64,000 nt of DNA from a virus. Of the stretch, positions 1-64,000 are shown one piece after another. The stretch is taken from the IMG/VR virus record IMGVR_UViG_3300023118_000001, positions 1 through 64,000 of that record; one strand, 5' to 3'. Below the pieces are notes generated by a model, which was given only the letters and a program-made list of their open reading frames with translations, had not been told where the DNA came from and did not search any database. A program made the translations under genes and the position numbers. How positions within the stretch are numbered: position 1 is the first letter of the stretch; every line of letters starts with the position of its first letter.

Positions 1-210
1 TTGTTGAAAGTGGCTGAAACTGGCGATTTATATCAGGGTCTCAGCAGCAATCCATACTCCCCTCACAGCGATCCCTTATATCTCCCCCATACCCCCTCTA
101 TACCCCCTCTTCTTGTTAACTCTGTAAGAGTAAGAGATACAGCCGTTCGTCTGGAATCTCTTGACAACACTATTTTCTTGTTTCCCTTCGGTAAACGAGA
201 GCCAACACCT

Positions 211-402
211 TCATGGCTGCCCAGGGTTGTGGACTCGGGTGGCACCGCGCCGCGGGCAGGCCCTGTGCGCTGCCCGACGCTCCATGACGCCGCACAGCGC
301 CACTCCGGGCAGCACAAGGGCGCAAAACGCGCCACAGAGCGTCACAAGGGCTGCCAGCGGCACCGACAGCCCCATGCTCAGCAGAAACGCCATCAGACCC
401 AT
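211..402 (-). CDS. small putative membrane protein
   Basis: Strong SD (AAGGAGG) before the ATG, hydrophobic N-terminal half, overlaps the stop of the upstream gene. Confidence 0.5.
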   Translation of the reverse strand: MGLMAFLLSMGLSVPLAALVTLCGAFCALVLPGVALCGVMERRAAHRACPRRGATRVHNPGQP

Positions 403-764
403 AAGTCGACCTCCTTGCTGAAGGGCGTGAAGTCAATCTCGCTGTCCTTCCACTGGTAGCCGCAGACGCCGGTTGCACGGCCACCTTGTTGCACCGCCTC
501 AGCCGGGGTGAAGCGCTGCCCCTCGATGGAATACACGAACTCGCAGTGATCCTTGATGATCGCCGTGAGGTAGGCGTCACGCAGACCTTCGGCGTAGGCA
601 TGGAGATTGGGGCGATCGCTGCTGATATAGCGGGTGACGTCCTCGGTGAACATGCGTTCGAAGTCGGCCCGTGCCAGGCGCAGCAGCTTGGTGATTTCGT
701 AGAGGGTCAGCACCGCGCTGCAAATGTGGGCGCGGCTGGTCAGCGCATCCTTGTTGCGGTTCAT
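393..764 (-). CDS. hypothetical early protein (123 aa)
   Basis: ATG at 764 overlaps the TGA of the upstream gene (ATGA coupling); coding-like codon bias. Confidence 0.75.
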   Translation of the reverse strand: MNRNKDALTSRAHICSAVLTLYEITKLLRLARADFERMFTEDVTRYISSDRPNLHAYAEGLRDAYLTAIIKDHCEFVYSIEGQRFTPAEAVQQGGRATGVCGYQWKDSEIDFTPFSKEVDLWV

Positions 765-1240
765 GCCTGCGCTCCTCGAGTGAGACGGGACAGGGTTTGA
801 GTGAGGGCGCCTACCAGGCCGCTGGTGGCGTAGTTGTCCAGCTGCGGCAGTGGCACACCGGTCTGCTGCGCAATCCACTGCGGGAGCTGGCGCAGGGCGT
901 AGACGATGCCCGCGTCACCCTGCTCCTTGGCGTTTTGCAGGGCCATGTCCCACGCACCGGGGTTTTCGATCAGGTCGCTCATTTTCAGGCGGCGCACCGG
1001 CGTCTTGGCGGTGCTGCGCAGCGGGCGGAAGTTGTGGTGGGTTTCGCACCAGTCGCTGAGCTTGTTGACGGCCAACGCGGTGTGGATGGCACCGATGAAG
1101 GTGTGCACCGGGTGCTGACCGTTGAAGCGGTACACGCTGCAAGCGTAGATATTGGTCAGGCTGAGGGGCAGGTCGAGGTCGGCGGACAGGTCGACGTTTT
1201 GCGCTTTGATCGCGGCGGACAGGCGGCACATGATGGACAT
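761..1240 (-). CDS. hypothetical early protein
   Basis: SD TAAGGA upstream; 159-aa ORF coupled to the next gene. Confidence 0.8.
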   Translation of the reverse strand: MSIMCRLSAAIKAQNVDLSADLDLPLSLTNIYACSVYRFNGQHPVHTFIGAIHTALAVNKLSDWCETHHNFRPLRSTAKTPVRRLKMSDLIENPGAWDMALQNAKEQGDAGIVYALRQLPQWIAQQTGVPLPQLDNYATSGLVGALTQTLSRLTRGAQA

Positions 1241-1375
1241 GGTGGGTATTCCTTATTGCTGATTTATGGGAGAAATTCGTTGTGTAACAAATACTTATGG
1301 GAAAATTTCCGAAGTCTTTTCAGAGTTTGGAAGCTTTCCTATCGGTATTCGCTGACAGCGTAGACGGCGCGCGCG

Positions 1376-1410
1376 AATAAAAAAGGCTCAGGCGTGGGGA
1401 CGCCTGAGCC
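1376..1410 (-). terminator. intrinsic terminator
   Basis: GGCTCAGGCGT-CCCC-ACGCCTGAGCC followed by TTTTTTATT on the minus strand. Confidence 0.85.
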
Positions 1411-1437
1411 AAGGGGCTCCAGTCTGCGGAGTGGGGG

Positions 1438-1701
1438 TTAGAAAATCAGGTTGGACCGCGTCGGGGCGCTGATTTGCACCGCGGCCGGCTGGACGTCGGC
1501 CATGGGCACCACTTCGCAAGTGGCTTGCCGGCCCATTAGCTGCAAGGCGTCGGCCATGGTCGCGCAATTCTCGATTTCGGCCATGGTCGCGCCGTCAAAG
1601 CGCTGCAACTCCGACCGTGAACACTGGTCGTGGGGAACAATGCCCGGCTGCACCGGGGCGGGAGAGCACGACAACACAAGCAAGAAAGCGGCAACGGCCA
1701 T
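1438..1701 (-). CDS. small exported/envelope Cys-containing protein (87 aa)
   Basis: SD AAGGA; hydrophobic N-terminus MAVAAFLLVLSC; 4 Cys. Confidence 0.65.
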   Translation of the reverse strand: MAVAAFLLVLSCSPAPVQPGIVPHDQCSRSELQRFDGATMAEIENCATMADALQLMGRQATCEVVPMADVQPAAVQISAPTRSNLIF

Positions 1702-1754
1702 GGAAGAGATCCTTTTGTGTGTGGGGCGCTGGGCGCCCCGATTGAGGGTTAGGG

Positions 1755-2522
1755 TTAGGCCGCTTTGGCGACTTTGCCACCGGCACGCTTGTCGGCGCCT
1801 TTGTTGTTGCCGTTGCCGTTGGTGCCGACGCCAGCGCTTTGCAGGGCTTTGGCCACGTCGACCGATTCGCCTTTGTTGGCTTCGGCGCTGAATTGAGCGT
1901 CGAGGGCCATGTACAGGGCTTTGGCGTGGGCCAGCGCTGACCAAAGTTCTTCTTTGGTGCCGATGAAGCGGGAATCCTTGAGGCACTTGAGGGCCTTTTC
2001 GGCTTGGTTGGCGAACGCCTTGGCGGTCATTTTCGGCGCCTCCTCCTCGGTCTCCTCGGGAGCGGCCTTTTCAAGATTCTTGAATTCCGTGAAAGTCAAA
2101 GCGAAGTCACCGAAGGCGCTGTAGAACTTCGAACCAACTTGTTTAACCGTGTCGGATTCCTCAGTGGCGCCGACCGCTACAAAGTGAGTCGCCACAATCG
2201 ACTCTTTTTGCAACTTCACAAGGCCCATTTTGTGGGACTTTTTGTCCCAAACAAGGCGCGGAAAGTGGGCTTTAATGTAGCGGTAAAGTTCGGTGCCCAG
2301 TTTCGACAAGTCGCCGGACTTCAAAGTCATAACCGGCAGTTGGAACAAAGTGTCGATCCAGTTACGGTTGCCGTGTTGGGCCATTTGTATGGCGGCGGCA
2401 TTCGCCCAAACAGACAGGATTGTTTCATGTTTGGAAAAGGACTTCTTGTAGGCGGCAATCAAACGGGCGTCTACAGTGGTGCCTTGTACTGTGATGGTTT
2501 TGATTTCGATTTGCTTAGTCAT
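1755..2522 (-). CDS. hypothetical early protein, first gene of the leftward transcript (255 aa)
   Basis: SD TAAGGA; Lys/Ala-rich; more A/T-rich codons than the structural genes. Confidence 0.85.
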   Translation of the reverse strand: MTKQIEIKTITVQGTTVDARLIAAYKKSFSKHETILSVWANAAAIQMAQHGNRNWIDTLFQLPVMTLKSGDLSKLGTELYRYIKAHFPRLVWDKKSHKMGLVKLQKESIVATHFVAVGATEESDTVKQVGSKFYSAFGDFALTFTEFKNLEKAAPEETEEEAPKMTAKAFANQAEKALKCLKDSRFIGTKEELWSALAHAKALYMALDAQFSAEANKGESVDVAKALQSAGVGTNGNGNNKGADKRAGGKVAKAA

Positions 2523-2783
2523 GATCTTATTCCTTATTGCTAGTGGGTTATGGCAAGGGCCCTTGGTATTAAGGGCCCTTGATCTAGCACACTAGGGGTT
2601 AGTGGTAGGGGGTTGTTAATTCTAAATGCTTAGTTCTAATCATCGGGCCTAGCCATGTAGGGTAGGCCCTTGTAGTCATTCACTATCCGTTGTTTGTATG
2701 TCGGTGGCGTGGCGTATGTAGTATCAGTATAAGGATAAGCAGCCGTCGCCCCGTGCGTCTCGGTTAGTGTGTTGCGGTCAGGG

Positions 2784-2796
2784 ATGTTAAAGAGTG
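2784..2796 (-). promoter_or_regulatory. second boxA-like antitermination element
   Basis: CACTCTTTAACAT on the minus strand, near-match to boxA GCTCTTTAACA. Confidence 0.55.
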
Positions 2797-3085
2797 GTAA
2801 CAATCTACAATGCATCACTAGGCTTTACCTGTATCTAACAACCCCGGTGGGGAGTGAACATGGCTCGATTCCGTTGATAAAGGTTAAACCGTATACAGGG
2901 CATCTGCTGTTTACCCTATCGGCCGTGTGGATATCCGATAGTGCCGTATACAGTATGGAAGTTAAGACTACGATCATATAGAAACCTGAGGCTGGTCAGG
3001 TTCTCGCAGGCAAGTCTTCCCCGTAACTCAAATTGCTTATTTGAGTTATTGTTGTCGCGGGAATCCGCAAGTGTGACGCATTGAA

Positions 3086-3098
3086 TTGTTAAAGAGCG
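3086..3098 (-). promoter_or_regulatory. boxA (NusB/NusE) antitermination element
   Basis: CGCTCTTTAACAA(TT) on the minus strand, ~80 nt after the promoter, preceded by a GTAAGGCCC/GGGCCCTAC hairpin (3130-3149). Confidence 0.8.
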
Positions 3099-3184
3099 GG
3101 CAAGGCGCGGGCAAAGGACCGGCCTAGCGGTAGGGCCCGAGGGCCTTACCTGTGAAGCGATTCGTTGTTGCTTGGTACATGTCA

Positions 3185-3213
3185 AATACTAGAGATATAA
3201 GGACATAAGGTCA
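3185..3213 (-). promoter_or_regulatory. strong sigma70 early promoter with UP element
   Basis: TTGACC-N17-TAGTAT on the minus strand with a T-tract-rich upstream region (3218-3244). Confidence 0.75.
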
Positions 3214-3453
3214 AGCGGAAAAAGAAAGAAAAGTGAAAATAAATGAGGGCCGATGCCAGGCACCCCACCCCCATTTTCTAGCACGGGAGTGACGTGCCAC
3301 AGTGCCTGGGTCATCCCTAGGATTTTTTACTTTTTTCAAATTTCCCCCTATCCTCCACCCACCCCGGCACGCTAGCCCGCAAGTCCCCTGCCGAACCCCG
3401 CGACACCGACGGTGTCACACCCCACAACACCCACGACAGGGAAGCCCCTCACC

Positions 3454-4287
3454 ATGACCACCACCAAGAAACCCCCACTCAAGACCAAAACCAAAACCAA
3501 AGCCGCCCCCACCAAGGCACGCAAGCCCAAAGCCTCGCCGACAGTGACCGACGCCCCCAAGCCCACAGTCACCAAGTCCGCCCGTGCCTCAGCCCAACCC
3601 AAGGCCGCACCAGGTGCGATCCCCGTCGGCGGCACCGACACTCAGGTCCAGGCCCGCAACGCGACCGAGATCCAGGCCGACGGCATCAACACGCAGGAAC
3701 AGGCCCTCGCCCTCGGCAAGCACTTTCTGCCAGCCAACACGGACCGTCCGCTGTCCGAAGCCGAGGCCTACTCGCTCAAGCCTGAAGACGTCGACAACTC
3801 GACCCTGGCCCGCGTGACCGAGCGCTTCAACGGCGTGGAGATGACTGAGGTCCCGATCCCCAGCTCCGAAGCCCTCGGCGCCCAGCCTGCCGTCGTGTAC
3901 ACCGGTGAAGCCCCGGCCTTCGCTGCCCAGCCTCAGCCAGACCCGGCCCCCAAGACCCCGGCCCAGGACGCCTTCGGCACCGCCGCTGAGCAGCAGTCCA
4001 TTCCACCGGCCAAGCGCCGCGCTGCGGTCGGCCTGCACTTCGCCAACCGGATCACTCGGTTGAAGATGACACTGCACGGTGTGGAGCAGCTGCCCGGCGA
4101 CGAGTCCAACCCGTTGACCCGCTGCTCCTTCGGCGCCGTCTATTCGGCGGACGAGATGAACGAGGACAGCGTGTATGGCAAGGCCACCCCGTATGCCAAC
4201 CTGCAATACAACGTGCGCAGTGATCTGGCGGCCGGCATGGAGGTCGGCGCTGCGTATTACATTGACGTCCAGAAGGTGCCGAGTTAA
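3454..4287 (+). CDS. hypothetical protein with Lys/Pro/Thr-rich N-terminus and small C-terminal domain
   Basis: Basic low-complexity N-terminus; C-terminal AVYS..N..KATP..YYID pattern recalled from other phage hypotheticals. Confidence 0.8.
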   Translation: MTTTKKPPLKTKTKTKAAPTKARKPKASPTVTDAPKPTVTKSARASAQPKAAPGAIPVGGTDTQVQARNATEIQADGINTQEQALALGKHFLPANTDRPLSEAEAYSLKPEDVDNSTLARVTERFNGVEMTEVPIPSSEALGAQPAVVYTGEAPAFAAQPQPDPAPKTPAQDAFGTAAEQQSIPPAKRRAAVGLHFANRITRLKMTLHGVEQLPGDESNPLTRCSFGAVYSADEMNEDSVYGKATPYANLQYNVRSDLAAGMEVGAAYYIDVQKVPS

Positions 4288-4362
4288 ATTTGGACCTCCT
4301 AAGGGTTGCACCGCTGCAAATCAGTCAGTCCCGACCATGAGTTCCTGACTGAGCAACACCCG

Positions 4363-4400
4363 AGACCTCCTGGGCCTAGTCCTCCCAGGAGGTCTTTTTT
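4363..4400 (+). terminator. intrinsic terminator
   Basis: AGACCTCCTGGG..CCCAGGAGGTCT followed by a T run. Confidence 0.85.
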
Positions 4401-4401
4401 A

Positions 4402-4430
4402 TTGCCCACGTTTCCCTCAGAAGCTATGCT
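4402..4430 (+). promoter_or_regulatory. sigma70-like promoter
   Basis: TTGCCC-N17-TATGCT. Confidence 0.55.
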
Positions 4431-4459
4431 CCGCTCGCCAACTAGCGAGGAAAGTGCAG

Positions 4460-4612
4460 ATGAACGACCTTTTCGTAGGAGTTTGGATGATGCTAGACAC
4501 CCTGTGGGACTGGTCCGCCTCGCTCAATACCTTCCACTTCATTGCCTTCACCGCCTGCTACGCAGTCGGCCGGCGCCACGGTAAGGAAACTCCCCATGTC
4601 CAACCCAAATGA
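4460..4612 (+). CDS. small membrane protein (50 aa, not in ORF track)
   Basis: SD GAGGA; MNDLFVGVWMMLDTLWDWSASLNTFHFIAFTACYAVGRRHGK... Confidence 0.6.
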   Translation: MNDLFVGVWMMLDTLWDWSASLNTFHFIAFTACYAVGRRHGKETPHVQPK

Positions 4613-5348
4613 CGCGCTGACATCCCTGAACTTCATCCCCGAATCCGAGCCAGGCAAGGGCGACGGTCAGGGCTGGCGACTGAAGAAGGACGGCACCGTC
4701 GAGATCTGCGGTGCGTTCGTCAAGGGCACGCGGTTCAGTTACCGCTGCGAGGCTGGTGAGCAGGGCCAGGTACAGATCACTCCGGAGACCTGCACCGCTG
4801 AGGTAAAACCGACCTACAAATGCCCGGGCAATATGGACTGGAGCATCCTCGACCTCGAATGGGTGGCTGACCTCGGGGTGTTGCAGACCAAGGGCTTCGA
4901 CGGTGTGAAGCCAGGCTTTCGCATGGGCACACTGGAGGTGAGCGAACCCACTGCGCGGGCACGCGAAGCTTCCGAGATCGCACACATCATGGGTACGACC
5001 GGCGCGATCCTTAAAGAGGCCGAGACCCGCGCAAAGGCCGACAGGGCTGCGGTATCCATGAGAATAGAGATGCCTGGTGGAACTGTGACGCTGGGTAACC
5101 TGGCAGGCAGCATGCTCGAGGAGTTCAGCAACGACACCGCAGCCCTGGTCGCCAACGCCACCCAAAGCCTCGAGCAGCTGATCAGCCACCACAACCGGAT
5201 GATCATCGAGATGGAGAAGATCGAGGGCGGTAGCATCGACTTGCTGATCATGGCCAGCCAGCAATTTCGCATGGGCGAGGCGCTGCTGCGGGAACTGTTG
5301 CGCAAAGTTGACACACAAGATGTTGACGACGGCCACAAACCTCGCTAA
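4596..5348 (+). CDS. hypothetical protein with a gpJ C-terminal-like GWRLxKxG motif
   Basis: SD TAAGGA before ATG 4596; GWRLKKDGTVEI resembles GWRLTKAGVFEM in this phage's gpJ. Confidence 0.75.
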   Translation: MSNPNDALTSLNFIPESEPGKGDGQGWRLKKDGTVEICGAFVKGTRFSYRCEAGEQGQVQITPETCTAEVKPTYKCPGNMDWSILDLEWVADLGVLQTKGFDGVKPGFRMGTLEVSEPTARAREASEIAHIMGTTGAILKEAETRAKADRAAVSMRIEMPGGTVTLGNLAGSMLEEFSNDTAALVANATQSLEQLISHHNRMIIEMEKIEGGSIDLLIMASQQFRMGEALLRELLRKVDTQDVDDGHKPR

Positions 5349-5351
5349 ATT
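5323..5351 (+). promoter_or_regulatory. sigma70 promoter of the tRNA/ncRNA operon
   Basis: TTGACG-N17-TAAATT. Confidence 0.7.
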
Positions 5352-5418
5352 GCGGGCTCTGACGCTCAAGGGTTTGCGGGTTGTGGGTTGACCAGTCCAA
5401 GGATGGACACCAAAGTTT

Positions 5419-5494
5419 GGGGGAGTCGTCAAGCGGTTAAGACCCGGGGTTTTGAACCCCGTATGCGTTGGTTCGATCCCAACCTCCCCTTCCA
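5419..5494 (+). tRNA. tRNA-Gln (UUG)
   Basis: Acceptor GGGGGAG/CTCCCCT, D arm GTC..GAC, anticodon stem CGGGG/CCCCG with loop TT-TTG-AA, TTCGATC T loop, encoded CCA. Confidence 0.93.
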
Positions 5495-5498
5495 TAGT

Positions 5499-5570
5499 TC
5501 CAGGTTGAAAGCGCAAGCCAGTGCGAAAGGTTTCACCTAACCCCGGTAAGTCTGGCTCGGGGAACCTGGA
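5499..5570 (+). ncRNA. compact three-way-junction RNA with complementary loops
   Basis: P1 TCCAGGTT/AACCTGGA; hairpin CGCA-AGCCAG-TGCG; hairpin CCCCG..CGGGG whose loop contains CTGGCT. Confidence 0.6.
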
Positions 5571-5578
5571 CCGAACAT

Positions 5579-5654
5579 AGCGAAGTAGCTCAGTTGGCAG
5601 AGTAATCCCTTCATACGGGACTGGTCGGTGGTTCGATTCCACTCTTCGCTACCA
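5579..5654 (+). tRNA. tRNA with CAU anticodon (elongator Met or lysidine Ile2)
   Basis: Acceptor AGCGAAG/CTTCGCT, D arm GCTC/GAGT, loop TT-CAT-AC, TTCGATT T loop, ACCA end. Confidence 0.93.
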
Positions 5655-5659
5655 AACAC

Positions 5660-5895
5660 GCGCAGGCTGCTCCGTTTTCTTGCAAGTGCGGAGCGGTTAT
5701 GGAAGCCCGATAGGAAGTAGGCCTCGTAAGCCGAAATGTCGAATAGGCGCCAGGATGGCGGAAAAGCCCGGGGTCCAAAGGAAGCGTACCAAGTGCTGGG
5801 GATCAGGATGACGCGCAAGGGCTGATGGAACCGCGACGGAGTAGCTACCCGTCCGCCCCATCCTAAGTTGCGGGAATAAGCCTGATCACTGACAC
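5660..5895 (+). ncRNA. GGA-rich structured ncRNA (candidate Rsm/Csr-type sponge)
   Basis: No credible ORF; 11 GGA trinucleotides; several hairpins and a nested rod 5801-5887; lies between a tRNA and a terminator. Confidence 0.55.
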
Positions 5896-5898
5896 ACT

Positions 5899-5931
5899 GA
5901 AAGCCCGGTCATAGTGCCCGGGCTTTCTTTT
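5899..5931 (+). terminator. intrinsic terminator of the RNA operon
   Basis: GAAAGCCCGG..CCGGGCTTTC followed by TTTT. Confidence 0.85.
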
Positions 5932-6077
5932 GTCCGCAAACCCCGCTAACCTGCGAGTTATGTCGGCCCGTGACCCCGAGTACCTAATCCTCTATTGACC
6001 CACGGATAACGGCCACCAGGCTGTAACGGAGCAAGAAGCTCTCGCCGACGCCCAACTCAACGAACGGATTCCTTGCC

Positions 6078-6368
6078 ATGTCCCAGCCAACCGCCAACAT
6101 CCAGGACCTCATAGCCTTCGTCGCCGAGAACACCGGCTCGACCAAGGACGAGGCCAAGGTCTTCATCCATGCCACGCTGCATGGGATCAACCAACTGGTC
6201 AACGACCACAACAAGCTCACGCTGCGAGAGTTCGGCCGCTTCGAGCTGCGCTACCGCAAGGCGCGGATCAACAGCAAGCCGATCCAGGGCAAGCCGACGA
6301 CCATCCCGGCGCGAGAGCTGCTGCACTTCACGCCGAGCAAACTTCTGGCCAAAGAGGCGGACTACTGA
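6078..6368 (+). CDS. HU/IHF-family DNA-binding protein
   Basis: DLIAFVAENTGSTKDEA, LREFGRF, RKAR..P.QGKPTTIPAR..FTPSKLL match the HU fold pattern. Confidence 0.9.
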   Translation: MSQPTANIQDLIAFVAENTGSTKDEAKVFIHATLHGINQLVNDHNKLTLREFGRFELRYRKARINSKPIQGKPTTIPARELLHFTPSKLLAKEADY

Positions 6369-6997
6369 TGGCTACGCGCAGAACTGTCAAGGATATGATG
6401 GACGATCCGAACTACGACGCCCGCACGCTGGAGCACGTCGGGAAAGGGCCAGGCGTGCCGATCGCCGATGACCACCCGACTAAGTACCCGCCGATGGCCA
6501 GCCCGATCCCGGTCACCAGCATGGCCACGCTCAAGTACGCCGATCGCCCGCTGTACGAGGGCATCCAGTCGCTGCTGGTGAACCTCAAGCACGACATGCT
6601 GCCTGAGAACATCCAGATGGAGATCATCGAAGCGATGTCGCCGTCGTCCAAGCGCGCCCTGGTGCAGCAGATGGCTGGGCTCGATGCCTCGGTGCTGGTG
6701 ACGTTCAAGGCTCAGCTCAAGCTGATCGACGCCGTCTGCACCCGGGTGATCAACCCCGACGGCACGCCGCGCCTGAACCACGGTCTGGACATCAGCGTGA
6801 AGGACGCGCTGAATATGTCGATGAAGGTGATCGGCATGCTGGTCAAGGACTTGCCCAAGGTGCTGACCCTGTCCCGCGTGCAGCGCCTGGAAGACAGTCT
6901 GCTGGAGGTCGTGCACTCGCTGCCCAAGGACAAACAGGACGAGGTGCTGCTGCTCCTCGAGGAATCGGAACGCAAGGCCGCGAGGGAAGGGAAATGA
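6368..6997 (+). CDS. putative terminase small subunit
   Basis: Helical 209-aa protein upstream of TerL; the call is positional. Confidence 0.5.
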   Translation: MATRRTVKDMMDDPNYDARTLEHVGKGPGVPIADDHPTKYPPMASPIPVTSMATLKYADRPLYEGIQSLLVNLKHDMLPENIQMEIIEAMSPSSKRALVQQMAGLDASVLVTFKAQLKLIDAVCTRVINPDGTPRLNHGLDISVKDALNMSMKVIGMLVKDLPKVLTLSRVQRLEDSLLEVVHSLPKDKQDEVLLLLEESERKAAREGK

Positions 6998-7524
6998 GAT
7001 GGAATCCATTTGTGATGTACCGGGAACACGAGCAGCTGCAGACGACCTTCGACCAGGCTGTGAAGACCATCGAGGCGCTGTCTCGCCAGCTGCTGGCGCA
7101 CCAGACGTTGGTGGCGCGGGAGCTTCACACCCTGAAGTACGGCCGCCCTACCGCGCACTCTACCCTGGGGAACCCGCTCACCCCGGAGCAGGAAGAAATT
7201 GTCAAAGAGTTCAATGATAACAAGAGCTTACCTGAACAAATCCGACGTCATTTTGCACGCGGCGGGAAGTTTGAAAACCGGATAGCGGAGGGCCTGTTCG
7301 GCGAGGCAGGGTCGGATCACCAGACCCGCGCCATCGACCCTGCAGTATATGCGGCTGACCCTGAAGAGCCAGGCACCAAGGTCAACATCACGGTGCAGTT
7401 CGACGGCCAGACGCGGTCCGTGCAGGAGGTGTTCAGCGCCAGGGAGCGCAGCCAGTTTCTGGAAGACCAGTTCAAAGGCCTGGTGGCCGGCGCCGACGGC
7501 GTGGTAGTCAAACCCAAGGAGTAA
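6994..7524 (+). CDS. hypothetical protein in the packaging cluster
   Basis: ATGA-coupled 176-aa ORF. Confidence 0.7.
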   Translation: MRWNPFVMYREHEQLQTTFDQAVKTIEALSRQLLAHQTLVARELHTLKYGRPTAHSTLGNPLTPEQEEIVKEFNDNKSLPEQIRRHFARGGKFENRIAEGLFGEAGSDHQTRAIDPAVYAADPEEPGTKVNITVQFDGQTRSVQEVFSARERSQFLEDQFKGLVAGADGVVVKPKE

Positions 7525-7530
7525 ACCCTT

Positions 7531-9315
7531 TTGAGTGACCAAGGATCGGTGTCGTCGCGGTTCAGGATGCAGCTGAACCGCGAGGAGGGTATGAAGTCCC
7601 TCAGCAAGATCATCCTGCAGCACGGCTACGTCGAGGGTGAACCCTTCAGCTTCGACGACCACGAATTCCAGATCGACATCGTCGACGACACCGCGCAGCG
7701 CATCGACGTGCGCAAGTGCTCTCAGGTCGGGCTGACCGAGATGATGGCGCAGAAGACCCTGGCGATCATGGCGGTGCAGCGCAACATCCGTATCATGTTC
7801 AGCCAGCCGACCAAGGAGATGGCCACCAAGTTTTCCAAGGACCGGATCGACGGCGCCATCGAGCAGTCGGACTTCTACTCCAAGCTGGTGAAGGCCGGCT
7901 CCGATGCCGCTGGCATGAAGAAGCTGGGCCAGAACTACCTGTACATCATGGGCACCTACGGCGCCAACTCGGCGATCTCGGTCCCGGCCGAGATGATCAT
8001 CTCCGACGAAATCGACTTCTCCAACGACGGCGTGCTCGGCAAGCTGAACTCCCGTATCCGTCACGCCAAGACCGTGGACAGCAACGGCAACCGCGGCTAC
8101 CGCTACCGCTTCTCGACGCCGACGGTGGATGGCTTCGGCATCGACGTCGGCTTCAACGCCGGCGACCAGCGCTACTACATGTGCAAGTGCAAGCACTGCG
8201 CGACCTGGGTGTGCCCGGACTTCACCAGCGACCTGATCCTGCCTGGCTGGGACAAGCCGCTGATGGAGTTCAGCCGCGACAACCTGGACGACGAGCGCCT
8301 GGACATTAACGCGGCGTGGATCAAGTGCCCCAACTGTGCCAAGGATCTGTGGACCTCGCTGATCGACAAGGACCGTCGCCAGTGGGTGGCCAAGAAACCT
8401 GACAACTACGACCACAGCTACCAGGTGTACCCGTGGGACGTGCCCAAGTACAACACCCCGGCCGGCATCATCCGCCAGTTCGAGGGTTACCCGATCAAGG
8501 CTGACTTTTACAACTTCGTGGTGGGCCTGCCCTACTCCGATGCCGAGAACAGCTTCATCATCACCGACGAGCACCGCAAAAAGTATTGCGACATCGACCT
8601 CTGGATTTTCCAGACCATCATGCGCGACGTCACCACGATCGGCGGCATGGACATCGGCAAGACCTGCCACCTGACCGTCAAGGTCAAGGTGCAGGGCGGC
8701 TGGCACGTCATCTGGATGGAGAAGATCGTCAACGCCAAGAAGGACCCGGCGCTGCCCAAGGTCATCGCGCGGTTCGACTACTACCGCATGCGCAAGCTGT
8801 GCATCGACGCCGGTCCGGACATCACCCTGGTCAACGACCTGATCTCGGCGCGCGGCGGCGGCCGCATCCAGGCGGTGGTCTACACCAACGTGCCAGGCTT
8901 CATCCCGATCGCTCTGAAGAATGACGGCGACACCATCAACGCCGACCGGACCAAGACGCTGAGCCTGCTGCTGAGCCAGCACAACAACGGTGAGAACCAC
9001 TACCCGCACCGCGAGGAGCTGCGGATCGAGTTGTTCAAGCACCTGGGCACCACCAAGAAGATCCGCGAGCGCAACGCCCTCGGCGACGTGGTGGAGAAGT
9101 TCATCAAGACCGACAAGCAGGATCACTGGGTGCACTCGCTGAACTACTGCAACATCGCGGCCCTGGCCCTGGACGAGTTCGAGGACACCAGCGTGGTGGG
9201 TGTCCTGCCAGGCACGGCCTCGGTGAAAGTAGGCAGCACTGCCGAGGAGAGCCGCAGCGACGTCGAAGTGGGCAGCATGCTGAGCGGGATGTTCGGCTTC
9301 GCCAAACGTAGATAA
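7531..9315 (+). CDS. terminase large subunit (lambda GpA-like)
   Basis: Walker A-like KCSQVGLTE, Walker B IISDEID, FSTPT, GDQRYY..CKHC/CPNC, nuclease GMDIG and DHWVH. Confidence 0.92.
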   Translation: MSDQGSVSSRFRMQLNREEGMKSLSKIILQHGYVEGEPFSFDDHEFQIDIVDDTAQRIDVRKCSQVGLTEMMAQKTLAIMAVQRNIRIMFSQPTKEMATKFSKDRIDGAIEQSDFYSKLVKAGSDAAGMKKLGQNYLYIMGTYGANSAISVPAEMIISDEIDFSNDGVLGKLNSRIRHAKTVDSNGNRGYRYRFSTPTVDGFGIDVGFNAGDQRYYMCKCKHCATWVCPDFTSDLILPGWDKPLMEFSRDNLDDERLDINAAWIKCPNCAKDLWTSLIDKDRRQWVAKKPDNYDHSYQVYPWDVPKYNTPAGIIRQFEGYPIKADFYNFVVGLPYSDAENSFIITDEHRKKYCDIDLWIFQTIMRDVTTIGGMDIGKTCHLTVKVKVQGGWHVIWMEKIVNAKKDPALPKVIARFDYYRMRKLCIDAGPDITLVNDLISARGGGRIQAVVYTNVPGFIPIALKNDGDTINADRTKTLSLLLSQHNNGENHYPHREELRIELFKHLGTTKKIRERNALGDVVEKFIKTDKQDHWVHSLNYCNIAALALDEFEDTSVVGVLPGTASVKVGSTAEESRSDVEVGSMLSGMFGFAKRR

Positions 9316-9380
9316 CCCGCTAGTTAGCGAGGTATGTGGGATAACCTCATGTACCTCGCGAACTGTCGAGAAAAGAACCC

Positions 9381-9410
9381 TTGTATTTCAGCCCGTTGGC
9401 CCACTAAACT
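9381..9410 (+). promoter_or_regulatory. candidate promoter of the head operon
   Basis: TTGTAT-N18-TAAACT upstream of the portal SD. Confidence 0.45.
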
Positions 9411-9439
9411 CGCGCCATCTCTAAGGAAGACGATTGCCC

Positions 9440-10903
9440 ATGGCTGGCACCAAGACACCAGGTAGCAAAGGATCGAGGTACGCGGCAGCGAGTACCCAGG
9501 TTATTTTGCCGACCCGAAATCTTGCGGGTAAGGCGCGAGCCAAACGCCCAGGCTCAGACCTGAAGAAAGGCGATGCCATCACCAACACGCTGAAAAAGTT
9601 CAACCTGAACGCTATCAGCAACGTCAGCTCCCGAACCGATGTCAACGAAATCATCCGCCTGCTGTGCCGTGAGAACGGCATGTTCAGCTCGGCGGCGAAC
9701 TCGATGGCGGCCATCTCGGTGGGTACTGGCTTCAGATTGGCCGGCTATGACGCAACGGGGGCCATGAGCACCGAAGTCATGTCCGTGGCCTACAGCATCA
9801 TGGATCGATTCTCGACGCTGCATGATTACAGCAAGGGATACAACGATAAGCCAGGGATGCAATCGCTGCTGTCGACGCTTCAAACGGATGTCATCACAAC
9901 AGGAGGTTGTGGTGTTGAACTGGTGCTGGACAAGGAGTTCGGCCCCGAGCGGCTGGTGCCGATCGGTTACTCGACTGTTGAATGGGAGGCGGATGGCCAG
10001 GGAGGGCGTTATCCAACACAGGACGGCGGCGACATTGAGCTGAACATCCCCACCGTCTTCGTATCCGAGCACAACCGCAACGCCGACGAGGCGTATGCCA
10101 CCAGCCTGCTGCGTCCGGGCCTGTCCCAGGTGATGAACTTCGAAGGCTTTATCGAAGACATGCACCGGGCCCTGAACCGCACCGGCCACAGCCGCCTGAT
10201 CGCGACCATCATCGCTGACAAGATCAAGGCTGCCGCCGACGACACCATCAAGCACGACCCCAAGAAAATGGGTGAGTTGTTCGACCTGGTGCGCCAGCAG
10301 GTGATCGAGGCGCTGTCCGGCCTTGAGCCTGAAGACGCCGTGGTGACCTTTGACAGCGTGACCTACACGGTCGAGGACACCGGTGGCAACAAGGCCGACT
10401 ACGCGCCGATGGTAGCTGTGCTGGCCAACATGCTGGGGGCTTCGCTCAAGACGCCGGCTTCGGTCAGCGGCATGCGCGCATCGGGTGGCCAAGGCCTGTC
10501 CAACGCCGAGACCCTGATCTACCTGCAGGTCGTGCAAGGCACGCGCTCGCCGGTGGAGGAAGCGATGTCCCGCGCCCTGACCCTGGCCTGCCGCCTGCAA
10601 GGCATCGACGGCTACGTCGCCTTCGAATTCAACCCAATCAACCTGCGTCCAGACATCGAGCTGGAAGCGTATTTCGGCACCCGCCAAAAGCGTGTGCTCG
10701 AGCTGCTGAGCTGGGGTGTGATCAACGAGGCCCACGCTTGCTGGGAACTCGGCATCCGCCCACAAGGCCTGTCAGCTGTTCTGGCCGGCACCAAGTTCTA
10801 CGCCAAGGATGCTTCTGACGCGACCGCTACCGATCGCACCACGTCGTCAGGCGCGGCACTCACCCCCGACACCCCGGCTCAGTCCGGCGGTGCCGACAAA
10901 TAA
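9440..10903 (+). CDS. portal protein
   Basis: ~487 aa between TerL and the prohead protease; SD TAAGGA. Confidence 0.85.
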   Translation: MAGTKTPGSKGSRYAAASTQVILPTRNLAGKARAKRPGSDLKKGDAITNTLKKFNLNAISNVSSRTDVNEIIRLLCRENGMFSSAANSMAAISVGTGFRLAGYDATGAMSTEVMSVAYSIMDRFSTLHDYSKGYNDKPGMQSLLSTLQTDVITTGGCGVELVLDKEFGPERLVPIGYSTVEWEADGQGGRYPTQDGGDIELNIPTVFVSEHNRNADEAYATSLLRPGLSQVMNFEGFIEDMHRALNRTGHSRLIATIIADKIKAAADDTIKHDPKKMGELFDLVRQQVIEALSGLEPEDAVVTFDSVTYTVEDTGGNKADYAPMVAVLANMLGASLKTPASVSGMRASGGQGLSNAETLIYLQVVQGTRSPVEEAMSRALTLACRLQGIDGYVAFEFNPINLRPDIELEAYFGTRQKRVLELLSWGVINEAHACWELGIRPQGLSAVLAGTKFYAKDASDATATDRTTSSGAALTPDTPAQSGGADK

Positions 10904-10913
10904 GGAGCCTGGC

Positions 10914-12401
10914 ATGGCAGTTGAAATTTGGCTGGGCACTGAAGCGGCCTTCAACAAGTTCTCCAGCTTTGAGATGAAGTACACGTTCGACAAGGACGCC
11001 TACTCCAACTCCCCATACGACGATGACCGCCAGGAACTCTGCCCAGTATTTGGTGTAGATATCAATCGTAAAGGTCTGTATCTGCTGGAGAAAGTGGGCG
11101 ATACTCCGGTCCTGAAGATTCATGGTTCGCTGGTCGCCTCCTACCGCCGCTACCACCGGTGGTTCGCCGGTGAAGTGACCAGCTACGAAGCGATCAATGA
11201 TGCCCTGGCGATCCTGGCTGAGACTGGCCACACCGACATTGTCATTGACCACAACAGCGGCGGTGGCGCGGTCAGCGGGCTGAACACGGTCACCGAGCAC
11301 ATGGAGCGCCTGCAGGGCGAGGGCATGAACATTCGTTCCCACACCGACAGCGCTTCGTTCTCGGCGAGCTACTGGATCATGTCCAGTGCCAACCAGGTGA
11401 CCGCCAGCAAGATGGCTGAGTTGGGCTCCATCGGGGTGATCGCGGTGGTTCGCACCTACGCCAACACCGAACAGACGATGGGCCTGAAGTTCACCGTACT
11501 GAAGGAAGGCGAGTTCAAGGCCGTGGGCAACCCCTACGAGGAACTGAGCGATGCCGACAAGAAGTACCTGCAGGAAAATCTGAAGGAGACCAACTCGTTC
11601 TTCCTCAGCCACATTTCCGCACAGCGCGGCCTTAGTCTTGACGACTACAAGGACTGGGCTGACGGCAAAACCTTTTTCGCTGCGAAGGCTGTGAAAAATG
11701 GGCTGGTCGACAGGATCGCAACCCTGAACGACCTTATTGATCGCGGCGCGTCCGCAACCACAACTGGCGACAGAAGGAAGTTTGAGATGAAGATCTCCGC
11801 TGAAAAAATCGCTCAGATCGAAGCGGGCGCGGCTCCAAAAGACGTGCTCACCAAGGCTGAGTTGGCTCACTACACCAAGCAGATGGCCGACCTGGAAGAG
11901 GCTGCCACCAAGGAAGCCGCTGCTCAGAAAGAGCTGGACGACGCCGAAGCTGAGAAGCTGGCCAAGGAAGCTGCTGACAAGGAAGCCGCTGACAAGCTCG
12001 ACAAGACTGAGCCAACCGTGCCAGGCACCACCGGCTTCGACGCCGCGGCGCTGACCTCGGCTTTCAAAGAAAATGGCAAGCTGGAAGCGAAGGTCGAAGA
12101 TCTGACTGAGCGCCTGGCCAAGGCCGAAACCGCGCTGGCTGAAGCCAAGTCTCAGACCGAAAGTCTGGTCGTGGTTGCACAGCGCGCGGTGAAAAACTTG
12201 CAGGTCGCCACCGGCAGCCCGCAGGTCGAGAAAAGCTCCCCGGTCGAAATCCTGGGGCAGTTCAACGACCTGCAGACCAAGCTGGCCGGCGTCTTCAAGA
12301 CCGAGCAGCAGTCCTCGTCCACTCCTACCAAGGAAGCGACGACCCCACTCTCGGTGGGCCTGCGTCAGAAAGTTTCCCAACTCAACACTCAGAAGCGCTA
12401 A
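10914..12401 (+). CDS. S49 prohead protease fused to a coiled-coil scaffold
   Basis: DHNSGGGAV, SASYWIMS, GSIGV, GEFKA motifs; charged C-terminus; likely internal start at 11787. Confidence 0.92.
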   Translation: MAVEIWLGTEAAFNKFSSFEMKYTFDKDAYSNSPYDDDRQELCPVFGVDINRKGLYLLEKVGDTPVLKIHGSLVASYRRYHRWFAGEVTSYEAINDALAILAETGHTDIVIDHNSGGGAVSGLNTVTEHMERLQGEGMNIRSHTDSASFSASYWIMSSANQVTASKMAELGSIGVIAVVRTYANTEQTMGLKFTVLKEGEFKAVGNPYEELSDADKKYLQENLKETNSFFLSHISAQRGLSLDDYKDWADGKTFFAAKAVKNGLVDRIATLNDLIDRGASATTTGDRRKFEMKISAEKIAQIEAGAAPKDVLTKAELAHYTKQMADLEEAATKEAAAQKELDDAEAEKLAKEAADKEAADKLDKTEPTVPGTTGFDAAALTSAFKENGKLEAKVEDLTERLAKAETALAEAKSQTESLVVVAQRAVKNLQVATGSPQVEKSSPVEILGQFNDLQTKLAGVFKTEQQSSSTPTKEATTPLSVGLRQKVSQLNTQKR

Positions 12402-12413
12402 GGAGAATCAGTC

Positions 12414-12869
12414 ATGGCTGACTTTAAATTTGGAGTGCTCACTGTTCTGCCTGAGCGCCTGAACGTCATCACCTGCAAGCTGGGCTCGGCTGCAGGCCAG
12501 CTGTACACCGACAAGGACAAGGGCAAGCTGATGTCCCTCGGCACCGTGTCGAACTACGCTCTGGCCGCCGACGGCGACGAGATCGGGGGTTTCCTCGACA
12601 ACATCGACGGTGGCCCAACTGCCAACGGCTTCGTGGTCGGCGGTGTGGCTCGCCCTGATACCGGCTTCCGCGTTGAAGCGGTGGTCGCTGCAGGTTCCGC
12701 AGCCCTGGTCGTGAAGGACTTCGTGGTCGCTGGTGCACAAGCTGCACTGGGCACCAAGAGCCTGCCGGCTGTGAAGAAAGGCGTCCCAACCCTGCAGAAG
12801 TATCAGGTGATCCGCCTGTACGGCAACGGCACGGCGGGTACTACCGTCCTCTTGGAACGAGTGGCCTAA
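12414..12869 (+). CDS. head decoration/cement protein
   Basis: 151 aa, Gly/Val-rich, between scaffold and capsid genes. Confidence 0.7.
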   Translation: MADFKFGVLTVLPERLNVITCKLGSAAGQLYTDKDKGKLMSLGTVSNYALAADGDEIGGFLDNIDGGPTANGFVVGGVARPDTGFRVEAVVAAGSAALVVKDFVVAGAQAALGTKSLPAVKKGVPTLQKYQVIRLYGNGTAGTTVLLERVA

Positions 12870-12909
12870 CGGTCCACACGCCACTCCAACATTTCAAGGA
12901 ATCGAAACC

Positions 12910-14088
12910 ATGCAATGCAAACTGAAATACGTGGCCCTCGAGGCCGGCAAGCAAGTCGAGAAGGAGCTGGACGCTAACGTCGAGCTGTATGCTCAGGCCG
13001 CTGAAGCGGGCATGAACCTGCGTCAGTACCTGCGTACCGTCGCCTCCGACTTCGACGTCACCATGGGTGACCCGATCGACCAGATGATGACCAACGCCGG
13101 CATGATGGACGGTGAGCATCGCACCGGCCCTGCGCTGACCATGGCTCAAATGACCGGCATGACCCAAGCCGACGGCTTCCGCCGCCCGGACGGTTCCGAC
13201 GGTTCGCTCGGCGCTCGCCTGCTGTACCCGCAGATGATTCTGGAAACCATGAACGCCAACGTCCTGCGTGACGACGGCTCGGACATCCTGTCCATTTGGG
13301 AATCCTTCATCGCCACCAGCCGCAACCTGAACGGCCAAAAAGCCGAGCAGCCGATCATCGACACTTCGGCACCGGAAGGCAGCCGCAGCGGTCGCATGGT
13401 GCAGATGGCGTTGCCGGAAACCATGGTCTCCATCACCACTGGCCAAAAATCGTTCAAGATCCCAACCAACTCGATTGGTCTGATGATCGCCAACGAAGCG
13501 ATGGCTGCTACCACCATCGACCTGGTGCGTATCGTGATGGAAGCTCAGTCGCGCGGTGACAAGATCCGCCGCGTCGGTGAGCAGCTGAAGTCCATGGTCC
13601 TGGGTGATGCTGACCTGGACATGACTCCGCTGCCGATCCTCAAGGCTGGCGACTTCGACCCAACCATCACTGCTGACGGCGTGATCACCAAGCGTGCTTA
13701 CATCAAGTGGCTGTTCAGCATGCGCAAAACCGCCAACATCAGCCAAGTGCTGACCGACATCGACACCGCGCTGAACGTCGATGAAGGCCTGGCGCCGAAG
13801 AACGTTGGCCAGGACAACTCGAAGATCCTGACCCCGTGGGGCGGTCTGAACCTGGGTCTGACCCAGCCACAGATCACGCCGTTCGAGGCGGACATGTTCG
13901 GTGCCGGTCTGCTGGTCGGCTTCGACCCGCGCTACGCCATCCAACGCTTCGTGAACATCTCGGCTGCATACGATGCGATCGAAGAGTTCGTGATGCGCAA
14001 AGCGACCGGGTTCCGCGTCGACTATGGCGAGATGTCCACCCGTCTGTACGACGAGGCCTGGTCGGTTCTCAGCCTCGAAGCAGCCTAA
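12910..14088 (+). CDS. major capsid protein
   Basis: 392 aa, high-expression codon bias, position, terminator downstream. Confidence 0.88.
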   Translation: MQCKLKYVALEAGKQVEKELDANVELYAQAAEAGMNLRQYLRTVASDFDVTMGDPIDQMMTNAGMMDGEHRTGPALTMAQMTGMTQADGFRRPDGSDGSLGARLLYPQMILETMNANVLRDDGSDILSIWESFIATSRNLNGQKAEQPIIDTSAPEGSRSGRMVQMALPETMVSITTGQKSFKIPTNSIGLMIANEAMAATTIDLVRIVMEAQSRGDKIRRVGEQLKSMVLGDADLDMTPLPILKAGDFDPTITADGVITKRAYIKWLFSMRKTANISQVLTDIDTALNVDEGLAPKNVGQDNSKILTPWGGLNLGLTQPQITPFEADMFGAGLLVGFDPRYAIQRFVNISAAYDAIEEFVMRKATGFRVDYGEMSTRLYDEAWSVLSLEAA

Positions 14089-14097
14089 GGGCTAATG

Positions 14098-14126
14098 GAA
14101 GGGCCGCTTCGGCGGCCCTTCTTTCT
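14098..14126 (+). terminator. intrinsic terminator after the capsid gene
   Basis: GAAGGGCCGC-TTCG-GCGGCCCTTC-TTTCT. Confidence 0.88.
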
Positions 14127-14153
14127 ATCTAAAACTGCTGGAGAATCAAGATC

Positions 14154-14642
14154 ATGGCACTGAAAAAACCTGACGAACCTACCAAAGAAGCCACTGCTGA
14201 CGAAGCAAAGCGCGTGGAACAGGCCAAGGCCCTGGAAGCTCAGAAGCAACAAGAGCTGAAAGAGCAGCAAGAGAAGCAAGCTGAAGCCGACAAGGCCGAA
14301 GCTGATCGCCTTCAGAAGATCGAAGACGACAAAGCTGAGCAAGCTGCCAAGGACGAAGAGCAGCGCATGGCCAATGAATCGGCCCGCCAAGAGCTGGCCC
14401 GGCAGGAGTCCGACAAGGAAGCCACCTCGACTCGTGAGCGCCTCGCTCAGGAAGACGAAGTCGCGCGCCTGGCCGGCAAAAAGGTCAAAGAGCGCAAGCT
14501 GGTGGAAGTGGAAAGCCTCACCCACTCCGACCTGCGTCAGCCTTCGACTGGCACCTGGATCACCGGCAAAGGCACCGAGTACCTGCTCGATGACGGCTGG
14601 CTCTCGAACCAGATCGCTGCTCGCCTGCTGAAGTACGCGTAA
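14154..14642 (+). CDS. charged coiled-coil virion-assembly protein
   Basis: E/K/A/Q-rich ORF with SD GGAG. Confidence 0.75.
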   Translation: MALKKPDEPTKEATADEAKRVEQAKALEAQKQQELKEQQEKQAEADKAEADRLQKIEDDKAEQAAKDEEQRMANESARQELARQESDKEATSTRERLAQEDEVARLAGKKVKERKLVEVESLTHSDLRQPSTGTWITGKGTEYLLDDGWLSNQIAARLLKYA

Positions 14643-14652
14643 GGAGCTTGGC

Positions 14653-15135
14653 ATGTACTTTGACCTGACCAGCACCGAGCAGATCCTCGCCGTATTGACC
14701 GTGGATGACACGGACATCGACGCCGAAAAGATCGAAGCACAAGGGTTGGACGACGACCTCGGCGCCCAGCTCGACGCGGCTCTGCCTGGTGTTTGGGAAG
14801 GTCTTGCCGACGGCACAGGCCCGAAGGCGAGCGATGCTCGCCTGCGCAAGCTGAAGCTGGTGGCGAAGTATTTCTGCGCTGGGACCGTGGCCAGGATGGC
14901 GCAGGTGTTCGTCCTCAAGAAGGACACCGACGGTTCCAACGAGGGCCAGCGAAGCGACAAGGACGGTTGGCTGTGGATGTCCGACCGCCTGATGGAAACA
15001 GCCAACCAGCACCTGGCCGGTCTGCTGACCGACCTGGAGCTGGTGCCGGCTACCGCAATGCCGTACCAGATGTTCACCCGCGTGATCCCTGATCGCGACC
15101 CTGTCACCACCCCACGGGCGACGACCGCACAATGA
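14653..15135 (+). CDS. putative head-tail adaptor
   Basis: Size, helical character and position; SD TAAGGAG. Confidence 0.6.
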   Translation: MYFDLTSTEQILAVLTVDDTDIDAEKIEAQGLDDDLGAQLDAALPGVWEGLADGTGPKASDARLRKLKLVAKYFCAGTVARMAQVFVLKKDTDGSNEGQRSDKDGWLWMSDRLMETANQHLAGLLTDLELVPATAMPYQMFTRVIPDRDPVTTPRATTAQ

Positions 15136-16043
15136 AGCTGAAGAAGATCGCGGCGAAGAAATTCACCGAGAAGATGGAGGCCTGGAATCCGGTAACGGAG
15201 ACCTGGGTCCCCAACTCTTTTCTTGGGCGTATCGACTTGACCGACCGATTCTTGAGCAACTTCAACAAACCCACGCGGCGCCGGATGTTGTTCACCTCCG
15301 ACGACGTGGTGTTCCCGCCGAGCCTGACCATCCGGCACCCGGGTACGAAAGACATTTACCTGCTCGGCACCAAGCGCACCGATGCCCGCGACGGCAACCC
15401 GTATGTCGCGCTGACCATCCTGCAGCTGGTGACCGACCTGCCTGGCGGAACCTCCGGCCTGGCCACCATCACCCGCAAGGTCGTGCAAGGCCCGCCTGAG
15501 AACCCAGGCTGGCTGGTAGACACGGTCTTGGCCAAGAGCTACATCGACACCGAGTTCCTGAGCAGCACCGAGGAAGAGTCCACCTCGGACCTGCGGATCG
15601 AGCGCTACAACGCCTACCTGCCGCTGAACATCCAGCCACGGGAGTGGGACTTCATCACCCTGCACGGGACGAAGTACCGGGTGCTCGACACGTTCGCCGA
15701 CTCCGGGTTCTTCGGGCTGCGCATCGACCACGAAGGGGATTTTCGCAGCAACTTCGTCCTGCACGTCGCGGGCAAGCGCACCATGAACCCGGTGAGCAAT
15801 GAGTGGGAGCAGACGCCCACCCAGTACAACGTCACCGGCGTGATGGAGAAGGCTGTCGACGCGGCACTGTGGGCCACCGACACCAACACCTACCGCACCG
15901 TCTACTTCGAGCGCGATCACCTGCCGTTCGGCATCAGCCTGACAGGTAAGGATGTGTGGCTGGAGTTGAACGGCGTGAAGAAGCAGGTCAAGACCGCTGA
16001 GACCCAGGCGGGCAGCCGGCAGTACACGCTGAGGGTGGTCTGA
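15132..16043 (+). CDS. putative head-closure/neck protein
   Basis: Beta-rich, coupled ORF in the neck cluster. Confidence 0.55.
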   Translation: MKLKKIAAKKFTEKMEAWNPVTETWVPNSFLGRIDLTDRFLSNFNKPTRRRMLFTSDDVVFPPSLTIRHPGTKDIYLLGTKRTDARDGNPYVALTILQLVTDLPGGTSGLATITRKVVQGPPENPGWLVDTVLAKSYIDTEFLSSTEEESTSDLRIERYNAYLPLNIQPREWDFITLHGTKYRVLDTFADSGFFGLRIDHEGDFRSNFVLHVAGKRTMNPVSNEWEQTPTQYNVTGVMEKAVDAALWATDTNTYRTVYFERDHLPFGISLTGKDVWLELNGVKKQVKTAETQAGSRQYTLRVV

Positions 16044-16549
16044 TGGGTAAGTTCTCCAAGCTGGCCGACCAGGTGTCCATCGACATCGGCGCGCTGTTCA
16101 GCCGCTCGATCCGTCGCGCGCTGCTGGCCGGACTGGTCATCGCGGTGCAGACCACCAAACAGGATTCGTCCAACGCGGCAGCCCACTGGCTGCTGGCGGC
16201 GCGCGGCAGATCCCGGCCAGGCGCCAGAACATGGGGCAAGCTGCGGGACCTTCGCGGCACCAGCACCCGGGCCGCGGTCAACCCCGTCGGCAGCCGTCGC
16301 GACGGTGGCAAGAACGCTGCGCTGACTCAAAGGTTTGTCCGTGATCGCGAGCTGCGGGAAGTGGTTGAAAAGCTGGTCGCCGGCCGATCGCCGGAGACCG
16401 TGTTCTACTTTTACAACGCCGTCGAGCCAGGCACCGAGTATGGCGAGAACGCCAACATCGAGGAGGCAGGCGCTGCAGCGAGAGAAGAAGTGGTCCGTCA
16501 GTTCGAGAACGCCATGGCGACCGGCCAGGTAAGGAAGAAATACCGATGA
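16043..16549 (+). CDS. putative tail completion protein (HK97 gp10-like)
   Basis: Basic; TKQDSSNAAAHW resembles the TPVDTGxxxxSW motif. Confidence 0.6.
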   Translation: MGKFSKLADQVSIDIGALFSRSIRRALLAGLVIAVQTTKQDSSNAAAHWLLAARGRSRPGARTWGKLRDLRGTSTRAAVNPVGSRRDGGKNAALTQRFVRDRELREVVEKLVAGRSPETVFYFYNAVEPGTEYGENANIEEAGAAAREEVVRQFENAMATGQVRKKYR

Positions 16550-16998
16550 CCGACTTCATGCTGGGCTCGCTCACCGAACTCGACACACGCTTTCGTGACT
16601 GGCTGCGAACCAAAGTCACGCCTGACATGCTGTATGGATACGACTTTACCGAAGGGCTGGATGTCAGCGTCAACGACGCGGGAGTTCTGCTCGAGCAGAA
16701 CCAGGACTTCTGGCTGTTCGAGCTGAACATCGACAGCACTCGGCGTGCAGGCCCCTCTCAAGTGGCTCCGCGCCGCGTGACTGGCAGCCTGGACGTGTCG
16801 TTGTTTACCAAATCCCCTCGGGACAAGGTAAAGTACGGCCGCAAGGTAGACGTTGTGGCTGAGTGGTTCCAGGACCGGACAATCGACGGTATCCGGTTCC
16901 GCACATTCACACCCGTTCCGCCGACCCCGTTGCATGGCTTCACCGCCTACGGTGGTGTGACAAACATTGAGTTTGAAATTTACGTTCAAAGGAGCTGA
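16546..16998 (+). CDS. putative tail terminator
   Basis: 150 aa immediately upstream of the tail tube gene. Confidence 0.6.
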   Translation: MTDFMLGSLTELDTRFRDWLRTKVTPDMLYGYDFTEGLDVSVNDAGVLLEQNQDFWLFELNIDSTRRAGPSQVAPRRVTGSLDVSLFTKSPRDKVKYGRKVDVVAEWFQDRTIDGIRFRTFTPVPPTPLHGFTAYGGVTNIEFEIYVQRS

Positions 16999-17003
16999 CG
17001 GCT

Positions 17004-18053
17004 ATGCCACAAGTAAAGAGCTTTAACGACTCGTCCTCGGTGGCATTGGCTTACGCCATCAGCCCTCTGGACCGCAAGTCTGACTTCGTTGGCGCCTCGC
17101 GCGTACCGATGAAGTTCATCCCCTTCACCACTGAAGGGTTCGCGATGCAGAAGGAATCCAAGTCCTCGACTGCGATTTCCGGCACTCGCCGTACCCAAGG
17201 TTCGAAGAACACCAAGGGCAGCGCCAACGGCTCGGTGACTGTCGAGTTCGGTGCGACCGACTGGGTGCAGGACCTGCTGCAGCTGATCCTCCTGAACACC
17301 TGGAAGAACGTCGACAACACCAACCCGGCGCTGGGCAAGTTCATCACCGATGGCGAGCTGAAGCAGTACATGGTGGTCGAGAAGACCGTCCGCCAGGGTG
17401 CGCTGTCGACTGACCGCCTGGACCACGAATGGTACTTCGGCACCATGATGAACGACGCCACCCTGAACTTCGGTGACGGCGAGCTGATTACGCTGGCGTG
17501 CAACACCATGTCGGCCAACGCTGACTACGGTAATGCGGTAGCCGGCGGCGACGGCCTGGGTGGTTCGGTGGCTATCTCCAAGACGGCGCCAGCCAACTAC
17601 GAGATCGCTGATAGCTCGAACAACCTGGGCAACATCGAGATCCGCGACGAAGACGACGAGCTGATGGAAGTCACCTGGTCCGACGCCTCGATGCAGATCC
17701 AGAACAACGTGCGCGAGCAGTCCGGCCTGGGTCACCAGTTCGCTGCGGGTATCGGTATCGGTAAAGTGGCAGTCACCTTCTCGGGTGAAATCTACTACTT
17801 CGACCAGACCATCCTGAAAACCCACATGGACAACAAGCGCGTCAGCCTGAAGACCACCATCTCCACCGCTGAAGGCACGTTCACCATCATCTGCCCGAAC
17901 CTGACCGCGCAGGCGCCGACCAACAACGCTGAAGGCGAAAACGCTGACTACAAGTCGGCCATGACCCTGACCGCTGAAGCCGGCACCGTCACCATCGGCA
18001 CCAACGTCGGTGTTCCTTGTGTGATTGCGATCACTTTCGTTCCAACCCCGTAA
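17004..18053 (+). CDS. major tail tube protein
   Basis: 349 aa, high-expression codons, upstream of chaperones and tape measure. Confidence 0.85.
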   Translation: MPQVKSFNDSSSVALAYAISPLDRKSDFVGASRVPMKFIPFTTEGFAMQKESKSSTAISGTRRTQGSKNTKGSANGSVTVEFGATDWVQDLLQLILLNTWKNVDNTNPALGKFITDGELKQYMVVEKTVRQGALSTDRLDHEWYFGTMMNDATLNFGDGELITLACNTMSANADYGNAVAGGDGLGGSVAISKTAPANYEIADSSNNLGNIEIRDEDDELMEVTWSDASMQIQNNVREQSGLGHQFAAGIGIGKVAVTFSGEIYYFDQTILKTHMDNKRVSLKTTISTAEGTFTIICPNLTAQAPTNNAEGENADYKSAMTLTAEAGTVTIGTNVGVPCVIAITFVPTP

Positions 18054-18064
18054 GCCTTGGGGTG

Positions 18065-18093
18065 GTGACTTGCGGCGTGGCTCTTGCTAGAGT
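18065..18093 (+). promoter_or_regulatory. candidate extended -10 promoter
   Basis: GTGACT-N17 with TGc-TAGAGT. Confidence 0.45.
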
Positions 18094-18134
18094 AACGCCG
18101 CTAGTTACCGAACTTACCCCAAGGACGACCCAAA

Positions 18135-18575
18135 ATGCTGATCCTCTCTTCCATCGCAATCGACCCAAAACTTTCCTCCGGCGGTGTATGGGCTCCATAC
18201 ATGGGCGGTGAATTCCTGCTCGCTCGTAAAGGCCCTGCCTACAACGCGCGTGTGGGCGAGCTGTACACGCAGAACAAAGACGCCATTGACGCCAAAGACG
18301 ACAACGGCTTGATGACCACTGAAGCGGTCCTCAAGATGCAGGAAATCCACGTCATCGCCTTCTGCGAGCACGTCCTGCTCGACTGGAAAAACGTCGGCGA
18401 GAAAGAAACCGGCGAGATCAAGTACACGCCCGAGATCGGCATCAAGCTGCTGATGAATCCGATCTACGCTGAGCTGGCTGCCCACCTCGAAAATTACAGC
18501 GCCAACCACTACTACTACCGCGCCGCAGCCAACCTCGAAGTGGCCAAAGTGGTAAAGAGTTCTGCCGTTTCCTGA
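18135..18575 (+). CDS. tail assembly chaperone (gpG-like)
   Basis: Between tube and tape measure; slippery GGTAAAG near the 3' end. Confidence 0.85.
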   Translation: MLILSSIAIDPKLSSGGVWAPYMGGEFLLARKGPAYNARVGELYTQNKDAIDAKDDNGLMTTEAVLKMQEIHVIAFCEHVLLDWKNVGEKETGEIKYTPEIGIKLLMNPIYAELAAHLENYSANHYYYRAAANLEVAKVVKSSAVS

Positions 18576-18934
18576 TCAAGTACGGCGGCAAGGGGATCGC
18601 TGCATTCAAGGCGCTGGAAAAGAAGTTCGGGAAGAAGCATCCCAAGCTCGCTGAATACGTCGAACCCCTTCCCATACACCGATGGCTGGCCGACTCGTTC
18701 TTCCGCCTGCACCGCAGGCGGCAGTTCGGCCAGCACGGGTATCAGCCGCTGCCCTACCAGGAAATGGCTGACTTCGCAGAACGGATTCTCAAGCTGCACC
18801 CGGAGCAAGCTGACCTCTTCTACTTGACAATGGAGGAAACTGACAACGCCATCCTGTATGATCAGCACATCCAGTCGAAGGCAGAAGCTGAATCCCTGGA
18901 ACAGACGAAACCCAAGCCACGCAAAAGGAAATAG
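18551..18934 (+). CDS. gpT-like -1 frameshift extension of the tail chaperone
   Basis: Open -1 frame of 127 codons from GGTAAAG (18551) to TAG 18932-18934, ending 2 nt before the tape measure ATG. Confidence 0.8.
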   Translation, partial: GKEFCRFLIKYGGKGIAAFKALEKKFGKKHPKLAEYVEPLPIHRWLADSFFRLHRRRQFGQHGYQPLPYQEMADFAERILKLHPEQADLFYLTMEETDNAILYDQHIQSKAEAESLEQTKPKPRKRK

Positions 18935-18936
18935 CA

Positions 18937-21900
18937 ATGGCTCAGTTTGAAGTGGACTTCTCCGAATCGCTGAGCCAGTTGGCACAATTCCAGCTCCGTT
19001 TGACAGGCGCTGCCAGCGCCCTGGACGAACTGGAAAAAAGAGGGGGTAAGGCCACTTCAGCCTCGAAAAAACTGCTGGTCGACATGACCAAGCAGTACAA
19101 CGACCTCGAAGAAGCACTGGTCAAGGCCGGTGCCGACGCCGAGACCCTCGGCAACAAGATGAAGTTTGTTCGAGACAACGCCGTCAGGCTGATGTCCGGC
19201 ATGGCCGACGCCAACCTCAAAGCCACCGTGCAGGCTCAGGCGTACAACGGGGAACTGGCAGAGCTTGGGCGGCTGCTTAACGACACCAACTCGAAGAACA
19301 CCTACAGTGCCTGGCAGGCCAAGACCCTTCAGCTGACCAGCAAGCTGACAGCTGAGAACGGCTATCTGCGCGCAGCGATCGCTGCCACCGACACTGAGGT
19401 GGCCAAGTCCAACCTCAACCTGAAAACCAGCCTGGGCCACAAGCAGAACATGGCCACGGCGGACCAGCGCCTGCGACACACCGGGGACAACCTGGTGCTC
19501 ACGCTGGCGCAGATGTCCACCGAGCAGGGCAAGTCCAACGTGATGACGCAGGCGTACATCGCCAGCCGAAAGAGCCAGATCACGGAGGAGTTCCGCCTCG
19601 ACTCTCAGCTGCGCCAGCTGCAGAAGACGCTGGCAGGGCTCACCGGTGGGCAGCAGGAAGAGATCACCAAAATCCAGCAGCTGATTGCCGCCCGTAAATC
19701 GGAGATTACCGAGAGCGCGCGGGAAGACGCACAGCTGGTCAAGTTGCGCGCGACGTTGGTTAGCCTGGCAGGCGGCCGGCAGGAAGAAATCGCCAAGGTC
19801 AACGCGCAGATCTCGGCGCGCAAAAAGGCGATTGCCGAGTCCATCAGCGAGGTCAAGGTCGTCGACGAAATGACGGCGGCGATCAAGCGGGAGGAGGCTG
19901 CACTGGTACGGCTGCAGGCCCAGGCTCAGCTGGCTTCTACTTCGCACGGCCAGCGCGTAACTCAGCTGAAGACTCAAATCGCGGAACAGGATCGCCACAA
20001 CAAGCTCCTGGGTATGTCCACCAGCAGCCTGCTGGGGTTCGGTAACGCGCAGGCCAAAGTCAACCTGTCCCAAGAGTTGGGCAGTCAGTCGGCGGCCATG
20101 CTGCGCGCAGGACTGACCGGCTTGCACGCCAGCGTTGGCATGTACACCAGCGCCACGGTGCTGGCTGCCACGGCAACCTACGGGGTGTCTGCAGCGTTCC
20201 GTGACACCATCGTCACCGGCGCTGAGTTCTACGCCACGATGGCCCGCACCAAAGCCGTGATGTCCACAGGCGGCGACGGGGACACCTGGCTGACCAACGC
20301 TGCGCAGAGTTCCAAAGCGCTGGAGATGCAGGTCCGAGCCCTCGGCCAGACCACCGTGTTCACCGCGTCCGAAGTAGGCGACGGCCTGCAGCAACTGGGT
20401 ATGGCGGGTCTGTCTGCCAACGAGGCGCTGGTCGCCCTGAAGCCTTCCCTGCAGCTGGCCAACCTCGCCAACGTGTCCATGGCGCGGGCAGCTGACATCT
20501 CGACCAACGTCCTGATGACCTTCGGCATGGAGGCCAAGCAGCTGCAGAGCGTCGTGGACTTGATGGCCACCGCGGTCAACAACTCCAACGCCGACATCGA
20601 GCAGCTGGCCAACTCGCTGAGCTACGCGGGTCCGGCGGCCAAGACCGCCGGCTTCTCGATCCAGCAGACCACCGCCGCGATTGAGACCATGGCCAACTCG
20701 GGGATCAAGGGCTCGCGCTCTGGCTCCGCGCTGCGCCGCATGTTCACCAGCCTGCTGAACCCTACCAAGAAGGGTTCGGAGGTGATCCAGAAGTATGGCC
20801 TGGACATCCTCGATGCCGAGGGCAACACCCGGTCGCTGAGCAACATCATCAACCAAATGAGCAAGGCGTTTAAAGACCTTCCAGGGCCTGAGCGCCTGGC
20901 GGCGATCACCAACCTGGTGGGCGTGTATGCGTCCTCGGCGGTGACCGGCCTGATCGACAACACCAGCAAGTACAACGAGTTCGATAAGCAGAACCAGAAC
21001 GTGGCCGGCGCCGGCGATCGCATGGAGAAGATCATCTCCGACAACCTCAAGTTCGACTGGAAGGAGATGCTGTCCAGCCTTGAGGAAGTCCAGCTGCAGG
21101 CGTTCAGCCAGATGGACATGCGCCTGCGCGAGAGCGTGGCAGGGGTGTCCAAGTACATCCTGGAGATGATGGAGCCGTACAAGGAAGGGACGGACATCAC
21201 AGGCCTTGACCGCCTGATGGTGCAAGCCCAAACCACGGCTGAAGCCTTTGCCCGTGTGGTGGCCGGTATCGTCGCCTACAAGTTCGCCTCGGGCAACGTG
21301 TTCGCCGCCTTCTCCTCAGATGCCAAGGGCGCGTCGGAGCGGCTGACCCTGGTATCCAGCCGCCTGCAATCAACGTCGGCCAGCTACCAAATCATGGGCA
21401 TGGCCACCAGCGTGGCTCGAACCAACACCGAGATGTTGAACGCAACGCTGGGCCGCTCCGTGGGTGTCCTCGGGACCATGACTGCGGCAACGGCAAGTGC
21501 CGCAGCGGGCGCAGCGAAGCTGGCTGCAGGCCTGGGTATGGTTATGCGGGCGCTGGGCTGGGTAGGCCTGGTGTACGGCATCGGGTCGGCCATTTGGGAA
21601 GTGTTCAGCACCAAGACCGACGACGAGGTGATGAAGCACCGCGCAGAGGTTGATCAGGTCAAGAGCAGCTACGACAAGCTCAAGCAGTCCATTGAAGAGA
21701 CCGGCCTGGCGCGCCAGCGCGCTGCCCTCAAAGAGCAGATCAAGTCCGACCAGCTAGGCTCGGTGAACCTGGCTGATAAGATCAAAAGCACCTCGCAGAC
21801 CATCACCAACGGCCGCTCGGTTGGGGTCGCTGAGAAGGATCTGCAACCGCTGATTGACCGGCTGGCAGGGCTGCAAGCTTTGGTCAGCACTTACGACAAG

Positions 21901-24126
21901 AAGGTGATCGATTCCGAGGAATCGCTGGGCAAGCTCGGCGCCACAACCAACGACTATTCCAACGAGGCTGACTGGCAAGCCAAGCGGATCGAGAAGTTGG
22001 TGGGCCTGACCAACGACCTGACCATTGCCCAAGGCAAACTGGCAGCCAGCCAGAGCCGTAGCGGTCTCGGGTTCAATAACCTGAACCTGGAGAAAACCGT
22101 TGGCCGACTGACCCAGGAAAAGGCCCTGGCAGAACGCCAAGTGCAGCTCGGCACCGGGCAGTTGCTCAAGGTGCAGGGGAACGTCCGACCGTTCTCTGAA
22201 ACCATCAAGGCTCTGGAGGCTGATCAGCAGGCCAAGGTAAACAAGAAGACCTACGAGGCCACAACCTCCAACGCCCAGCAGCTCCTTGATATCGAGAACA
22301 AGATCACGGAGGCCAGGGTTCAGCAGGCTGCTCTGATCACCAAGGACGACAACGCGCGCTTGGCTGGCAGCACGGATGACCGTCCAGGCCTGCAGTTGGC
22401 CGAAGCATCGGTCGAGCACATTGCGGACCTGGAAAACAAGCGCCTGGTCTTGCAGAAGAAAATGACCGAAGAGCAGCAGGCTCTTACGGAAGCTCGCGAT
22501 GCCGCTGCCGCCGTGGAACGCAGCGATACCGAGAATATGCTGGCGTACCAAAAAGAGGCTGCATCGCTCGCTGAGCGTATCAGGGCGGCTGAAAACCCTG
22601 GTGAAGGCAAGGCGATGGACGTCAAGACCGTCACCGACCTGTACAAAGACCAGGCCCGAGTGCTGGGGCAGATCAAGTCGCTGGAGACCAAGGGCTCTAA
22701 GGCAGACAAGAAGGCTGCCAAAGCTGATGACCGTCAGGCGTCCGAGGACCTGCGCACCTACACTGCGCTGGCAAAGAAATTCGACGAGGTCACCTACTCG
22801 GAACTGGAACTGGCCAAAGGCAAGGAGGCCATGCACCGCCTGCGCCAGGGCGAAGTCATCGACGGCAAGATGGTCACCATCACCGCCGAGCAGGAAGCCA
22901 AGGCCATCGGTGAGCTGAACCTGGCGCACTACAACGCGGTGAAGGCACTGGACCTGAACCGTGTTGCGCTGGAAAAAGTGAAGGCCACCTACAACACCAG
23001 CCCGTTCCTGCAGGCTGCCCAGGATCTGGCGGTGCTGAACCGCAGCCTTGAGGCCGGCACCCTCAGCCTGGAAGAGTACAAGCGCATCACCGACGAGATG
23101 CAGCGCTCGCAGAAGGAGGGGATCAAATCCTCGCTCCCACAGGCAAACCTGCAGGTTGGGGAGGCATCGTCCTCGCCGTTCACCGACTGGGTGTCGACGG
23201 AGATCGAGCGCGCCAACGGCTTGAAGGATTACCAGAAAGCCCAGGACGCGCACACCTACGACACAGCCTCGGCAAACGCCGGCCTGGACGACGGGTTCAA
23301 CCGTCAGCTGGAAGAGCTGAACGCGCGCAACCTGCTTCAGCAAGGCGCTGAAGAGGAACACAACCGCAAGCTGCTGGAGATCAACAAGAAGTACGCAGCC
23401 GATAAAGAGGCGCTGATCAAAACCTCTGGTGATGCCCAGGCGGTGATCACGGCTGAGCAGGCCAAATACGCTGAGGCTATGGGGACCATGGCCCTGATGG
23501 CTGCCATGGGCTCCGTGTCCAACGTGCTGGGGATGTTTGCCAGTGCAGCGGACGGCGCCTCCAACGCGCAGAAGCTGGCGTTCGTGGCACAGAAAGCGAT
23601 CTCCGTTGCACAGATCATCATGTACACCGAGGTGGCTGCGGCTCAGGCGATGATGATGTCAGGTAACCCTATGGTGTTGGGCCTGCCGATGGCGACGTTC
23701 ATCCGCGCCACGGGCTACGCCAACGCCGCGCTTGTAGGTGCCATGGCGATCGGTCAGCTGGCTGGTAGTGGTGGCGGATCTTCTGGCGGCAGTGGTGGCG
23801 GCACGCAAATGTACGACACCGGCGGCTACATCCCGTATAACCGGACAGGTATCGTCGGCGAGTACGGTCCAGAGCTGGTATCTGGCCCGGCCCACGTCAC
23901 CAGTCGTGGTAACAGCGCGTCGAAGCTGGGCGGTGGCGACGGTGCCATGCAGGTTACCCTGGCACCGGTGATCCAGATCACGGTGGAAGGCGGCGGTGGC
24001 GGCTCGGAAGCTGACCAGAACAAACAGGCCAAACAGATCGCAGAGGCCTCGCGCGCGTCGGTGATGTCGGTACTGACCGAGCAGATGCGCCCTAACGGCG
24101 TCGTCTACAAATTCGTCAAGGGATAG
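18937..24126 (+). CDS. tape measure protein
   Basis: 1729 aa, Ala-rich; TP901-type core (TTVFTASEV..LGMAG..NSNADIEQL..GIKGSRSGSALR); C-terminal GIVGEYGPELV. Confidence 0.95.
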   Translation: MAQFEVDFSESLSQLAQFQLRLTGAASALDELEKRGGKATSASKKLLVDMTKQYNDLEEALVKAGADAETLGNKMKFVRDNAVRLMSGMADANLKATVQAQAYNGELAELGRLLNDTNSKNTYSAWQAKTLQLTSKLTAENGYLRAAIAATDTEVAKSNLNLKTSLGHKQNMATADQRLRHTGDNLVLTLAQMSTEQGKSNVMTQAYIASRKSQITEEFRLDSQLRQLQKTLAGLTGGQQEEITKIQQLIAARKSEITESAREDAQLVKLRATLVSLAGGRQEEIAKVNAQISARKKAIAESISEVKVVDEMTAAIKREEAALVRLQAQAQLASTSHGQRVTQLKTQIAEQDRHNKLLGMSTSSLLGFGNAQAKVNLSQELGSQSAAMLRAGLTGLHASVGMYTSATVLAATATYGVSAAFRDTIVTGAEFYATMARTKAVMSTGGDGDTWLTNAAQSSKALEMQVRALGQTTVFTASEVGDGLQQLGMAGLSANEALVALKPSLQLANLANVSMARAADISTNVLMTFGMEAKQLQSVVDLMATAVNNSNADIEQLANSLSYAGPAAKTAGFSIQQTTAAIETMANSGIKGSRSGSALRRMFTSLLNPTKKGSEVIQKYGLDILDAEGNTRSLSNIINQMSKAFKDLPGPERLAAITNLVGVYASSAVTGLIDNTSKYNEFDKQNQNVAGAGDRMEKIISDNLKFDWKEMLSSLEEVQLQAFSQMDMRLRESVAGVSKYILEMMEPYKEGTDITGLDRLMVQAQTTAEAFARVVAGIVAYKFASGNVFAAFSSDAKGASERLTLVSSRLQSTSASYQIMGMATSVARTNTEMLNATLGRSVGVLGTMTAATASAAAGAAKLAAGLGMVMRALGWVGLVYGIGSAIWEVFSTKTDDEVMKHRAEVDQVKSSYDKLKQSIEETGLARQRAALKEQIKSDQLGSVNLADKIKSTSQTITNGRSVGVAEKDLQPLIDRLAGLQALVSTYDKKVIDSEESLGKLGATTNDYSNEADWQAKRIEKLVGLTNDLTIAQGKLAASQSRSGLGFNNLNLEKTVGRLTQEKALAERQVQLGTGQLLKVQGNVRPFSETIKALEADQQAKVNKKTYEATTSNAQQLLDIENKITEARVQQAALITKDDNARLAGSTDDRPGLQLAEASVEHIADLENKRLVLQKKMTEEQQALTEARDAAAAVERSDTENMLAYQKEAASLAERIRAAENPGEGKAMDVKTVTDLYKDQARVLGQIKSLETKGSKADKKAAKADDRQASEDLRTYTALAKKFDEVTYSELELAKGKEAMHRLRQGEVIDGKMVTITAEQEAKAIGELNLAHYNAVKALDLNRVALEKVKATYNTSPFLQAAQDLAVLNRSLEAGTLSLEEYKRITDEMQRSQKEGIKSSLPQANLQVGEASSSPFTDWVSTEIERANGLKDYQKAQDAHTYDTASANAGLDDGFNRQLEELNARNLLQQGAEEEHNRKLLEINKKYAADKEALIKTSGDAQAVITAEQAKYAEAMGTMALMAAMGSVSNVLGMFASAADGASNAQKLAFVAQKAISVAQIIMYTEVAAAQAMMMSGNPMVLGLPMATFIRATGYANAALVGAMAIGQLAGSGGGSSGGSGGGTQMYDTGGYIPYNRTGIVGEYGPELVSGPAHVTSRGNSASKLGGGDGAMQVTLAPVIQITVEGGGGGSEADQNKQAKQIAEASRASVMSVLTEQMRPNGVVYKFVKG

Positions 24127-24134
24127 GTGAGTAA

Positions 24135-24482
24135 ATGGATGTTTTCCCAGCGATCGACAACCCTGACTACGGCCTAGAGGATACGCCTGAGGCGGATATC
24201 GACGAGGTCAAGATGGGCGACGGCTATGTGTTCCGGCGCCCCAAAGGGTTGAACTACCTGAAATACACCTGGCCGCTGAAGTGGAACACGCTTGAGGTGG
24301 CAGACGCCCGCGAGGTCTATGCCTGGCTGAAGGCGCGACTGAAGCTGGTCCCGTTCCACTGGACCCACCCCATCACCGGGGTGGTGTACCAGGTGACCTG
24401 CCAGGAAGTGAAGCTGACCTACAACGAGTTCAACGACGAGATCCTCACAGCCACGTTCGAGCAGGACTTCAACCCGGCGTAA
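24135..24482 (+). CDS. distal tail protein (lambda gpM-like)
   Basis: MGDGY..R..GLN, PFHWTHP, ATFEQDF. Confidence 0.88.
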   Translation: MDVFPAIDNPDYGLEDTPEADIDEVKMGDGYVFRRPKGLNYLKYTWPLKWNTLEVADAREVYAWLKARLKLVPFHWTHPITGVVYQVTCQEVKLTYNEFNDEILTATFEQDFNPA

Positions 24483-24549
24483 CAGCAGTACCGGCCGGGC
24501 AGGGGCGCTGTTACTATGGCGCCAGATAAGCAAAGTAGACAGGGATGCC

Positions 24550-25251
24550 ATGACTCTTATCGCAACGGACATTCAGGGTCTGGTTCAGGACACGATTGTG
24601 ACCATGTTCCAGATCGACGCCAGCAAGGTGGGGGAGGGGCTACTGTGCTTTTCGCCCACCTCCAACAATGGCGTCCCGGTCAAGTTCGGCGGCATCACCT
24701 ACCCTGCCCTACCGATCACGGCCGACGGCTTCAAGTGGGTGGGCGACGGCACCCTGCCGCGCCCAACCCTGACGCTGGCTGCCAAGGACCTGATGTTCCT
24801 GTCGATGGTGGTCAACTCCGGCGACCTGGTGGGCTGCCCTGTCACCCGCATCCGCACCTACGCCAAGTACCTGGACGATGGTGCCTCGCCAAACCCGCAG
24901 GCGCTGTACCTCCCTGAAAACTTCGTGATCGAGCGCAAGTCTTCGCAGAAGCGCACGCTGCTGCAGTTCGAGCTGTCCGTGGCCATGGACCAGCAAGGCC
25001 TGATGATCCCGGCCAGGCAGGTGCTCCGGGACAGCTGCACTCACCGCTTCCGCTACTGGGCCAACAACCGCTGGAACTACACCGGCGTGACCTGCCCCTA
25101 CACCGGAAACGCGATGTTCGAGCCCAACGGCAACCCCACCACTGACCCGACCAAGGCCAAGTGCGGCAAGCGGTTGAGCGACTGCAAGAAACACTTCGGG
25201 GCGTACTCCACCCTCCCTTTCTATGGCTACCCTGGCGTCGGACGGATCTGA
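24550..25251 (+). CDS. tail tip protein (lambda gpL-like)
   Basis: RIRTYAKYLD; C-terminal Cys cluster (C..C..CGKRLSDC); FYGYPG. Confidence 0.92.
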   Translation: MTLIATDIQGLVQDTIVTMFQIDASKVGEGLLCFSPTSNNGVPVKFGGITYPALPITADGFKWVGDGTLPRPTLTLAAKDLMFLSMVVNSGDLVGCPVTRIRTYAKYLDDGASPNPQALYLPENFVIERKSSQKRTLLQFELSVAMDQQGLMIPARQVLRDSCTHRFRYWANNRWNYTGVTCPYTGNAMFEPNGNPTTDPTKAKCGKRLSDCKKHFGAYSTLPFYGYPGVGRI

Positions 25252-25985
25252 TGTTTATCCAATATCTCGAGCAAATTCAGGAAGGCGCCATCGCAGCCTA
25301 CCCAAACGAAGCGGTCTGGTTCATCACCGAGGCCGGCTGCACGGAAGTGGAGAACATCCACGAGCACCCGGACAAATACTTCGCGGTGAAGGATAGCGAC
25401 CACCGCCGCGCTATGGCCGAAGGGCTGCTGGCAGTTGTCCACAGCCACCCGGACAACATCGCCGCGCCGTCCTCGCTGGACATGCAGGGGCAGATCAGCA
25501 CCAACGTGCCGTGGGGCATCATCGCCACTGACGGCACCGTGGCCCACGACCTGATCTGGTGGGGCAAAGGCGCGCCGAAGCACCCGCTGCTCGGCCGCCC
25601 GTTCCGGCATGGCGTGACGGATTGCTACTCTCTGATCAAGGATTACTACGAGATGGAACTGGGCATCGACCTGCCCGAGTTCCCGCGCGACTGGGAGTGG
25701 TGGAAGGAAGGCCAGCAGAACCTGTTCGAGCAAGGGTTCGAGAAGGCCGGGTTCGAGCGCATCGACGCCAGTGAAGCCAAGCCTGGCGATGTCTGGCTGG
25801 CGCGGCTCGGCGGTGAGATGGACGTGGCCAACCACGGCGGCGTGCTGCTACAGGACGAACTGATGATCCACCAGATCGGCGCCAAAGATCCGGTCGACTT
25901 CAGCCGGCTGTCCGCGCGCGAGCCGATCTACCGTTACATGCCCCACATCACACATTGGCTTCGGTACACAGGGAGTGTGAAATGA
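25251..25985 (+). CDS. tail tip assembly protein (gpK-like, JAB + NlpC/P60)
   Basis: YPNEA, HSHPD..PS..D, GVTDCYSL, NHGGV. Confidence 0.93.
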   Translation: MFIQYLEQIQEGAIAAYPNEAVWFITEAGCTEVENIHEHPDKYFAVKDSDHRRAMAEGLLAVVHSHPDNIAAPSSLDMQGQISTNVPWGIIATDGTVAHDLIWWGKGAPKHPLLGRPFRHGVTDCYSLIKDYYEMELGIDLPEFPRDWEWWKEGQQNLFEQGFEKAGFERIDASEAKPGDVWLARLGGEMDVANHGGVLLQDELMIHQIGAKDPVDFSRLSAREPIYRYMPHITHWLRYTGSVK

Positions 25986-26578
25986 AAACACTGATGCTCT
26001 ATGGCAGCCTGAAAGAAAAATTCCCTGGCGAGTTCAAGATGGACGTCGCCACACCAGGTGAAGCGATCCGCGCGATGTGCATTCAGTTGCCAGGCTTCGA
26101 GGCTGAGATCAAGGCCGGCAACTGGCGCGTCGTGCGCGGCTCCCTGGAAGGCAACGACGAGGTCAGCGAGGAAGGCCTGCAGATGACGCTGGGTAACCAG
26201 AACGAGCTGCACCTGATCCCGGTCATCGAGGGCGCCAACAGTGGCGCGGGCATGATCATCGTCGGCATCGTGATGATCGTGGCTGCCTTCTTCACCGGTG
26301 GTACGTCGATCGCAGCGTGGGGCGCCATGTCGACCATGCTGGCCGGCGCCGGCCTGGGCATGGTGGTCGGCGGTATCATCGCCAGTACCACCAAGATCCC
26401 CGGCGCAGGAGCGAGCGCCAGCGGCAACGAGAGAGAGGCTGACAAAGCCTCGTTCCTGTTCGACGGCCCAACCAACCAATCGACCCAGGGCGTGGCTGTG
26501 CCGCGTGGCTACGGGCGCATGATGATCGGCAGCATCGTGATCAGCGCCGGTCTCTACGCGGAGCCGATGGCCGTATGA
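25982..26578 (+). CDS. tail tip protein (gpI-like, ubiquitin-like fold)
   Basis: LYGSL, EAIRA, PVIEGA, hydrophobic segment, QGVAVPRGYG..IGS..ISAG. Confidence 0.92.
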   Translation: MKTLMLYGSLKEKFPGEFKMDVATPGEAIRAMCIQLPGFEAEIKAGNWRVVRGSLEGNDEVSEEGLQMTLGNQNELHLIPVIEGANSGAGMIIVGIVMIVAAFFTGGTSIAAWGAMSTMLAGAGLGMVVGGIIASTTKIPGAGASASGNEREADKASFLFDGPTNQSTQGVAVPRGYGRMMIGSIVISAGLYAEPMAV

Positions 26579-29500
26579 CTATCGATCAGGGTAAACAGAT
26601 CCGCGCCGCGGGCAATCGCCATCCGCTGACCATTGAAGGCGAGTGGAAGGTGCACCCGCTGACATCCGCCATTGAGGGTGCCAAGGGCGCCTCCAAACCG
26701 CCTGCCCAGTACATCCCGGTGGAAGCCCCGCAGTCGCTGCGAAGCAAGGCGCGCGGGCGCATCCTCGACCTGCTGGCGCACGGCCCAATCGTGGGGCTGG
26801 TCAACGGGCTGCAGTCGGTATTCCTGGACAGCACGCCGCTGCAGAACCCTGACGGCACGTTCAACTTCAACGGCATCACCGTCCAGACCCGCGAGGGTTA
26901 CCCTGACCAGGCGTACATCCCCGGCTTCACCGCCGTGGAAAACACCATCGACATCTCGGCCGAGGTGAAATTCGCCACGCCGCTGGTGCGGTCGGTGACC
27001 AACAACGACGCCAACGCGGTGATCGTGACCCTGGCTGTACAGGGGCTGAGTGAGCAGAAAGCCAACGGCGATATGGCCGGTTACCAGGTTGGCTTTTACA
27101 TCGACGTGAAAAACTCCAGCGGTGCCTGGACGGTCACGGCGGGTGACACCATCGTCGGCAAAACCACCACCGCCTACCAACGCTCGGTGCGGGTGCCGCT
27201 CAATGGCGTTGGCCCGTTCGATATCCGTGTGCGCCGCGCGCAGCCGGAGTCCAGCTCGGCCAAGATCCAGGACGATCTGTTTTGGGCCATGATGACCGAG
27301 GTCATCGACGCTCGGCTGTCCTATCCGGACAGCGCTCTGGTGGCGCTGGACGCCGACTCGGAACTGTTCGGCTCCAAGATGCCGGCCCGCTCCTACGACG
27401 TGAAGCTCAGCATCATCCGCATCCCGAGCAACTACGACCCGATCAACCGCACCTACAGCGGGTTTTGGGACGGGCAGTTCAAGATGGCGTGGTCGGACAA
27501 CCCGGCCTGGTGCTTCTATGACCTGTCGACCCACCCGGTCATCGGCGCCAACAACCAGTCCGTGGACAAATGGTCGCTGTACCGCATCGCGCAGTATTGC
27601 GACGAAATGGTGCCCAACGGCTACGGCGGCTGGGAGCCACGGTTCACCTGCAACACGCTGTTCGCCAGCCGTGAAGAAGCCATCGTTGTCCTGAACACCC
27701 TGGCCAGTGTTTTCCGTGGCATGGTCTACTGGGGTTCGGACTCGGTCATGGCCGTGGCCGACATGCCAGGCGATGCGCTGAAGCTGGTCACCCCAGCCAA
27801 CGTCACCTCGGACGGGTTCGAGTACGTCGGCACCTCACTGCGCGAGCGTCACTCCGTAGCCGTGGTGATGTGGAACGACCCGAACGATGAATACAAGCAG
27901 GTCCCGGAGCTGTACGAGGACCCTGAAAGCATCCAGTTGTTCGGTTGGAGAGAGACCCAGGTCACCGCAGCGTGCTGCACCAGCCGAGGCCAGGCACGGC
28001 GTCTGGCCAAGTGGATTCTGTACTCGGAACGGATGGAGACGGAGATCGTTTCCTACACCGCGACAGCTGACCACGCTGACCTGCGCCCAGGCGACTACAT
28101 CAAGATCTCCGACCCGGACCGGGCCGGCGCGCGGTATGGCGGCCGGACACTCGATGGCACAGCCAAGGTCATCACCCTGGACAAGGCACCGAAGCCTGGC
28201 GAAGTGGTCGGGACCTGGTATCTGAACTGCGTCATGCCAAGCGGCGTGATCCAGACCCGCGAGGTGCAGGGTTTCAACGGCGACGTGTGCACCCTGAAGC
28301 AGGCGTTCCCGGAAGTGCCGATCAAGGGCGCCGTGTGGGTCTTGTCCAGCGCCTCGCTGGTGACGCCGATGTACCGGGTGACCTCGGTGGTCGAGCAGGA
28401 TGACGGGCTGACCTATCAGATCTCGGCGACCGAGCACAACCCGAACAAGTACAACTTCGTCGAGTTCGACCTGCAGCTGCCCGATACACCGGACAGCACC
28501 ATCCCGTCTGGCCCGCTGGCCGGCCCTACGCACATCACCGCGTCGTCGTTCAAGTACGTTGCCGGCGGCACTGAGCACCAGGGTCTGACCGTGAGCTGGA
28601 GAGGCGTGGACGACGTCCGCTGCAACGGTTACATCCTCGAGGCGCGCGACCCGAACGACGTCACCTTCCGCACCATCTACTCCGGCGCCGGCCTGAGCGT
28701 GGACGAGAAGGACATCGTCGACGGCGAGTGGATATTCCGCATCAAGGCCACGACCTCCACCGGACGGACCTCGGAGTGGGTGCAACTGACCGTCAACATC
28801 GCAGGCCTGCTGCTGCCCGCGCCGCCCGACAGCATCCAGGTCGACGTCACCACGTTCGAGATCTCGCTGCGCCCGCGCAGCATCTACCCGGGTGCGATGT
28901 ATGAGTTCTGGCGCAGTGATGTGCCGCTGACCATGAACATGGTGGAGTCGAACGCCAGGCGTATCGCCATCGGCACCGACCTGGTGGACGTGGGCCTGAA
29001 GCCGAAAACCACCTACTACTACTACGTGCGAGGCACCAACATCTACGGCGTCTCCCAGTTCGTTGGCGCGCAGGGCACCACCCTGTACAACTTCGAGGAC
29101 ATCCTGGCTGCGCTGGACGAGGAGATTCGCCGACCAGGTGGGCTGTTCGACGAGATGCTGCAGTCGGCCGCAGCCAACGTCGAGGGCGTGAAGAACGCGC
29201 TGGACGCGCTGAAGACCGACATCCGCATGCAGAAGATGCTGGAAACCATCCGGGATCTGTCGACCAAGGCGCAACTGGAAGGCACCGCAGCGCGCAACAT
29301 GGTCGAGGAGATCACCCGCCTGACCGAAGACGAAGCGCTGGTGGCGCGGATCACCACGCTGCAGGCTCAGGTCGACGACGACATCACAGCGTCCCTCGAG
29401 GAGATGCAGTTCGCCATGGCGGCGAACAACGAAGCGATCGCTGGCCAGATCCTGACGATCAAGACGCAGATCAACGACGACATCCTGGCTGCCATGCTGG

Positions 29501-30036
29501 TCGAGCAGACTGCTCGGGTCGACGGTGACGGCGCGCTGTCGCAGCGGATTGAAACCCTGTCGGCGTCGACCGAGGACGACATCGCCACGGTCAAGCAAGA
29601 GATCACCGCGCAGGCCAACTACACCGACGGCGCCGTCGCGCGCGCGGTCACCACCGCCACGGTCAACGGCAAGTCGGCTGTGTTCGGTATCCAGGTGGCG
29701 GACGGTGTTGCGGAGATCGGTGCGATCGCTGACCGGTTCTACGTCTACAACCCAGTCGGCGGCAGCTACACGCTGGCGTTCGCGGTAGTTGACGGGCGCA
29801 CGGTAATCCAGGACGCTCTGATCCGCGAAGCCTCCATCACCATGGCCAAGATCAGCCAGGCGCTGCAGTCCGACAACTACAAGCCGAACGAAATTGGCTG
29901 GCGTCTGACCAAGGCGGGGGTCTTCGAGATGAACGGCAACACACCAGGTGAGGGCAGCCTGGTGCAAACCAACCAGACCATCACCGTGACCGACGGCGCG
30001 GGCACACCGCGGGTCAAGCTAGGAAGGCTGAATTGA
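26575..30036 (+). CDS. central tail fibre/host specificity protein (gpJ-like)
   Basis: GPIVGL, WSDNPAW, YCDEMV, EPRFTCN, CTSRGQARR, FN3-like and coiled-coil regions, ADRF..F.VVDG C-terminus. Confidence 0.95.
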   Translation: MTIDQGKQIRAAGNRHPLTIEGEWKVHPLTSAIEGAKGASKPPAQYIPVEAPQSLRSKARGRILDLLAHGPIVGLVNGLQSVFLDSTPLQNPDGTFNFNGITVQTREGYPDQAYIPGFTAVENTIDISAEVKFATPLVRSVTNNDANAVIVTLAVQGLSEQKANGDMAGYQVGFYIDVKNSSGAWTVTAGDTIVGKTTTAYQRSVRVPLNGVGPFDIRVRRAQPESSSAKIQDDLFWAMMTEVIDARLSYPDSALVALDADSELFGSKMPARSYDVKLSIIRIPSNYDPINRTYSGFWDGQFKMAWSDNPAWCFYDLSTHPVIGANNQSVDKWSLYRIAQYCDEMVPNGYGGWEPRFTCNTLFASREEAIVVLNTLASVFRGMVYWGSDSVMAVADMPGDALKLVTPANVTSDGFEYVGTSLRERHSVAVVMWNDPNDEYKQVPELYEDPESIQLFGWRETQVTAACCTSRGQARRLAKWILYSERMETEIVSYTATADHADLRPGDYIKISDPDRAGARYGGRTLDGTAKVITLDKAPKPGEVVGTWYLNCVMPSGVIQTREVQGFNGDVCTLKQAFPEVPIKGAVWVLSSASLVTPMYRVTSVVEQDDGLTYQISATEHNPNKYNFVEFDLQLPDTPDSTIPSGPLAGPTHITASSFKYVAGGTEHQGLTVSWRGVDDVRCNGYILEARDPNDVTFRTIYSGAGLSVDEKDIVDGEWIFRIKATTSTGRTSEWVQLTVNIAGLLLPAPPDSIQVDVTTFEISLRPRSIYPGAMYEFWRSDVPLTMNMVESNARRIAIGTDLVDVGLKPKTTYYYYVRGTNIYGVSQFVGAQGTTLYNFEDILAALDEEIRRPGGLFDEMLQSAAANVEGVKNALDALKTDIRMQKMLETIRDLSTKAQLEGTAARNMVEEITRLTEDEALVARITTLQAQVDDDITASLEEMQFAMAANNEAIAGQILTIKTQINDDILAAMLVEQTARVDGDGALSQRIETLSASTEDDIATVKQEITAQANYTDGAVARAVTTATVNGKSAVFGIQVADGVAEIGAIADRFYVYNPVGGSYTLAFAVVDGRTVIQDALIREASITMAKISQALQSDNYKPNEIGWRLTKAGVFEMNGNTPGEGSLVQTNQTITVTDGAGTPRVKLGRLN

Positions 30037-30398
30037 GCAACTGGGGACTGGAAATCAGGAACGGGCAAGGCTTCACAAGCCTTGACCCGGACACCTTCAC
30101 CGTGAAGCTGATCGAATCGGTGTGGGTGGGCTGGACCACCATCGACCAAAGTACCGTGATCGACATCCCCATCGAGACCACCTCGGTGGGTGGGGTGTTC
30201 GCTGTGATCACGATCTACAAGATGATGACAGCGGTGCTGAACCCTGACATGCAGATTTACTTCCAGTCCAACGCGCAGCACCCCCAGTGCCTTCCCGTCG
30301 TCGAGGTTTACCCGGGCATGGTCCGAGTGCGGGGTCAGCCAGTGCCAGGCTCCCGCGCTACCGGTATGATCGTGATCAACCTAATGAAATACCTCTAA
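30033..30398 (+). CDS. small tail-tip-associated protein
   Basis: Coupled to gpJ; WGLEIRNGQG..LD N-terminus typical of post-J genes. Confidence 0.65.
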   Translation: MSNWGLEIRNGQGFTSLDPDTFTVKLIESVWVGWTTIDQSTVIDIPIETTSVGGVFAVITIYKMMTAVLNPDMQIYFQSNAQHPQCLPVVEVYPGMVRVRGQPVPGSRATGMIVINLMKYL

Positions 30399-30406
30399 GG
30401 ACTACC

Positions 30407-31237
30407 ATGTCATACGGATTCTCGGTGCTGGGGAACAGCGGTCAGCTGGTGATCGACGAAGACTCGATGATCATGACCCAGGCATTCCGTGGCGACATCA
30501 TCGTCAGCCCTAACGGGCTGCTCGGGCCTCAGTACGCCTACGGTTACTGCCACGTCACCTACCCTCAGGTGGTCGCCACCGAGTACCCGCCGTTTGTGTT
30601 CGCTGTGCCGACGCCTGGCGTGGTGCCGTGTGGCCTGGGCACGTTCCTGCATCGCGGCGTGGAAGGGGCATGGACCGGGTTCACGGTGCTGGTGACCAAA
30701 CACATCTTCGCCCAAGACGGCTCAGCGATGTACGCAGGGTTCAACACTGGTTGGCAGTACCGGGTCGGCAGCTTCGGGCTGCCAGGTGACAACGGCTACG
30801 CCGACTACGGCCTGCGCATCATGAATGAGTGGAGCGACATCACTTACGACAGCGCCTGGCCCATCATCAAGTTCCGCGGGCTGATGTCGGCCTGGGTCCT
30901 GCAGGAGTTCACTCGCGGGTACGCGCTGAACAACTACTGGGGCGCTGCAGACGTGTCCGGCGACGAAGACTACGTTCTGGCCAAGGGCACGCATGCCTGG
31001 GGCTACCCTGACCTCACCCACGGGTTCATGCTCTCTGGCATGGGATCGGTGGCCACCACCGTCGACCGTGGATCTTGGGAGGCTCCGGTGAACGCGGTCG
31101 TCACCGTGGGCTTCCCCGACGGTAACCGAGGCAACCTATGGGCGGTTGCTTTCTTCGGCGCTGCACAACACCCTAGCGGTGATCTCAGCGCAATGCGAAA
31201 CTGGAACCTCCTGACGGCCGACTTCTCCGGCACGTAA
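30407..31237 (+). CDS. tail-tip-associated protein
   Basis: Internal duplication: YGFSVLGNSGQLVID and YGLRIMNEWSDITYDS. Confidence 0.7.
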   Translation: MSYGFSVLGNSGQLVIDEDSMIMTQAFRGDIIVSPNGLLGPQYAYGYCHVTYPQVVATEYPPFVFAVPTPGVVPCGLGTFLHRGVEGAWTGFTVLVTKHIFAQDGSAMYAGFNTGWQYRVGSFGLPGDNGYADYGLRIMNEWSDITYDSAWPIIKFRGLMSAWVLQEFTRGYALNNYWGAADVSGDEDYVLAKGTHAWGYPDLTHGFMLSGMGSVATTVDRGSWEAPVNAVVTVGFPDGNRGNLWAVAFFGAAQHPSGDLSAMRNWNLLTADFSGT

Positions 31238-31259
31238 GCCAACCACAAGGATGCAGGTA

Positions 31260-31967
31260 ATGGCAGCAGCAGACAATTTCCCAGCGTTTAACGCAGCGGT
31301 GGCTGAGCTTACGCTCAAGGTCCAGGCGCTGATCACCGACGTCAGCGGTGCCCAGGCATCCCTCGGCCCTGAGGTGGCAGCAGCCCTGATCAAACTGGAA
31401 GCCGCGACCACGGCAGCCAACACCGCCGTGGCTGCCGCGACCACCGCGACCCAGGCCGCCGCCGCGCTGACCGCCCTCAAGGCTGAGTTCGACGCCGCCA
31501 TCATCACGGTCGAGGGATTGACCACCGACGTGGGCACGCTGAACGAGCAGGTCGGCGCAGCCATGGCGCTGATGACCACCACGCAGCTTGCGCTGCAGGC
31601 CGCGCTGGATGAAATCGAAGGCATCTCCGGCAACCTCGCCCAGGTGAAAAAGCTCAGCCTGGCAGCGGTCAGCCCGGCTGGCCACGCCTCGGCGGTGATC
31701 AACACCGCGCACAACGTCGGCAACGGCGGGCTGATGCTGCTCGGCGTCTACTGCACCACGTCCACCCCGCTGCAGATGTACGACGTGCTGATCAAGGTCG
31801 GCTCGACGATCCTGTACGAGGCGGCCGGCGTGCTGGGTGAACTGAAGGATACCTTCTCGCACTTCGCCATCGCCAGCGGCGTGATGGAAGTCACCCTGAC
31901 CAACCAGGGCAACGCAGCCGCCGTGCTGACCCCGACCGTCGTCTTCACGGAGCTGGCCCTCGTATGA
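31260..31967 (+). CDS. coiled-coil fibre stalk/adaptor
   Basis: Ala/Thr-rich heptads then a beta domain; coupled to the next gene. Confidence 0.65.
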   Translation: MAAADNFPAFNAAVAELTLKVQALITDVSGAQASLGPEVAAALIKLEAATTAANTAVAAATTATQAAAALTALKAEFDAAIITVEGLTTDVGTLNEQVGAAMALMTTTQLALQAALDEIEGISGNLAQVKKLSLAAVSPAGHASAVINTAHNVGNGGLMLLGVYCTTSTPLQMYDVLIKVGSTILYEAAGVLGELKDTFSHFAIASGVMEVTLTNQGNAAAVLTPTVVFTELALV

Positions 31968-34900
31968 GCATCAACACCAACCAAAGCTCCAGCTACATCC
32001 ACCTGGCCACCGACATCGCCATCGAAGGGCAGAACTTCGACGAGGTTCGCGCGGAGTGGCGAGACATCCAGAACTTCAACCTGCAGAACACCTTCAACTA
32101 CGCCGGCTCCAATCAGACCGGCTCGTGGATTGTGGACGGTGGCGACGGCGCGGCACCGGCAGAGACCCGTGAGAAGCGGGCGTTCTGCACCACCGGCAAG
32201 GCCAGCATCACGTTCACCGGCACCAGTGTCGCGGTGCGTGCATCGCTGAACCCCGGCTGGGGCGTGGCGTACATCCTGATCGATGGGCAGCTGCCCTCCA
32301 CGATCCCGGGCCTGGCCAAGTTCAAGGACATCGTCAGCTCCAACGCCGATGACTTCAGCGCCTGGGGCAACGAGTTCCGCGACCAGGTGGTGGCCGACGG
32401 TCTGGCGCCTGGCACGCACACGCTGGACATCCTCTGCTACACCAACAGCCCGACGGAGTTCTTCATCTTCTCCGGGATCAAGGTCTACTCCTACGCCAAC
32501 AAAGACATCGACATCAAGGCGTTCTCGCTCAAGACCAGCGAGCGAGTGCAGCCCACCAAACTCAAGCTGTGGACCCAAGGCGTCTCGGCTGAGAACGTGG
32601 TACTGAATTTTGACGCCAAACTTCTGCACCCGACCACACAGACCTCGCTGGGTAACGTGCTGATCGGCGCGTTGAACGCCAACACAGCCTACGAGCTGTC
32701 GTTCGCCCCCAACCTGCTGGGCACGGAGCCATCGGGGATCATCACCCTGCCGATTGTGATGACAGCCAACGTGGGTGACCCGGACGGCACCAACGTCGGC
32801 GAGGTGGCGCTGGATCTGACCCACACCTCGGACCAGATCACCTACGTCAGCACCAACTGGTGGGAAGACCCAGCCACGCCGACCCTGGCGAGCATGCACG
32901 CGACTGCATCCAAGCAGGCCTGGCTGTCCTTCAACCACACCGGTGACCTGCTCAAGCTGCTGGGCTACGTGGACTTCGGCGCGGCCACGGTGCGCGTGCT
33001 GAAGGACGCTGTCGAGCGCAACCTGACCTCTTGGAACGTCGGCCAGACCGTGATCAACATCGCCTCCACTGTCGGCATCACTGTCGGCATGATGGCGATC
33101 GGTCGCGGCATTCCTGACAACGTCACAGTGACCGCGGTAACGCCGACCAGTGTGACATTGTCGGCGGCGGTGACCATCAAGGTCACCAACGGCGCCATCG
33201 CCTTCGGCACCGTGCACGGCGTCCTCGACATGAACGAGAACAACGAGGCGCTGCAGGGCACCATGCAGATGCGTCAGCTGGCTGGCTTTGGCGCAACCTA
33301 CAAAGGTCGCCTGGTGTTGCAGCCGACGGCGAACAAGACCTTCGGCGTGAACATGATCTACACCCGCCGGACCTACACCTACACCATCGTCACCGAGACG
33401 CTTAACGCCAAGTTCAGCATCTCCCAGGTCAACCACCTGCCGATCTCCGGCGTCAAGCTGGACGGCGGCAAGATCGCCTACATCGACCCGAACAAGAACG
33501 TCTACACGCCGCTGGCCAACCCGCCAATCGACAACCGCAACATCAGCGAGGTCAGCATCGAGTACCGGTTCCCGACGTTCCTGTGCTGCTACACAGCCGG
33601 CAACAAGGAGCTGTTCAAGCAGTACGACGTGGTGATCACCGACCCGATGGCGCTGAGCCGCAAGGAAGTGAAAGAGCTGCAGGACCTCGGCATCCAGGTG
33701 ATCAACTACGTGTCCTTCGGCGAAGAGGACGGCGTGCTGTCGAACATTTGGGACAACACCTCGGAACAGGGTCCGCACACTGGCGACGGCACAGGGCCTG
33801 GCGGTTACGCCGGCTACTACCTGAAGGGTGGCTACGACATGGGCGAGTTCTCGGAGTGCACCAACGACCGCCAGCGCTACGAAGGCGTGAAGGCGTGTGC
33901 CTTGAGCAACCCGAAGTATTACCAGGGCGTGGGGCGCTGCTCGAAGGCCTGTGGCAACGATTCGCGCACCGGGTACAGCGAGTACGAGACCGGGGGCAGC
34001 TGCGCCGCGGGCTTCACCAAGGACAACAACTGGATTCGTGACGCCTCCACAGCGTGCTCGAACAACGCCTGCCCGCAGTTCTCGCCGATGCACAGCGGCT
34101 GCACCCAGTACGTCCAGGCCGAAGGCGTGTGGGGTCAGGATTTCTCAATCCTCGATCACAACGCGCCGGACGAGAACGGGATTTGGGACTCCTTCTACGT
34201 CGACGCGGTGAAGCGCGGGCCTGGCAGCTGGTTCAATAGGCTGCAGGATTACTACCTGCCGCTGGTGTTCAACGAGCCGGTTCCCTACGACGAAGTCCTG
34301 ACCGTGGCTCAGCACCCGCTGACCGATGGCTCGCTGATCTACGGCATCCTGATGACCCACGCGCCGATCGATGATCATGAACCCTTCAGCGTGCAGCATG
34401 TGGCCAGCGGCAAGTTCCTGATCCCAGGCCAGCACTTCTCCTACGACCAGAAGATCGGCACCATCATCCTGGCGTTCAACAGCGGTGTGCTGGAGCCGGA
34501 AGCGCCGCCTAACCCTGCCGTCGGCGCGCAGTACCGCGTGAAGTATTCCAAGCGCGGCCTGGGCAGCGACGGGGTGTTCATGGACACCGTCGACACCGTG
34601 GACATCTACCCGCGCGAGGACTACCTGCAGGGGGCGGCTGACCTGATCAACGACCTCAAGCTGCTGTGGCCTGACCGCGCGTTCTGCTCCAACCGTGGGT
34701 TCACCATCTACGACCGCATGATCCACAGCTGCACCTGGATCATGACCGAGTCGGTGTTCAGCCATTACCACTTCGGCGAGGACTACTACAGCGAGGTCGA
34801 CGAGGCTGCGGCTGTGTGGAACGAAGAAGTGGCGGCGATGATTCAGGAGCTTCGCAAGAAGCACACCTTCGACGTGGTCTGCTTGAACTACGCGCCTAAC

Positions 34901-35077
34901 GGCCCTGAGGGCGATGCGCTTCGCGCGCGCGTGTACGAGAAGTGTCTGGAGCTGGGCTGGCTGCCCTGGCTGTCGACTATCCTGCTGAACGATCCGCTGC
35001 CCAACCGCCCATTCAATACCGGCAAGGGCTACATCCGGACCAACAACTGGAGGAAGATCAATGTCCGCAATCTATGA
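31964..35077 (+). CDS. multidomain tail-module protein with a PelA/GH166 (GH114-like) glycoside hydrolase
   Basis: CBM-like jelly roll (ASITFTGTSV..GVAYILIDG..GLAPGTHTL); YDVVITDP, YVSFGE, DGVFMDTVDT, NRGF, MTESVF. Confidence 0.8.
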   Translation: MSINTNQSSSYIHLATDIAIEGQNFDEVRAEWRDIQNFNLQNTFNYAGSNQTGSWIVDGGDGAAPAETREKRAFCTTGKASITFTGTSVAVRASLNPGWGVAYILIDGQLPSTIPGLAKFKDIVSSNADDFSAWGNEFRDQVVADGLAPGTHTLDILCYTNSPTEFFIFSGIKVYSYANKDIDIKAFSLKTSERVQPTKLKLWTQGVSAENVVLNFDAKLLHPTTQTSLGNVLIGALNANTAYELSFAPNLLGTEPSGIITLPIVMTANVGDPDGTNVGEVALDLTHTSDQITYVSTNWWEDPATPTLASMHATASKQAWLSFNHTGDLLKLLGYVDFGAATVRVLKDAVERNLTSWNVGQTVINIASTVGITVGMMAIGRGIPDNVTVTAVTPTSVTLSAAVTIKVTNGAIAFGTVHGVLDMNENNEALQGTMQMRQLAGFGATYKGRLVLQPTANKTFGVNMIYTRRTYTYTIVTETLNAKFSISQVNHLPISGVKLDGGKIAYIDPNKNVYTPLANPPIDNRNISEVSIEYRFPTFLCCYTAGNKELFKQYDVVITDPMALSRKEVKELQDLGIQVINYVSFGEEDGVLSNIWDNTSEQGPHTGDGTGPGGYAGYYLKGGYDMGEFSECTNDRQRYEGVKACALSNPKYYQGVGRCSKACGNDSRTGYSEYETGGSCAAGFTKDNNWIRDASTACSNNACPQFSPMHSGCTQYVQAEGVWGQDFSILDHNAPDENGIWDSFYVDAVKRGPGSWFNRLQDYYLPLVFNEPVPYDEVLTVAQHPLTDGSLIYGILMTHAPIDDHEPFSVQHVASGKFLIPGQHFSYDQKIGTIILAFNSGVLEPEAPPNPAVGAQYRVKYSKRGLGSDGVFMDTVDTVDIYPREDYLQGAADLINDLKLLWPDRAFCSNRGFTIYDRMIHSCTWIMTESVFSHYHFGEDYYSEVDEAAAVWNEEVAAMIQELRKKHTFDVVCLNYAPNGPEGDALRARVYEKCLELGWLPWLSTILLNDPLPNRPFNTGKGYIRTNNWRKINVRNL

Positions 35078-35351
35078 TTTCAGCAACCCGTTCCTGCGGA
35101 ACATGCCGATGGTGGCGATCGTGCGCGCGACCAGCAAGAAGAATGGCGAGGTGACCACCACGCCGGACACCCAGTGCCGACGGATCTTTTTCAGGGTCAG
35201 TAATAACCGGGTGTTCCCGGCGCCGGCCGGGCAGCAGGAGATCATGCACGAGGGTAAGGCGATGGATGCGTTCTACGGCTTCGATAACCTCCGGGAGTTC
35301 AACCCGGAGGAGATCAACGCCTCACACGACGCCAACCCTAAGCCTCGGTAG
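35061..35351 (+). CDS. hypothetical partner/chaperone of the hydrolase protein
   Basis: SD GGAGG; overlaps the end of the upstream gene. Confidence 0.65.
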   Translation: MSAIYDFSNPFLRNMPMVAIVRATSKKNGEVTTTPDTQCRRIFFRVSNNRVFPAPAGQQEIMHEGKAMDAFYGFDNLREFNPEEINASHDANPKPR

Positions 35352-35775
35352 GCGCGGGCGGTGCGTGCTCAGCAGTGGCAGTGGCGATGTCAATGAAGCG
35401 CGCACCGTGGACCTGAGTCAGGATGCCGTCGGCGATGATATCGCCGTGCTTGATTTGTACGATTGATTTGCCTTCATTCATCAGTTCGATTGTGACTTCC
35501 CCGTCAAAGGCGCTGTCCAACAAACCGACCCGGGTGCCGTGGTGGTTCATGCTGGACAGATCCTGCGCGCGGCGAGGATAAATCTCGATGATCCAGCTGT
35601 TCGGGACCAGGACTTTAAGTCCGGTGCGGAACAGTGCTTTGCCGCCTGGGCCAATGAATTCGCCTTCGGGGTTTTCTACCAGGGCAGAGAATTGAAAGAA
35701 CGCTGCACCGCCCGTGTTGTTGATCGGGAGAGTTGCATCGGGGTGGAGTTTCTCGGTTTGCATTGCCACAATCAT
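35338..35775 (-). CDS. degenerate trimeric dUTPase-fold protein
   Basis: KLHPDATLP, TGL..P, GLLDSAFDGEV, IKHGDIIAD; motif V absent; SD AAGGA. Confidence 0.8.
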   Translation of the reverse strand: MIVAMQTEKLHPDATLPINNTGGAAFFQFSALVENPEGEFIGPGGKALFRTGLKVLVPNSWIIEIYPRRAQDLSSMNHHGTRVGLLDSAFDGEVTIELMNEGKSIVQIKHGDIIADGILTQVHGARFIDIATATAEHAPPAPTEA

Positions 35776-35805
35776 GCGGGGTAGTCCTTGCAGATGGAAA
35801 ACGCA

Positions 35806-35889
35806 ATGATGGCGTGGACTGCAGCGTGACACAAGACCGACCGGCCTGTGCCGCCTTATGTTGTTATAGGGGTGGCAAACAGCTATCCT
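35806..35889. promoter_or_regulatory. divergent promoters for the pseudo-dUTPase and lysis genes
   Basis: Plus TTGTTA-N17-TATCCT (35861-35889); minus TTGTGT-N17-CATCAT (35834-35806). Confidence 0.45.
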
Positions 35890-35919
35890 GCGTCACACGT
35901 TATAGGGAAATAGCCGCTG

Positions 35920-36315
35920 ATGATTACTGATCCAGCTTCGAATACAGGGTGGCTGACGGTCTGCTTCGTCTACGCATGGTCAGTAATGGAGCAGCTGCAC
36001 CCTGGATCGGCCATGGGAGCTTCCTTCGGCTGCGTATTTTTCGTCCTCCTGCCAGACCCCGTAGTTACCTCCTTCGTTTCAAAACTTCTTCGCAAAATCG
36101 GACTCACAGTTGTGTCCTGGGGGTTCGGCTACGCTGTGGGGATTGCATTCTCGAACAGCAGCTCGATGCTGGCAGCGATTATTGGAGCTGCGGTCGCCTC
36201 TGGTGTTCTAGGCGCCATCAACCTGATGGTCAAGAACGACGGCGATTTGCCGCAGTGGATGTCTTCACTGATTAACGCAATCCTACGGTTAAAGCGAGGC
36301 GGCGATGAACAATGA
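35920..36315 (+). CDS. putative holin
   Basis: Multiple hydrophobic segments; first gene of the lysis cassette. Confidence 0.7.
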   Translation: MITDPASNTGWLTVCFVYAWSVMEQLHPGSAMGASFGCVFFVLLPDPVVTSFVSKLLRKIGLTVVSWGFGYAVGIAFSNSSSMLAAIIGAAVASGVLGAINLMVKNDGDLPQWMSSLINAILRLKRGGDEQ

Positions 36316-36622
36316 TCCCACCTACGGGGAAGTGCTACTGAGCATTCGTATTGTGTTTCACATGATCACGTTCTTTTCGGTCATCTGTTACAGCAGCGAA
36401 TCACGCACACGATGGTTCTCCAGTATGTTGGCGTTCTGCCTGGCGGGTTCCTCGCTGGCACTGGCCACACAGTCCTACACCAAGTTCTCCACCATGGCGC
36501 CCAACTCAGAAGTCTGGCTGGTGATCTTCGTCGGAGTGGTCACGATCCTTGTTGTCGCTAACGGCGGCAACGTCGCAAAAGTCCTACACAACACTCGAAA
36601 GAGGCTACCCTATGGACGCTAA
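36305..36622 (+). CDS. putative second holin/antiholin
   Basis: Three hydrophobic segments, GGNVAKV, basic C-terminus. Confidence 0.7.
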   Translation: MNNDPTYGEVLLSIRIVFHMITFFSVICYSSESRTRWFSSMLAFCLAGSSLALATQSYTKFSTMAPNSEVWLVIFVGVVTILVVANGGNVAKVLHNTRKRLPYGR

Positions 36623-37154
36623 GACGCTGGCTGCAGCCGTGGGCATTTCCCTGTCCCGGGCCCAACGGTGGGAAGGACCCATCAACGAAGCGCTGAAGTT
36701 CGCTGACATCACCCTAACCAGATCTATAGCTTCGTTTCTGGCGCAGACCGGGCACGAGAGCAATAGCTTTGAATGGCTCAAAGAGTTCGGCAACGACAAG
36801 TACCTCAGCCGGTATGACACCGGCGCGCTGGCCAAGCGCCTGGGCAACACGCCCGAAGCGGACGGCGACGGGCAGCTGTACGCCGGCCGTGGCCTGATCC
36901 AGATCACCGGCAAGTACAACTACCAGCAGCTGAGCCAGGCACTGTTCGGAGACGACCGCCTGCTCAAGCACCCCGAGATCCTCGAGGAGTTGAAGTACGC
37001 TGCGCTGTCGGCGGCCTGGTACTGGAAGAAGAACAAGCTGAACAGCCTGTCCAACGACATCCTGGCGCAGACCAAGGCAATCAACGGTGGGCTGACCGGC
37101 ATTGAGGATCGCAAGATCCGCATGAGCCGCGCGCTCAAGGCGCTGGGTGCGTGA
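36612..37154 (+). CDS. endolysin, glycoside hydrolase family 19
   Basis: FLAQTGHES, YAGRGLIQITGKYNY, AAWYW, TKAINGG. Confidence 0.93.
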   Translation: MDAKTLAAAVGISLSRAQRWEGPINEALKFADITLTRSIASFLAQTGHESNSFEWLKEFGNDKYLSRYDTGALAKRLGNTPEADGDGQLYAGRGLIQITGKYNYQQLSQALFGDDRLLKHPEILEELKYAALSAAWYWKKNKLNSLSNDILAQTKAINGGLTGIEDRKIRMSRALKALGA

Positions 37155-37687
37155 TGTTCGACCTGAAGATCCTGATCATTGCCGTCGGCGCCGCCCTTTT
37201 GGGCGGCGCTGGCGTTGGAGGGTGGGTGGCTTGGGAGATGCGCGACACCCAGGCCAATCTGCAGCTGCTCGATCTGCGCAAGACCTACGACGACGCCACA
37301 GCGGCGGCGCAGCGGGAATCGCACCAGGTGGAGATGAAGCTGCAGGATCAAATCAACGAGCTGGGGAAGAAGACCGGTGAAGAGCAGAACCAGATTGATC
37401 ACAACGTCGCTGCTGCTGGTGACAGCACTGGCGGGCTGCTGCAGGCAGCAGCCAAGCGTTTCAGTGCCACCGCCTGTGATCCCGGAGTTGCCCGCCGTGG
37501 CCAGGCAGCAACCTCGGCCGCCTATCTGTATTCCCAGTTGCTTGGAGAATCTCAGCTCCTGGCAAAAGGCCTGGCAGAAGAAGCTGACAGAGCCCGAAGT
37601 GCAGGTGCCTCTTGCGAAGTAGCCTATGATTTGGTGCGTAAGGGATTGAAGGATCTTGCGAAGGGGCCGGCCGTAACCGGTGGGTGA
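37151..37687 (+). CDS. i-spanin (Rz-like)
   Basis: N-terminal TM, coiled coil, AEEADRAR..CE.AYD. Confidence 0.88.
   Translation: MMFDLKILIIAVGAALLGGAGVGGWVAWEMRDTQANLQLLDLRKTYDDATAAAQRESHQVEMKLQDQINELGKKTGEEQNQIDHNVAAAGDSTGGLLQAAAKRFSATACDPGVARRGQAATSAAYLYSQLLGESQLLAKGLAEEADRARSAGASCEVAYDLVRKGLKDLAKGPAVTGG
37377..37622 (+). CDS. o-spanin (Rz1-like lipoprotein) embedded in Rz
   Basis: Lipobox LAGC, Pro-rich, alternative frame inside Rz. Confidence 0.85.
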   Translation: MKSRTRLITTSLLLVTALAGCCRQQPSVSVPPPVIPELPAVARQQPRPPICIPSCLENLSSWQKAWQKKLTEPEVQVPLAK

Positions 37688-37747
37688 AGGTAGATTACAG
37701 TGGTATATTGCGCTCATATCAAGTAGCAGGACTCACAGGGAGTGTGT

Positions 37748-38068
37748 ATGCAAATCAATCGCGGCGACTCGTTCATGCTCCCGCTGCAGGTTTTCGTCGA
37801 CAATGCAGCGCAAGACTGCACCAACTGGCAGGTCTTCGCCTCCTACGGCACGGACGTCAAACGCCTGGGTGACTTCGAGATCGTCTGGCAGGATCGCACG
37901 GTCGGCTCGTTCTTCCTCAGCGCTGAGACTGATACCTGGCCCCTCGGCAACATGAGCTTTGACATCACCTACGTCACCGACGTCGGCCAGGAGATCACCA
38001 CGCAGCGTGTGAAGTTCGAAGTGCTGCGCCGCCTGACTCCGGTGCCACTGCCGAGCAACGCGCCATGA
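37748..38068 (+). CDS. Ig-like/BppU-N-like virion protein
   Basis: INRGDSF..T..WP.G...FDI pattern; extended -10 TGgTATATT at 37701-37709. Confidence 0.6.
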   Translation: MQINRGDSFMLPLQVFVDNAAQDCTNWQVFASYGTDVKRLGDFEIVWQDRTVGSFFLSAETDTWPLGNMSFDITYVTDVGQEITTQRVKFEVLRRLTPVPLPSNAP

Positions 38069-38361
38069 TCGTCGCGACCCACACGCCGATCGGCGTCATC
38101 ACCACCGAGATCACCGTCACCGATTCTCAAATCCTGATCGTGACCACCGAAGGTGTGTCCACGGCGAGCATGCCCGCGTTCAAGGTAGAGACCCGAGAAG
38201 CGGCGCTGCGTGGGCCACGCGGTCCCAGCGCCGTGGAGGCGCAGATCAGCGCTGACCCTGACAACCGTCTGAAGCCAGGTAGTGACGGCGGGCTGTACGT
38301 CGCCGACAACCTAGACCCCAACCCGCTTGACCACTACCTATTAGAACGAGGGATCATCTAA
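38065..38361 (+). CDS. fibre-module protein
   Basis: RGPRGPS and ISADPDNRL..GSDGGLYV. Confidence 0.65.
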   Translation: MIVATHTPIGVITTEITVTDSQILIVTTEGVSTASMPAFKVETREAALRGPRGPSAVEAQISADPDNRLKPGSDGGLYVADNLDPNPLDHYLLERGII

Positions 38362-38855
38362 TGTCTTTGGAAACCAAACTGGTAGCGTTTGCTGCCGCCA
38401 ACGGCGCTGACATCAAGCTGCTGAACTCCCGCATCGGTGCGCTGGCCAACCTGCCAACCACCGCCAAAGACAACGTGGTCAACGCGATCGTCGAGTTGTA
38501 CGGCCTGCTGGGTTCAGCGGGTGCGGTGATCGACGATGGCGCGGGCGACGGTGCGACCTCGGTCACCTGGTCGGCGAACAAGATCTACGACATGATCGAA
38601 GCGGCCAAGGCCGCCGTGAAGTCGGACATCCTCGGCGGTGCCAGCGCAGCCTTCGACACGCTGAAGGAACTGCAGGACCTGATCACCGGCGACGAGAGCA
38701 TCGTCTCCGCGCTGATCACCAAGGTCGGCGAGAAGGTCAGCTTCGCTGAAGCCCAGGCGCTGACCACAGCGCAGAAGCTGCAGGCCTGCACCAACATCGG
38801 CATTGGCAACCCGGAAGTGGACCTGGTGGCTGCGTACAACGCTGCCAAGGCCTAA
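38361..38855 (+). CDS. fibre-module structural protein
   Basis: LPTTAKDNVVNAIVEL, TWSANKI, GASAAFDTLKEL. Confidence 0.75.
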   Translation: MSLETKLVAFAAANGADIKLLNSRIGALANLPTTAKDNVVNAIVELYGLLGSAGAVIDDGAGDGATSVTWSANKIYDMIEAAKAAVKSDILGGASAAFDTLKELQDLITGDESIVSALITKVGEKVSFAEAQALTTAQKLQACTNIGIGNPEVDLVAAYNAAKA

Positions 38856-38858
38856 GTC

Positions 38859-39368
38859 GTGAGCCTGGCCAGCAGAGTCCTGGAGTACGTCCAGGCCGCG
38901 GGCGCTGACGTCAAATCCCTGATCAGCGGGCTGGCTGACAAAGTCGACAAAGTCGCAGGGAAGGGGCTCAGCGCCAACGACTACACCACGACCGAGAAGG
39001 ACAAGCTCGCGGCCTTGATGCCGGCCGGCCGTGAGAAACTGGTGGTCATCGCGGCTGCCACAGGCACGGTGACGCTGAACCTGGCGCTGTCGAACAACTT
39101 CGAACTGACGCTGACCGGCAACACCACCATCGCGCTGTCCAACATCCCGACCATTCCAGCCGGCGAGGTGTACTGGTTCACGGTGCGGGTGATCTCGGGC
39201 GGGACCAAGTACACGCTGGCCTGGGCAACCACGCCGCTGGTGCTGACCTGGCTGAACACCACGGCCGGCGCACCAGGTGACAGTGCTTTGGCAGGCAAGG
39301 TAGTGGAGTTCCTGATGTCGACCAGCAACGGCACCACTGGCTACGCGCGTAAGGCGTCGGGCAATTGA
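38859..39368 (+). CDS. fibre protein
   Basis: N-terminus paralogous to the previous gene; KVDKVAGKGLSANDYTTTEKDKL fibre repeat. Confidence 0.75.
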   Translation: MSLASRVLEYVQAAGADVKSLISGLADKVDKVAGKGLSANDYTTTEKDKLAALMPAGREKLVVIAAATGTVTLNLALSNNFELTLTGNTTIALSNIPTIPAGEVYWFTVRVISGGTKYTLAWATTPLVLTWLNTTAGAPGDSALAGKVVEFLMSTSNGTTGYARKASGN

Positions 39369-40006
39369 GTTTCGCCATGGCGCTGTTCGGGTGCGTGCCA
39401 CCGTCAGGCGGACCCGCTGTGGGCGATTCCTTCGGCGGTGGCATCTTCATTGGCAAGCTCACGATCAACGGGCTGATCTACAACATCATCGCGGCGCCGA
39501 AGGCTACAGGGCAGCCGTCCGTGGTGGGCCTCTACAAGAACACTCCGGAAGTCTTCACCGGTGCAACGTCGACCAACGACGGGCTGCTGATCCGCGACAA
39601 CATGATTGCGGCCGGCATCGAGAAGTTCCCGATGCAGCAGTGGTGCAACGCGCTGACCATCGGAGGGAAGACCGACTGGGTGCTGCCTCCAAAGGACTGG
39701 ATGGAACTGGCCTACCGCGTGGCCAAGCCAACCACAGCCACCAACGTGACCACGTCAGGGCGTAACACAAGCAGCATCCCTCCTACGACGGTCAACTACA
39801 CAACGACCAACCCTGCACAGACACCTGTGACTGCGCTGAGGTCGGGCGGGGCTCAATCTTTCAGCAGTGATTATTATGCGTGCGCAACCGCTGGCACCAC
39901 TGCAGGCACATACCTGCTGAAGCGGATGACAACTGGCGCTGATTATTCCGAAGCTTACGAATACGATCACATCTACCGGGCGTTCCGGTGTGAACTCGCA
40001 GCGTAG
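39365..40006 (+). CDS. DUF1566/C-type-lectin-like receptor-binding protein
   Basis: GDSFGGGIFIG, GGKTDWVLP, terminal YRAFR. Confidence 0.65.
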   Translation: MSFAMALFGCVPPSGGPAVGDSFGGGIFIGKLTINGLIYNIIAAPKATGQPSVVGLYKNTPEVFTGATSTNDGLLIRDNMIAAGIEKFPMQQWCNALTIGGKTDWVLPPKDWMELAYRVAKPTTATNVTTSGRNTSSIPPTTVNYTTTNPAQTPVTALRSGGAQSFSSDYYACATAGTTAGTYLLKRMTTGADYSEAYEYDHIYRAFRCELAA

Positions 40007-40014
40007 TAGGGGAA

Positions 40015-40036
40015 GAGGGCAGCGATCGCTGCCCTC
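40015..40036. repeat. perfect 22-bp palindrome at the convergence of the two arms
   Basis: GAGGGCAGCGATCGCTGCCCTC. Confidence 0.85.
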
Positions 40037-40043
40037 GGTGTTG

Positions 40044-40769
40044 CTAGGCGTGGGTCCAGTAGAACTGACCTTTCAGCCTCATGCCTTCCGGCGTGACGTA
40101 CTCCATGATGCCGTCGCGATCGCGCAAGTGTTGGGTACGCTGCGCCTTGACCACGATGTCTTCGTCGCAAACGGCGTCACCGGTGAAGCGGGTGCCGGCC
40201 GGGATCTTGATCAGCAGTGGGCTCTCCACCGGAGGCAGCGGGCTGCTTGGCGGGTTCCAGTGAGTCTCCTCGCCGGCGCCGTTCATCACTACCCTCACAC
40301 CGACTGACGTGGGCTCAGCAAGCTCCTCGATGAAGGCCAACTCAAGCACGCCGTCCTCAAGAATTCTGAACCGGCCTGTCGAGCAGCTCAGCGTCTTCGC
40401 AGCGTACCCGACGGCGCCATAGCTGTTGCGGGGTATACGAGCATAGCCAAAAGGCCTGCCAGGCTCCATGTCCTTGTTGGGGATGCCGGTGAAAACGATG
40501 TCGGGATAGACCACCCGCGCTGCGTAGTCCACGCCCTGCGAGATCAGGCGTTCAGAGCCTTCTTCGATCATCCGCAGTGCAACAACCTGAACCGCCTCGC
40601 ACACCAAAGGCTCCTTGCCGAACTTCTTCAGCTGCTCCAGCACATGGGTAACGCTGCGCTGCGAGGAGAGGTGCAACAACTCCTCCCGTAGCTGTTCCAG
40701 GTTCAACACCAGATAAGAGAGCGCTGTCAGGCGCTCCCGTTCCTGCTCCAGCGCATTGAAATCCATCAT
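40044..40769 (-). CDS. hypothetical protein
   Basis: 241-aa coupled ORF. Confidence 0.75.
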   Translation of the reverse strand: MMDFNALEQERERLTALSYLVLNLEQLREELLHLSSQRSVTHVLEQLKKFGKEPLVCEAVQVVALRMIEEGSERLISQGVDYAARVVYPDIVFTGIPNKDMEPGRPFGYARIPRNSYGAVGYAAKTLSCSTGRFRILEDGVLELAFIEELAEPTSVGVRVVMNGAGEETHWNPPSSPLPPVESPLLIKIPAGTRFTGDAVCDEDIVVKAQRTQHLRDRDGIMEYVTPEGMRLKGQFYWTHA

Positions 40770-40984
40770 GCGTCATCCTCCAGCATTGCCAACACTTCAA
40801 ACTCGACCTCGACGCCCTCGGCATGCTCCACCTTAAGCTCGCCGATGCCGCCAGGCATGGTGAAAACGTAACCGCCATCCGTGATCTTGCCCTTCACCTC
40901 GCGGCTGTGACCGCCAGGGGTGGTGAAGATGACAGTGGCACCGTCATTCCCTTTCCCGAGCTTTTCCAAGCTGATTTTCCACAT
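40766..40984 (-). CDS. hypothetical protein (72 aa)
   Basis: SD GAGGA; coupled to the next gene. Confidence 0.65.
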   Translation of the reverse strand: MWKISLEKLGKGNDGATVIFTTPGGHSREVKGKITDGGYVFTMPGGIGELKVEHAEGVEVEFEVLAMLEDDA

Positions 40985-40986
40985 GT

Positions 40987-41451
40987 TCAGTCCTCGCATT
41001 TTACGTGGTAGATGGTTTCGTTGCGGTCGCGGTAGGCCTTGGCCTGTGCGGACAGCTCGGCCTGGATTTCGCTGCGCGTCTTGACCGAGCCGTCAGCGTT
41101 GGTGTTGAACGGGTTCAGCGTTTGCATGAACTCCTTCGTCCGGGTGCACTTATTGCCGCACTTTCCACACGGCGCCGTGGTCTTGTGGGTCAGCTTGACC
41201 ACTTCAAAGGTGTGTCGAGTGGTACGCATAAGTCTCTCCGCATGACAGATTGAAACTGAGGACATCTGGCTGTGCTCGATGTACAGCTGCCCGTCACCAG
41301 GCACATCGACCGCTACAGGCTCATCGGCGTAGCGCCGGATCATCCCCTTCCAGACCACCTCACCACCGTCATCGGTGGTGAACGTGATCTCGGTCGGGGC
41401 GATCAGTTGGCCACACTGAAAGTGGGCCTGGGAGATCACGAGCTTGTGCAT
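40987..41451 (-). CDS. hypothetical protein with CxxC..HxxC motif
   Basis: CGKCGNKC, TLNPFN, HVKC. Confidence 0.7.
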   Translation of the reverse strand: MHKLVISQAHFQCGQLIAPTEITFTTDDGGEVVWKGMIRRYADEPVAVDVPGDGQLYIEHSQMSSVSICHAERLMRTTRHTFEVVKLTHKTTAPCGKCGNKCTRTKEFMQTLNPFNTNADGSVKTRSEIQAELSAQAKAYRDRNETIYHVKCED

Positions 41452-41452
41452 A

Positions 41453-43717
41453 TCAGTCCCCCACGTTCACAATGTTTTCCGCCAGAGCCTGGTCGGTCTC
41501 GCGGTGAGTGATCAGCAGCACCTGCTTGGCACTGCCGGCGATCATCGCAGCCAGGGAGGCTGCGTTGTGCTCACGGCACGACTCAGTCGGCTCGTCGAAG
41601 CTGAGCAAGCTGTCCTTGCCGTACAGCGCCCGGGCCAGGCCCACACGCAGCGAGACGCCGATCATGGCCTTCTGCGCACCCGAAGCCGAAGCCGTGGGAG
41701 CGAGCACGCCGTCCTCCTCGTAGAAGAAGTCGCCCTCGTCGTTGGTCACCTTGGTGATGGTGTCCTTCGACGCGGTGCGCACCAGGCGGGTGGCCACGCC
41801 CATGATGGTGTCCCACACTTCCTTCAGGTACTGCTGGCGGCGATCGCGCAGGAACTGCACCAGGCGGGCGTACTTCTTGGCCAGCTTGGTGAACTCCAGG
41901 GCCTTGACCGCCTTCTCTTTGTGGCTGTCGCACTTGGCTTCAGCTGCAGCGACCAACTGGGTGTGCATGCGGACTTCGGACTTGGCCTCGCTGATGGCGA
42001 AGGTCAGGGCCTGCTTGCGGGTGTTGAACGTGGTCAGCGCGTCCTGATAGTCCGCCTCAGCCTTCACCGCTGCAGCCAGTTCATCGTCGGTCGGCGGCTC
42101 AGGCATGGCCTCCAGCTCGTCGTTGAGCAGCTGCAGAGTGACCTCGTTCTCCAGCAGCGCCTTCTCAGCCTTGGCCAGGGCTTCCTTGTCGGTGTTGAAC
42201 ACCGAGTTGGCTTCGTTGATACCCTTGAGCTTGGCGTTCAGGTCAGCGTAGGCCTCACGGCTGGAGGCCAGTTCTGCAGTGGCTTCGTCAAGCTCCTTCT
42301 GGATCACTTCAGCGCTGCGCAGCGCTGCCAGGGCGGTAGTGTTGGCCTTGTGACCTTCGAGGGCCTTGTCCAGCGCGGCGGCTGCAGCGTTGTAGGCTGC
42401 GTGTTTTTCGACGCGGCTCTTCAGGTCGGCCTTCACGTTGTTTATCGAGGCCTGATAGTCAGCGGCGGACTTCTTGCAGGTCTCCCAGTAGACGCGCGCC
42501 TCCTCAGCTTCTGCAGCCAGCTTAGCAGGGTCGTGCTCCTCCTTGGCTCGGTTGCAAGTAGGGCACACAGCGCCGTCAGCCAGCTTCAGCAGGTTGTCGT
42601 AGGCGCCCTTGGCTTTGCCGACGGCTTCCTGACGGGTAGCGAGTTCCACCTCAGCTGCCGGAATATCGATGTTCATCTTGTCGATGACAAATTGGTTGCT
42701 ATCTTCGTTGAACTCGACCCAGTCAGCGTTGAATTCCACCTGCCGGGTGTCCAGCACCAGATCCGACTCGTCGGTGTCCTGCTGCACAGCCCTGCGGTGC
42801 GAAGCCTCGTCCTGCAGGTTCTTTTCCTTGACCGCCAGCTCGCCGCCAGCAGTTTTGGACTGCTGCAATTTAGCCTGCAGCGCTGCAGCGTCCTGCAGTT
42901 CACGACCTTCGAGCCGGGCCTGGGCCTCGGTGACGCGCTCCTGCATGTTTTTGACCTGAACCTCGGCCACGCCAATCTTGTTGGACAGGGTGTCGACGTC
43001 GCGGATCGCCTGACGCATCGCTTCGGACGACGCCGGCTTGGCCAGGCTGAACTCGCCGTGTGTCACCAGGTCGGACTCAGCGACTTCAACCGCAGTGGTG
43101 GCTAGCTTCAGGGCTTCCTGGGCGCTGTCACGCTCGGCGGCTGCGGCGGCGATGTCTTCTTCCGCCACGGTGTTGGCATCGGCGTGGCTGTTGTTCAGTG
43201 TGGCCTGGCGCTGGGCCTCGGCCTGCACCTTGTCGATCAGGTCGACGCCGGCGAACTCTTCGACCTTGCGGTTCAGCGCTGCAGCGCCGAAGTCCAGGAT
43301 GCCGGCCGAGGAGCCCTGCTTTGATTGCACGAACAGGTTCCAGTCCTTGGCCTTCAGGCCGAGCAGCGACTCGATCTCGGCGGTGACCGGCGTGCTGCCG
43401 TTGGCCACGATGGTGTCTGCCTGGCCTTCCACCATGCGCAGCAGCTTGGCAGTGGTGCCGGTGCGGGTGACATGGTAGGTGCCGCAAGGCAGTTGGAAGG
43501 TCAGCTCGATGCTGAACTTGGTCTGGCCCCAGGTGGGGATGTTTTCTTTCTTGCCAGGCACGACGGTGACGCCGAACAGGGCAGCTTCGATGGCTTGCAG
43601 GGTGGTCGATTTACCGCGGGCGTTGTCGCCCGCAATCACGTTCAGGCCTTTGGTGAACAGGCAGCTGAAGTTGCCCAACTTCTTGAAGTTGGTAGTGACG
43701 AGTTTTAACAGACGCAT
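41453..43717 (-). CDS. SbcC/Rad50-like SMC ATPase
   Basis: GDNARGKST, CPTC Zn hook, SGAQK, FDEPT, ITHR; SD AGGAGG at 43717. Confidence 0.93.
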   Translation of the reverse strand: MRLLKLVTTNFKKLGNFSCLFTKGLNVIAGDNARGKSTTLQAIEAALFGVTVVPGKKENIPTWGQTKFSIELTFQLPCGTYHVTRTGTTAKLLRMVEGQADTIVANGSTPVTAEIESLLGLKAKDWNLFVQSKQGSSAGILDFGAAALNRKVEEFAGVDLIDKVQAEAQRQATLNNSHADANTVAEEDIAAAAAERDSAQEALKLATTAVEVAESDLVTHGEFSLAKPASSEAMRQAIRDVDTLSNKIGVAEVQVKNMQERVTEAQARLEGRELQDAAALQAKLQQSKTAGGELAVKEKNLQDEASHRRAVQQDTDESDLVLDTRQVEFNADWVEFNEDSNQFVIDKMNIDIPAAEVELATRQEAVGKAKGAYDNLLKLADGAVCPTCNRAKEEHDPAKLAAEAEEARVYWETCKKSAADYQASINNVKADLKSRVEKHAAYNAAAAALDKALEGHKANTTALAALRSAEVIQKELDEATAELASSREAYADLNAKLKGINEANSVFNTDKEALAKAEKALLENEVTLQLLNDELEAMPEPPTDDELAAAVKAEADYQDALTTFNTRKQALTFAISEAKSEVRMHTQLVAAAEAKCDSHKEKAVKALEFTKLAKKYARLVQFLRDRRQQYLKEVWDTIMGVATRLVRTASKDTITKVTNDEGDFFYEEDGVLAPTASASGAQKAMIGVSLRVGLARALYGKDSLLSFDEPTESCREHNAASLAAMIAGSAKQVLLITHRETDQALAENIVNVGD

Positions 43718-43746
43718 GGCGCCTCCTATATGGGATAAGTCGCTAG

Positions 43747-44001
43747 TTAGCGAGAGTACACGTTGCGGATGGCTACAGCCAGCGGGCTGATGTTCAGGTT
43801 GATTGGCCGGGGGTTGGGATCGCGCTGAGCCTCCAGCGCCTCCCGCAGCCAGTTCATGCTTTGCTCGCTCTTGCCGCACTGGCTGAAGTTGCGAGCGACG
43901 ACGCTGTACCGGTCCGATGGCGTGCTTTCACGGATCAGCCGACCCACCGCAAAGGGCGCGGCGCGCCCTTCGATGAAAGCCTGCATGCTGTACGGGTTCA
44001 C
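43747..44001 (-). CDS. hypothetical protein
   Basis: 84-aa coupled ORF. Confidence 0.55.
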   Translation of the reverse strand: MNPYSMQAFIEGRAAPFAVGRLIRESTPSDRYSVVARNFSQCGKSEQSMNWLREALEAQRDPNPRPINLNISPLAVAIRNVYSR

Positions 44002-44594
44002 AGCGCTTCCACCGCAGCCATGTACTCCCCGAAGTCTTCACTCTGGTGGTGGGAGTAGGCCAGCTTCTTGATGAAGGCCTTATGGATCGCAGCGTCGGCA
44101 GCCTGCGCCACCTCGGCGGCCACTTCCACGCCCTGAGCAAGCTCCGGCAGGTCGATGTCGACCAGCATGGCAGCTGCCTTCACGTCGAACAGCTCGCGGA
44201 TCAGCGCCTCTCGGTTGGTCTCCATGCTGTGGCCATACGGGCTGCAGCTGTCGAAGCCGTGGCGCTTGATTTTCATTATCGACTGGATCACCTCAGCGCA
44301 CTCCTCAGCGAGGATGTCCAGTCGCTCGGCCTGGGCCGGGGTCAGCTCGTTGAAGTGGGCGTCAGCCAGCTGACCAATCCACGGCGCCGGCTCCTCGCTT
44401 TGTGGGCGAAGGAACAGTTCCGCCTTGCCGGCCGCACGCTCAAGGCGCTCGATGTCACCCTCGGGCAGTAAACCTTTTGAGGTCAGTTCGTCCACCTCTG
44501 CCACCAGATCCTCGAGTATGTCCGCCACCGCGTTGGTGGCGCCGGGGATGCCCTGCGCGATGTTGCAGTAACCGTTGAATCGGAAATTGTTCAT
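43998..44594 (-). CDS. MazG-like nucleotide pyrophosphohydrolase
   Basis: LAEECAEVIQ..K..RHG..ELFDV. Confidence 0.7.
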   Translation of the reverse strand: MNNFRFNGYCNIAQGIPGATNAVADILEDLVAEVDELTSKGLLPEGDIERLERAAGKAELFLRPQSEEPAPWIGQLADAHFNELTPAQAERLDILAEECAEVIQSIMKIKRHGFDSCSPYGHSMETNREALIRELFDVKAAAMLVDIDLPELAQGVEVAAEVAQAADAAIHKAFIKKLAYSHHQSEDFGEYMAAVEAL

Positions 44595-44929
44595 CCGGCG
44601 TACCCCTGGTCAGCGTTGTAGATGTAGGACGGCTGCTCGAAGATGTTCAGCACGCCTTCGTGGACGGTGTGGGTTTCGGCCGGACCAAAGTTGCAGCTGT
44701 CGGTGCGGATGGCGTAGTTGATCTGGCAGCCGGCGATGGTCATGTTGCCGCACTCGACGTACCAGTTGGTGGAGTGAGCGTTGGTCTTCAGGCCCAGCGT
44801 CTCCGTGGCGTCCATGACCGAGTTGACGGTGCCGAACACAGCCTTGTACTGCCGACCGTCCGGCGCGGTGAACCAGTTGTGGGTGGTGATCAGGGCTGTC
44901 TTACCGATTTGCAGGTTTTTAGGCGTCAT
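44591..44929 (-). CDS. hypothetical protein
   Basis: WFTAPDGRQYKAVFG, NWYV..GNMTIAGCQI. Confidence 0.75.
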   Translation of the reverse strand: MTPKNLQIGKTALITTHNWFTAPDGRQYKAVFGTVNSVMDATETLGLKTNAHSTNWYVECGNMTIAGCQINYAIRTDSCNFGPAETHTVHEGVLNIFEQPSYIYNADQGYAG

Positions 44930-45060
44930 GCGGACTTCCTTTTAAAGTAATTAGGGCATTCAGGCTGGTAGCAGCCTCGCGATAGTGACCAGAAGGTTCG
45001 GCGCCGGGTCCCGCTCCCGCAGAGTGGACACGGGCTGCCGCAGCCTGTTCCCACACGCAT
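44926..45060 (-). CDS. small zinc-ribbon-like protein (44 aa, not in ORF track)
   Basis: CPLC...CYQPEC; stop overlaps the ATG of the next gene. Confidence 0.55.
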   Translation of the reverse strand: MRVGTGCGSPCPLCGSGTRRRTFWSLSRGCYQPECPNYFKRKSA

Positions 45061-45071
45061 CAGCGGAGGCT

Positions 45072-46172
45072 TCAAGCTTCCACCTTCGCCACCAACTGGT
45101 TGAACAGCGGCAGCAGGTCACTGCCGGCCAGGTCCTTCGAGATACGCGTCTGCAGATCCTCGACGATCACGCCTTCGATGTCGGTGTCGACATCCTGCAG
45201 CGAGTCCTTGATGTCGACCTTGTTGCGCACGGCGAACAGGTCGTTACAGTTCTGCAGCTCGCCGGATGCTTGTGTATCCCCCGGTGCATCGCAGGCCTGG
45301 TAGTTGCCAGCCTTCCAGATCTCGCGGATGAACTCGCTGACCTCCACCGCGTTGGCCACGCTGTCGGTGCCGGTGACGTCAACGAACTGGACGCCTGTGA
45401 GATCCGGGATGTCGCTGCCCAGCTTGATCTCGCGGTAGCGGTCAGCCTCGGACCACACGCACTCCTTGGTCAGGGTCGCGGTCTCCAGCTCCAGGTGGTA
45501 GATGAACTTGTCACCGATGTCGTGGAAGCTGGTCGGGTGAGTGTTGCCCAGGACCACGACCTGGCCGCCGAGGTCAGTGGAACCGTTGTGCTCGTGGCCG
45601 ATGAAGATGAAGTCGAACGCTGCGATCAGTTCCTGGGCCAGTTCACGGCGCAGGTTCAGCGTGTTGTCCTCGGTGGCCAGGTTAAAATCGTAGTTGCAGT
45701 GCAGGAACAGGTAGCTGGCCAGGCCGTCGCGGTTCTCAGCGGCGTGCGCTGCAGCTTCCCGCATGGCCACCTCGAAGACTTCCTGCGAGGCGTGGTGCGG
45801 CACGAAGTACATCGACTCGAAGTTGTCGAAGAACGGATCGGTCAGGTTCGGCGTGGCAATGATCGGCAGACCTTGCTGCTTGAGCAGGCGCAGCGTGGAC
45901 AACGTGCCCTCGCGGTTGGTCTCGTCATGGTTGCCAGCCAAAACCCATTGGCACTTCTCGGCCACGTCGAAGGCCTGGCCGATGATGACCTCGCTGTTGG
46001 TCGACTTGTCCAGCAAGTCGCCGACGCAGACCTTGGGGAAGTCACCGGTGTTGACGATGGCCATGGCCTGCCAGTAAAGCTCTTGCTGCAGCTTGGCAGA
46101 TGATTCGCGAGTGGTGTGTGCTTGCCGCGCCGTCCCCAGGTGGGGGTCGGTGAAGATGGTGATGTTTTTCAT
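45072..46172 (-). CDS. SbcD/Mre11-like nuclease
   Basis: DPHLG, GDLLD, GNHD, GHEH. Confidence 0.92.
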   Translation of the reverse strand: MKNITIFTDPHLGTARQAHTTRESSAKLQQELYWQAMAIVNTGDFPKVCVGDLLDKSTNSEVIIGQAFDVAEKCQWVLAGNHDETNREGTLSTLRLLKQQGLPIIATPNLTDPFFDNFESMYFVPHHASQEVFEVAMREAAAHAAENRDGLASYLFLHCNYDFNLATEDNTLNLRRELAQELIAAFDFIFIGHEHNGSTDLGGQVVVLGNTHPTSFHDIGDKFIYHLELETATLTKECVWSEADRYREIKLGSDIPDLTGVQFVDVTGTDSVANAVEVSEFIREIWKAGNYQACDAPGDTQASGELQNCNDLFAVRNKVDIKDSLQDVDTDIEGVIVEDLQTRISKDLAGSDLLPLFNQLVAKVEA

Positions 46173-46186
46173 GCGCAGTCCTCGGT

Positions 46187-46206
46187 GGGGCAGCGATCGC
46201 TGCCCC
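46187..46206. repeat. perfect 20-bp palindrome, same core as 40015-40036
   Basis: GGGGCAGCGATCGCTGCCCC. Confidence 0.85.
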
Positions 46207-46214
46207 GGTGGAGA

Positions 46215-46334
46215 TCAGAAAAGGTTCTTGACGAATTTCATCAGCGAGTAAATCAGGGTCAGAGCCCCATACGCGCTGACGATGCCCAACACGACGCCGA
46301 ATGCCAGGTTCATGCCTTTGAGGATGTCTTTCAT
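46215..46334 (-). CDS. small membrane peptide (39 aa)
   Basis: MKDILKGMNLAFGVVLGIVSAYGALTLIYSLMKFVKNLF; coupled to the ligase stop. Confidence 0.55.
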   Translation of the reverse strand: MKDILKGMNLAFGVVLGIVSAYGALTLIYSLMKFVKNLF

Positions 46335-47482
46335 CACAGTGGCTCGTACCAGCACTTGGCTGTGGCGATGTTGGGGATGCCGTCCGGCGTGAAGCCGAAG
46401 TGGGCGATGGTCAGCATGCGGTCCATGTTCTCGCCGCGCACCAGGGCTTCCCACTCGGCGTGCTTCTCAGCTGCATTGCCGTGGGCGGTGGCCTTGGCAG
46501 TCTTGATGCCAGCTGGCGTATCAACTTCGTAGATGAACTTCGGCACCTGGTAGGTGACGCCCTTCACTACCTGCTGCTCAGCCAGTTCCCAGGCCACGAC
46601 CTTCACTTCGAAGTCGGTGAAGTCCTTCACCTTGACGCAGTGCTTGGTGCGCTTGCCGTCGCGGTAGCCTGCACGGCCCCAGCGCAGGATGCTGCCCTCG
46701 TAGCCTTCAGCGACCCACTTGCGGTGCAGGACCATGGCTTCGGCCATGCTGCGAACCCGCACGGTCTCGACCAGCTGGATGCGGATGTCGAGGTTGGTGG
46801 TGTTGGCGAAGGCTTGCTCGACAGCCGCGAATCGCTCCTCGAACGGCTTGTCGCTGACCGAGTCGTAGATGCAGTAGGTCAGCTGCAGCGAGTCTTCGCG
46901 CGGCTTGGTGATCAGGCTGCCGATAGCCTGCAGGGTCATGCCGTGGACGTACAGCTCACCGTCAAGGTGCAGGTCAGCGAACGCCGCCTGCGCATCCAGG
47001 GCGTCCTGAATGTGCTGGACGTTGTGGGCCTTACCGCCGCGGCTGTAGATGAACCCCTCTTTCAGGCAGCGGTGACCGTCGAACTTACGCTGCAGGAAGG
47101 CGGTGTCCCAGTCGACCTCGTCCATGTTTACGTCTTGCATCTTCTCAGCCAGTTGCGGCTTCTTCTTTCCCAGGCCGTTGGTGACTGGCGCCGCCGCGTC
47201 GGCGATGTCTTCGACGTATCCGCCGAGGATTTGCTTCTTCCAGCGGGACTCGGCTTCAGCGATGGCCTGCTGAAAGTCGGAGGTCTCGTTGGCCTTGCCT
47301 TTGTTCTTACCTTTGACCGAGGCGATCTTCTCAGTTACAGCCCCTCCTTCTGACTTGGCGAAGGTGATAACCAGCCGGGCACTGTCATCTTCCAAGCCTT
47401 GGGCATCTACCTGCCACCAGCCAATGGTCTTGCCGAGGTTTTTGTACAAGCGTTTGGTGGAGAGGAGTACGTTGTTGGTCAT
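46334..47482 (-). CDS. ATP-dependent DNA ligase
   Basis: QRKFDGHRC, LDGELY, GYEGSILR, KVKDF. Confidence 0.92.
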   Translation of the reverse strand: MTNNVLLSTKRLYKNLGKTIGWWQVDAQGLEDDSARLVITFAKSEGGAVTEKIASVKGKNKGKANETSDFQQAIAEAESRWKKQILGGYVEDIADAAAPVTNGLGKKKPQLAEKMQDVNMDEVDWDTAFLQRKFDGHRCLKEGFIYSRGGKAHNVQHIQDALDAQAAFADLHLDGELYVHGMTLQAIGSLITKPREDSLQLTYCIYDSVSDKPFEERFAAVEQAFANTTNLDIRIQLVETVRVRSMAEAMVLHRKWVAEGYEGSILRWGRAGYRDGKRTKHCVKVKDFTDFEVKVVAWELAEQQVVKGVTYQVPKFIYEVDTPAGIKTAKATAHGNAAEKHAEWEALVRGENMDRMLTIAHFGFTPDGIPNIATAKCWYEPL

Positions 47483-47514
47483 GGATCAGTCCTTATAAAG
47501 TGAAACCCCGCTAG

Positions 47515-48036
47515 TTAGCGGGATTTGTTCAGTGTATCCGCATAAGTTGGGATGCGGAAGTAGTCCACCAGGTAATCAACCACGCGCTGATGCTGCAGCC
47601 TGTTGATCACCCCGACGCTGGGCCAGGTGGCGAGGAGAAACTGCTTGTCGATCCGGCTGTTGTCGTGAATTGCCATGCCGTCCCACAACTGGATAACCCC
47701 CAGCTGCGCATCCCAAAACAGGATGTAGTAGGGGATGCCCAGCAGGGCCCGGAACCGGCCGATGGCGCCGCGCTGCGATGGCCGCACGGCGTCCTTGGGC
47801 ATTGAGTGATGCTTCTCGCTGGCCTTGACCTCGAGGAAGCACAGCCGCTGCCCTTCATGCAGGTTCTGGCATTGAGCCGGCAAGCCCAGCAGGTAATCGC
47901 TGGGCTGCTCGGCGACGATGGAGCCGGCGGCACCGGTGTCGGTCAGGCGGTGGTAGCTGACAAGCCGCTGCGTGAACAGCAGCTTGAACACCTGCACCAT
48001 CTCCTTCTCGAACACCTTGCCGATGCTCGCCGCCAT
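47515..48036 (-). CDS. putative Holliday junction resolvase (RecU-like PD-(D/E)XK)
   Basis: GKVFE, PSDY, LEVKAS, Q motif. Confidence 0.7.
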   Translation of the reverse strand: MAASIGKVFEKEMVQVFKLLFTQRLVSYHRLTDTGAAGSIVAEQPSDYLLGLPAQCQNLHEGQRLCFLEVKASEKHHSMPKDAVRPSQRGAIGRFRALLGIPYYILFWDAQLGVIQLWDGMAIHDNSRIDKQFLLATWPSVGVINRLQHQRVVDYLVDYFRIPTYADTLNKSR

Positions 48037-48668
48037 CAGTGACCTTCCAGCTCGGACACCAGATCCATCAGCTTCATGTCGAAGTCGTACAGCGACCCGT
48101 CATTGACGATGGTGTGGGTGACGAAGTGGCGGCTGATACCCCGCTCGCTTTCGTGGTTAACGATGCCCACATTGGCCACCGCTGCCTTCAGCTTTTCAGT
48201 CACCGTGCTGTGCTCCAGAGGTCTCACGATCTCCAGGATGACACCGCCGTGGATCTGCAGGTACTCAGCCTCGCTGTCGAAGCGGACGTCGCTGAGGACC
48301 ATCCCCTTGATCAGATCCTCGCCGTTCACCTTCAGGTTAGAGAACCTGCTAGAGTCAGCCTCGAACGGGCATCCAGCTTCGACCCACTTGCGCTTCTTCT
48401 CCACCAGGTTGACCCACACCTGGGGGTTCATCAGCTCGCGACCCCACTCAGTGCCGAGGGTTTGCATCATCACCCGGTACGACTTGCAGGTTTCAGGGCA
48501 GATGCCCGAGCGATCGCCTTCGTGGAAGTGGTCGCCGAAGACCGACTTCAGCATGGTCTTCAGCGGTTCCGCGAAAGCGTATTTGTACAGGTCCATATGC
48601 CTGGCCAGATAGGCAGCTGCGTGGTCTTTACCGGACCTGGCCAGTCCGGTCACGCCGATCAGCTTCAT
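48036..48668 (-). CDS. deoxynucleoside monophosphate kinase
   Basis: GLARSGKD, FAEPLK, QTLGTEWGR, SDVRFDSE, HESE. Confidence 0.92.
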   Translation of the reverse strand: MKLIGVTGLARSGKDHAAAYLARHMDLYKYAFAEPLKTMLKSVFGDHFHEGDRSGICPETCKSYRVMMQTLGTEWGRELMNPQVWVNLVEKKRKWVEAGCPFEADSSRFSNLKVNGEDLIKGMVLSDVRFDSEAEYLQIHGGVILEIVRPLEHSTVTEKLKAAVANVGIVNHESERGISRHFVTHTIVNDGSLYDFDMKLMDLVSELEGH

Positions 48669-49411
48669 ATCGCCTGCGCCAAGCGGAGGCACAGCGCTTC
48701 ACGAAGCTCGGCCGAGAACTCCATGTCGCACTTGTCGCTAAGCAGCCATTTGCAGTAATCCTGCTTCAGGTTTTTCACCTTGCTGCCCTTCTCCTTGCCG
48801 AAGCCGATCTTCATTTCAAGGGTGCCGTCGTCACCCTTCATCCAGACCATCAGCTCGTCGAGGCTGTCGACCTTGGCCCAGCCGAACAGCGGCTTGATGC
48901 ACTTGAGGGTGGCGTCGACGTCGACCGAGGCGTCGTGAGCGCCATTCATGGGCTCGCCCATGATGTGCTCATAGAACGCGGTCAGCTTGGCGCTGGGCCA
49001 CTTGTGTTCGGTCTTCAGCTTACGGGCTGCCTTCATCAGGTCAATCGACTTCGGCGCGCGGAAACCTACCCGGGCAGCGATGCGGTTGTCGAAGGTGGCG
49101 CTGTTGTAGCCGATGACCGCGTCCAGGTTCATCTCGTTGACCGTGGCCATCTGCTCGGCCAGGTACGGTTCCCACGGCTTTTCATCCAGCAGGTCATGGG
49201 CGTAGTAGCCATGGACCTTGGAGGCCTCGGGGTGAATCTCCATACCAGGGTTCAGCAGCGTGAGGTCCTGGTCGTGGATGTCGTAGCTGCCATCCTGTTG
49301 CAGGGTCACGATCCACAGGGCTGACTGCAGAACGCCGCAACTGCCAGCGTCCACCCCGGTGGTTTCATAGTCGTGAGCCAGCGCTCTGACACTTTGTCCA
49401 TTGAAGCTCAT
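48665..49411 (-). CDS. DEDDh 3'-5' exonuclease (DnaQ/ExoX-like)
   Basis: DYETTG, VHG, YNSATFD, AHDASVD, FGKEKG. Confidence 0.88.
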   Translation of the reverse strand: MSFNGQSVRALAHDYETTGVDAGSCGVLQSALWIVTLQQDGSYDIHDQDLTLLNPGMEIHPEASKVHGYYAHDLLDEKPWEPYLAEQMATVNEMNLDAVIGYNSATFDNRIAARVGFRAPKSIDLMKAARKLKTEHKWPSAKLTAFYEHIMGEPMNGAHDASVDVDATLKCIKPLFGWAKVDSLDELMVWMKGDDGTLEMKIGFGKEKGSKVKNLKQDYCKWLLSDKCDMEFSAELREALCLRLAQAI

Positions 49412-49414
49412 GGG

Positions 49415-49768
49415 TTATTCCTTACCGGTTGAGAAAAATTGTTTGTGAATGGCCGGCCAGCGGCGCCGGAACATCTCGACGCGGCGGGCCATCAGGCTTT
49501 CGTTGTGCTTGGCGTCCCGCAGCTGTTTACGCAGTTCCTCAAGTTCGTCTTCCAACTCCTTGACGTAGCTGTCGTTGTAGCTGCGATCCTCACAGCGTAA
49601 ATCCGCCGAGGTGCCGACGAAGAAAGGCTCGCCAGGCCGTTTGATCCCCATCGGGATCGCCTTGCCTGGCTCGATGGTGTTGACGGGGCCCTGGATGGGC
49701 GGATCAGGGAGGCTGCTGACAGCCTCCTTGAATTTCTCCCACCAGTCGTTAATCGGCGACGACTTCAA
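49415..49768 (-). CDS. hypothetical coiled-coil protein
   Basis: GAGGAGG then TTG start inside the 3' end of pol; start uncertain. Confidence 0.55.
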   Translation of the reverse strand: MKSSPINDWWEKFKEAVSSLPDPPIQGPVNTIEPGKAIPMGIKRPGEPFFVGTSADLRCEDRSYNDSYVKELEDELEELRKQLRDAKHNESLMARRVEMFRRRWPAIHKQFFSTGKE

Positions 49769-52700
49769 ACTCCACCTCCTCTTCCCCGTCTTCATCCATC
49801 TCGACATAACCCGCCTTGCGGATCGGATCGAACGGCTGCAGAAGGTCAACTTCCCAAATGCTGCGGGCTTCCTCAATGGAGCGAGCAACGAAGGCCTCGA
49901 CGTTTTCACGGCTGATGTTACGACCCAGCTCGTGCACTCTACCCCAGTCCGGCCCAATGGAGAACTCCGGTACTTGGCGGACTTTGTGCCCTGGCGGGGT
50001 CGACTCTTCCATGAAGCGGCCGACCTCTTGGCAGTAGTCGTACACGTCGTCCTTGTGAACCCAGGCCACCACTTCGTCGTAGATCGGAGCAAAGAACACC
50101 ATGTTCAGTCTGTCCATGATGCCGCTCTCGGCGATCCGGGTCAGCACGATGCGCAACATCTGCGCTGCAGTGCCCTGGATCGTCGCGTTGGTGCCCTGGC
50201 GGTGCTGACGGGCGACCTTGCCGCTGTCCTCGCTGAAGATGTCGTTGGTGGCGTGACGCTTGGTCCCGAAGGCTGTCAGCGTGAAGCCGTTCTTGGTCAT
50301 GAATTCGCCGGTCTCGGCCTGCCACGGACGAATCCGGGTGTACAGGTCGAAGGTGCCATCGAGCAGCTTCTTGGCTTCTTCCACCGGCACGATCAGGTTG
50401 CGAGACAGCGTGCCAGCGCCAGCGCCGTAGGCCATACCGAAGTTTACGGTCTTGGCCTTGCCGCGGATGGCGACGGTGATCTTGTTCAGCTTGTGGTCCG
50501 GGTCATCCTTGGCCTCGACGAAGTCCTCATAGGACATTTTCGCGATGCCGGAGCCTGTCATGCTGTGCAAGTCTTTCTCGTTGGCCGGGTCGTAGACCGA
50601 CATCATCACCGGATCGTTGGCGAGGTTCGCCATCAGCCGGATCTCTTGCCCGTTGAAGTCGATCGCCACGCAGACGTGGTCCGGGGTTGGCGGAATGAAG
50701 ATGGTCCGCATGACCTTGCCTTCGCCGCGCTTGGCCACCTGCAGGATGTTCATCGAGCTGCCAGTTGGCCGGGTGGTGTCGGTGCCTGCGTCGGTGATGA
50801 TCGGGTGGACCTTGCCGTCGCGGTGACGCCACATCGGGTACTTGACGTGGTACAGGCTGCAGCGGGTGTTGGCCGACTTCACTCGACGAAGGATGGTCAG
50901 CGCATCACGCTGCCAGCAGTCCTCTAGGACGTCGTTCGCCAGCGCCGTGAGGATAGCCTGCTCGTCGGTAGACGGGCCTGCTTCCTTGATGCCGACGGCC
51001 ATCCGGCCCTTACCCACCTGCTTGCCGCGCAGCTTGACCGGGATACCGATCTTGCAATACAGCAGGTGCTGCATCTGCACCGGGCTGCCGACGTTCAGCG
51101 GGTCGCCAAACGCCACGATGCTCGGCTTGATGCCGGCCGTGCGCTGCACCAGGTTGCCGAACTGCTCGTACAGCATCTCGGCCATGTCCACCTTCTTCCA
51201 GTCCAGGTCGTCCTGTGAAGCCTCGGCCTTCTTGCGCAGATCGGTGATCTTCATCGCGCCGCCGGTGACCGCCGAAGACATGAGCTTGACGAATTCACGC
51301 TGTGCATCATTGAGCGGCCATTCATCCTCGAAGCCCGCGCAGCCCGCCTCGTAGTACCACTCGCTGATCGCCTTCTGTGTCAGCTTCTCCAGAGGCGGCA
51401 GGCCCAGGGCTTCGATAGCCGGTGCCAGCTGCTTCTCGGTGAAAGCGAACGACGGCATGACCATCTCTTCTCGGTACGGGGTGTATTGGCAGGCTGCTTC
51501 CAGCTTCTTGCGCCACTCAGCGACCTTGGTGCCGGCCACTTCGGTGTCGCCGTCGGCCTTCTTCTTCGCCGAGCGGAAGATGTAATCCTTCTCGGCGTCG
51601 ATCAGCGTCTTGCAGCCCGCGGTGATGTTGCCGGTGACGTTCTTCTCCAGGATGGCGCGAAGCTCCAGCATGCCCTCCTCGATGGTCTTCAGGTCCTGGG
51701 CATGAATGCGCTTCTGCGCGGCCCAGTTCATGTCGACGCCGGCCACGTAGGCCCGCTGCAGCACCTCGGTAGGCTTCACAGCCCACCGCTGGTAGAAGTC
51801 CCACTGCCCGTCCAGCTTGAGCATCAGCTTCAGCAGGTCGTGCAGGTGACCGGTCACCAGGCTGTCGTCGGTGCCGTAGGTGAAGACTTCGTCAGCCGAC
51901 AGCTCACACATCATGCTGACGCCTTGGCCGTCGTTACCGGCTGCCAGGGTGTCCTGGAACGATGTCTGCTCATACGCCAGGTAGTTCAGGGAGATCGCCT
52001 TGAGGCCTGCCTCCATGTTCTCGTCGTAGAAGCGCTGCATCATCCGGGTGTCCTGGATGTCGGTCAGCCAGGTGTTCAGGTTGGTCTGCGTGACCACGCC
52101 TTCGAACAAAGCGTTGTGCGCCACCCGCTGGGTGTGCTTGCCGGCGAACTCAAGGATCTCCAGCACCACTGCCTTGTCCACGTTGTGCGAGTCGCGGTGA
52201 TCTACCGGGATGTAGATCACGTTTTCCAGGTGGCGGCCGAACTGGAACGAAGCGCCGGCCAGCTCCTGGCTGAGCATGTCGACGAAGGGGCCGGACTTGG
52301 CGATACGGAAATCGCGGATCGGGTCCTTGTCGGAGGATTCATAGTCGAACGCGGTGAGGTCGCCGGCCTTGATCTCGGCGAAGATCGCCTCCTTCATGTC
52401 TTCCCAATTGGTGGCGTCGACAATCATCGGCACCGGCATCAGGTGGCTGTACTCAGCGTCCCACATATCCTCGCAGCCGACTTCCTTCAGGCACTCGTAC
52501 AGCAGCGCCGGGTTCGGTACGCGCTTGTGGACCTTGGGCTTGACCAGCTTGCGCAGCCGTGGCTTCCAGCACAGTTCAGGCTTCAGGTTGGCCAGGCGCC
52601 AGCCCATCCGCCAGTCGCTGAACGCGTTGCGCAGCTTGATCAGATTCTTGTCGCCGGACGCTTCGATGGATTCGTCCAGCAGGTCAGTGTTACCGGTGTT

Positions 52701-53408
52701 GACTATCGCAGCCAGCTCGTCCAGGCCGTCGATGCCGACCGCCGCTGCCAGCTTGTGGATGGCTGCCGGGCCCATGCCCTTGACGCCGGAGTAGTTGTCC
52801 GAGCTGTCGCCGATGATCGACTTGATGAAGCTGGTCAGCCGGTAGGGCAAGCCTGCCAGGTCGTGACCTTCAGGGTAGACGCCGTCTTCGCCGCGCGGGG
52901 CGTAGTGGGCCACGCCCTTGATATGGACGATGGTGTCTTCGTCCACCAGCACCAGCATGTCTTCGTCGACGGTGTGGATGTCCTTCGGACCCTTGACCAT
53001 CTGGCAGATCCAGCCCATCAGGTCATCCGCTTCGACGCCGTCCACGAACATCTGTGTGGCGCCGATCGCGGAGAAAAACTTCTTCGCCCAAATCATCAGC
53101 TCTTTGTACTGAGCGATCTCGATAGGGCTTTTGTTCTTGTCGTCCTTGGACGCCTGGCCTTTGTACTCAGGGTAAATGCCCAGGCGGTAGGCCTTGCCAG
53201 CATCGTGGGCGACCAGCATTTCACGGGGAGAACCCCCACCCTCAAGGATGGGGCGAATGTAGCGGGTCAGAAAGTCCGCTGCACCGGCCTGCCAATCGGC
53301 AAACCGGCGATCGAGCTTCGCACAGTGCAGCGACTTGTCGCTGACACCGTAGTAGGCGTGCTTTACGCACGCCCTGAAGTCGATGATCTGAAGGGGTTGA
53401 TCGGCCAT
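49749..53408 (-). CDS. polA: family A DNA polymerase with N-terminal 5'-3' exonuclease and 3'-5' exonuclease
   Basis: YPEYKG, EADD, GDSSDNYSGVKGMG; DYES, HNALFE, YGTDD; DFNGQEIR, RGKAKTVNFGMAYG, IYDE. Confidence 0.93.
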   Translation of the reverse strand: MADQPLQIIDFRACVKHAYYGVSDKSLHCAKLDRRFADWQAGAADFLTRYIRPILEGGGSPREMLVAHDAGKAYRLGIYPEYKGQASKDDKNKSPIEIAQYKELMIWAKKFFSAIGATQMFVDGVEADDLMGWICQMVKGPKDIHTVDEDMLVLVDEDTIVHIKGVAHYAPRGEDGVYPEGHDLAGLPYRLTSFIKSIIGDSSDNYSGVKGMGPAAIHKLAAAVGIDGLDELAAIVNTGNTDLLDESIEASGDKNLIKLRNAFSDWRMGWRLANLKPELCWKPRLRKLVKPKVHKRVPNPALLYECLKEVGCEDMWDAEYSHLMPVPMIVDATNWEDMKEAIFAEIKAGDLTAFDYESSDKDPIRDFRIAKSGPFVDMLSQELAGASFQFGRHLENVIYIPVDHRDSHNVDKAVVLEILEFAGKHTQRVAHNALFEGVVTQTNLNTWLTDIQDTRMMQRFYDENMEAGLKAISLNYLAYEQTSFQDTLAAGNDGQGVSMMCELSADEVFTYGTDDSLVTGHLHDLLKLMLKLDGQWDFYQRWAVKPTEVLQRAYVAGVDMNWAAQKRIHAQDLKTIEEGMLELRAILEKNVTGNITAGCKTLIDAEKDYIFRSAKKKADGDTEVAGTKVAEWRKKLEAACQYTPYREEMVMPSFAFTEKQLAPAIEALGLPPLEKLTQKAISEWYYEAGCAGFEDEWPLNDAQREFVKLMSSAVTGGAMKITDLRKKAEASQDDLDWKKVDMAEMLYEQFGNLVQRTAGIKPSIVAFGDPLNVGSPVQMQHLLYCKIGIPVKLRGKQVGKGRMAVGIKEAGPSTDEQAILTALANDVLEDCWQRDALTILRRVKSANTRCSLYHVKYPMWRHRDGKVHPIITDAGTDTTRPTGSSMNILQVAKRGEGKVMRTIFIPPTPDHVCVAIDFNGQEIRLMANLANDPVMMSVYDPANEKDLHSMTGSGIAKMSYEDFVEAKDDPDHKLNKITVAIRGKAKTVNFGMAYGAGAGTLSRNLIVPVEEAKKLLDGTFDLYTRIRPWQAETGEFMTKNGFTLTAFGTKRHATNDIFSEDSGKVARQHRQGTNATIQGTAAQMLRIVLTRIAESGIMDRLNMVFFAPIYDEVVAWVHKDDVYDYCQEVGRFMEESTPPGHKVRQVPEFSIGPDWGRVHELGRNISRENVEAFVARSIEEARSIWEVDLLQPFDPIRKAGYVEMDEDGEEEVEFEVVAD

Positions 53409-53411
53409 TTA

Positions 53412-53687
53412 TTACTCCTGAATGTGGAGGGCGTGAACCACAATGCCCCCGCCGTGGAGGAGCACCGTGCCAAGGTTTTGGTAATACTTGTCAGCCTCCA
53501 GCTCCTCGCCGGTGACTGCGACGTAGATGTGCTCTTCGACCACCGCTTTGGTGTCGTCGACCTGGGTCCACAGCTGCAGGGGCTTGGCCTGTCCAGGCTG
53601 GTGTGCGACCTGGTAGTTGAATATCCCGCCAGGAACATGGATCACGTTCATGCCGACGTCCAGGCCGTACTTGAGCATTGCTTTCAT
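53412..53687 (-). CDS. hypothetical protein
   Basis: LW..VD, TG, GTV..VH pattern of small phage proteins. Confidence 0.7.
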   Translation of the reverse strand: MKAMLKYGLDVGMNVIHVPGGIFNYQVAHQPGQAKPLQLWTQVDDTKAVVEEHIYVAVTGEELEADKYYQNLGTVLLHGGGIVVHALHIQE

Positions 53688-53689
53688 GG

Positions 53690-54298
53690 TTAAACCTCCG
53701 GGTAGCGTTCAAAGACCAGCTGCAGGCACTGGGCCTGGTAGCGGGCATCTTCCAAGGCATCGTGCAGCGTGCCCCGTTCCAACGGGAATTCGACCCCGCG
53801 TTTCTCAGCGAAGTCCACCATCGTGCGCTGATCACGGACATGATTGTAGCGGTAGGGCAGCGCGATGCCTTCGCGCTTGAACCCTTCTTCCAGCCACACG
53901 CTGTCACGGTCACCGCGCACCCACAGTTCACCAGTGAAGTTCGAGGTGCGGCCGATTACCTTGGTGTCAGCCTGCAGCCACTGCCAGAAGGCTCGCAGCG
54001 CGTTACCCAGGTTCAGCCCGCCACGACCTTCCAGCGCTCCCTCGCGGGCCACCTGGCCTTGTTCCAGCCACCAGTAGAAGGTGTCAGCGTCGATTGGCGC
54101 CTGGCCTTTGAGGTCGATGGTGACGTGGAACTCATGGCTGATGCTGTTGATCTTTTCATCGTTCATGATCATGCAGGAGTCGGTGGGTTTGAAACGCACC
54201 GCGCCGATCGCGATGATCGGCGAGTTGGGTCCCATCCCGGCGGTCTCAAGGTCGACCGAGACGGGGAGTTCAGCTAGGTTTTCGAAGTACATGATCAC
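53690..54298 (-). CDS. 3'-5' exonuclease (DEDD family)
   Basis: VDLETAG, IIAIGAV, WWLEQ, RDQRT, HDALEDA. Confidence 0.85.
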   Translation of the reverse strand: MIMYFENLAELPVSVDLETAGMGPNSPIIAIGAVRFKPTDSCMIMNDEKINSISHEFHVTIDLKGQAPIDADTFYWWLEQGQVAREGALEGRGGLNLGNALRAFWQWLQADTKVIGRTSNFTGELWVRGDRDSVWLEEGFKREGIALPYRYNHVRDQRTMVDFAEKRGVEFPLERGTLHDALEDARYQAQCLQLVFERYPEV

Positions 54299-54984
54299 AC
54301 CGCCGTGAGTGCTTTCCAGCTGTAAGGGAACAGGCGTTCCATGATGGGGCCGATGCCGGTGAACAGGTCATTGACCTCGCCTTGGGCATGGCTGTCGGTG
54401 CGCTTGATCCAGGCCTGGGCGTAAGCATAGAGGCTGCCGGTCCAGTACCAGTTCACTTCGCAGCCCTGTGGGAGAACGAAGCGGGCCTGCTCTGGCGCCA
54501 CGCCGTTTTCTACCATCCGCTCGTAAAAACTGATCATGCCTTCACAGGCCCGGATGTAGTCCTCTCGGATCAGATCGCTGCTAGGGTGAGGGCCGGCGCT
54601 GCCCTGCTTGACCTTGTCGCCATCCGGTGCCTGGCGGAACACATCCGGCACGAACAGCACCGGCCGGCCACTGATGTAGCGGCGGCTCTCTTCGTTCTCG
54701 ACGAAGCCGACCTTGTGCTTGAAGCACTGGGTGCGGATCGGCACCGGCGCCGACATGCGCAGGGTGATCGAGGTGTGAGCGAAGGGGGTCCAGTGTTCGT
54801 GGGAGGCCAGGTACTGGATCAGTGCCTCGTGGCTGCGTACCTTCTGGCCAGTAGCCTTTTCGTGCTGCTCAGCTTCTGCCCGGGTAATGAAGTGGGAGAC
54901 TTCAACGTCGTTGGCGAAACTGACTTTGGCAGCCTTCACCACCGACAGGTCGTTGCCCATATGGTCTACGTACAGTGCGTGCAT
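54295..54984 (-). CDS. thyX: flavin-dependent thymidylate synthase
   Basis: HMGNDLSVVKAAKVS, HWTPF, KHK..NEESRRY, APEQARFVLP, HAQGE. Confidence 0.92.
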   Translation of the reverse strand: MHALYVDHMGNDLSVVKAAKVSFANDVEVSHFITRAEAEQHEKATGQKVRSHEALIQYLASHEHWTPFAHTSITLRMSAPVPIRTQCFKHKVGFVENEESRRYISGRPVLFVPDVFRQAPDGDKVKQGSAGPHPSSDLIREDYIRACEGMISFYERMVENGVAPEQARFVLPQGCEVNWYWTGSLYAYAQAWIKRTDSHAQGEVNDLFTGIGPIMERLFPYSWKALTAV

Positions 54985-54998
54985 CGTGTTGCTCCTTG

Positions 54999-55024
54999 AA
55001 TAAAGAACCCCGCCTATGGCGGGG
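54999..55024 (-). terminator. probable intrinsic terminator
   Basis: CCCCGCC-ATA-GGCGGGG followed by TTCTTTATT on the minus strand. Confidence 0.6.
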
Positions 55025-55042
55025 CACGGTGGCGCGGGGGTG

Positions 55043-55174
55043 TTACTCAGCAGGCCAGGCGCTGAACACCAACGTCAGAACGATGGCGACGTACATGGCC
55101 CACACCTGCTGGGTGTAGACGGAGTAGAGAAGGGATATGGACGCCAGCACTGCTGCGACCTTGATCACCTTCAT
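55043..55174 (-). CDS. small two-helix membrane protein (43 aa)
   Basis: MKVIKVAAVLASISLLYSVYTQQVWAMYVAIVLTLVFSAWPAE; TAATG-coupled. Confidence 0.6.
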   Translation of the reverse strand: MKVIKVAAVLASISLLYSVYTQQVWAMYVAIVLTLVFSAWPAE

Positions 55175-55782
55175 TACTGGCCAGCAGGCTTGTCAGCGCG
55201 TTCCTGAGCAGCCTTGTCGCTGTAGCCGTTCTTGTAACGCTTGCCCAGCAGCTTGACCTTGTTGGCCAGCAGGGCTTCTTCCATGTGGGTTTCGATGCCG
55301 TTCAGCAGGCCCACGATGTAGAAGGTGGCATCGCCCGCTTCTTCGCGGATGTTCTCGCCGTCCAGCTGACCGCCGAGGATGTGCTTGACCACCGCTTCCA
55401 ACATTTCGGCAGCTTCCCCTGCCAGGCCGATCGCCATGTGCAGCATGTGCAACTTGTCAGCATCGAGTTCGTCGAAGGCCTGGGCCAAGCCCTGGCTGCT
55501 TGGCAGCCGAGCGTAGACCACGTCCGGCACCGCCGAGGCAGGCTTGTTGTAGACGACCTGCTTCTTCAGCGCGTCCAGCTCGTTGCCCTTGTCGATGATC
55601 TTGCAGCTCAGCTGCAGGATGTGCAGGAAGCCGGAGAACTTCAGGGTTTCCTTGATGGCTTCACCCGGCTTGGCCAGGTTGGTGACCATCTGATCGAACG
55701 GGGTGTTGACGATGACCTCGCGGTGATCTGGTTCGAACTCGAGTAGCATCGGGGAATTCAGGTCGTTGTTAGGGAAGGTCAT
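55174..55782 (-). CDS. MazG-like nucleotide pyrophosphohydrolase
   Basis: GLAGEAAEML, EEAGD..FY, N..KL..RY..GYSD.AA..RADK. Confidence 0.85.
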   Translation of the reverse strand: MTFPNNDLNSPMLLEFEPDHREVIVNTPFDQMVTNLAKPGEAIKETLKFSGFLHILQLSCKIIDKGNELDALKKQVVYNKPASAVPDVVYARLPSSQGLAQAFDELDADKLHMLHMAIGLAGEAAEMLEAVVKHILGGQLDGENIREEAGDATFYIVGLLNGIETHMEEALLANKVKLLGKRYKNGYSDKAAQERADKPAGQ

Positions 55783-55806
55783 GGGTAGTCCTTAGGAAAT
55801 TTTGGG

Positions 55807-55839
55807 AATAAAAAGCCCGGCAAGTTTCCCGGCCGGGCT
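55807..55839 (-). terminator. intrinsic terminator
   Basis: AGCCCGGC..GCCGGGCT followed by TTTTATT on the minus strand. Confidence 0.75.
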
Positions 55840-55857
55840 CACTGGCAGGCTGCGGTG

Positions 55858-56781
55858 TTACTCAGCCGCTGCCATAGCGTTTTGGTCACCGATGGCGGTG
55901 AAGTTCCAAGGGCGGAACGCCTTGTCACCAGTGCCAACTTTCTTGCCCACGGTGCAGCGGATAACCAGATCAGCCGGATCGCACTTGAACTTGCGCAGAC
56001 CAACAACCATGGCACCCGACAGACGCGCCTTCGAAGCCGGCGGAATGGACAGGGAAACAACGTGGTCGTTGTATTCGTCGTCGCGGTTCTTCAGCTGAGA
56101 CATGGCTTCGATGTATTCCTTGATGTCCAGAGGTTCATCAGGAGTGCCGTAGCCATCTTCCAGCCACTTGTCCAAGGTTTCCTTGGAGCTGGTCTCGTCG
56201 GTGAAGAACGAGCCATCTTTGTGGTAGCTGTAGAACATCTCAGCCCCTTCACCAGCGTACTGGCGAACCACGTAGATGTTGCGGGTGTTCAGCACCACCA
56301 GGTCAAGGCTTTCGCCCAGCGAGATTTCTTCACTGCCCAGCTGGAACTTGGCTTCGTGCAGCTTTAGGCGGTCGAACGACATGCCGGTGACGGTCAGGCC
56401 TTCGTAGCCTTGGGCAGCCATGTCCTGGGTGAACTTCTCGGAAGCCGAGGCGTGACGCTCAGCGTTGGTCACAACGCCAGTGTTTTCAGACTTGACAGCC
56501 ACTTCCTTGGCTTCTGGTTTCGCTTCAGGCTTGGCTTCGGTCTTGGCCTCGGCCTCGACTTCTGGCTCGACTTCAGGTTTGGCGTCTTCCTTCTCAGGCT
56601 TGACGTCGTTAACCAGTTCGCCCTGGGCCGGGGCATCGTCCTTGACGTCGTTGCTGGTATCCGGGGTAACTTCGGCGGCTGCCTTGGTTTCCACGTCCTT
56701 GACGGTTTCTTTTACCGCGTCGGCCGCTTTGGTTTCGGCGGTGTCTACAGGTGCTGCTGCGCGTTTAAGAGCCATGATCAT
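55858..56781 (-). CDS. putative single-stranded DNA-binding protein with a charged low-complexity N-terminus
   Basis: High-expression codons, own promoter and terminator, replication cluster; the function is inferred. Confidence 0.5.
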   Translation of the reverse strand: MIMALKRAAAPVDTAETKAADAVKETVKDVETKAAAEVTPDTSNDVKDDAPAQGELVNDVKPEKEDAKPEVEPEVEAEAKTEAKPEAKPEAKEVAVKSENTGVVTNAERHASASEKFTQDMAAQGYEGLTVTGMSFDRLKLHEAKFQLGSEEISLGESLDLVVLNTRNIYVVRQYAGEGAEMFYSYHKDGSFFTDETSSKETLDKWLEDGYGTPDEPLDIKEYIEAMSQLKNRDDEYNDHVVSLSIPPASKARLSGAMVVGLRKFKCDPADLVIRCTVGKKVGTGDKAFRPWNFTAIGDQNAMAAAE

Positions 56782-56876
56782 TATCTCTGTCAGTGTGGGG
56801 TATCAGTATGGTTTCAGTATCAGCTTCATCTTCATCTTCATCGGCAACTAGCGAGGAATCCACTAGCGCAGGCTGA

Positions 56877-56906
56877 TTTATACAGAGCCTGCTAGCCCTC
56901 TGTCAA
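56877..56906 (-). promoter_or_regulatory. sigma70-like promoter
   Basis: TTGACA-N18-TATAAA; the -10 lies in the spacer of a GCAGGCT/AGCCTGC inverted repeat. Confidence 0.55.
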
Positions 56907-58636
56907 CCGAGCAGTTCGAAGAGCAGATCGTGCTTGTCCTTGATCGCTCGGTTATTGCTTTCTTCATTGGCCAACAGCGCCTTGAAGTTCTTATCCGACA
57001 GCGTGCCCCTCACTCGCATGAAGTACACGTTGACGATGTTCTGCTGCCCTTTACGGTCAGCCCTGGCGATGGCCTGCTTGGCAGCCTTCGGTGAGGTCGG
57101 GCATTCGTAAAAGATAATGTAGCCTGCCACCTGCAGGTTCAGCCCGGCGCCGCCGGACACCCATTGGATGACAATGGTGTCGCATTCATCGTCGTACAGG
57201 AACTTGTCGATCTGTGCCTGGCGATCCGGGATGCCGCCGTAGACGATCGCCACCTTGCGGTGAGCGAACTGCATGGCGAGCCCTTCAATGGCCTGGCGGT
57301 AGAACGCAAAGATGATCAGCTTGCGCTTGGGGCCCGGGTTGATGGAAGCCACCAGATCCCCGGTGGCCCTGGCCAGCTCGTCGCACTCCGTGAGGGTGGG
57401 GTCGAACTTGCTCGGGCAGCTTATCAGCTGCAGGGCCAGGTGGCGCAGCGCTGAAGAGTTGTCCGGCGCCAGCACCAGGTCACCCAGCACGGCGAAGCGG
57501 TCGTTGATCACCTGCCGGTACAGCTTCAGGTGGCGACCGGACAGCTTGACCGGCACCTCGCTGATGATTGGCTCCGGCATGCTGATAACGTCGCGCTTCT
57601 GCACCCGGTGGGCGTTCTTCCACAGCGACTCGTAGATCTTCTCGGTGTCGAAGTAGCCCACGATCTGCTTGATCTTCTTCGACTTCCCGTTGGGCAGCGG
57701 GATGCTGAACTCTTCCTGCTCACAGTGCTGCCGGATGAACGAGGCTTTGTTCAGGTAGGCGTCAGGGTTGATCAGCCGGATCAGGCCGTAGGCGTTGTGC
57801 AGCTTGGTGGGGATGGGGGTGCCGGTGAGGATGTACAGGGCGATGTCACCCTTCATCCGCATCGACATCTCGGCCACCGACTCCGACAGGATTGACTCCA
57901 TCCCACACAGCGCGTCACCCTCGTCGAAGAACAGGACGTTGTAGCCCTGCTCCTTGAGCAACAGCTGCTTGGGGTTCTTCGCCTTGCCGGCCTTGTTGAT
58001 CTGCCGGCCGTCGCGGGTGTAGGGCTGAGCATCCGGCCAGCGCGGGTCGCCCTTCTTGCGGCCGGGCTTATCAGGCTCGCCATTCTCACCAGGGATATCA
58101 GGCTCGTCCGCCTCCAGATGAAAGCTGGTTGCGAACTCTAATTCGTTACCTAAGTTGTTGGTATCCCTGATTTTCCAGTGATTATTCCCGATCTTTTTCA
58201 TCGGGTGTTTGTCGTTGTACAGGCGGTAGATGTCGTAGGACAGGACCAAGATGTCTGGCCAGCCCTCGACGTCCCACACCTGCTCCTTTTTCTTCTTCTG
58301 CGTGGCGGTACAGTCCAGGTGGTCGATCTTCAGCCGCTTCCCGATGCCGGGGAAGAACAGTTCGAACTCGGCCATGAACTGCGGGATCAAGCCAGGCAGC
58401 GTGGTGAAGACGACACGGTTGCCCATGGCAGCCATGAAGATGGCGTGGACCTGAGCGGGGTACGTCTTGCCTGCCCCGGGCTCAGAAAAATCCCCGTAAC
58501 GATCGTTCCAGGGATATTTTTTGATCATGTCGAGTTGATGATTCATCGGCCAGAACGGCAAGGGGATCTGGCTGAACCAGTCGGGGTGGTTGCCCACCCC
58601 GACTGCGACCATCAAGTCATGGAGACTTGACTGCAT
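56903..58636 (-). CDS. SF2 (SNF2-like) helicase
   Basis: EPGAGKT, FFDEGD, LTGTP, GAGLNLQ, QAIARADRKGQ. Confidence 0.9.
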   Translation of the reverse strand: MQSSLHDLMVAVGVGNHPDWFSQIPLPFWPMNHQLDMIKKYPWNDRYGDFSEPGAGKTYPAQVHAIFMAAMGNRVVFTTLPGLIPQFMAEFELFFPGIGKRLKIDHLDCTATQKKKKEQVWDVEGWPDILVLSYDIYRLYNDKHPMKKIGNNHWKIRDTNNLGNELEFATSFHLEADEPDIPGENGEPDKPGRKKGDPRWPDAQPYTRDGRQINKAGKAKNPKQLLLKEQGYNVLFFDEGDALCGMESILSESVAEMSMRMKGDIALYILTGTPIPTKLHNAYGLIRLINPDAYLNKASFIRQHCEQEEFSIPLPNGKSKKIKQIVGYFDTEKIYESLWKNAHRVQKRDVISMPEPIISEVPVKLSGRHLKLYRQVINDRFAVLGDLVLAPDNSSALRHLALQLISCPSKFDPTLTECDELARATGDLVASINPGPKRKLIIFAFYRQAIEGLAMQFAHRKVAIVYGGIPDRQAQIDKFLYDDECDTIVIQWVSGGAGLNLQVAGYIIFYECPTSPKAAKQAIARADRKGQQNIVNVYFMRVRGTLSDKNFKALLANEESNNRAIKDKHDLLFELLG

Positions 58637-58863
58637 CAGGTGACCCTCTGCGCTCGGCTGCGCTGAATCTTTTCATGGTCATCCCGGCAATCCACGTCGC
58701 AGAAGCGAAGCTGATCAGCCAGGGGTTCGTGACAGTTGTGGCAGTGGCCGATGTAGGCCAGCTGCACCAGTGGTTTCTTTCGTGCCTGGCGTAGCTGCTC
58801 CTGCAGAATGATCTCCTGCTCCAGCACCGCCCGGTCGACCGGGTCTGCGATATTTTCCATCAT
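58636..58863 (-). CDS. TraR/DksA-like C4 zinc finger protein
   Basis: ADPVDRA..E, CHNC..FCDVDC. Confidence 0.75.
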   Translation of the reverse strand: MMENIADPVDRAVLEQEIILQEQLRQARKKPLVQLAYIGHCHNCHEPLADQLRFCDVDCRDDHEKIQRSRAQRVT

Positions 58864-61751
58864 GCCGTTGCGGCCTCCGTTTCGCGTTTGAAGTTGTTCA
58901 TCGTGGTGCCCTTGTCCGTAAGCTTCTTGGCGTTGATGACGTACACCTCGACCTCCGGGTTCTCCGGGTGCTGCTCTATGCGGTCGAAGTAGACCTCACC
59001 CTCAAGCAGCTGGCTGAGTTGCTGGAACTGGCGGATGACGGGCATCTCGCCGATGCTTTTGGAGTAAGCGTGGTAGCGCGGCAGGCAGGACTGCAACACC
59101 AGGTACAGCGAGTCGCCCTGACGCCAGTAATGCTTGCCTGGCAGCAGACGCATGCGCTCCTCGAAGGTCTCGTCGGCCAGGGTATTCATCGCCCCCAGCA
59201 CGCGGTCCACTTCCGAGGCCGACTTGCCACGCTCGACTTCAGTGACGCGGCCGCCCAGGTAGGTGATCAGTTCACGCTCAAGGCGCTGCACTTCCTCCAC
59301 GCCACCCACTTTGAACTCTTCCATGGTGTGGATCAGCATGTGCAGCCCGGTCAGGCAGCACTGCATGCCCCAACGTGGTCGGTCTTCCATGCCCTTGTGG
59401 ATCAGGTCCGACTTGCTGTGCAGGATCTTCAGCAGCGCGGTAGGGGAGGTCCCCAGTGCCACGGTCACCAGCGCCCGGGCCATCCGGGTGTAGGCTGAGC
59501 GGTTCTGCACCGCGGTACGGTAGCTGTCGCGGTAGTGCTGGTTCAGCAGCGACTTGGCTTGCAGGCGAATTTCCACCGAACGGCTGCGCAGGGCAGGCGA
59601 GGTGGCCGACTGCTCACTGGTGTAAACGAGAGGGGCCGAGACCCGGTCCTCGCTCACGGTCAGCTCACGGTCGCTGCCGATCTTGCCACGCTGGATAGGT
59701 GCGTGGCTCCAGGCCGCCTTGAGGATGCCCAGGATCTGTCCGTAGCGGTTGTTGCCCAGCTGGATCGGGTTCACTTCTTCGATCAGCCGGGGCACCGTGG
59801 TGCTGCTGCTCACATACTTGGTCAGCGGGAACAGCGTGCCGACCTCCACGTTCTGCAGCTCGGCCTTGGTGTAGTCGATGCCGTTGATGTTCGCCATCAG
59901 CATGGCCAGGCAGGACTTGCCTGCACCAGCGTTGCCGTAGATGTTCATCAGGGGGAACTGAGGCTCTTCGAACTGGATGTGCTCACGGAAGTGGCACGAG
60001 ACGAACCAGCCCAGCATCATCGCTACCTGCACCGGCTCATTGACGTTGCACAGCGCTCGCATGGCGATCGCCAGCTGCTCGTCATCCGGTAGGGGGTTAC
60101 TTGCGTTGATCAACGCAGGCGACTGCCGCGCATTGCCGTCGAAGCGGTACGGGCTGCGATTACCCAGGTTGGTAATGGCGTTGCCTGCCTCGACGTAGTG
60201 CGCAATCGTGCCCTTGTCACCACGCTCCAGCACAATGCCGCAGACGTTTGCACGAATCATTTTGTCCAACTCCTTATCTTCGGCCTTGTCCCTTGAGAAC
60301 TTCAGCAGGGCCACAAGCAATTTTTGGATCTCGCCGTCACCGGCAAAGACTGCAGCGTCCCGGCCCTTGACGGCCGAGATCAGGTCACGCTTGGAACTCC
60401 ACGACCGCTCCGGCAGGGAGATTTCCACCACCTCGGAGCTGCCGTCGACGATCAATCTGCCGACCAACTCCTTGCGCTCGGTGTTACGCCAGCTGGTGTG
60501 CCCCTTGTCATTGGTATAGGGCTCCAACTCAAACACTTCCAGCTTGGGCCAGAAAGTAAAGTTGGTGAGCTGCCGGCTGCTGTCCTCCCCCACCAGGTAA
60601 TAGCCGCTGGCATCCCAGCGAATACGCACTGCGGAGTTGAACTGGTCGACCGTCTCCTGGGTAGTCTCGCCGCTGGCCACGTCTGCACGGCAGATGGGGC
60701 ACTGGCGGCAAGGGCTGCCGATGGTGGCGATCAGCGCGCCGGGGGCGAACTTGATGGAGCCACTGAAGGTGCGGTGCAGCTGACCCTGGACGTGCTTGAG
60801 GCGTTCGGTTTCGGAAGGACGGCTGCTCGACTCGACGTTCTTTACGAACGGGCGAACCAGCAACTCCATGTACTCCTTCTCCTCCGACTTGTCGTAGCGC
60901 GCAGCGATGTAAGCAGCCAGCTGCATGGCAGCCTGGTTCCAGTTCGAGTTGCCCGAGTCACCGTCGGTGATCAGCTTCTCGATGCAGCCAGGGATGCCTT
61001 CCCATTCCCGCATGGCTTCGCGAGGCACCACGCAGGCTGCACTCATGGCCTTGACCTTGCGGCCGGCGGCAACTTTGGCAGCCTTGAGCAGCTGCTCAGC
61101 CTTGGCGAAGCTGATGTTCTTGCCAGGCTGCGGGGTGGCCAGCACAGGGCGAGGCGCAGCCACGATGGCGTGGTACTCCTCGCTGTCCATGTCAGCCAAC
61201 TCGTTCGGCGTGGTGCCGACCTTGTAGGTGCCGCTGCCTGGGCGGGGAACGCCTTCGCAACGCCACATACGGCCACGGCCGCAGGAGTAAACCGACTCGT
61301 CCAGGCTGCACGGCGATTCCAAGCCGGCGCCCTTGAGGACGGTCAGCATGATCTCGCGGTAGATCATCGGCAGGAACTTCGTCGGCTTTTTAACGCCAAA
61401 CACCTGAGCCGGGATCGTGATGTGTACACCCTTGCCGCCTGACAGCCAGCAGTGGATGAATTCAGCGGGGATGTCCAGCTTGTTCATCAGGTAATCGATC
61501 ACCGCGTTGACGTCGGCCAGTACGTGGTCTATGTCGTCAGCGTCGTCGAAGTCAAAGTACATCGGCCCCATGTACAGCACGGTTTCGACGGCGTTCATGC
61601 CGTTTTCCGTGACGTCTTCGGGGTTTTGGTCAACCATCAGGACAGTCTTGAACGCAGGAGGACCCGGGAGATCAGCTTTCTGCAGCTGCTCCTCTGTATA
61701 CATCCGCCATGGTTCCTTCTTGTCCGGTCTGAACTGAAGGAAATGATACAT
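58860..61751 (-). CDS. primase-helicase (AEP prim-pol + P-loop ATPase)
   Basis: YFDFD, SGGKGVH, CRQCPIC, GNAGAGKS. Confidence 0.88.
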   Translation of the reverse strand: MYHFLQFRPDKKEPWRMYTEEQLQKADLPGPPAFKTVLMVDQNPEDVTENGMNAVETVLYMGPMYFDFDDADDIDHVLADVNAVIDYLMNKLDIPAEFIHCWLSGGKGVHITIPAQVFGVKKPTKFLPMIYREIMLTVLKGAGLESPCSLDESVYSCGRGRMWRCEGVPRPGSGTYKVGTTPNELADMDSEEYHAIVAAPRPVLATPQPGKNISFAKAEQLLKAAKVAAGRKVKAMSAACVVPREAMREWEGIPGCIEKLITDGDSGNSNWNQAAMQLAAYIAARYDKSEEKEYMELLVRPFVKNVESSSRPSETERLKHVQGQLHRTFSGSIKFAPGALIATIGSPCRQCPICRADVASGETTQETVDQFNSAVRIRWDASGYYLVGEDSSRQLTNFTFWPKLEVFELEPYTNDKGHTSWRNTERKELVGRLIVDGSSEVVEISLPERSWSSKRDLISAVKGRDAAVFAGDGEIQKLLVALLKFSRDKAEDKELDKMIRANVCGIVLERGDKGTIAHYVEAGNAITNLGNRSPYRFDGNARQSPALINASNPLPDDEQLAIAMRALCNVNEPVQVAMMLGWFVSCHFREHIQFEEPQFPLMNIYGNAGAGKSCLAMLMANINGIDYTKAELQNVEVGTLFPLTKYVSSSTTVPRLIEEVNPIQLGNNRYGQILGILKAAWSHAPIQRGKIGSDRELTVSEDRVSAPLVYTSEQSATSPALRSRSVEIRLQAKSLLNQHYRDSYRTAVQNRSAYTRMARALVTVALGTSPTALLKILHSKSDLIHKGMEDRPRWGMQCCLTGLHMLIHTMEEFKVGGVEEVQRLERELITYLGGRVTEVERGKSASEVDRVLGAMNTLADETFEERMRLLPGKHYWRQGDSLYLVLQSCLPRYHAYSKSIGEMPVIRQFQQLSQLLEGEVYFDRIEQHPENPEVEVYVINAKKLTDKGTTMNNFKRETEAATA

Positions 61752-61754
61752 GGC

Positions 61755-62000
61755 TTAATCCTTGGTCATGGCTGCCTGAGTGAGTCGTTTGACCAGGGTA
61801 CGGCCGTCCTTATTGAAGGCGCTGAAGTCCTCGAGGTTGACCAGGCCACGGCGGGCCAGGGCGTCCTTGAACAGGGTGATGTTGTAGACCGGGTCCATCT
61901 CAACGGCGCCCCCAATTTCCAGCGCGTTGTAGAGTTCAGCCAATTTTCCGTAGTCGATTGAGGTCCTCGGCGAGCGACCTTCTTCTGGAACGACTTTCAT
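61755..62000 (-). CDS. hypothetical protein (81 aa)
   Basis: SD AGGAG before ATG 62000. Confidence 0.7.
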   Translation of the reverse strand: MKVVPEEGRSPRTSIDYGKLAELYNALEIGGAVEMDPVYNITLFKDALARRGLVNLEDFSAFNKDGRTLVKRLTQAAMTKD

Positions 62001-62026
62001 GTGCGGCTCCTGTGGCTGGGTGTAGT

Positions 62027-63355
62027 TCAAGCCTTGAAACCCAGCTTGTTGATGATCAATTCTTCGCGTGGCCGGCTAAACGCCACGTACAAAAGCCGCT
62101 GCCGTTCACTGCGCAGAGGGTTCTCCAGCAGATCTTTGACATCGACCATGACGCGTTTGAATGTGCTGCCCTGGCTGCGATGGACCGTGATGCAGTAGCA
62201 ATACTTCAGGTCGGCAAACAGGTCCTTGAACTGGTGAAGCTGCTTCCACACCCAGCTGGCGTTGCCACCCTTCTCCTTAATCCCTAGGGCTTTCTCGGTC
62301 AGCTTGTTGGTGTGTTGACGATAGCGCTCAAACTCGTCTTCGTGAAGGACGTGGGCAAAAACTTGAGCGACGTCAGCATACACAGGATGCAGGGTCAGCA
62401 GCCACGTCTTCCACTTGGTGCTGCTGTTCTCGTCGAACATGTAACTTTCCGACACCGCAGCTACGATGGACTCCTCGTCCGTCGCCAGCACGGTCTCGCC
62501 TTCCTTCTGGATCGGGCTGCCCAGCACCAGGCGCTCACCGACTTCGAAGCGTTTGGCCTCGCTGCCGTATATTTTGGCGCGAATGGCGTTGTTGATATCG
62601 TTGACCCGGTAGTTGCGCCAAGCCAGGACCCGGACGTCTTCCAGGTCTGTGGTCAGATCGAACTGCTCGACCACCGCCTTGAGGAAATCACCGGGGCGCA
62701 GCAGCGTCACGTTGTGCTCAGGCTTGAAGTCGAAGTTGTAGGTGGTGTTGTTCTTGATCGCCTCACGCAGTGGGTGGGTGATCTGCAGGATGCCGTTGGG
62801 CGTCCCGTCAGGGTTGTTCTGCTGGCGCTCGACCTGGGTCAGCTCAGCGGTGGGGAACAGGGTGAAGGCCAGCGACTGCTTCTCCTTCACCGGCGGCAGC
62901 TGCATGTTGTCGCCCATCAGGAGGCAGAACACCTTGGCGTTCTCCATCTCGGGGATCATGTAGTTGAACAGGAACACCTCACCCAGCATGGAGGCTTCGT
63001 CGCAGACCACCATGTCGTAGTCGCCGACGACGCTTTCACGCACCTGGGCGGCGTACTTCTTCTCGTCGGTGGGCATCAGCGACAGGCCGAGGGCGCTGTG
63101 AGCGGTGCGAAAGCCCATCTTGTCCATGTTCAGGCCGTAAGCCCGGGCAGCCTTCTCCAGCTGCTTGACGGCCTTGTTGGTCGGCGCCATGAACAGAACT
63201 TTCTGCTCGTCTTCGATCATCAGTTTGGCGATCTCCATCACGGAGAACGTCTTGCCGGTGCCGCCTTCACCGATGATGGTGTAGCCTGGCGCACCCTCTT
63301 CGTAGGCGTCCAGTGCGCCGTTCACGGCAATGGTCTGGCCAGTGTTTAGTCCCAT
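62027..63355 (-). CDS. Dda/RecD-like SF1B helicase
   Basis: GEGGTGKT, APTNKA, DEASM, GDNMQLPPV, TVHRSQGSTF, YVAFSR. Confidence 0.93.
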   Translation of the reverse strand: MGLNTGQTIAVNGALDAYEEGAPGYTIIGEGGTGKTFSVMEIAKLMIEDEQKVLFMAPTNKAVKQLEKAARAYGLNMDKMGFRTAHSALGLSLMPTDEKKYAAQVRESVVGDYDMVVCDEASMLGEVFLFNYMIPEMENAKVFCLLMGDNMQLPPVKEKQSLAFTLFPTAELTQVERQQNNPDGTPNGILQITHPLREAIKNNTTYNFDFKPEHNVTLLRPGDFLKAVVEQFDLTTDLEDVRVLAWRNYRVNDINNAIRAKIYGSEAKRFEVGERLVLGSPIQKEGETVLATDEESIVAAVSESYMFDENSSTKWKTWLLTLHPVYADVAQVFAHVLHEDEFERYRQHTNKLTEKALGIKEKGGNASWVWKQLHQFKDLFADLKYCYCITVHRSQGSTFKRVMVDVKDLLENPLRSERQRLLYVAFSRPREELIINKLGFKA

Positions 63356-63419
63356 GGTTGTCACCTTATATGCTTATATGCTTATAGGATGGGCACGATA
63401 AAGAACCGTGCCCATTTGG

Positions 63420-63746
63420 TCAATGCTTGCGGGAAAAAATATCCACTACGGTAGTGCTTGACGGGGGCCGCATTGGCATGCCAAGCCGAGGGAACTCTCG
63501 AATGTGCAGGCACAGTCCAAATCGGTGCACCAGCTCCTCCTTTGGTAGCTTCTCGGCGAACAGCTTGCTGAACGCGATGTAGCCTTCACGCAACTGGTCG
63601 ACGGTGAACGACTCGATGCCCTCAGGTGTGAGGTACACCTCCAGCACCGCGAGGTAGGCTTCGATCAGCGTTCGCTGAGCATTGATGTCCCCCGTGTCAC
63701 CACGGTCGCGGCCTAACATCAGCAGCTGGGTTTTTAGTTTTTCCAC
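63420..63746 (-). CDS. hypothetical protein
   Basis: SD AAGGAG with GTG start. Confidence 0.7.
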   Translation of the reverse strand: MEKLKTQLLMLGRDRGDTGDINAQRTLIEAYLAVLEVYLTPEGIESFTVDQLREGYIAFSKLFAEKLPKEELVHRFGLCLHIREFPRLGMPMRPPSSTTVVDIFSRKH

Positions 63747-63782
63747 GGTAGCTCCTTCAGGGCCTAGGGCCGGTGTTTCGGG

Positions 63783-64000
63783 TTAGTTCGGGATGCCGGT
63801 CAGCAGCATTTCTTTGGCGCGGTTCACCAGCGCTGGGTCTGCCACCTGCTTGGTGTTGCGGACCTTCTTGGTAAATTCCTGCGGCAGGAACTGCACGGCT
63901 TCAGGGAACTGGTCTTCCAGCTGCTTCAGCGTGCGCACCGAGGTGAGGATGGTGGTCAGGTCGTCGAACATATCACCGCCGGCCTTGATCACGTCCATGA
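63783..64000 (-). CDS. Nmad5-like protein, C-terminal part (runs off the window)
   Basis: ILTSVRTLKQLEDQFPEAVQFLP resembles the Nmad5 C-terminal pattern. Confidence 0.55.
   Translation of the reverse strand, partial: MDVIKAGGDMFDDLTTILTSVRTLKQLEDQFPEAVQFLPQEFTKKVRNTKQVADPALVNRAKEMLLTGIPN

Follow-up and report, generated by a model that had tools for sequence, protein, structure and literature searches.

In an 87-kb, Pseudomonas-type phage, the non-coding stretch at positions 5660-5895 is made up of two folded RNA modules that are inherited independently, and is not one RNA with 11 equivalent sites. One of these modules contains block A, a member of an uncatalogued three-way-junction RNA family that is backed by compensatory changes. 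Block A travels as a stand-alone cassette and is present in two unrelated phage lineages beyond the phages that carry it in a tRNA operon. Annotations of phage tRNA clusters usually list the tRNAs and treat the rest as filler; in this operon the rest is a set of exchangeable folded RNA genes, one of which forms a family found across phage lineages and without a match in Rfam. Tentatively, we propose that the block A hairpin and tail, along with a hairpin in the leader of the same operon, dock host RsmA/RsmE, either as a low-valency decoy or for stability. Throughout, the window denotes the whole 64,000-nucleotide stretch of DNA that was analyzed; it makes up the first 64 kb of a virus record of 87,406 bp that has direct terminal repeats.

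Operon layout and separately inherited modules

At the operon locus the nearest named relatives are the Pseudomonas phages PMBT3 (Maxrubnervirus) and Lana (Lanavirus). The stretch 5660-5895 forms the 3' half of a ~570-nt non-coding operon, which runs on the same strand throughout, with one promoter-like site, one terminator and two tRNAs, in the order promoter, leader, tRNA-Gln, module C, tRNA-Met, module A', module B and terminator. Its features are:

5323..5351, + strand: sigma-70-type promoter-like site TTGACG-17-TAAATT (promoter scan; conserved in relatives)
5395..5408, + strand: leader hairpin GUCC-AAGGAU-GGAC, then ACCA (outside 5660-5895, within one transcript with it)
5419..5494, + strand: tRNA-Gln(TTG) (ARAGORN and Rfam)
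5495..5578, + strand: module C, a folded spacer between tRNA-Gln and tRNA-Met (ends conserved in PMBT3)
5579..5654, + strand: tRNA-Met(CAT), CCA encoded (ARAGORN and Rfam)
5656..5797, + strand: module A', comprising closing helix P0, a 5' hairpin and block A (one piece with different flanks in other contigs)
5660-5663 with 5784-5787, + strand: P0, the closing helix of module A', then ACCA (MFE folds)
5665-5698, + strand: 5' hairpin of module A'
5699..5783, + strand: block A core, a three-way junction of ~90 nt (alignment A3, 6 sequences)
5700-5703/5774-5777 plus 5706-5707/5772-5773, + strand: block A P1
5708-5712/5737-5741, + strand: block A P2
5713-5719/5733-5736, + strand: block A loop-E-like internal loop GGAAGUA/GAAA, between P2 and P2a
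5720-5722/5730-5732, + strand: block A P2a
5748-5751/5757-5760, + strand: block A P3 hairpin CGCC-AGGAU-GGCG, the one CsrB/RsmE-type hairpin inside 5660-5895
5780..5782, + strand: single-stranded GGA in the block A 3' tail CCAA-N-GGA (invariant in 6/6; P(unpaired) 0.94-1.0)
5801..5887, + strand: module B, a stem-closed domain ('rod') with the internal-loop GGA 5873 (shared only with PMBT3 and the IMG/VR relative L005)
5900..5932, + strand: intrinsic terminator, stem 5900-5927 and U run (fold; conserved with changed stems)

The -35/-10 arrangement of the promoter-like site is kept in the leaders of 7 of the 8 relatives. Positions 5322/5341-5361 are common to contigs of other phages, divergence begins at 5361, and transcription probably starts near 5358-5361. 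ARAGORN and Rfam detected only tRNA-Gln and tRNA-Met in the window. The Gln-Met spacer of PMBT3 conserves both ends of module C and has a ~40-nt insert, and a piece similar to the 5' part of module C follows tRNA-Gln in the relative L009. The terminator stems of PMBT3, Lana and L005-L009 differ in sequence and are still paired, with TTTCTTTT always next; the hairpin at 5900-5927 was not flagged by a simple terminator scanner. The next gene downstream (6078-6368) encodes an HU-like DNA-binding protein (Pfam PF00216) and has its own conserved upstream region. A previous sequence-only reading of this DNA had described the segment as non-coding and bounded by a tRNA and a terminator. Both descriptions hold, with tRNA-Met(CAT) on one side and the hairpin with its U run on the other. 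The reading frames that overlap 5660-5895 are short chance frames of 30-55 aa and a 93-aa minus-strand frame that runs through the tRNA; the shortness of these ORFs and the compensatory pattern of change led us to reject a coding interpretation. No GacA-box-like site was found near 5300-5400 (at up to 3 mismatches to the consensus), and at this threshold the window has 6 matches against a shuffle mean of 10.6, i.e. fewer. No CsrA-like gene was found in the phage. Among the public runs listed, no RNA data set carries the stretch; one of them (X14) is labelled RNA-Seq and marked 'probably DNA'.

We compared eight related operons, namely those of the window, PMBT3, Lana and five distinct IMG/VR relatives, which were found via the HU-like gene. 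All eight start with tRNA-Gln, followed by differing tRNAs and non-tRNA pieces and then by the shared terminator. Lana and the relative L007 have the window's 5692-5798 (block A) and nothing like 5801-5887; in PMBT3 and L005 a relative of 5801-5887 (module B) is present and block A is absent. Contigs of three out of four public runs carry the sequence from 5656 to 5796, 5800 or 5817 at 98-99% identity with different sequence on both sides, and one such contig has 124 other letters in place of module B. This separate inheritance across relatives and contigs indicates that the stretch comprises module A' (5656-5797) and module B (5801-5887) as two units. In PMBT3 a plain GGAG-AAGGAU-CUCC hairpin occupies the slot that module A' has in the window and in contig X3. 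The modules occupy slots where relatives have further tRNAs.

The three versions of module B share a 7-bp outer stem, two positions of which are occupied by a different Watson-Crick pair in each of the 3 sequences, as well as an asymmetric internal loop and an inner stem. The window copy folds better than its shuffles (z = -2.29). A pattern scan for module B gave one true match out of four, which is the L005 contig again.

Block A as a three-way-junction RNA family

Module A' begins one base past the CCA of tRNA-Met and ends in a helix followed by ACCA. MFE folding of the window, Lana and L007 gives this closing helix, which encloses the 5' hairpin and block A; the ACCA follows it in the window and L007. 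The block A alignment has 6 sequences and 107 columns, about 68 of which are invariant. In the block A model, 18 pairs are paired in 100% of the sequences and 4 pairs changed on both sides; the covariation score was reached by 0 of 500 shuffles, and slid controls were 21-40% paired. Contig X7 adds a further compensatory flip in P2a (G5720C+C5732G). P2 never varies among the aligned sequences, and hence an RNAalifold alternative stands beside the P2 model. The P3 pentaloop is AGGAY in 6/6, with a closing pair of C-G in four and U-A in two; L016 and L017 are the ones with the C-G to U-A change in the stem, and L017 has AGGAC as its loop. The GGA of the P3 loop is invariant (6/6) and unpaired in the constrained fold. 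Also invariant are the junction strands AAUAGG, GAAAAGC and GGAAGUA. We take the GGAAGUA/GAAA loop to resemble the AGUA/GAA bulged-G (loop E) motif. Fold stability over the entire stretch has a z-score of -0.86, while the module A' copies of five phages range from +0.26 to +2.58; these folds are not more stable than shuffles, and the scores lend no support.

Pattern scans recovered three further block A members outside the Lana-like phages, in the contigs L014, L016 and L017. In L014, a Jedunavirus-like contig, block A lies just after the primase-helicase gene; the named Jedunaviruses have no room for it at this position. In L016 and L017, which are lambda-like siphovirus contigs, it lies between a methyltransferase gene and HK97-gp10-like/tail-completion genes. 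The genes flanking block A thus differ between lineages. None of the three has a tRNA near block A, and in each of them block A is followed by its own terminator-like hairpin; no sigma-70-type promoter was flagged upstream of it in L014 or L016. Named relatives of all three lineages infect gamma-proteobacteria. A search of 185,579 species genomes with the exact two-part block A pattern gave 4 matches, all of which were judged on reading to be chance. There was no match in E. coli genomes and plasmids, and among phage GenBank records only Lana has block A. When run on 17 sources, the model of the family (R1) recovered nothing beyond its 6 training sequences, and it detected a single copy in the genome of the window. 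Its score for the window, 123.9 bits, is that of a training sequence; the support for the family comes from the covariation and the flip in X7.

The sequence-only reading had suggested a search of Rfam for RsmY, RsmZ, RsmX and CsrB. The entries for RsmY/RsmZ/RsmX of Pseudomonas and CsrB of enterobacteria (RF00195, RF00166, RF00018) gave no match, either at gathering thresholds in the whole window or at E<=10 in 5300-6100 and 5690-5800. As no Rfam family matches, the stretch is not RsmY, RsmZ, RsmX or CsrB. At E<=0.05, all 15 Rfam matches in 9 related loci are tRNAs. The best other match, Methylosinus-1, scores 19.1 bits against a gathering threshold of 145.1, runs through tRNA-Met, and was set aside. 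A hammerhead or other ribozyme was likewise rejected: Rfam gives no match, and with the GGAAGUA/GAAA loop placed directly between P2 and P2a there is no third helix. A riboswitch reading of block A was rejected too, given that the downstream genes differ by lineage, that module B intervenes before the terminator in the window, and that no conserved antiterminator pairing was seen by eye.

GGA motifs and RsmE/CsrA-type hairpins

The 11 GGA motifs that the sequence-only reading had counted in 5660-5895 are all exactly where it placed them. The motifs it quoted (ATGGAAG, TAGGAAG and AAGGAAG), the two copies of CAGGATG (at 5751 and 5804) and the hairpin CGCC-AGGAT-GGCG are likewise present. The resulting density is 4.7 GGA per 100 nt. 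Dinucleotide shuffles of the stretch (n=2000) have 5.9 +/- 1.8 GGA, with 0.6% reaching 11; among all 236-nt segments, 0.29% reach 11, and 11-12 are also found in 6755-7124 (+), 9786-10037 (+) and 40527-40970 (-). Therefore the GGA density is unusual and not unique. Of the eight operons, that of the window exceeds its dinucleotide shuffles in GGA (P 0.012) and those of the seven relatives do not (P 0.23-0.72); the pooled count of 62 versus 49.4 is driven by the window and by homologous pieces that the operons share. Over the same operons GGA occurs 62 times versus 19 for TCC. Of 102 unpaired positions 69% are purines, with C at 17 and U at 15, so that GGA is expected from composition.

The individual motifs lie as follows:

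GGA 5690: paired, in the 5' hairpin; not conserved
GGA 5701: paired, in P1; GGG in 3/6
GGA 5713: in the loop-E-like loop, probably structured; invariant
GGA 5753: in the P3 loop; invariant
GGA 5760: last P3 pair and junction; invariant
GGA 5780: single-stranded tail; invariant
GGA 5800: module B closing stem
GGA 5806: module B closing stem
GGA 5827: GG paired
GGA 5838: GG paired
GGA 5873: internal loop of module B; kept in 3/3

Under the covariation-supported folds, three of the 11 are fully unpaired (5713, 5753 and 5780), two are partly so (5760 and 5873), and the remaining six have their GG paired. Only one sits in a simple hairpin loop, and three are both exposed and invariant, including that of the CGCC-AGGAU-GGCG hairpin. 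The idea that many GGAs are displayed does not survive this mapping. The six with paired GG include the second CAGGAUG; its CAGG lies within the covarying closing stem of module B, and L005 has GGU there. Conservation, proposed earlier as a check, gave a divided answer: the four block A GGAs are invariant (6/6) and 5873 is kept, and the GGA excess is absent in all seven relatives. Most of the 11 GGAs come from purine-rich loops and from stems, and they are not equivalent binding sites.

The target consensus of RsmE/CsrA is (A/U)CANGGANG(U/A) in a loop closed by C-G, with a SELEX consensus of RUACARGGAUGU, and the CsrB repeat is CAGGA(U/A/C)G. The leader hairpin, which reads C-A-A-G-G-A-U-G, and in L009 ACAAGGAUGU, conforms to this type in having an A(N)GGA(N) loop, a closing C-G and covariation in the stem. 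We aligned it across the operons anchored on the loop motif, the L008 entry being the hairpin of the His-Met spacer and not of the leader. The closing C-G and the loop A-N-G-G-A-N are kept in 8/8 hairpins, with U in six and A in two at the sixth loop base; 92.5% of cells are paired, 12 cells changed both sides, and the covariation score was reached by 0 of 500 shuffles. Every one of the 8 operons has one or two hairpins whose loop is A(N)GGA(N). Counted over their non-tRNA RNA, hairpins of this kind with at least 4 pairs number 13 versus 0.35 +/- 0.6 in 2000 shuffles, the 13 being inflated by shared ancestry, with about 4-5 independent elements behind them. The window's own genome has 2 such hairpins versus 0.053 expected from real background. 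These hairpins are not all homologous, as seen on comparing the plain hairpin of PMBT3 with module A'. In block A, the C-AAGGAU-G type is represented by P3, whose C-AGGAU-G we take to equal the CsrB repeat. The tail GGA lies 27 nt downstream, a spacing presumably within the range for one CsrA dimer. An ACC follows the hairpins in 6-7 of 9 cases; it is no part of the RsmE/CsrA consensus.

Candidate roles and comparison with known RNAs

The one or two A(N)GGA(N) hairpins in all eight operons (13 versus 0.35) make low-valency docking to, or decoying of, RsmA/CsrA plausible. The P3 hairpin and tail GGA of block A, together with the leader hairpin, would bind host RsmA/RsmE (CsrA family), each abundant phage transcript holding one or two dimers. 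The transcript would then serve as a low-valency decoy, or be stabilized by the RsmA that it binds. The modules are probably released by tRNA-processing enzymes, which would cut them free from the transcript. Judged from sequence, this docking appears to be the most likely single mechanism, held with limited confidence, another partner being about as likely. A valency far below that known for RsmY/RsmZ/CsrB counts against such an RsmA role. A bolder and less probable reading is that block A is the first virus-borne Csr/Rsm decoy, a portable cassette of ~90-145 nt with a fold unlike RsmY/RsmZ/CsrB. As such a decoy, it would be inserted by unrelated gamma-proteobacterial phages into tRNA operons or between genes, and with the leader hairpin would capture the host's global translational repressor during infection. 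Gamma-proteobacterial hosts carry CsrA/RsmA, and the Csr/Rsm switch controls motility, biofilm, secretion and central carbon flow; if the hairpins do dock RsmA/CsrA, this would mean that viruses target this switch with RNA. Full-text literature searches found no phage-encoded Csr/Rsm decoy RNA. Two cultured phages allow testing, namely Lana with block A, and PMBT3 with module B and a plain AAGGAU hairpin.

It is nearly as likely that the modules are instead decoys or ligands for a factor other than RsmA, such as a nuclease or defence protein of the host, an RNA-processing enzyme or an RNA-binding protein encoded by the phage, with the AGGAU/AAGGAU loops forming part of a larger recognition surface. 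The invariant junction strands, which account for part of the ~68 invariant columns among 107 and have no role in the RsmA consensus, exceed what an RsmA site needs and point to another partner or to a tertiary fold. The placement of block A as an accessory cassette at unrelated places in three phage lineages, the ACC trailing the hairpins, and a stability not above that of shuffles, as expected if tertiary or protein contacts hold the RNA, all agree with this. Yet the searches yielded no candidate for this partner, the phage being without a CsrA-like gene and the flanking genes varying by lineage, and the loop and closing pair already fit the known RsmE/CsrA consensus without further assumption. 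A role in cis is improbable; here the modules would serve as RNase P/RNase E punctuation, as protection from exonucleases, or in avoiding C-rich strands that load Rho, with the GGA richness merely following from loops that are rich in purines and poor in C. A helix that ends in ACCA resembles the acceptor end read by RNase P, and such ends are seen in module A' (window and L007) and, as ACC(A), after the leader hairpin; purine-rich, C-poor unpaired parts would also be expected if an untranslated transcript avoids Rho loading. The purine bias of the unpaired parts (69%), the surplus of GGA over TCC (62 versus 19) and the placement of the modules in slots of relatives' further tRNAs fit as well. 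Such a role is hard to reconcile with L014, L016 and L017, where block A has its own terminator and is far from any tRNA, nor would ~68 invariant columns, or an invariant hexaloop in 8 phages, be expected of a simple spacer.

The sequence-only reading had proposed a viral mimic of the Rsm sponges, and what stands of it is one hairpin type; the architecture, which is that of two modules, and the number of sites were wrong. That one RNA of ~240 nt should be a sponge like RsmY/RsmZ/CsrB, with most of its 11 GGAs titrating RsmA, is very improbable: a GGA density above shuffles (P 0.006), two CAGGAUG and a 3' terminator speak for it, but there is no Rsm/Csr match in Rfam at E<=10 and no GacA-box-like site near the promoter, the modules are inherited apart, 6/11 GGAs have paired GG, the second CAGGAUG lies in a covarying stem with GGU in L005, and relatives have no GGA excess. 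Least probable among the readings considered is Shine-Dalgarno mimicry by the AAGGAU/AGGAU loops, which would pair with the 16S rRNA at its 3' end and thereby carry the RNA or tRNA precursor to the 30S subunit, AAGGA being complementary to UCCUU of that end. The available passages of a Grad-seq study of phiKZ, a different Pseudomonas phage, describe phage tRNAs in 30S fractions and two ncRNA candidates, and in these passages no Rsm link is reported for phage RNAs (PMC8545117). Against such pairing, the sixth loop base is U or A (6/8 and 2/8) and never a pairing-extending G, the pentamer sits within a closed loop of 5-6 nt, and no conserved start codon follows it.

With RsmY, RsmZ, RsmX and CsrB the stretch has in common that it is non-coding, ends in an intrinsic terminator, and has a loop GGA (C-AGGAU-G) with a single-stranded GGA nearby, and the host range of these phages has CsrA-family proteins. 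It differs from them in having no sequence or structure match, and in offering one or two good sites, as against the five to twenty-odd sites of RsmY/RsmZ/CsrB. Unlike in these sponges, the sites of block A form part of a three-way junction whose junction strands are invariant, and unlike RsmY/RsmZ/CsrB, block A is virus-borne and portable. Whereas Rsm/Csr RNAs depend on GacA/UvrY, the stretch is transcribed with tRNAs from a constitutive-looking phage promoter. The leader hairpin, with C-AAGGAU-G and a closing C-G in 8/8, is like the high-affinity RsmE/CsrA hairpins, P3 being a pentaloop version. In contrast to RsmE/CsrA target hairpins, the phage hairpins have a conserved trailing ACC and lie away from a ribosome-binding site, so that nothing is repressed in cis.

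The T4 RNAs C and D (rnaC/rnaD, species 1 and 2) are small stable RNAs in the T4 tRNA cluster. Like them, the phage modules are non-tRNA folded RNAs in a tRNA operon, presumably freed by tRNA-processing enzymes, but block A, unlike them, also occurs outside tRNA operons. A cellular parallel is given by the E. coli sRNAs rrA/rrB/rrF, which are reported to lie at the ends of rRNA operons and to interact with CsrA in vitro (PMC8144298). The phage RNAs likewise form the tail of a stable-RNA operon before its final terminator; rrA/rrB/rrF are cellular and lie in rRNA operons, and this is an analogy and not a relative.

Variable content of the tRNA operon slot

Among close relatives of the phage, PMBT3 (L001), Lana (L002) and five IMG/VR relatives (L005-L009), the tRNA set of the slot varies: Gln only, Gln-Met, Pro-Gln-Met, Gln-Met-Asp, Gln-Trp and Gln-Trp-His-Met are seen, with tRNA-Gln being the constant member of every operon. 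Two folded elements of the operon:

PMBT3 2830-2843: plain hairpin GGAG-AAGGAU-CUCC-ACC, between ACAC and ACC-CGAGUGC
window 5495-5578: third conserved module, in the spacer from tRNA-Gln to tRNA-Met

The plain PMBT3 hairpin occupies the slot of the window's 5' hairpin and block A, the three-way-junction core of module A', and in a public-run contig (X3) PMBT3-like upstream sequence is joined to a window-like module A'. Both ends of the spacer module recur in the PMBT3 Gln-Met spacer, where they flank an insert of ~40 nt, and its 5' part recurs 3' of tRNA-Gln in L009. The tRNAs and the folded non-tRNA modules appear to be interchangeable cargo of the operon slot.

The leader hairpin

window 5395-5408: leader hairpin, loop AAGGAU
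Counterparts:
L001 2376-2393
L002 2339-2356
L005 2505-2522
L006 2551-2568
L007 2481-2498
L008 838-855 (His-Met spacer hairpin)
L009 2624-2641

Across the window and these 7 relatives the closing C-G is invariant and the stems covary, while the loop reads ACGGAA in PMBT3, AAGGAA in L005 and AAGGAU otherwise. Directly 3' of leader-type hairpins lies ACC (6-7 of 9 cases), a feature that the RsmE/CsrA consensus does not account for.

Block A in other lineages

L014 5168-5337 (-): block A with preceding 5' domain, Jedunavirus-like contig
L016 2522-2691 (-): same, lambda-like siphovirus contig
L017 1159-1328 (-): same, lambda-like siphovirus contig

Both non-Lana lineages share the ~45-nt 5' domain (a CUGAUUU...AAUUGG hairpin) preceding block A, even though the genes on either side bear no relation to each other, so that the RNA appears to travel as a cassette. 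In L014 and L016, the promoter scan picked up no sigma-70-type site upstream of this cassette.

GGA density and the region beyond the terminator

The sequence-only reading had drawn on GGA richness. Three other stretches, all in long-ORF regions, reach 11-12 GGA per 236 nt on the strand given, and a fourth place has a hairpin with an AAGGAU loop:

window 6755-7124 (+): GGA-dense
window 9786-10037 (+): GGA-dense
window 40527-40970 (-): GGA-dense
window 53240-53253 (+): hairpin CCUC-AAGGAU-GGGG

Because equal density occurs in such regions, GGA density alone is no marker of an RNA gene. The hairpin, antisense within a 1219-aa minus-strand ORF (49749-53408), is taken as a chance occurrence.

The stretch that separates the terminator from the HU-like gene, window 5933-6077, is strongly conserved in 8 of 8 relatives. 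It holds CCCGCTAAYCTGCGAG, which is similar to CCTCGCTAAATTGCGGG (~5341-5357), the -10 region in the promoter of the tRNA operon.

What the first reader, a model, noticed from the sequence alone, without database searches (positions are those of the whole stretch)
31964..35077. Tail-module protein carrying a PelA-like (GH166/GH114) alpha-galactosaminidase: a candidate Pel-targeting phage depolymerase
Seen: from ~33578 the protein has, in order, YDVVITDP, YVSFGE, NGIWDSFYVD..W, DGVFMDTVDT (Asp 34583), NRGF (34691) and MTES (Glu 34748). One or two CBM-like jelly rolls precede this region, and the gene is translationally coupled to a coiled-coil stalk gene just after gpJ. Known: this motif order matches the hydrolase barrel of Pseudomonas PelA (FLDTLD, NRGF, AVES, with catalytic Asp/Glu), which cleaves the alpha-1,4-GalNAc/GalN biofilm polymer Pel. 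Typical phage depolymerases are beta-helices, and I know of no characterised virion-borne Pel hydrolase. Inference: the phage binds or tunnels through a Pel-like matrix, possibly using it as a primary receptor.
Basis: partly seen in the sequence, partly recalled or inferred. Interest (0 to 1): 0.85.

Follow-up and report, generated by a model that had tools for sequence, protein, structure and literature searches.

The report
Phage tail enzyme resembling PelA hydrolase
A Pseudomonas-type phage carries among its tail genes a large protein whose end closely copies the bacterial enzyme that cuts the biofilm sugar Pel, so the phage probably digests a slime layer of its host with it, although the sugar it cuts has not been tested.

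Summary
Gene 31964-35077 (+) encodes a 1037-aa protein. It has CBM-like beta-sandwiches at the N-terminus and a C-terminal (beta/alpha)8 barrel that is a homologue of the PelA hydrolase domain. Support: PDB profile search E 2.6e-10; AlphaFold model pLDDT 92.9; VIA Z 26.8, rmsd 2.5 A over 248 of 253 PelA residues. GH191 scores Z 25.6 and GH114 Z 19.3. Asp874 and Glu929 align with PelA D160 and E218 and are invariant in 31 homologues. Two insertions split the barrel, one with 8 invariant cysteines, which is why Pfam misses it.

The host phage is a complete 87.4-kb relative of Pseudomonas phage PMBT3. PMBT3 carries a GH18 protein in the same slot, so this is an exchangeable enzyme cassette.

New here: a 96-aa gene (35061-35351) accompanies the enzyme in 31 of 31 phage loci. 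In 6 of them it is fused in frame between the barrel and a baseplate-hub domain. It is predicted to bind the non-catalytic face of the barrel (ipSAE 0.83, best control 0.00). This argues for a baseplate-borne enzyme.

Pel as the substrate stays inferred. All 3 prophage-carrying genomes found have PelG, but pel is reported as poorly conserved in environmental Pseudomonas. The scan had noted this stretch before, on this same genome only.

The parts
26575..30036 (+). gpJ-like central tail fibre (1153 aa). It marks the end of a lambda-like tail-tip module (TMP 18937-24126, then gpM-, gpL-, gpK- and gpI-like genes).
   Evidence: phrog_31 'central tail fiber J' E 1.9e-290 and neighbouring tail PHROGs. 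64.9% identical to the PMBT3 tail protein.
30033..30398 (+). 121-aa ORF of unknown function between gpJ and the cassette.
   Evidence: No Pfam or PHROG hit. 41.6% identical copy at the same place in relative L015.
30407..31237 (+). About 276-aa protein (P0003 read from Met41). It is the conserved frame of the slot, shared with PMBT3. It may be the anchor for the exchangeable cassette (inference).
   Evidence: phrog_3370 E 2.5e-28 starting at residue 41. 45.5% identical to the PMBT3 289-aa protein at the same place.
31251..31967 (+). P0002, 238 aa. Ala-rich, probably helical N-terminal half plus a beta-rich C-terminal domain of about 100 aa. Its stop overlaps the enzyme's start (ATGA).
   Evidence: The C-terminal domain is 29% identical (E 3e-9) to SCYZ1 orf53 'particle protein', which also directly precedes the SCYZ1 enzyme homologue. 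Among loci L004-L041 it was found only in L015.
31964..35077 (+). P0001, 1037 aa: the PelA-like enzyme (whole gene).
   Evidence: phrog_37372, unknown function, E 1.1e-218; 113 related cluster representatives, itself included.
31997..33367 (+). N-terminal beta-sandwich array (aa 12-468). It holds a CE2-N-like jelly roll (12-180), a middle beta-sandwich (about 181-280) and a CBM36/6-like jelly roll (281-468). The last carries an inserted 65-aa domain (348-415).
   Evidence: AF2 model pLDDT 92.0. VIA-align Z 12.8-13.4. Pfam CE2_N weak in P0001 (E 0.016) but matched by 15 of 47 family members. Residues E70, R72, G86, R92, G100, D107, G108 and H152 are invariant in 31 sequences.
33581..33730 (+). 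First part of the barrel: strands beta1 (VVIT) and beta2 (YVSFGEE).
   Evidence: AF2 DSSP. Aligns to PelA residues around its SVGEFDG motif.
33731..34189 (+). Insertion 1 (about aa 590-742), between beta2 and beta3. Mostly loops yet modelled with high confidence. Eight cysteines (C632, 645, 659, 663, 680, 698, 703, 713).
   Evidence: DSSP and block pLDDT 88-96. All 8 Cys are invariant in 31 full-length homologues. The insertion is absent from a subclade (L038, L039).
34280..34552 (+). Insertion 2 (about aa 773-863): a small beta-sandwich between helix alpha3 and strand beta4.
   Evidence: AF2 DSSP strands 244-334 of P0116. PelA has no counterpart: query 601-837 is skipped in the alignment.
34553..35074 (+). 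Second part of the barrel (beta4-beta8) and a C-terminal tail. Catalytic Asp874 (codon 34583-34585) and Glu929 (codon 34748-34750).
   Evidence: Asp874 aligns with PelA D160 and Glu929 with PelA E218; the E218A entry 5tsy has Ala at that column. D160A E218A is the hydrolase-dead PelA. Both residues and NRGF are invariant.
35061..35351 (+). small96: a 96-aa partner gene. It starts inside the last codons of P0001, with GGAGGA 7 nt upstream of its ATG. Predicted adaptor that docks on the non-catalytic face of the barrel.
   Evidence: Family HMM found in 31 of 31 phage-type loci and 0 of 7 cellular loci, 6 of the 31 as in-frame fusions between barrel and hub. Predicted complex ipSAE 0.83, best control 0.00.
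35920..36622 (+). Two holin-like genes (35920-36315, 36305-36622). They mark the start of the lysis cassette and the downstream edge of the slot.
   Evidence: phrog_198 E 4.4e-6 and phrog_217 E 7.4e-10. 89% and 84% identical to the matching PMBT3 stretches.

Best explanation
P0001 is a tail-tip (baseplate-associated) polysaccharide hydrolase of a PMBT3-like Pseudomonas siphophage.

Shown: its C-terminal 500 aa form a (beta/alpha)8 barrel homologous to the PelA hydrolase domain and its clan. The Asp/Glu pair is intact. Two lineage-specific insertions split the barrel. CBM-like beta-sandwiches precede it.

Shown by comparison: it sits in an exchangeable slot between the conserved tail-tip genes and the lysis cassette. 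It always travels with a small partner protein (small96). In one clade that partner is the covalent link between the barrel and a baseplate-hub domain.

Inferred mechanism: small96 adds a strand to the linker and the N-terminal-end face of the barrel and ties the enzyme to the tail. This leaves the catalytic face free. The CBM-like domains hold the virion on a GalNAc/GalN-rich exopolysaccharide. The barrel then cuts alpha-1,4 galactosaminide bonds by the retaining Asp/Glu mechanism, so the particle moves through the matrix to the cell surface. The most likely substrate is Pel or a Pel-like polymer.
For: Homology and active site.
- phmmer against PDB: PelA 5tcb E 7e-4.
- Profile against PDB: PelA 2.6e-10 and 3.9e-10.
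- 17 of 47 family members match PF03537.
- 10 of 10 sampled distant relatives are PF03537 members above the cut-off.
- AF2 model: pLDDT 92.9, pTM 0.90.
- Foldseek: 5tcb E 1e-12, TM 0.79 by target.
- VIA-align: PelA Z 26.8 (rmsd 2.5, 248 of 253 aligned); GH191 Z 25.6; Ega3 Z 19.3.
- Asp874 and Glu929 align with PelA D160 and E218 and are invariant in 31 sequences.
- In 401 genomes of one order, the family profile hit 23 genomes besides the carrier itself. All 23 have PelG. In 20 the hit lies within about 12 kb of pelG on the same contig, so it is PelA.

Tail location.
- Lambda-like tail module upstream, holins downstream.
- PMBT3 (TerL 87.8%, gpJ 64.9% identical) keeps the flanking genes. It has a different helical-plus-beta protein and a 1018-aa GH18 protein in the slot.
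- Tail PHROGs lie next to the gene in 5 of 6 other loci tested.
- Eight cluster representatives carry baseplate-hub domains PF09931 and PF09356.
- L030 has the order tape measure, 203 aa, GH-hub fusion, 149 aa, tail protein.

Partner.
- small96 module in 31 of 31 phage-type loci. In 6 it lies in frame between barrel and hub.
- Predicted complex ipSAE 0.83 against a best control of 0.00. That mark was reached by 58 of 80 solved complexes and 2 of 110 mismatched pairs. The runs agree in at least 65% of contacts and the partner's pLDDT is at least 56.
- The interface is P0001 residues 488-537, 549-578, 903-906, 961-971 and 997-999. These are the N-terminal ends of the strands, away from Asp874 and Glu929.

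Substrate.
- PelA hydrolyses Pel. Env-GH191 showed good activity on isolated Pel.
- 3 of 3 bacterial genomes found to carry a prophage copy have PelG (G001, G002, G468). The base rates are 43 of 401 and 82 of 262. The chance product is about 0.01.
- Ralstonia, host of three isolated phages with homologues, is named among the taxa with full-length PelA homologues.
Against: - No virion proteomics was found for any homologue. The RsoM2USA study identified only 10 abundant bands and its homologue is not among them, which is uninformative.
- P0001 itself has no PF03537 match at E <= 1. The two members seen in detail score 17.0 and 21.2 bits, under the 27-bit cut-off.
- The likely host genus is Pseudomonas of the fluorescens group. 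[quoted passage not shown]
- The closest cellular sequence relatives (28-36% identity over beta4-beta7) lie in genomes where PelG was found in 0 of 5, all metagenome-assembled.
- Clan members differ in substrate. TmGH191 showed no activity on or binding to GAG, and FsGH114 showed none on Pel.
- The two insertions flank the active-site half of the barrel and could change specificity.
- The co-occurrence rests on 3 genomes, two of them from one family.
- The fold is not the trimeric beta-helix usual for tailspikes, and no trimerisation or known tail-attachment domain was recognised.
Confidence: 0.55

Rival explanations
1. The enzyme has the same architecture and tail location, but it cuts a different surface glycan. 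Candidates are a capsule, an O-antigen or another exopolysaccharide rich in amino sugars. One example is the GalNAc-containing EPS I of Ralstonia solanacearum, whose composition I recall from memory and saw in no call.
For: pel is reported as poorly conserved in environmental Pseudomonas. Nearest cellular sequence relatives lie in genomes without detectable PelG, 0 of 5. Substrate range varies within the clan. Two large insertions and two CBM-like modules are lineage-specific. The same slot in PMBT3 holds a GH18 enzyme, so the slot tracks host glycan diversity.
Against: The two nearest relatives with measured activity both cut Pel. 3 of 3 carrier genomes have PelG. In bacterial genomes the family profile picks out PelA specifically.
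Confidence: 0.25
2. The enzyme is soluble and not part of the virion. It is made late and released at lysis, to free progeny from the host's matrix or to loosen neighbouring biofilm.
For: The gene lies directly upstream of the holins. A TIM-barrel enzyme needs no oligomeric fibre. No virion proteomics is available. A virome study listed phage GH114 genes as auxiliary metabolic genes.
Against: In-frame fusion to baseplate-hub domains in one clade. In SCYZ1 the gene sits between head and tail genes, and in phiRSL1 it lies in a region of unnamed genes with a tail-collar-domain protein a few genes away; neither is next to lysis genes. Tail genes flank it in 5 of 6 loci tested. It is translationally coupled to a fibre-like upstream gene.
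Confidence: 0.1
3. It is a cell-wall (peptidoglycan) hydrolase that helps DNA injection. This follows the 'peptidoglycan hydrolase' label on the PMBT3 protein in the same slot.
For: The PMBT3 annotation. The peptidoglycan hydrolase Cwp19 shares the general fold, Z 14.6.
Against: Alpha-galactosaminidases score Z 24-27, far above Cwp19. No sequence-level match to any cell-wall hydrolase family was found. The PMBT3 label rests on a GH18 domain, which is not evidence for this protein.
Confidence: 0.05
4. It is a catalytically silent receptor-binding protein that only uses the barrel and CBM-like domains as a lectin.
For: No activity has been measured. The N-terminal jelly roll has its own invariant polar residues.
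Against: Asp874, Glu929, NRGF and the FMDTVD motif are invariant across 31 sequences that are down to 30% identical overall. That is the pattern of a working active site.
Confidence: 0.05

Closest known systems
PelA hydrolase domain (PelAh, CAZy GH166) of Pseudomonas aeruginosa, PDB 5tcb/5tsy; full-length PelA 9cgy
   Same: Same (beta/alpha)8 barrel: Z 26.8, rmsd 2.5 A, 248 of 253 residues aligned, 20% identity. It is the only natural family found by sequence in PDB that matches the enzyme part. The catalytic D160 and E218 equivalents and the NRGF motif are conserved.
   Different: PelA is a periplasmic, five-domain biosynthetic enzyme with a deacetylase, encoded in the pel operon. P0001 is encoded in a phage tail module and has no deacetylase. 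It has CBM-like domains in front, two insertions of about 150 and 90 aa inside the barrel, and a small obligate partner. It fails Pfam's PF03537 threshold.
GH191 alpha-galactosaminidases (Thermotoga maritima TM1410, PDB 2aam/9eux; Env-GH191, 9ep5)
   Same: Structurally tied with PelA: Z 25.6 and 24.3, within about 1-2.5 units. [quoted passage not shown]
   Different: No GH191 chain appeared in the sequence searches of PDB at E <= 1. GH191 enzymes are small stand-alone proteins without the insertions.
GH114 endo-alpha-1,4-polygalactosaminidases (Aspergillus Ega3, PDB 6oj1; Fusarium FsGH114, 9ep6)
   Same: Same clan and fold. The Pfam model PF03537 named after this family matches 17 of 47 members of the phage family.
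   Different: A clearly weaker structural match: Z 19.3 and 18.7. These are fungal secreted enzymes acting on galactosaminogalactan.
Classical phage tailspike and tail-fibre depolymerases (trimeric beta-helix enzymes)
   Same: Encoded in the tail module after the central fibre. Probably carried on the virion to cut a host surface polysaccharide. The module is exchanged between phages.
   Different: The catalytic domain is a TIM barrel, not a beta-helix. Attachment appears to run through a separate small adaptor, not an N-terminal anchor domain.
The 1018-aa GH18 protein of Pseudomonas phage PMBT3 (AUM59625.1), same genomic slot
   Same: Same position between a conserved 289-aa protein and the holins. 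It is also preceded by an Ala-rich helical protein with a small C-terminal domain.
   Different: No detectable sequence similarity to P0001, P0002 or small96. Its catalytic domain is GH18.
Psl-dependent Pseudomonas aeruginosa phages (PaStL1, PaStL2)
   Same: A precedent that phages use a biofilm matrix exopolysaccharide for adsorption and degrade it (passages read).
   Different: These concern Psl, not Pel. In the passages read, Pel was tested as a candidate receptor and the phages proved Psl-dependent.
Baseplate hub protein of RcGTA-like tails (Pfam PF09931 + PF09356; PDB 6tba chain 7A)
   Same: In 8 cluster representatives the enzyme and the small96 module are fused to these hub domains. The family profile therefore hits 6tba at E 5.1e-8.
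   Different: The window's phage has a lambda-type tip (gpL, gpK, gpI, gpJ) and no such fusion. How small96 reaches this tip is not known.

Membership tests
Pfam PF03537 (Glyco_hydro_114 model, which also covers PelA-type and TM1410-type barrels) | Score above the curated gathering cut-off (27 bits) | tested here: not met
   P0001 has no match at E <= 1. 17 of 47 relatives match at E <= 0.01, best 8.7e-6. The two seen in detail score 21.2 and 17.0 bits. The 235-aa interruption of the barrel explains the failure. Homology is shown by other means, so I file it at clan level, not as a Pfam-threshold member.
CAZy GH166 (PelA hydrolase domain) | (beta/alpha)8 barrel superposable on PelAh | tested here: met
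   VIA-align Z 26.8, rmsd 2.5 A, 248 of 253 residues. Foldseek E 1e-12.
CAZy GH166 (PelA hydrolase domain) | Catalytic Asp (PelA D160) and Glu (PelA E218) in place | tested here: met
   Asp874 and Glu929 align to them (numbering offset derived from the E218A entry 5tsy). Invariant in 31 sequences. The mutant pair is described in passages of 10.1101/2024.06.28.601253.
CAZy GH166 (PelA hydrolase domain) | Significant sequence similarity to PelA rather than to sister families | tested here: inconclusive
   PelA is the only natural clan member hit in PDB (E 7e-4 single sequence, 2.6e-10 profile). However, in the 1.84-billion-protein library, shorter non-PelA PF03537 proteins (E 1e-25 to 1e-20) rank above PelA-length ones (5.6e-12). 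No tree with CAZy reference sequences was built.
CAZy GH166 (PelA hydrolase domain) | Endo-alpha-1,4-N-acetylgalactosaminidase activity on Pel | not testable with these tools
   Needs an enzyme assay.
CAZy GH191 | Fold and sequence similarity to TM1410 or Env-GH191 | tested here: inconclusive
   Fold Z 25.6 and 24.3. No GH191 chain at E <= 1 by sequence. P0001 has no NCBIfam match at all, so none to TIGR01370 (the MJ1477/TM1410 family model). That model matches 10 of 10 distant relatives only far below its cut-off, 26-50 bits against 181.
CAZy GH114 | Closest structural and sequence neighbours are GH114 enzymes | tested here: not met
   Ega3 Z 19.3 and FsGH114 Z 18.7. These are 6-8 units below PelA and GH191 and level with GH168 fucanases. 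It is the same clan but not the nearest family.
Virion-associated phage depolymerase | Encoded in the tail module and physically part of the tail | tested here: inconclusive
   The position is met. Physical presence is only inferred, from hub fusions and the predicted adaptor complex. No proteomics was found.
Virion-associated phage depolymerase | Trimeric beta-helix catalytic domain (the classical tailspike form) | tested here: not met
   The catalytic domain is a TIM barrel. Oligomeric state was not tested.

The most novel reading that the evidence does not exclude
A widespread, previously unnamed family of two-subunit tail enzymes: a PelA-type barrel plus a small strand-donating adaptor. 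In one clade the adaptor is the covalent bridge to the baseplate hub. With it, sipho-, podo-like and jumbo myophages of Pseudomonas and Ralstonia, and prophages in Andreprevotia and in genomes of the Selenomonas MAG's family, would recognise and cut Pel. Pel, a matrix polymer thought to shield cells, would then be the primary receptor. The enzyme would be a phage-side counterpart of the host's own Pel-processing hydrolase. Phage 'GH114 auxiliary metabolic genes' reported from viromes would be such tail enzymes.
Probability: 0.35. Interest if true: 0.8.

Novelty: new variant of a known kind. Interest (0 to 1): 0.62.

Why it matters
Pel is a major and phylogenetically widespread biofilm matrix polysaccharide, and recombinant PelAh is already studied as an anti-biofilm agent. 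In my four literature searches I found Psl-dependent phages. I found no phage shown to bind or cut Pel, and no characterised virion-borne enzyme of the GH114/166/191 clan. The only mention was a virome preprint listing GH114 genes as auxiliary metabolic genes.

If this family cuts Pel, three things follow:
- It gives a natural source of stable, CBM-equipped Pel hydrolases.
- It predicts Pel-dependent host range for cultured phages that can be tested at once (SCYZ1, RSP15, RsoM2USA, phiRSL1).
- It shows a new way of mounting a monomeric TIM-barrel enzyme on a tail, through a small adaptor that is a separate gene in some phages and a fused linker in others.

If the substrate is something else, the finding is still a new depolymerase architecture, and it gives a function to PHROG 37372, so far 'unknown function'.

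Tried and rejected
- Near-identical DNA in the phage collection: none.
- NCBIfam: no match for P0001, P0002, P0003, small96 or two homologues. TIGR01370 matched 10 of 10 distant relatives only far below its cut-off, so it does not separate families.
- Longer fused forms (over 1815 aa): none found, which the tool itself calls weak evidence.
- Shorter forms: 6 hits. Five lie on contigs of at most about 2.4 kb and are probably cut off. The sixth is a remnant fused to an AAA ATPase in Andreprevotia.
- The best profile hit in PDB was a designed TIM barrel (7mcd, E 9.9e-11). I rejected it as an artefact: four identical designed repeats each match only the 34 profile positions of the beta1-beta2 motif.
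- Two hits in the representative search are repeat-summed. One is a WD40 protein (P0205), rejected. The other is a protein with 17 'HYR-like 4-cysteine' repeats (P0161) that matches aa 662-702 of insertion 1 in 13 stretches. I kept it only as a lead.
- BFVD holds one clear structural relative only (1036 aa, 59% identity), probably the SCYZ1 protein; the name was not shown.
- The ESM Atlas gave nothing usable for small96: best feature score 0.78, TM under 0.5, and its own model has pLDDT 0.41.
- P0002 as a universal partner: rejected. Among loci L004-L041 it was found only in L015, plus the SCYZ1 C-terminal domain.
- Plain tblastn found small96 in only 16 of 38 loci. The family HMM replaced that count.
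- Host from sequencing runs: one full holder, a leaf-litter metagenome that may be the source.
- More carriers for the co-occurrence test: 1 of 401, 2 of 262 and 1 of 56 genomes. The test stays at n = 3.
- phiRSL1 virion proteomics: not found in the library. The only 'ORF189' hit concerned another phage.
I make no claim that their folds are new.
Table S3 of the PelA paper, Supplementary Data 4 of the rumen virome preprint and the virion mass-spectrometry tables may bear on host range and virion carriage.
- The minus-strand ORF 31748-34093 (781 aa) was not pursued. The plus-strand frame has homologues down to 28% identity. I read the minus-strand ORF as an open shadow frame in DNA of about 62% G+C.

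Full report
WHAT IS THERE. The window is the first 64 kb of an 87,406-bp virus record with direct terminal repeats, rated complete. Its large terminase is 87.8% identical to that of Pseudomonas phage PMBT3 (host P. grimontii) and its gpJ-like protein 64.9%. The terminase is 81.7% identical to that of phage Lana. The phage is therefore a PMBT3-type siphophage, most likely of a fluorescent Pseudomonas. The only run holding the whole gene is a leaf-litter metagenome, which may be its source.

The gene 31964-35077 (+) is a clean 1037-codon ORF. It follows a lambda-like tail-tip module: tape measure, gpM-, gpL-, gpK- and gpI-like genes, then gpJ at 26575-30036. Three smaller genes lie between gpJ and it. 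Two holin-like genes follow.

The upstream gene overlaps the enzyme's start as ATGA. It is not directly after gpJ: a 121-aa ORF and a protein of about 276 aa come first.

THE CATALYTIC DOMAIN. Pfam does not recognise the barrel in this protein, and PHROGs files the protein under phrog_37372, 'unknown function'. Nevertheless the best PDB match of the single sequence is the PelA hydrolase domain. The match to 5tcb has E 7e-4 and comes in two pieces, query 551-601 and 837-1008.

I collected 113 related cluster representatives, the query included. Five carry a precomputed PF03537 hit and eight carry baseplate-hub domains. A 47-sequence profile raises PelA to E 2.6e-10 (5tcb) and 3.9e-10 (9cgy). 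17 of the 47 members match PF03537 at E <= 0.01. In the 1.84-billion-protein library the domain has 309 relatives at E <= 1e-3 and 41 at E <= 1e-30. 10 of 10 sampled distant relatives are PF03537 members above the cut-off.

The AlphaFold model of residues 530-1037 is confident: pLDDT 92.9, pTM 0.90. Foldseek ranks PelAh first, with E 1e-12 and TM 0.79 by target. VIA-align gives these scores:
- PelAh: Z 26.8 (rmsd 2.5 A, 248 of 253 residues, 20% identity)
- GH191 (2aam, 9eux): Z 25.6
- full-length PelA 9cgy: Z 24.6
- Ega3 (GH114): Z 19.3
- GH168 fucanases: about Z 18
- Cwp19: Z 14.6
- PgaB: Z 13.5

From the alignments, the column that differs between 5tcb and its E218A variant 5tsy is the Glu of MTES (Glu929). 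With that numbering offset, the first Asp of PelA's FLDTLD is D160, and it aligns with Asp874 of FMDTVD. D160A E218A is the 'double hydrolase-inactivated' PelA (passages read). Asp874, Glu929, NRGF and the neighbouring residues are invariant in 31 full-length homologues that fall to 30% overall identity.

Clan-level homology with an intact active site is therefore shown. The CAZy family is not settled. Structure ties GH166 with GH191. PDB sequence searches see only PelA. In the large library, shorter non-PelA proteins rank above PelA-length ones.

WHY PFAM MISSES IT. Two insertions interrupt the barrel.
- Insertion 1 (about aa 590-742, between beta2 and beta3) is mostly loops but confidently modelled. 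Its eight cysteines are invariant. A subclade (L038, L039) lacks it.
- Insertion 2 (about aa 773-863, between alpha3 and beta4) is a small beta-sandwich.
Their folds and the state of the cysteines remain open.

THE N-TERMINAL HALF. The model (pLDDT 92.0, pTM 0.69) is all-beta. It contains:
- a CE2-N-like jelly roll at aa 12-180 (6hfz Z 12.8);
- a middle beta-sandwich;
- a CBM36/CBM6-like jelly roll at aa 281-468 (2dcj Z 13.4; CBM36 1w0n Z 12.8, 110 of 120 residues);
- inside that jelly roll, a 65-aa insert (348-415) that is 34% identical to a decoration protein of Arthrobacter phage Bridgette (Z 8.3).
The first jelly roll has eight invariant residues, including E70, R72, R92, D107 and H152. 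They could form a sugar-binding or docking site. This is inference.

AN EXCHANGEABLE SLOT. PMBT3 keeps gpJ, the 289-aa homologue of P0003 (45.5% identity) and the holins (84-89%). Between them it has an unrelated Ala-rich helical protein with a small C-terminal domain, and a 1018-aa protein with a GH18 domain. Two related phages thus carry different carbohydrate-active enzymes in one tail slot, each behind its own fibre-like protein. This is how receptor-specific modules behave.

The enzyme also occurs in unrelated phage types:
- SCYZ1 of P. fluorescens: 46.5% identity over the whole length, between head and tail genes, preceded by 'particle proteins'.
- The Ralstonia jumbo phages RSP15, RsoM2USA and phiRSL1: 35-39% identity.
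I also found 27 IMG/VR loci and prophage copies in Andreprevotia chitinilytica and a Selenomonas MAG. Of 10 neighbouring proteins in 6 further loci, 7 match tail PHROGs, covering 5 of the 6 loci.

THE SMALL PARTNER (new here). A 96-aa gene starts at 35061, inside the last codons of P0001 and behind a GGAGGA. Homologues follow the SCYZ1 and phiRSL1 genes.

I built an HMM of ten family members (alignment A4) and searched the six-frame segments of all fetched loci. The results:
- The module is in 31 of 31 phage-type loci and in 0 of 7 loci that hold only cellular-type barrels.
- In 23 loci it is an adjacent or overlapping ORF.
- In 2 loci it forms the C-terminal part of a 184-aa ORF about 1.1 kb downstream.
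- In 6 loci (L004, L028-L032) it lies in frame, directly after the barrel and before the hub domains PF09931 and PF09356.
Caveats: 9 loci were in the model and match by construction. At least four pairs of loci are the same or near-identical DNA. The six in-frame matches are weak (E 1.4e-6 to 9.7e-4) but all lie at the same place.

In L030 the gene order is tape measure, a 203-aa ORF, the 1309-aa fusion, a 149-aa ORF, then a large tail protein. I recall this layout from RcGTA-type tails, with the hub gene extended at its N-terminus.

The fusion is independent evidence that enzyme, small module and baseplate hub belong together. It agrees with the complex prediction for P0001 residues 176-1037 with small96. 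That prediction scored ipSAE 0.83, with a best control of 0.00. The mark was reached by 58 of 80 solved complexes and 2 of 110 mismatched pairs. The runs agree in at least 65% of contacts, and the partner's pLDDT is at least 56.

The conserved core of small96 (residues 9-45) pairs with the invariant RFPTF linker strand (526-537). It also touches residues 549-578, 903-906, 961-971 and 997-999, which are the N-terminal ends of the barrel strands, on the face opposite Asp874 and Glu929. Alone, small96 is predicted disordered (Atlas model pLDDT 0.41). I therefore read small96 as an adaptor or clamp that folds on the enzyme and links it to the tail. It is not an inhibitor. The model supports binding but does not show it.

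IS THE SUBSTRATE PEL?

For:
- PelA hydrolyses Pel. Env-GH191 showed good activity on isolated Pel (section 3 read).
- In a sample of 401 genomes of one order, the family profile hit 23 genomes apart from the carrier. All 23 have PelG, and 20 of the hits lie within about 12 kb of pelG on the same contig, in ORFs mostly 900-1000 aa long. The profile thus finds PelA itself.
- The three bacterial genomes found to carry a prophage copy (G001 Andreprevotia; G002 and G468 in the Selenomonas MAG's family) all have PelG. The base rates are 43 of 401 and 82 of 262. The chance product is about 0.01, but n = 3 and two genomes are from one family.
- Ralstonia is named among the taxa with full-length PelA homologues (passage).

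Against:
[quoted passage not shown] Some fluorescens-group strains do have it (passages and table legends).
- The closest cellular sequence relatives, in Anaerolineae, Scalindua and Myxococcota MAGs, lie in genomes where PelG was found in 0 of 5.
- TmGH191 did not act on GAG and FsGH114 did not act on Pel.
- The insertions may reshape the substrate groove.

I put a Pel or Pel-like alpha-1,4-GalNAc/GalN polymer at roughly even odds, and a tail-borne glycanase of some specificity at about 0.8.

A lead, not evidence: Vibrio phage VpR is reported as 87% identical to SCYZ1 over 87% of its length. It makes haloed plaques and disrupts biofilms outside its host range (passages). Whether VpR carries the homologue was not checked.

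WHAT IS KNOWN. Four full-text searches found two things. One is Psl-dependent phages that bind and degrade Psl. The other is a rumen-virome preprint that lists GH114 as the most frequent glycoside-hydrolase 'auxiliary metabolic gene', in 30 vOTUs. They found no phage shown to bind or cut Pel, and no characterised virion enzyme of this clan. The searches cover open-access papers and bioRxiv only. The RsoM2USA paper identified only ten abundant virion bands, and its homologue is not among them.

The family is in databases as 'hypothetical protein'. The functional reading and the partner are new, but the kind of thing, a phage tail depolymerase, is known.

VERDICT. This is a new variant of a known kind: a tail enzyme built on a PelA-type barrel with two insertions and an obligate small adaptor, sitting in an exchangeable slot. 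Interest 0.62.

Noticed in passing
L042 (Pseudomonas phage PMBT3, MG596799.1) 13885-17769: In the same slot PMBT3 has an Ala-rich 272-aa protein and a 1018-aa protein with a C-terminal GH18 domain (Pfam E 2.5e-7), annotated 'peptidoglycan hydrolase YvbX'. By position it is more likely a tail-borne glycanase exchanged against the PelA-like cassette.
   Followed up: partly
window 33005-33208 (P0001 aa 348-415): A 65-aa domain is inserted in the second jelly roll. It is 34% identical to a decoration protein of Arthrobacter phage Bridgette (PDB 8eci chain 1; Z 8.3, rmsd 1.7). The same region gives the weak phrog_5838 'virion structural protein' match.
   Followed up: no
window 33947-34069 (P0001 aa 662-702, insertion 1): This cysteine-bearing stretch matches, in 13 separate stretches, a 2798-aa protein (P0161). 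P0161 has 17 'HYR-like domain with 4 cysteines' repeats and a type IX secretion signal (E 1.3e-14, summed over repeats). This may point to a shared disulfide-stabilised motif, or it may be a repeat artefact.
   Followed up: partly
L007 (Andreprevotia chitinilytica NZ_JONM01000016.1) 9734-10997; G001:C16: This is a third, truncated copy of the enzyme gene: only the second half of the barrel, called as part of a 343-aa 'AAA family ATPase' (P0121), still followed by an intact small96 homologue. It lies about 16 kb from the genome's pelG on the same contig (G001:C16 93222-93911 against 75619-76977).
   Followed up: partly
The genome search control set: Of the 14 named control genomes only Thermotoga maritima has a PelG match above the cut-off. 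T. maritima also encodes the GH191 founder TM1410, which showed no activity on fungal GAG. A Pel-like polymer of its own could be TM1410's substrate.
   Followed up: no
family of G002 (262 genomes): 82 of 262 genomes have PelG, yet apart from the two prophage carriers none has any match to the barrel profile at E <= 1e-10. The pel systems of this family therefore seem to lack a PelA-type hydrolase domain, while their phages bring one.
   Followed up: no
window 5419-5654: Two phage-borne tRNA genes, tRNA-Gln (TTG) and tRNA-Met (CAT).
   Followed up: no
L022 8615-9166 and L024 8626-9177; L021 6849-7472: The small96 module also occurs as the C-terminal part of a 184-aa protein about 1.1 kb downstream of the enzyme gene (L022, L024). 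In L021 it is the N-terminal part of a 208-aa protein. The adaptor is thus itself modular.
   Followed up: partly
bioRxiv 10.1101/2023.03.20.532305 (passage); loci L028-L032 and L004: The rumen-virome 'GH114 auxiliary metabolic genes' (30 vOTUs) may be the hub-fused tail enzymes seen here in a Selenomonas MAG and in metagenome loci. That would change their reading from metabolic to structural. It was not checked against that paper's sequences, because supplements were closed.
   Followed up: no
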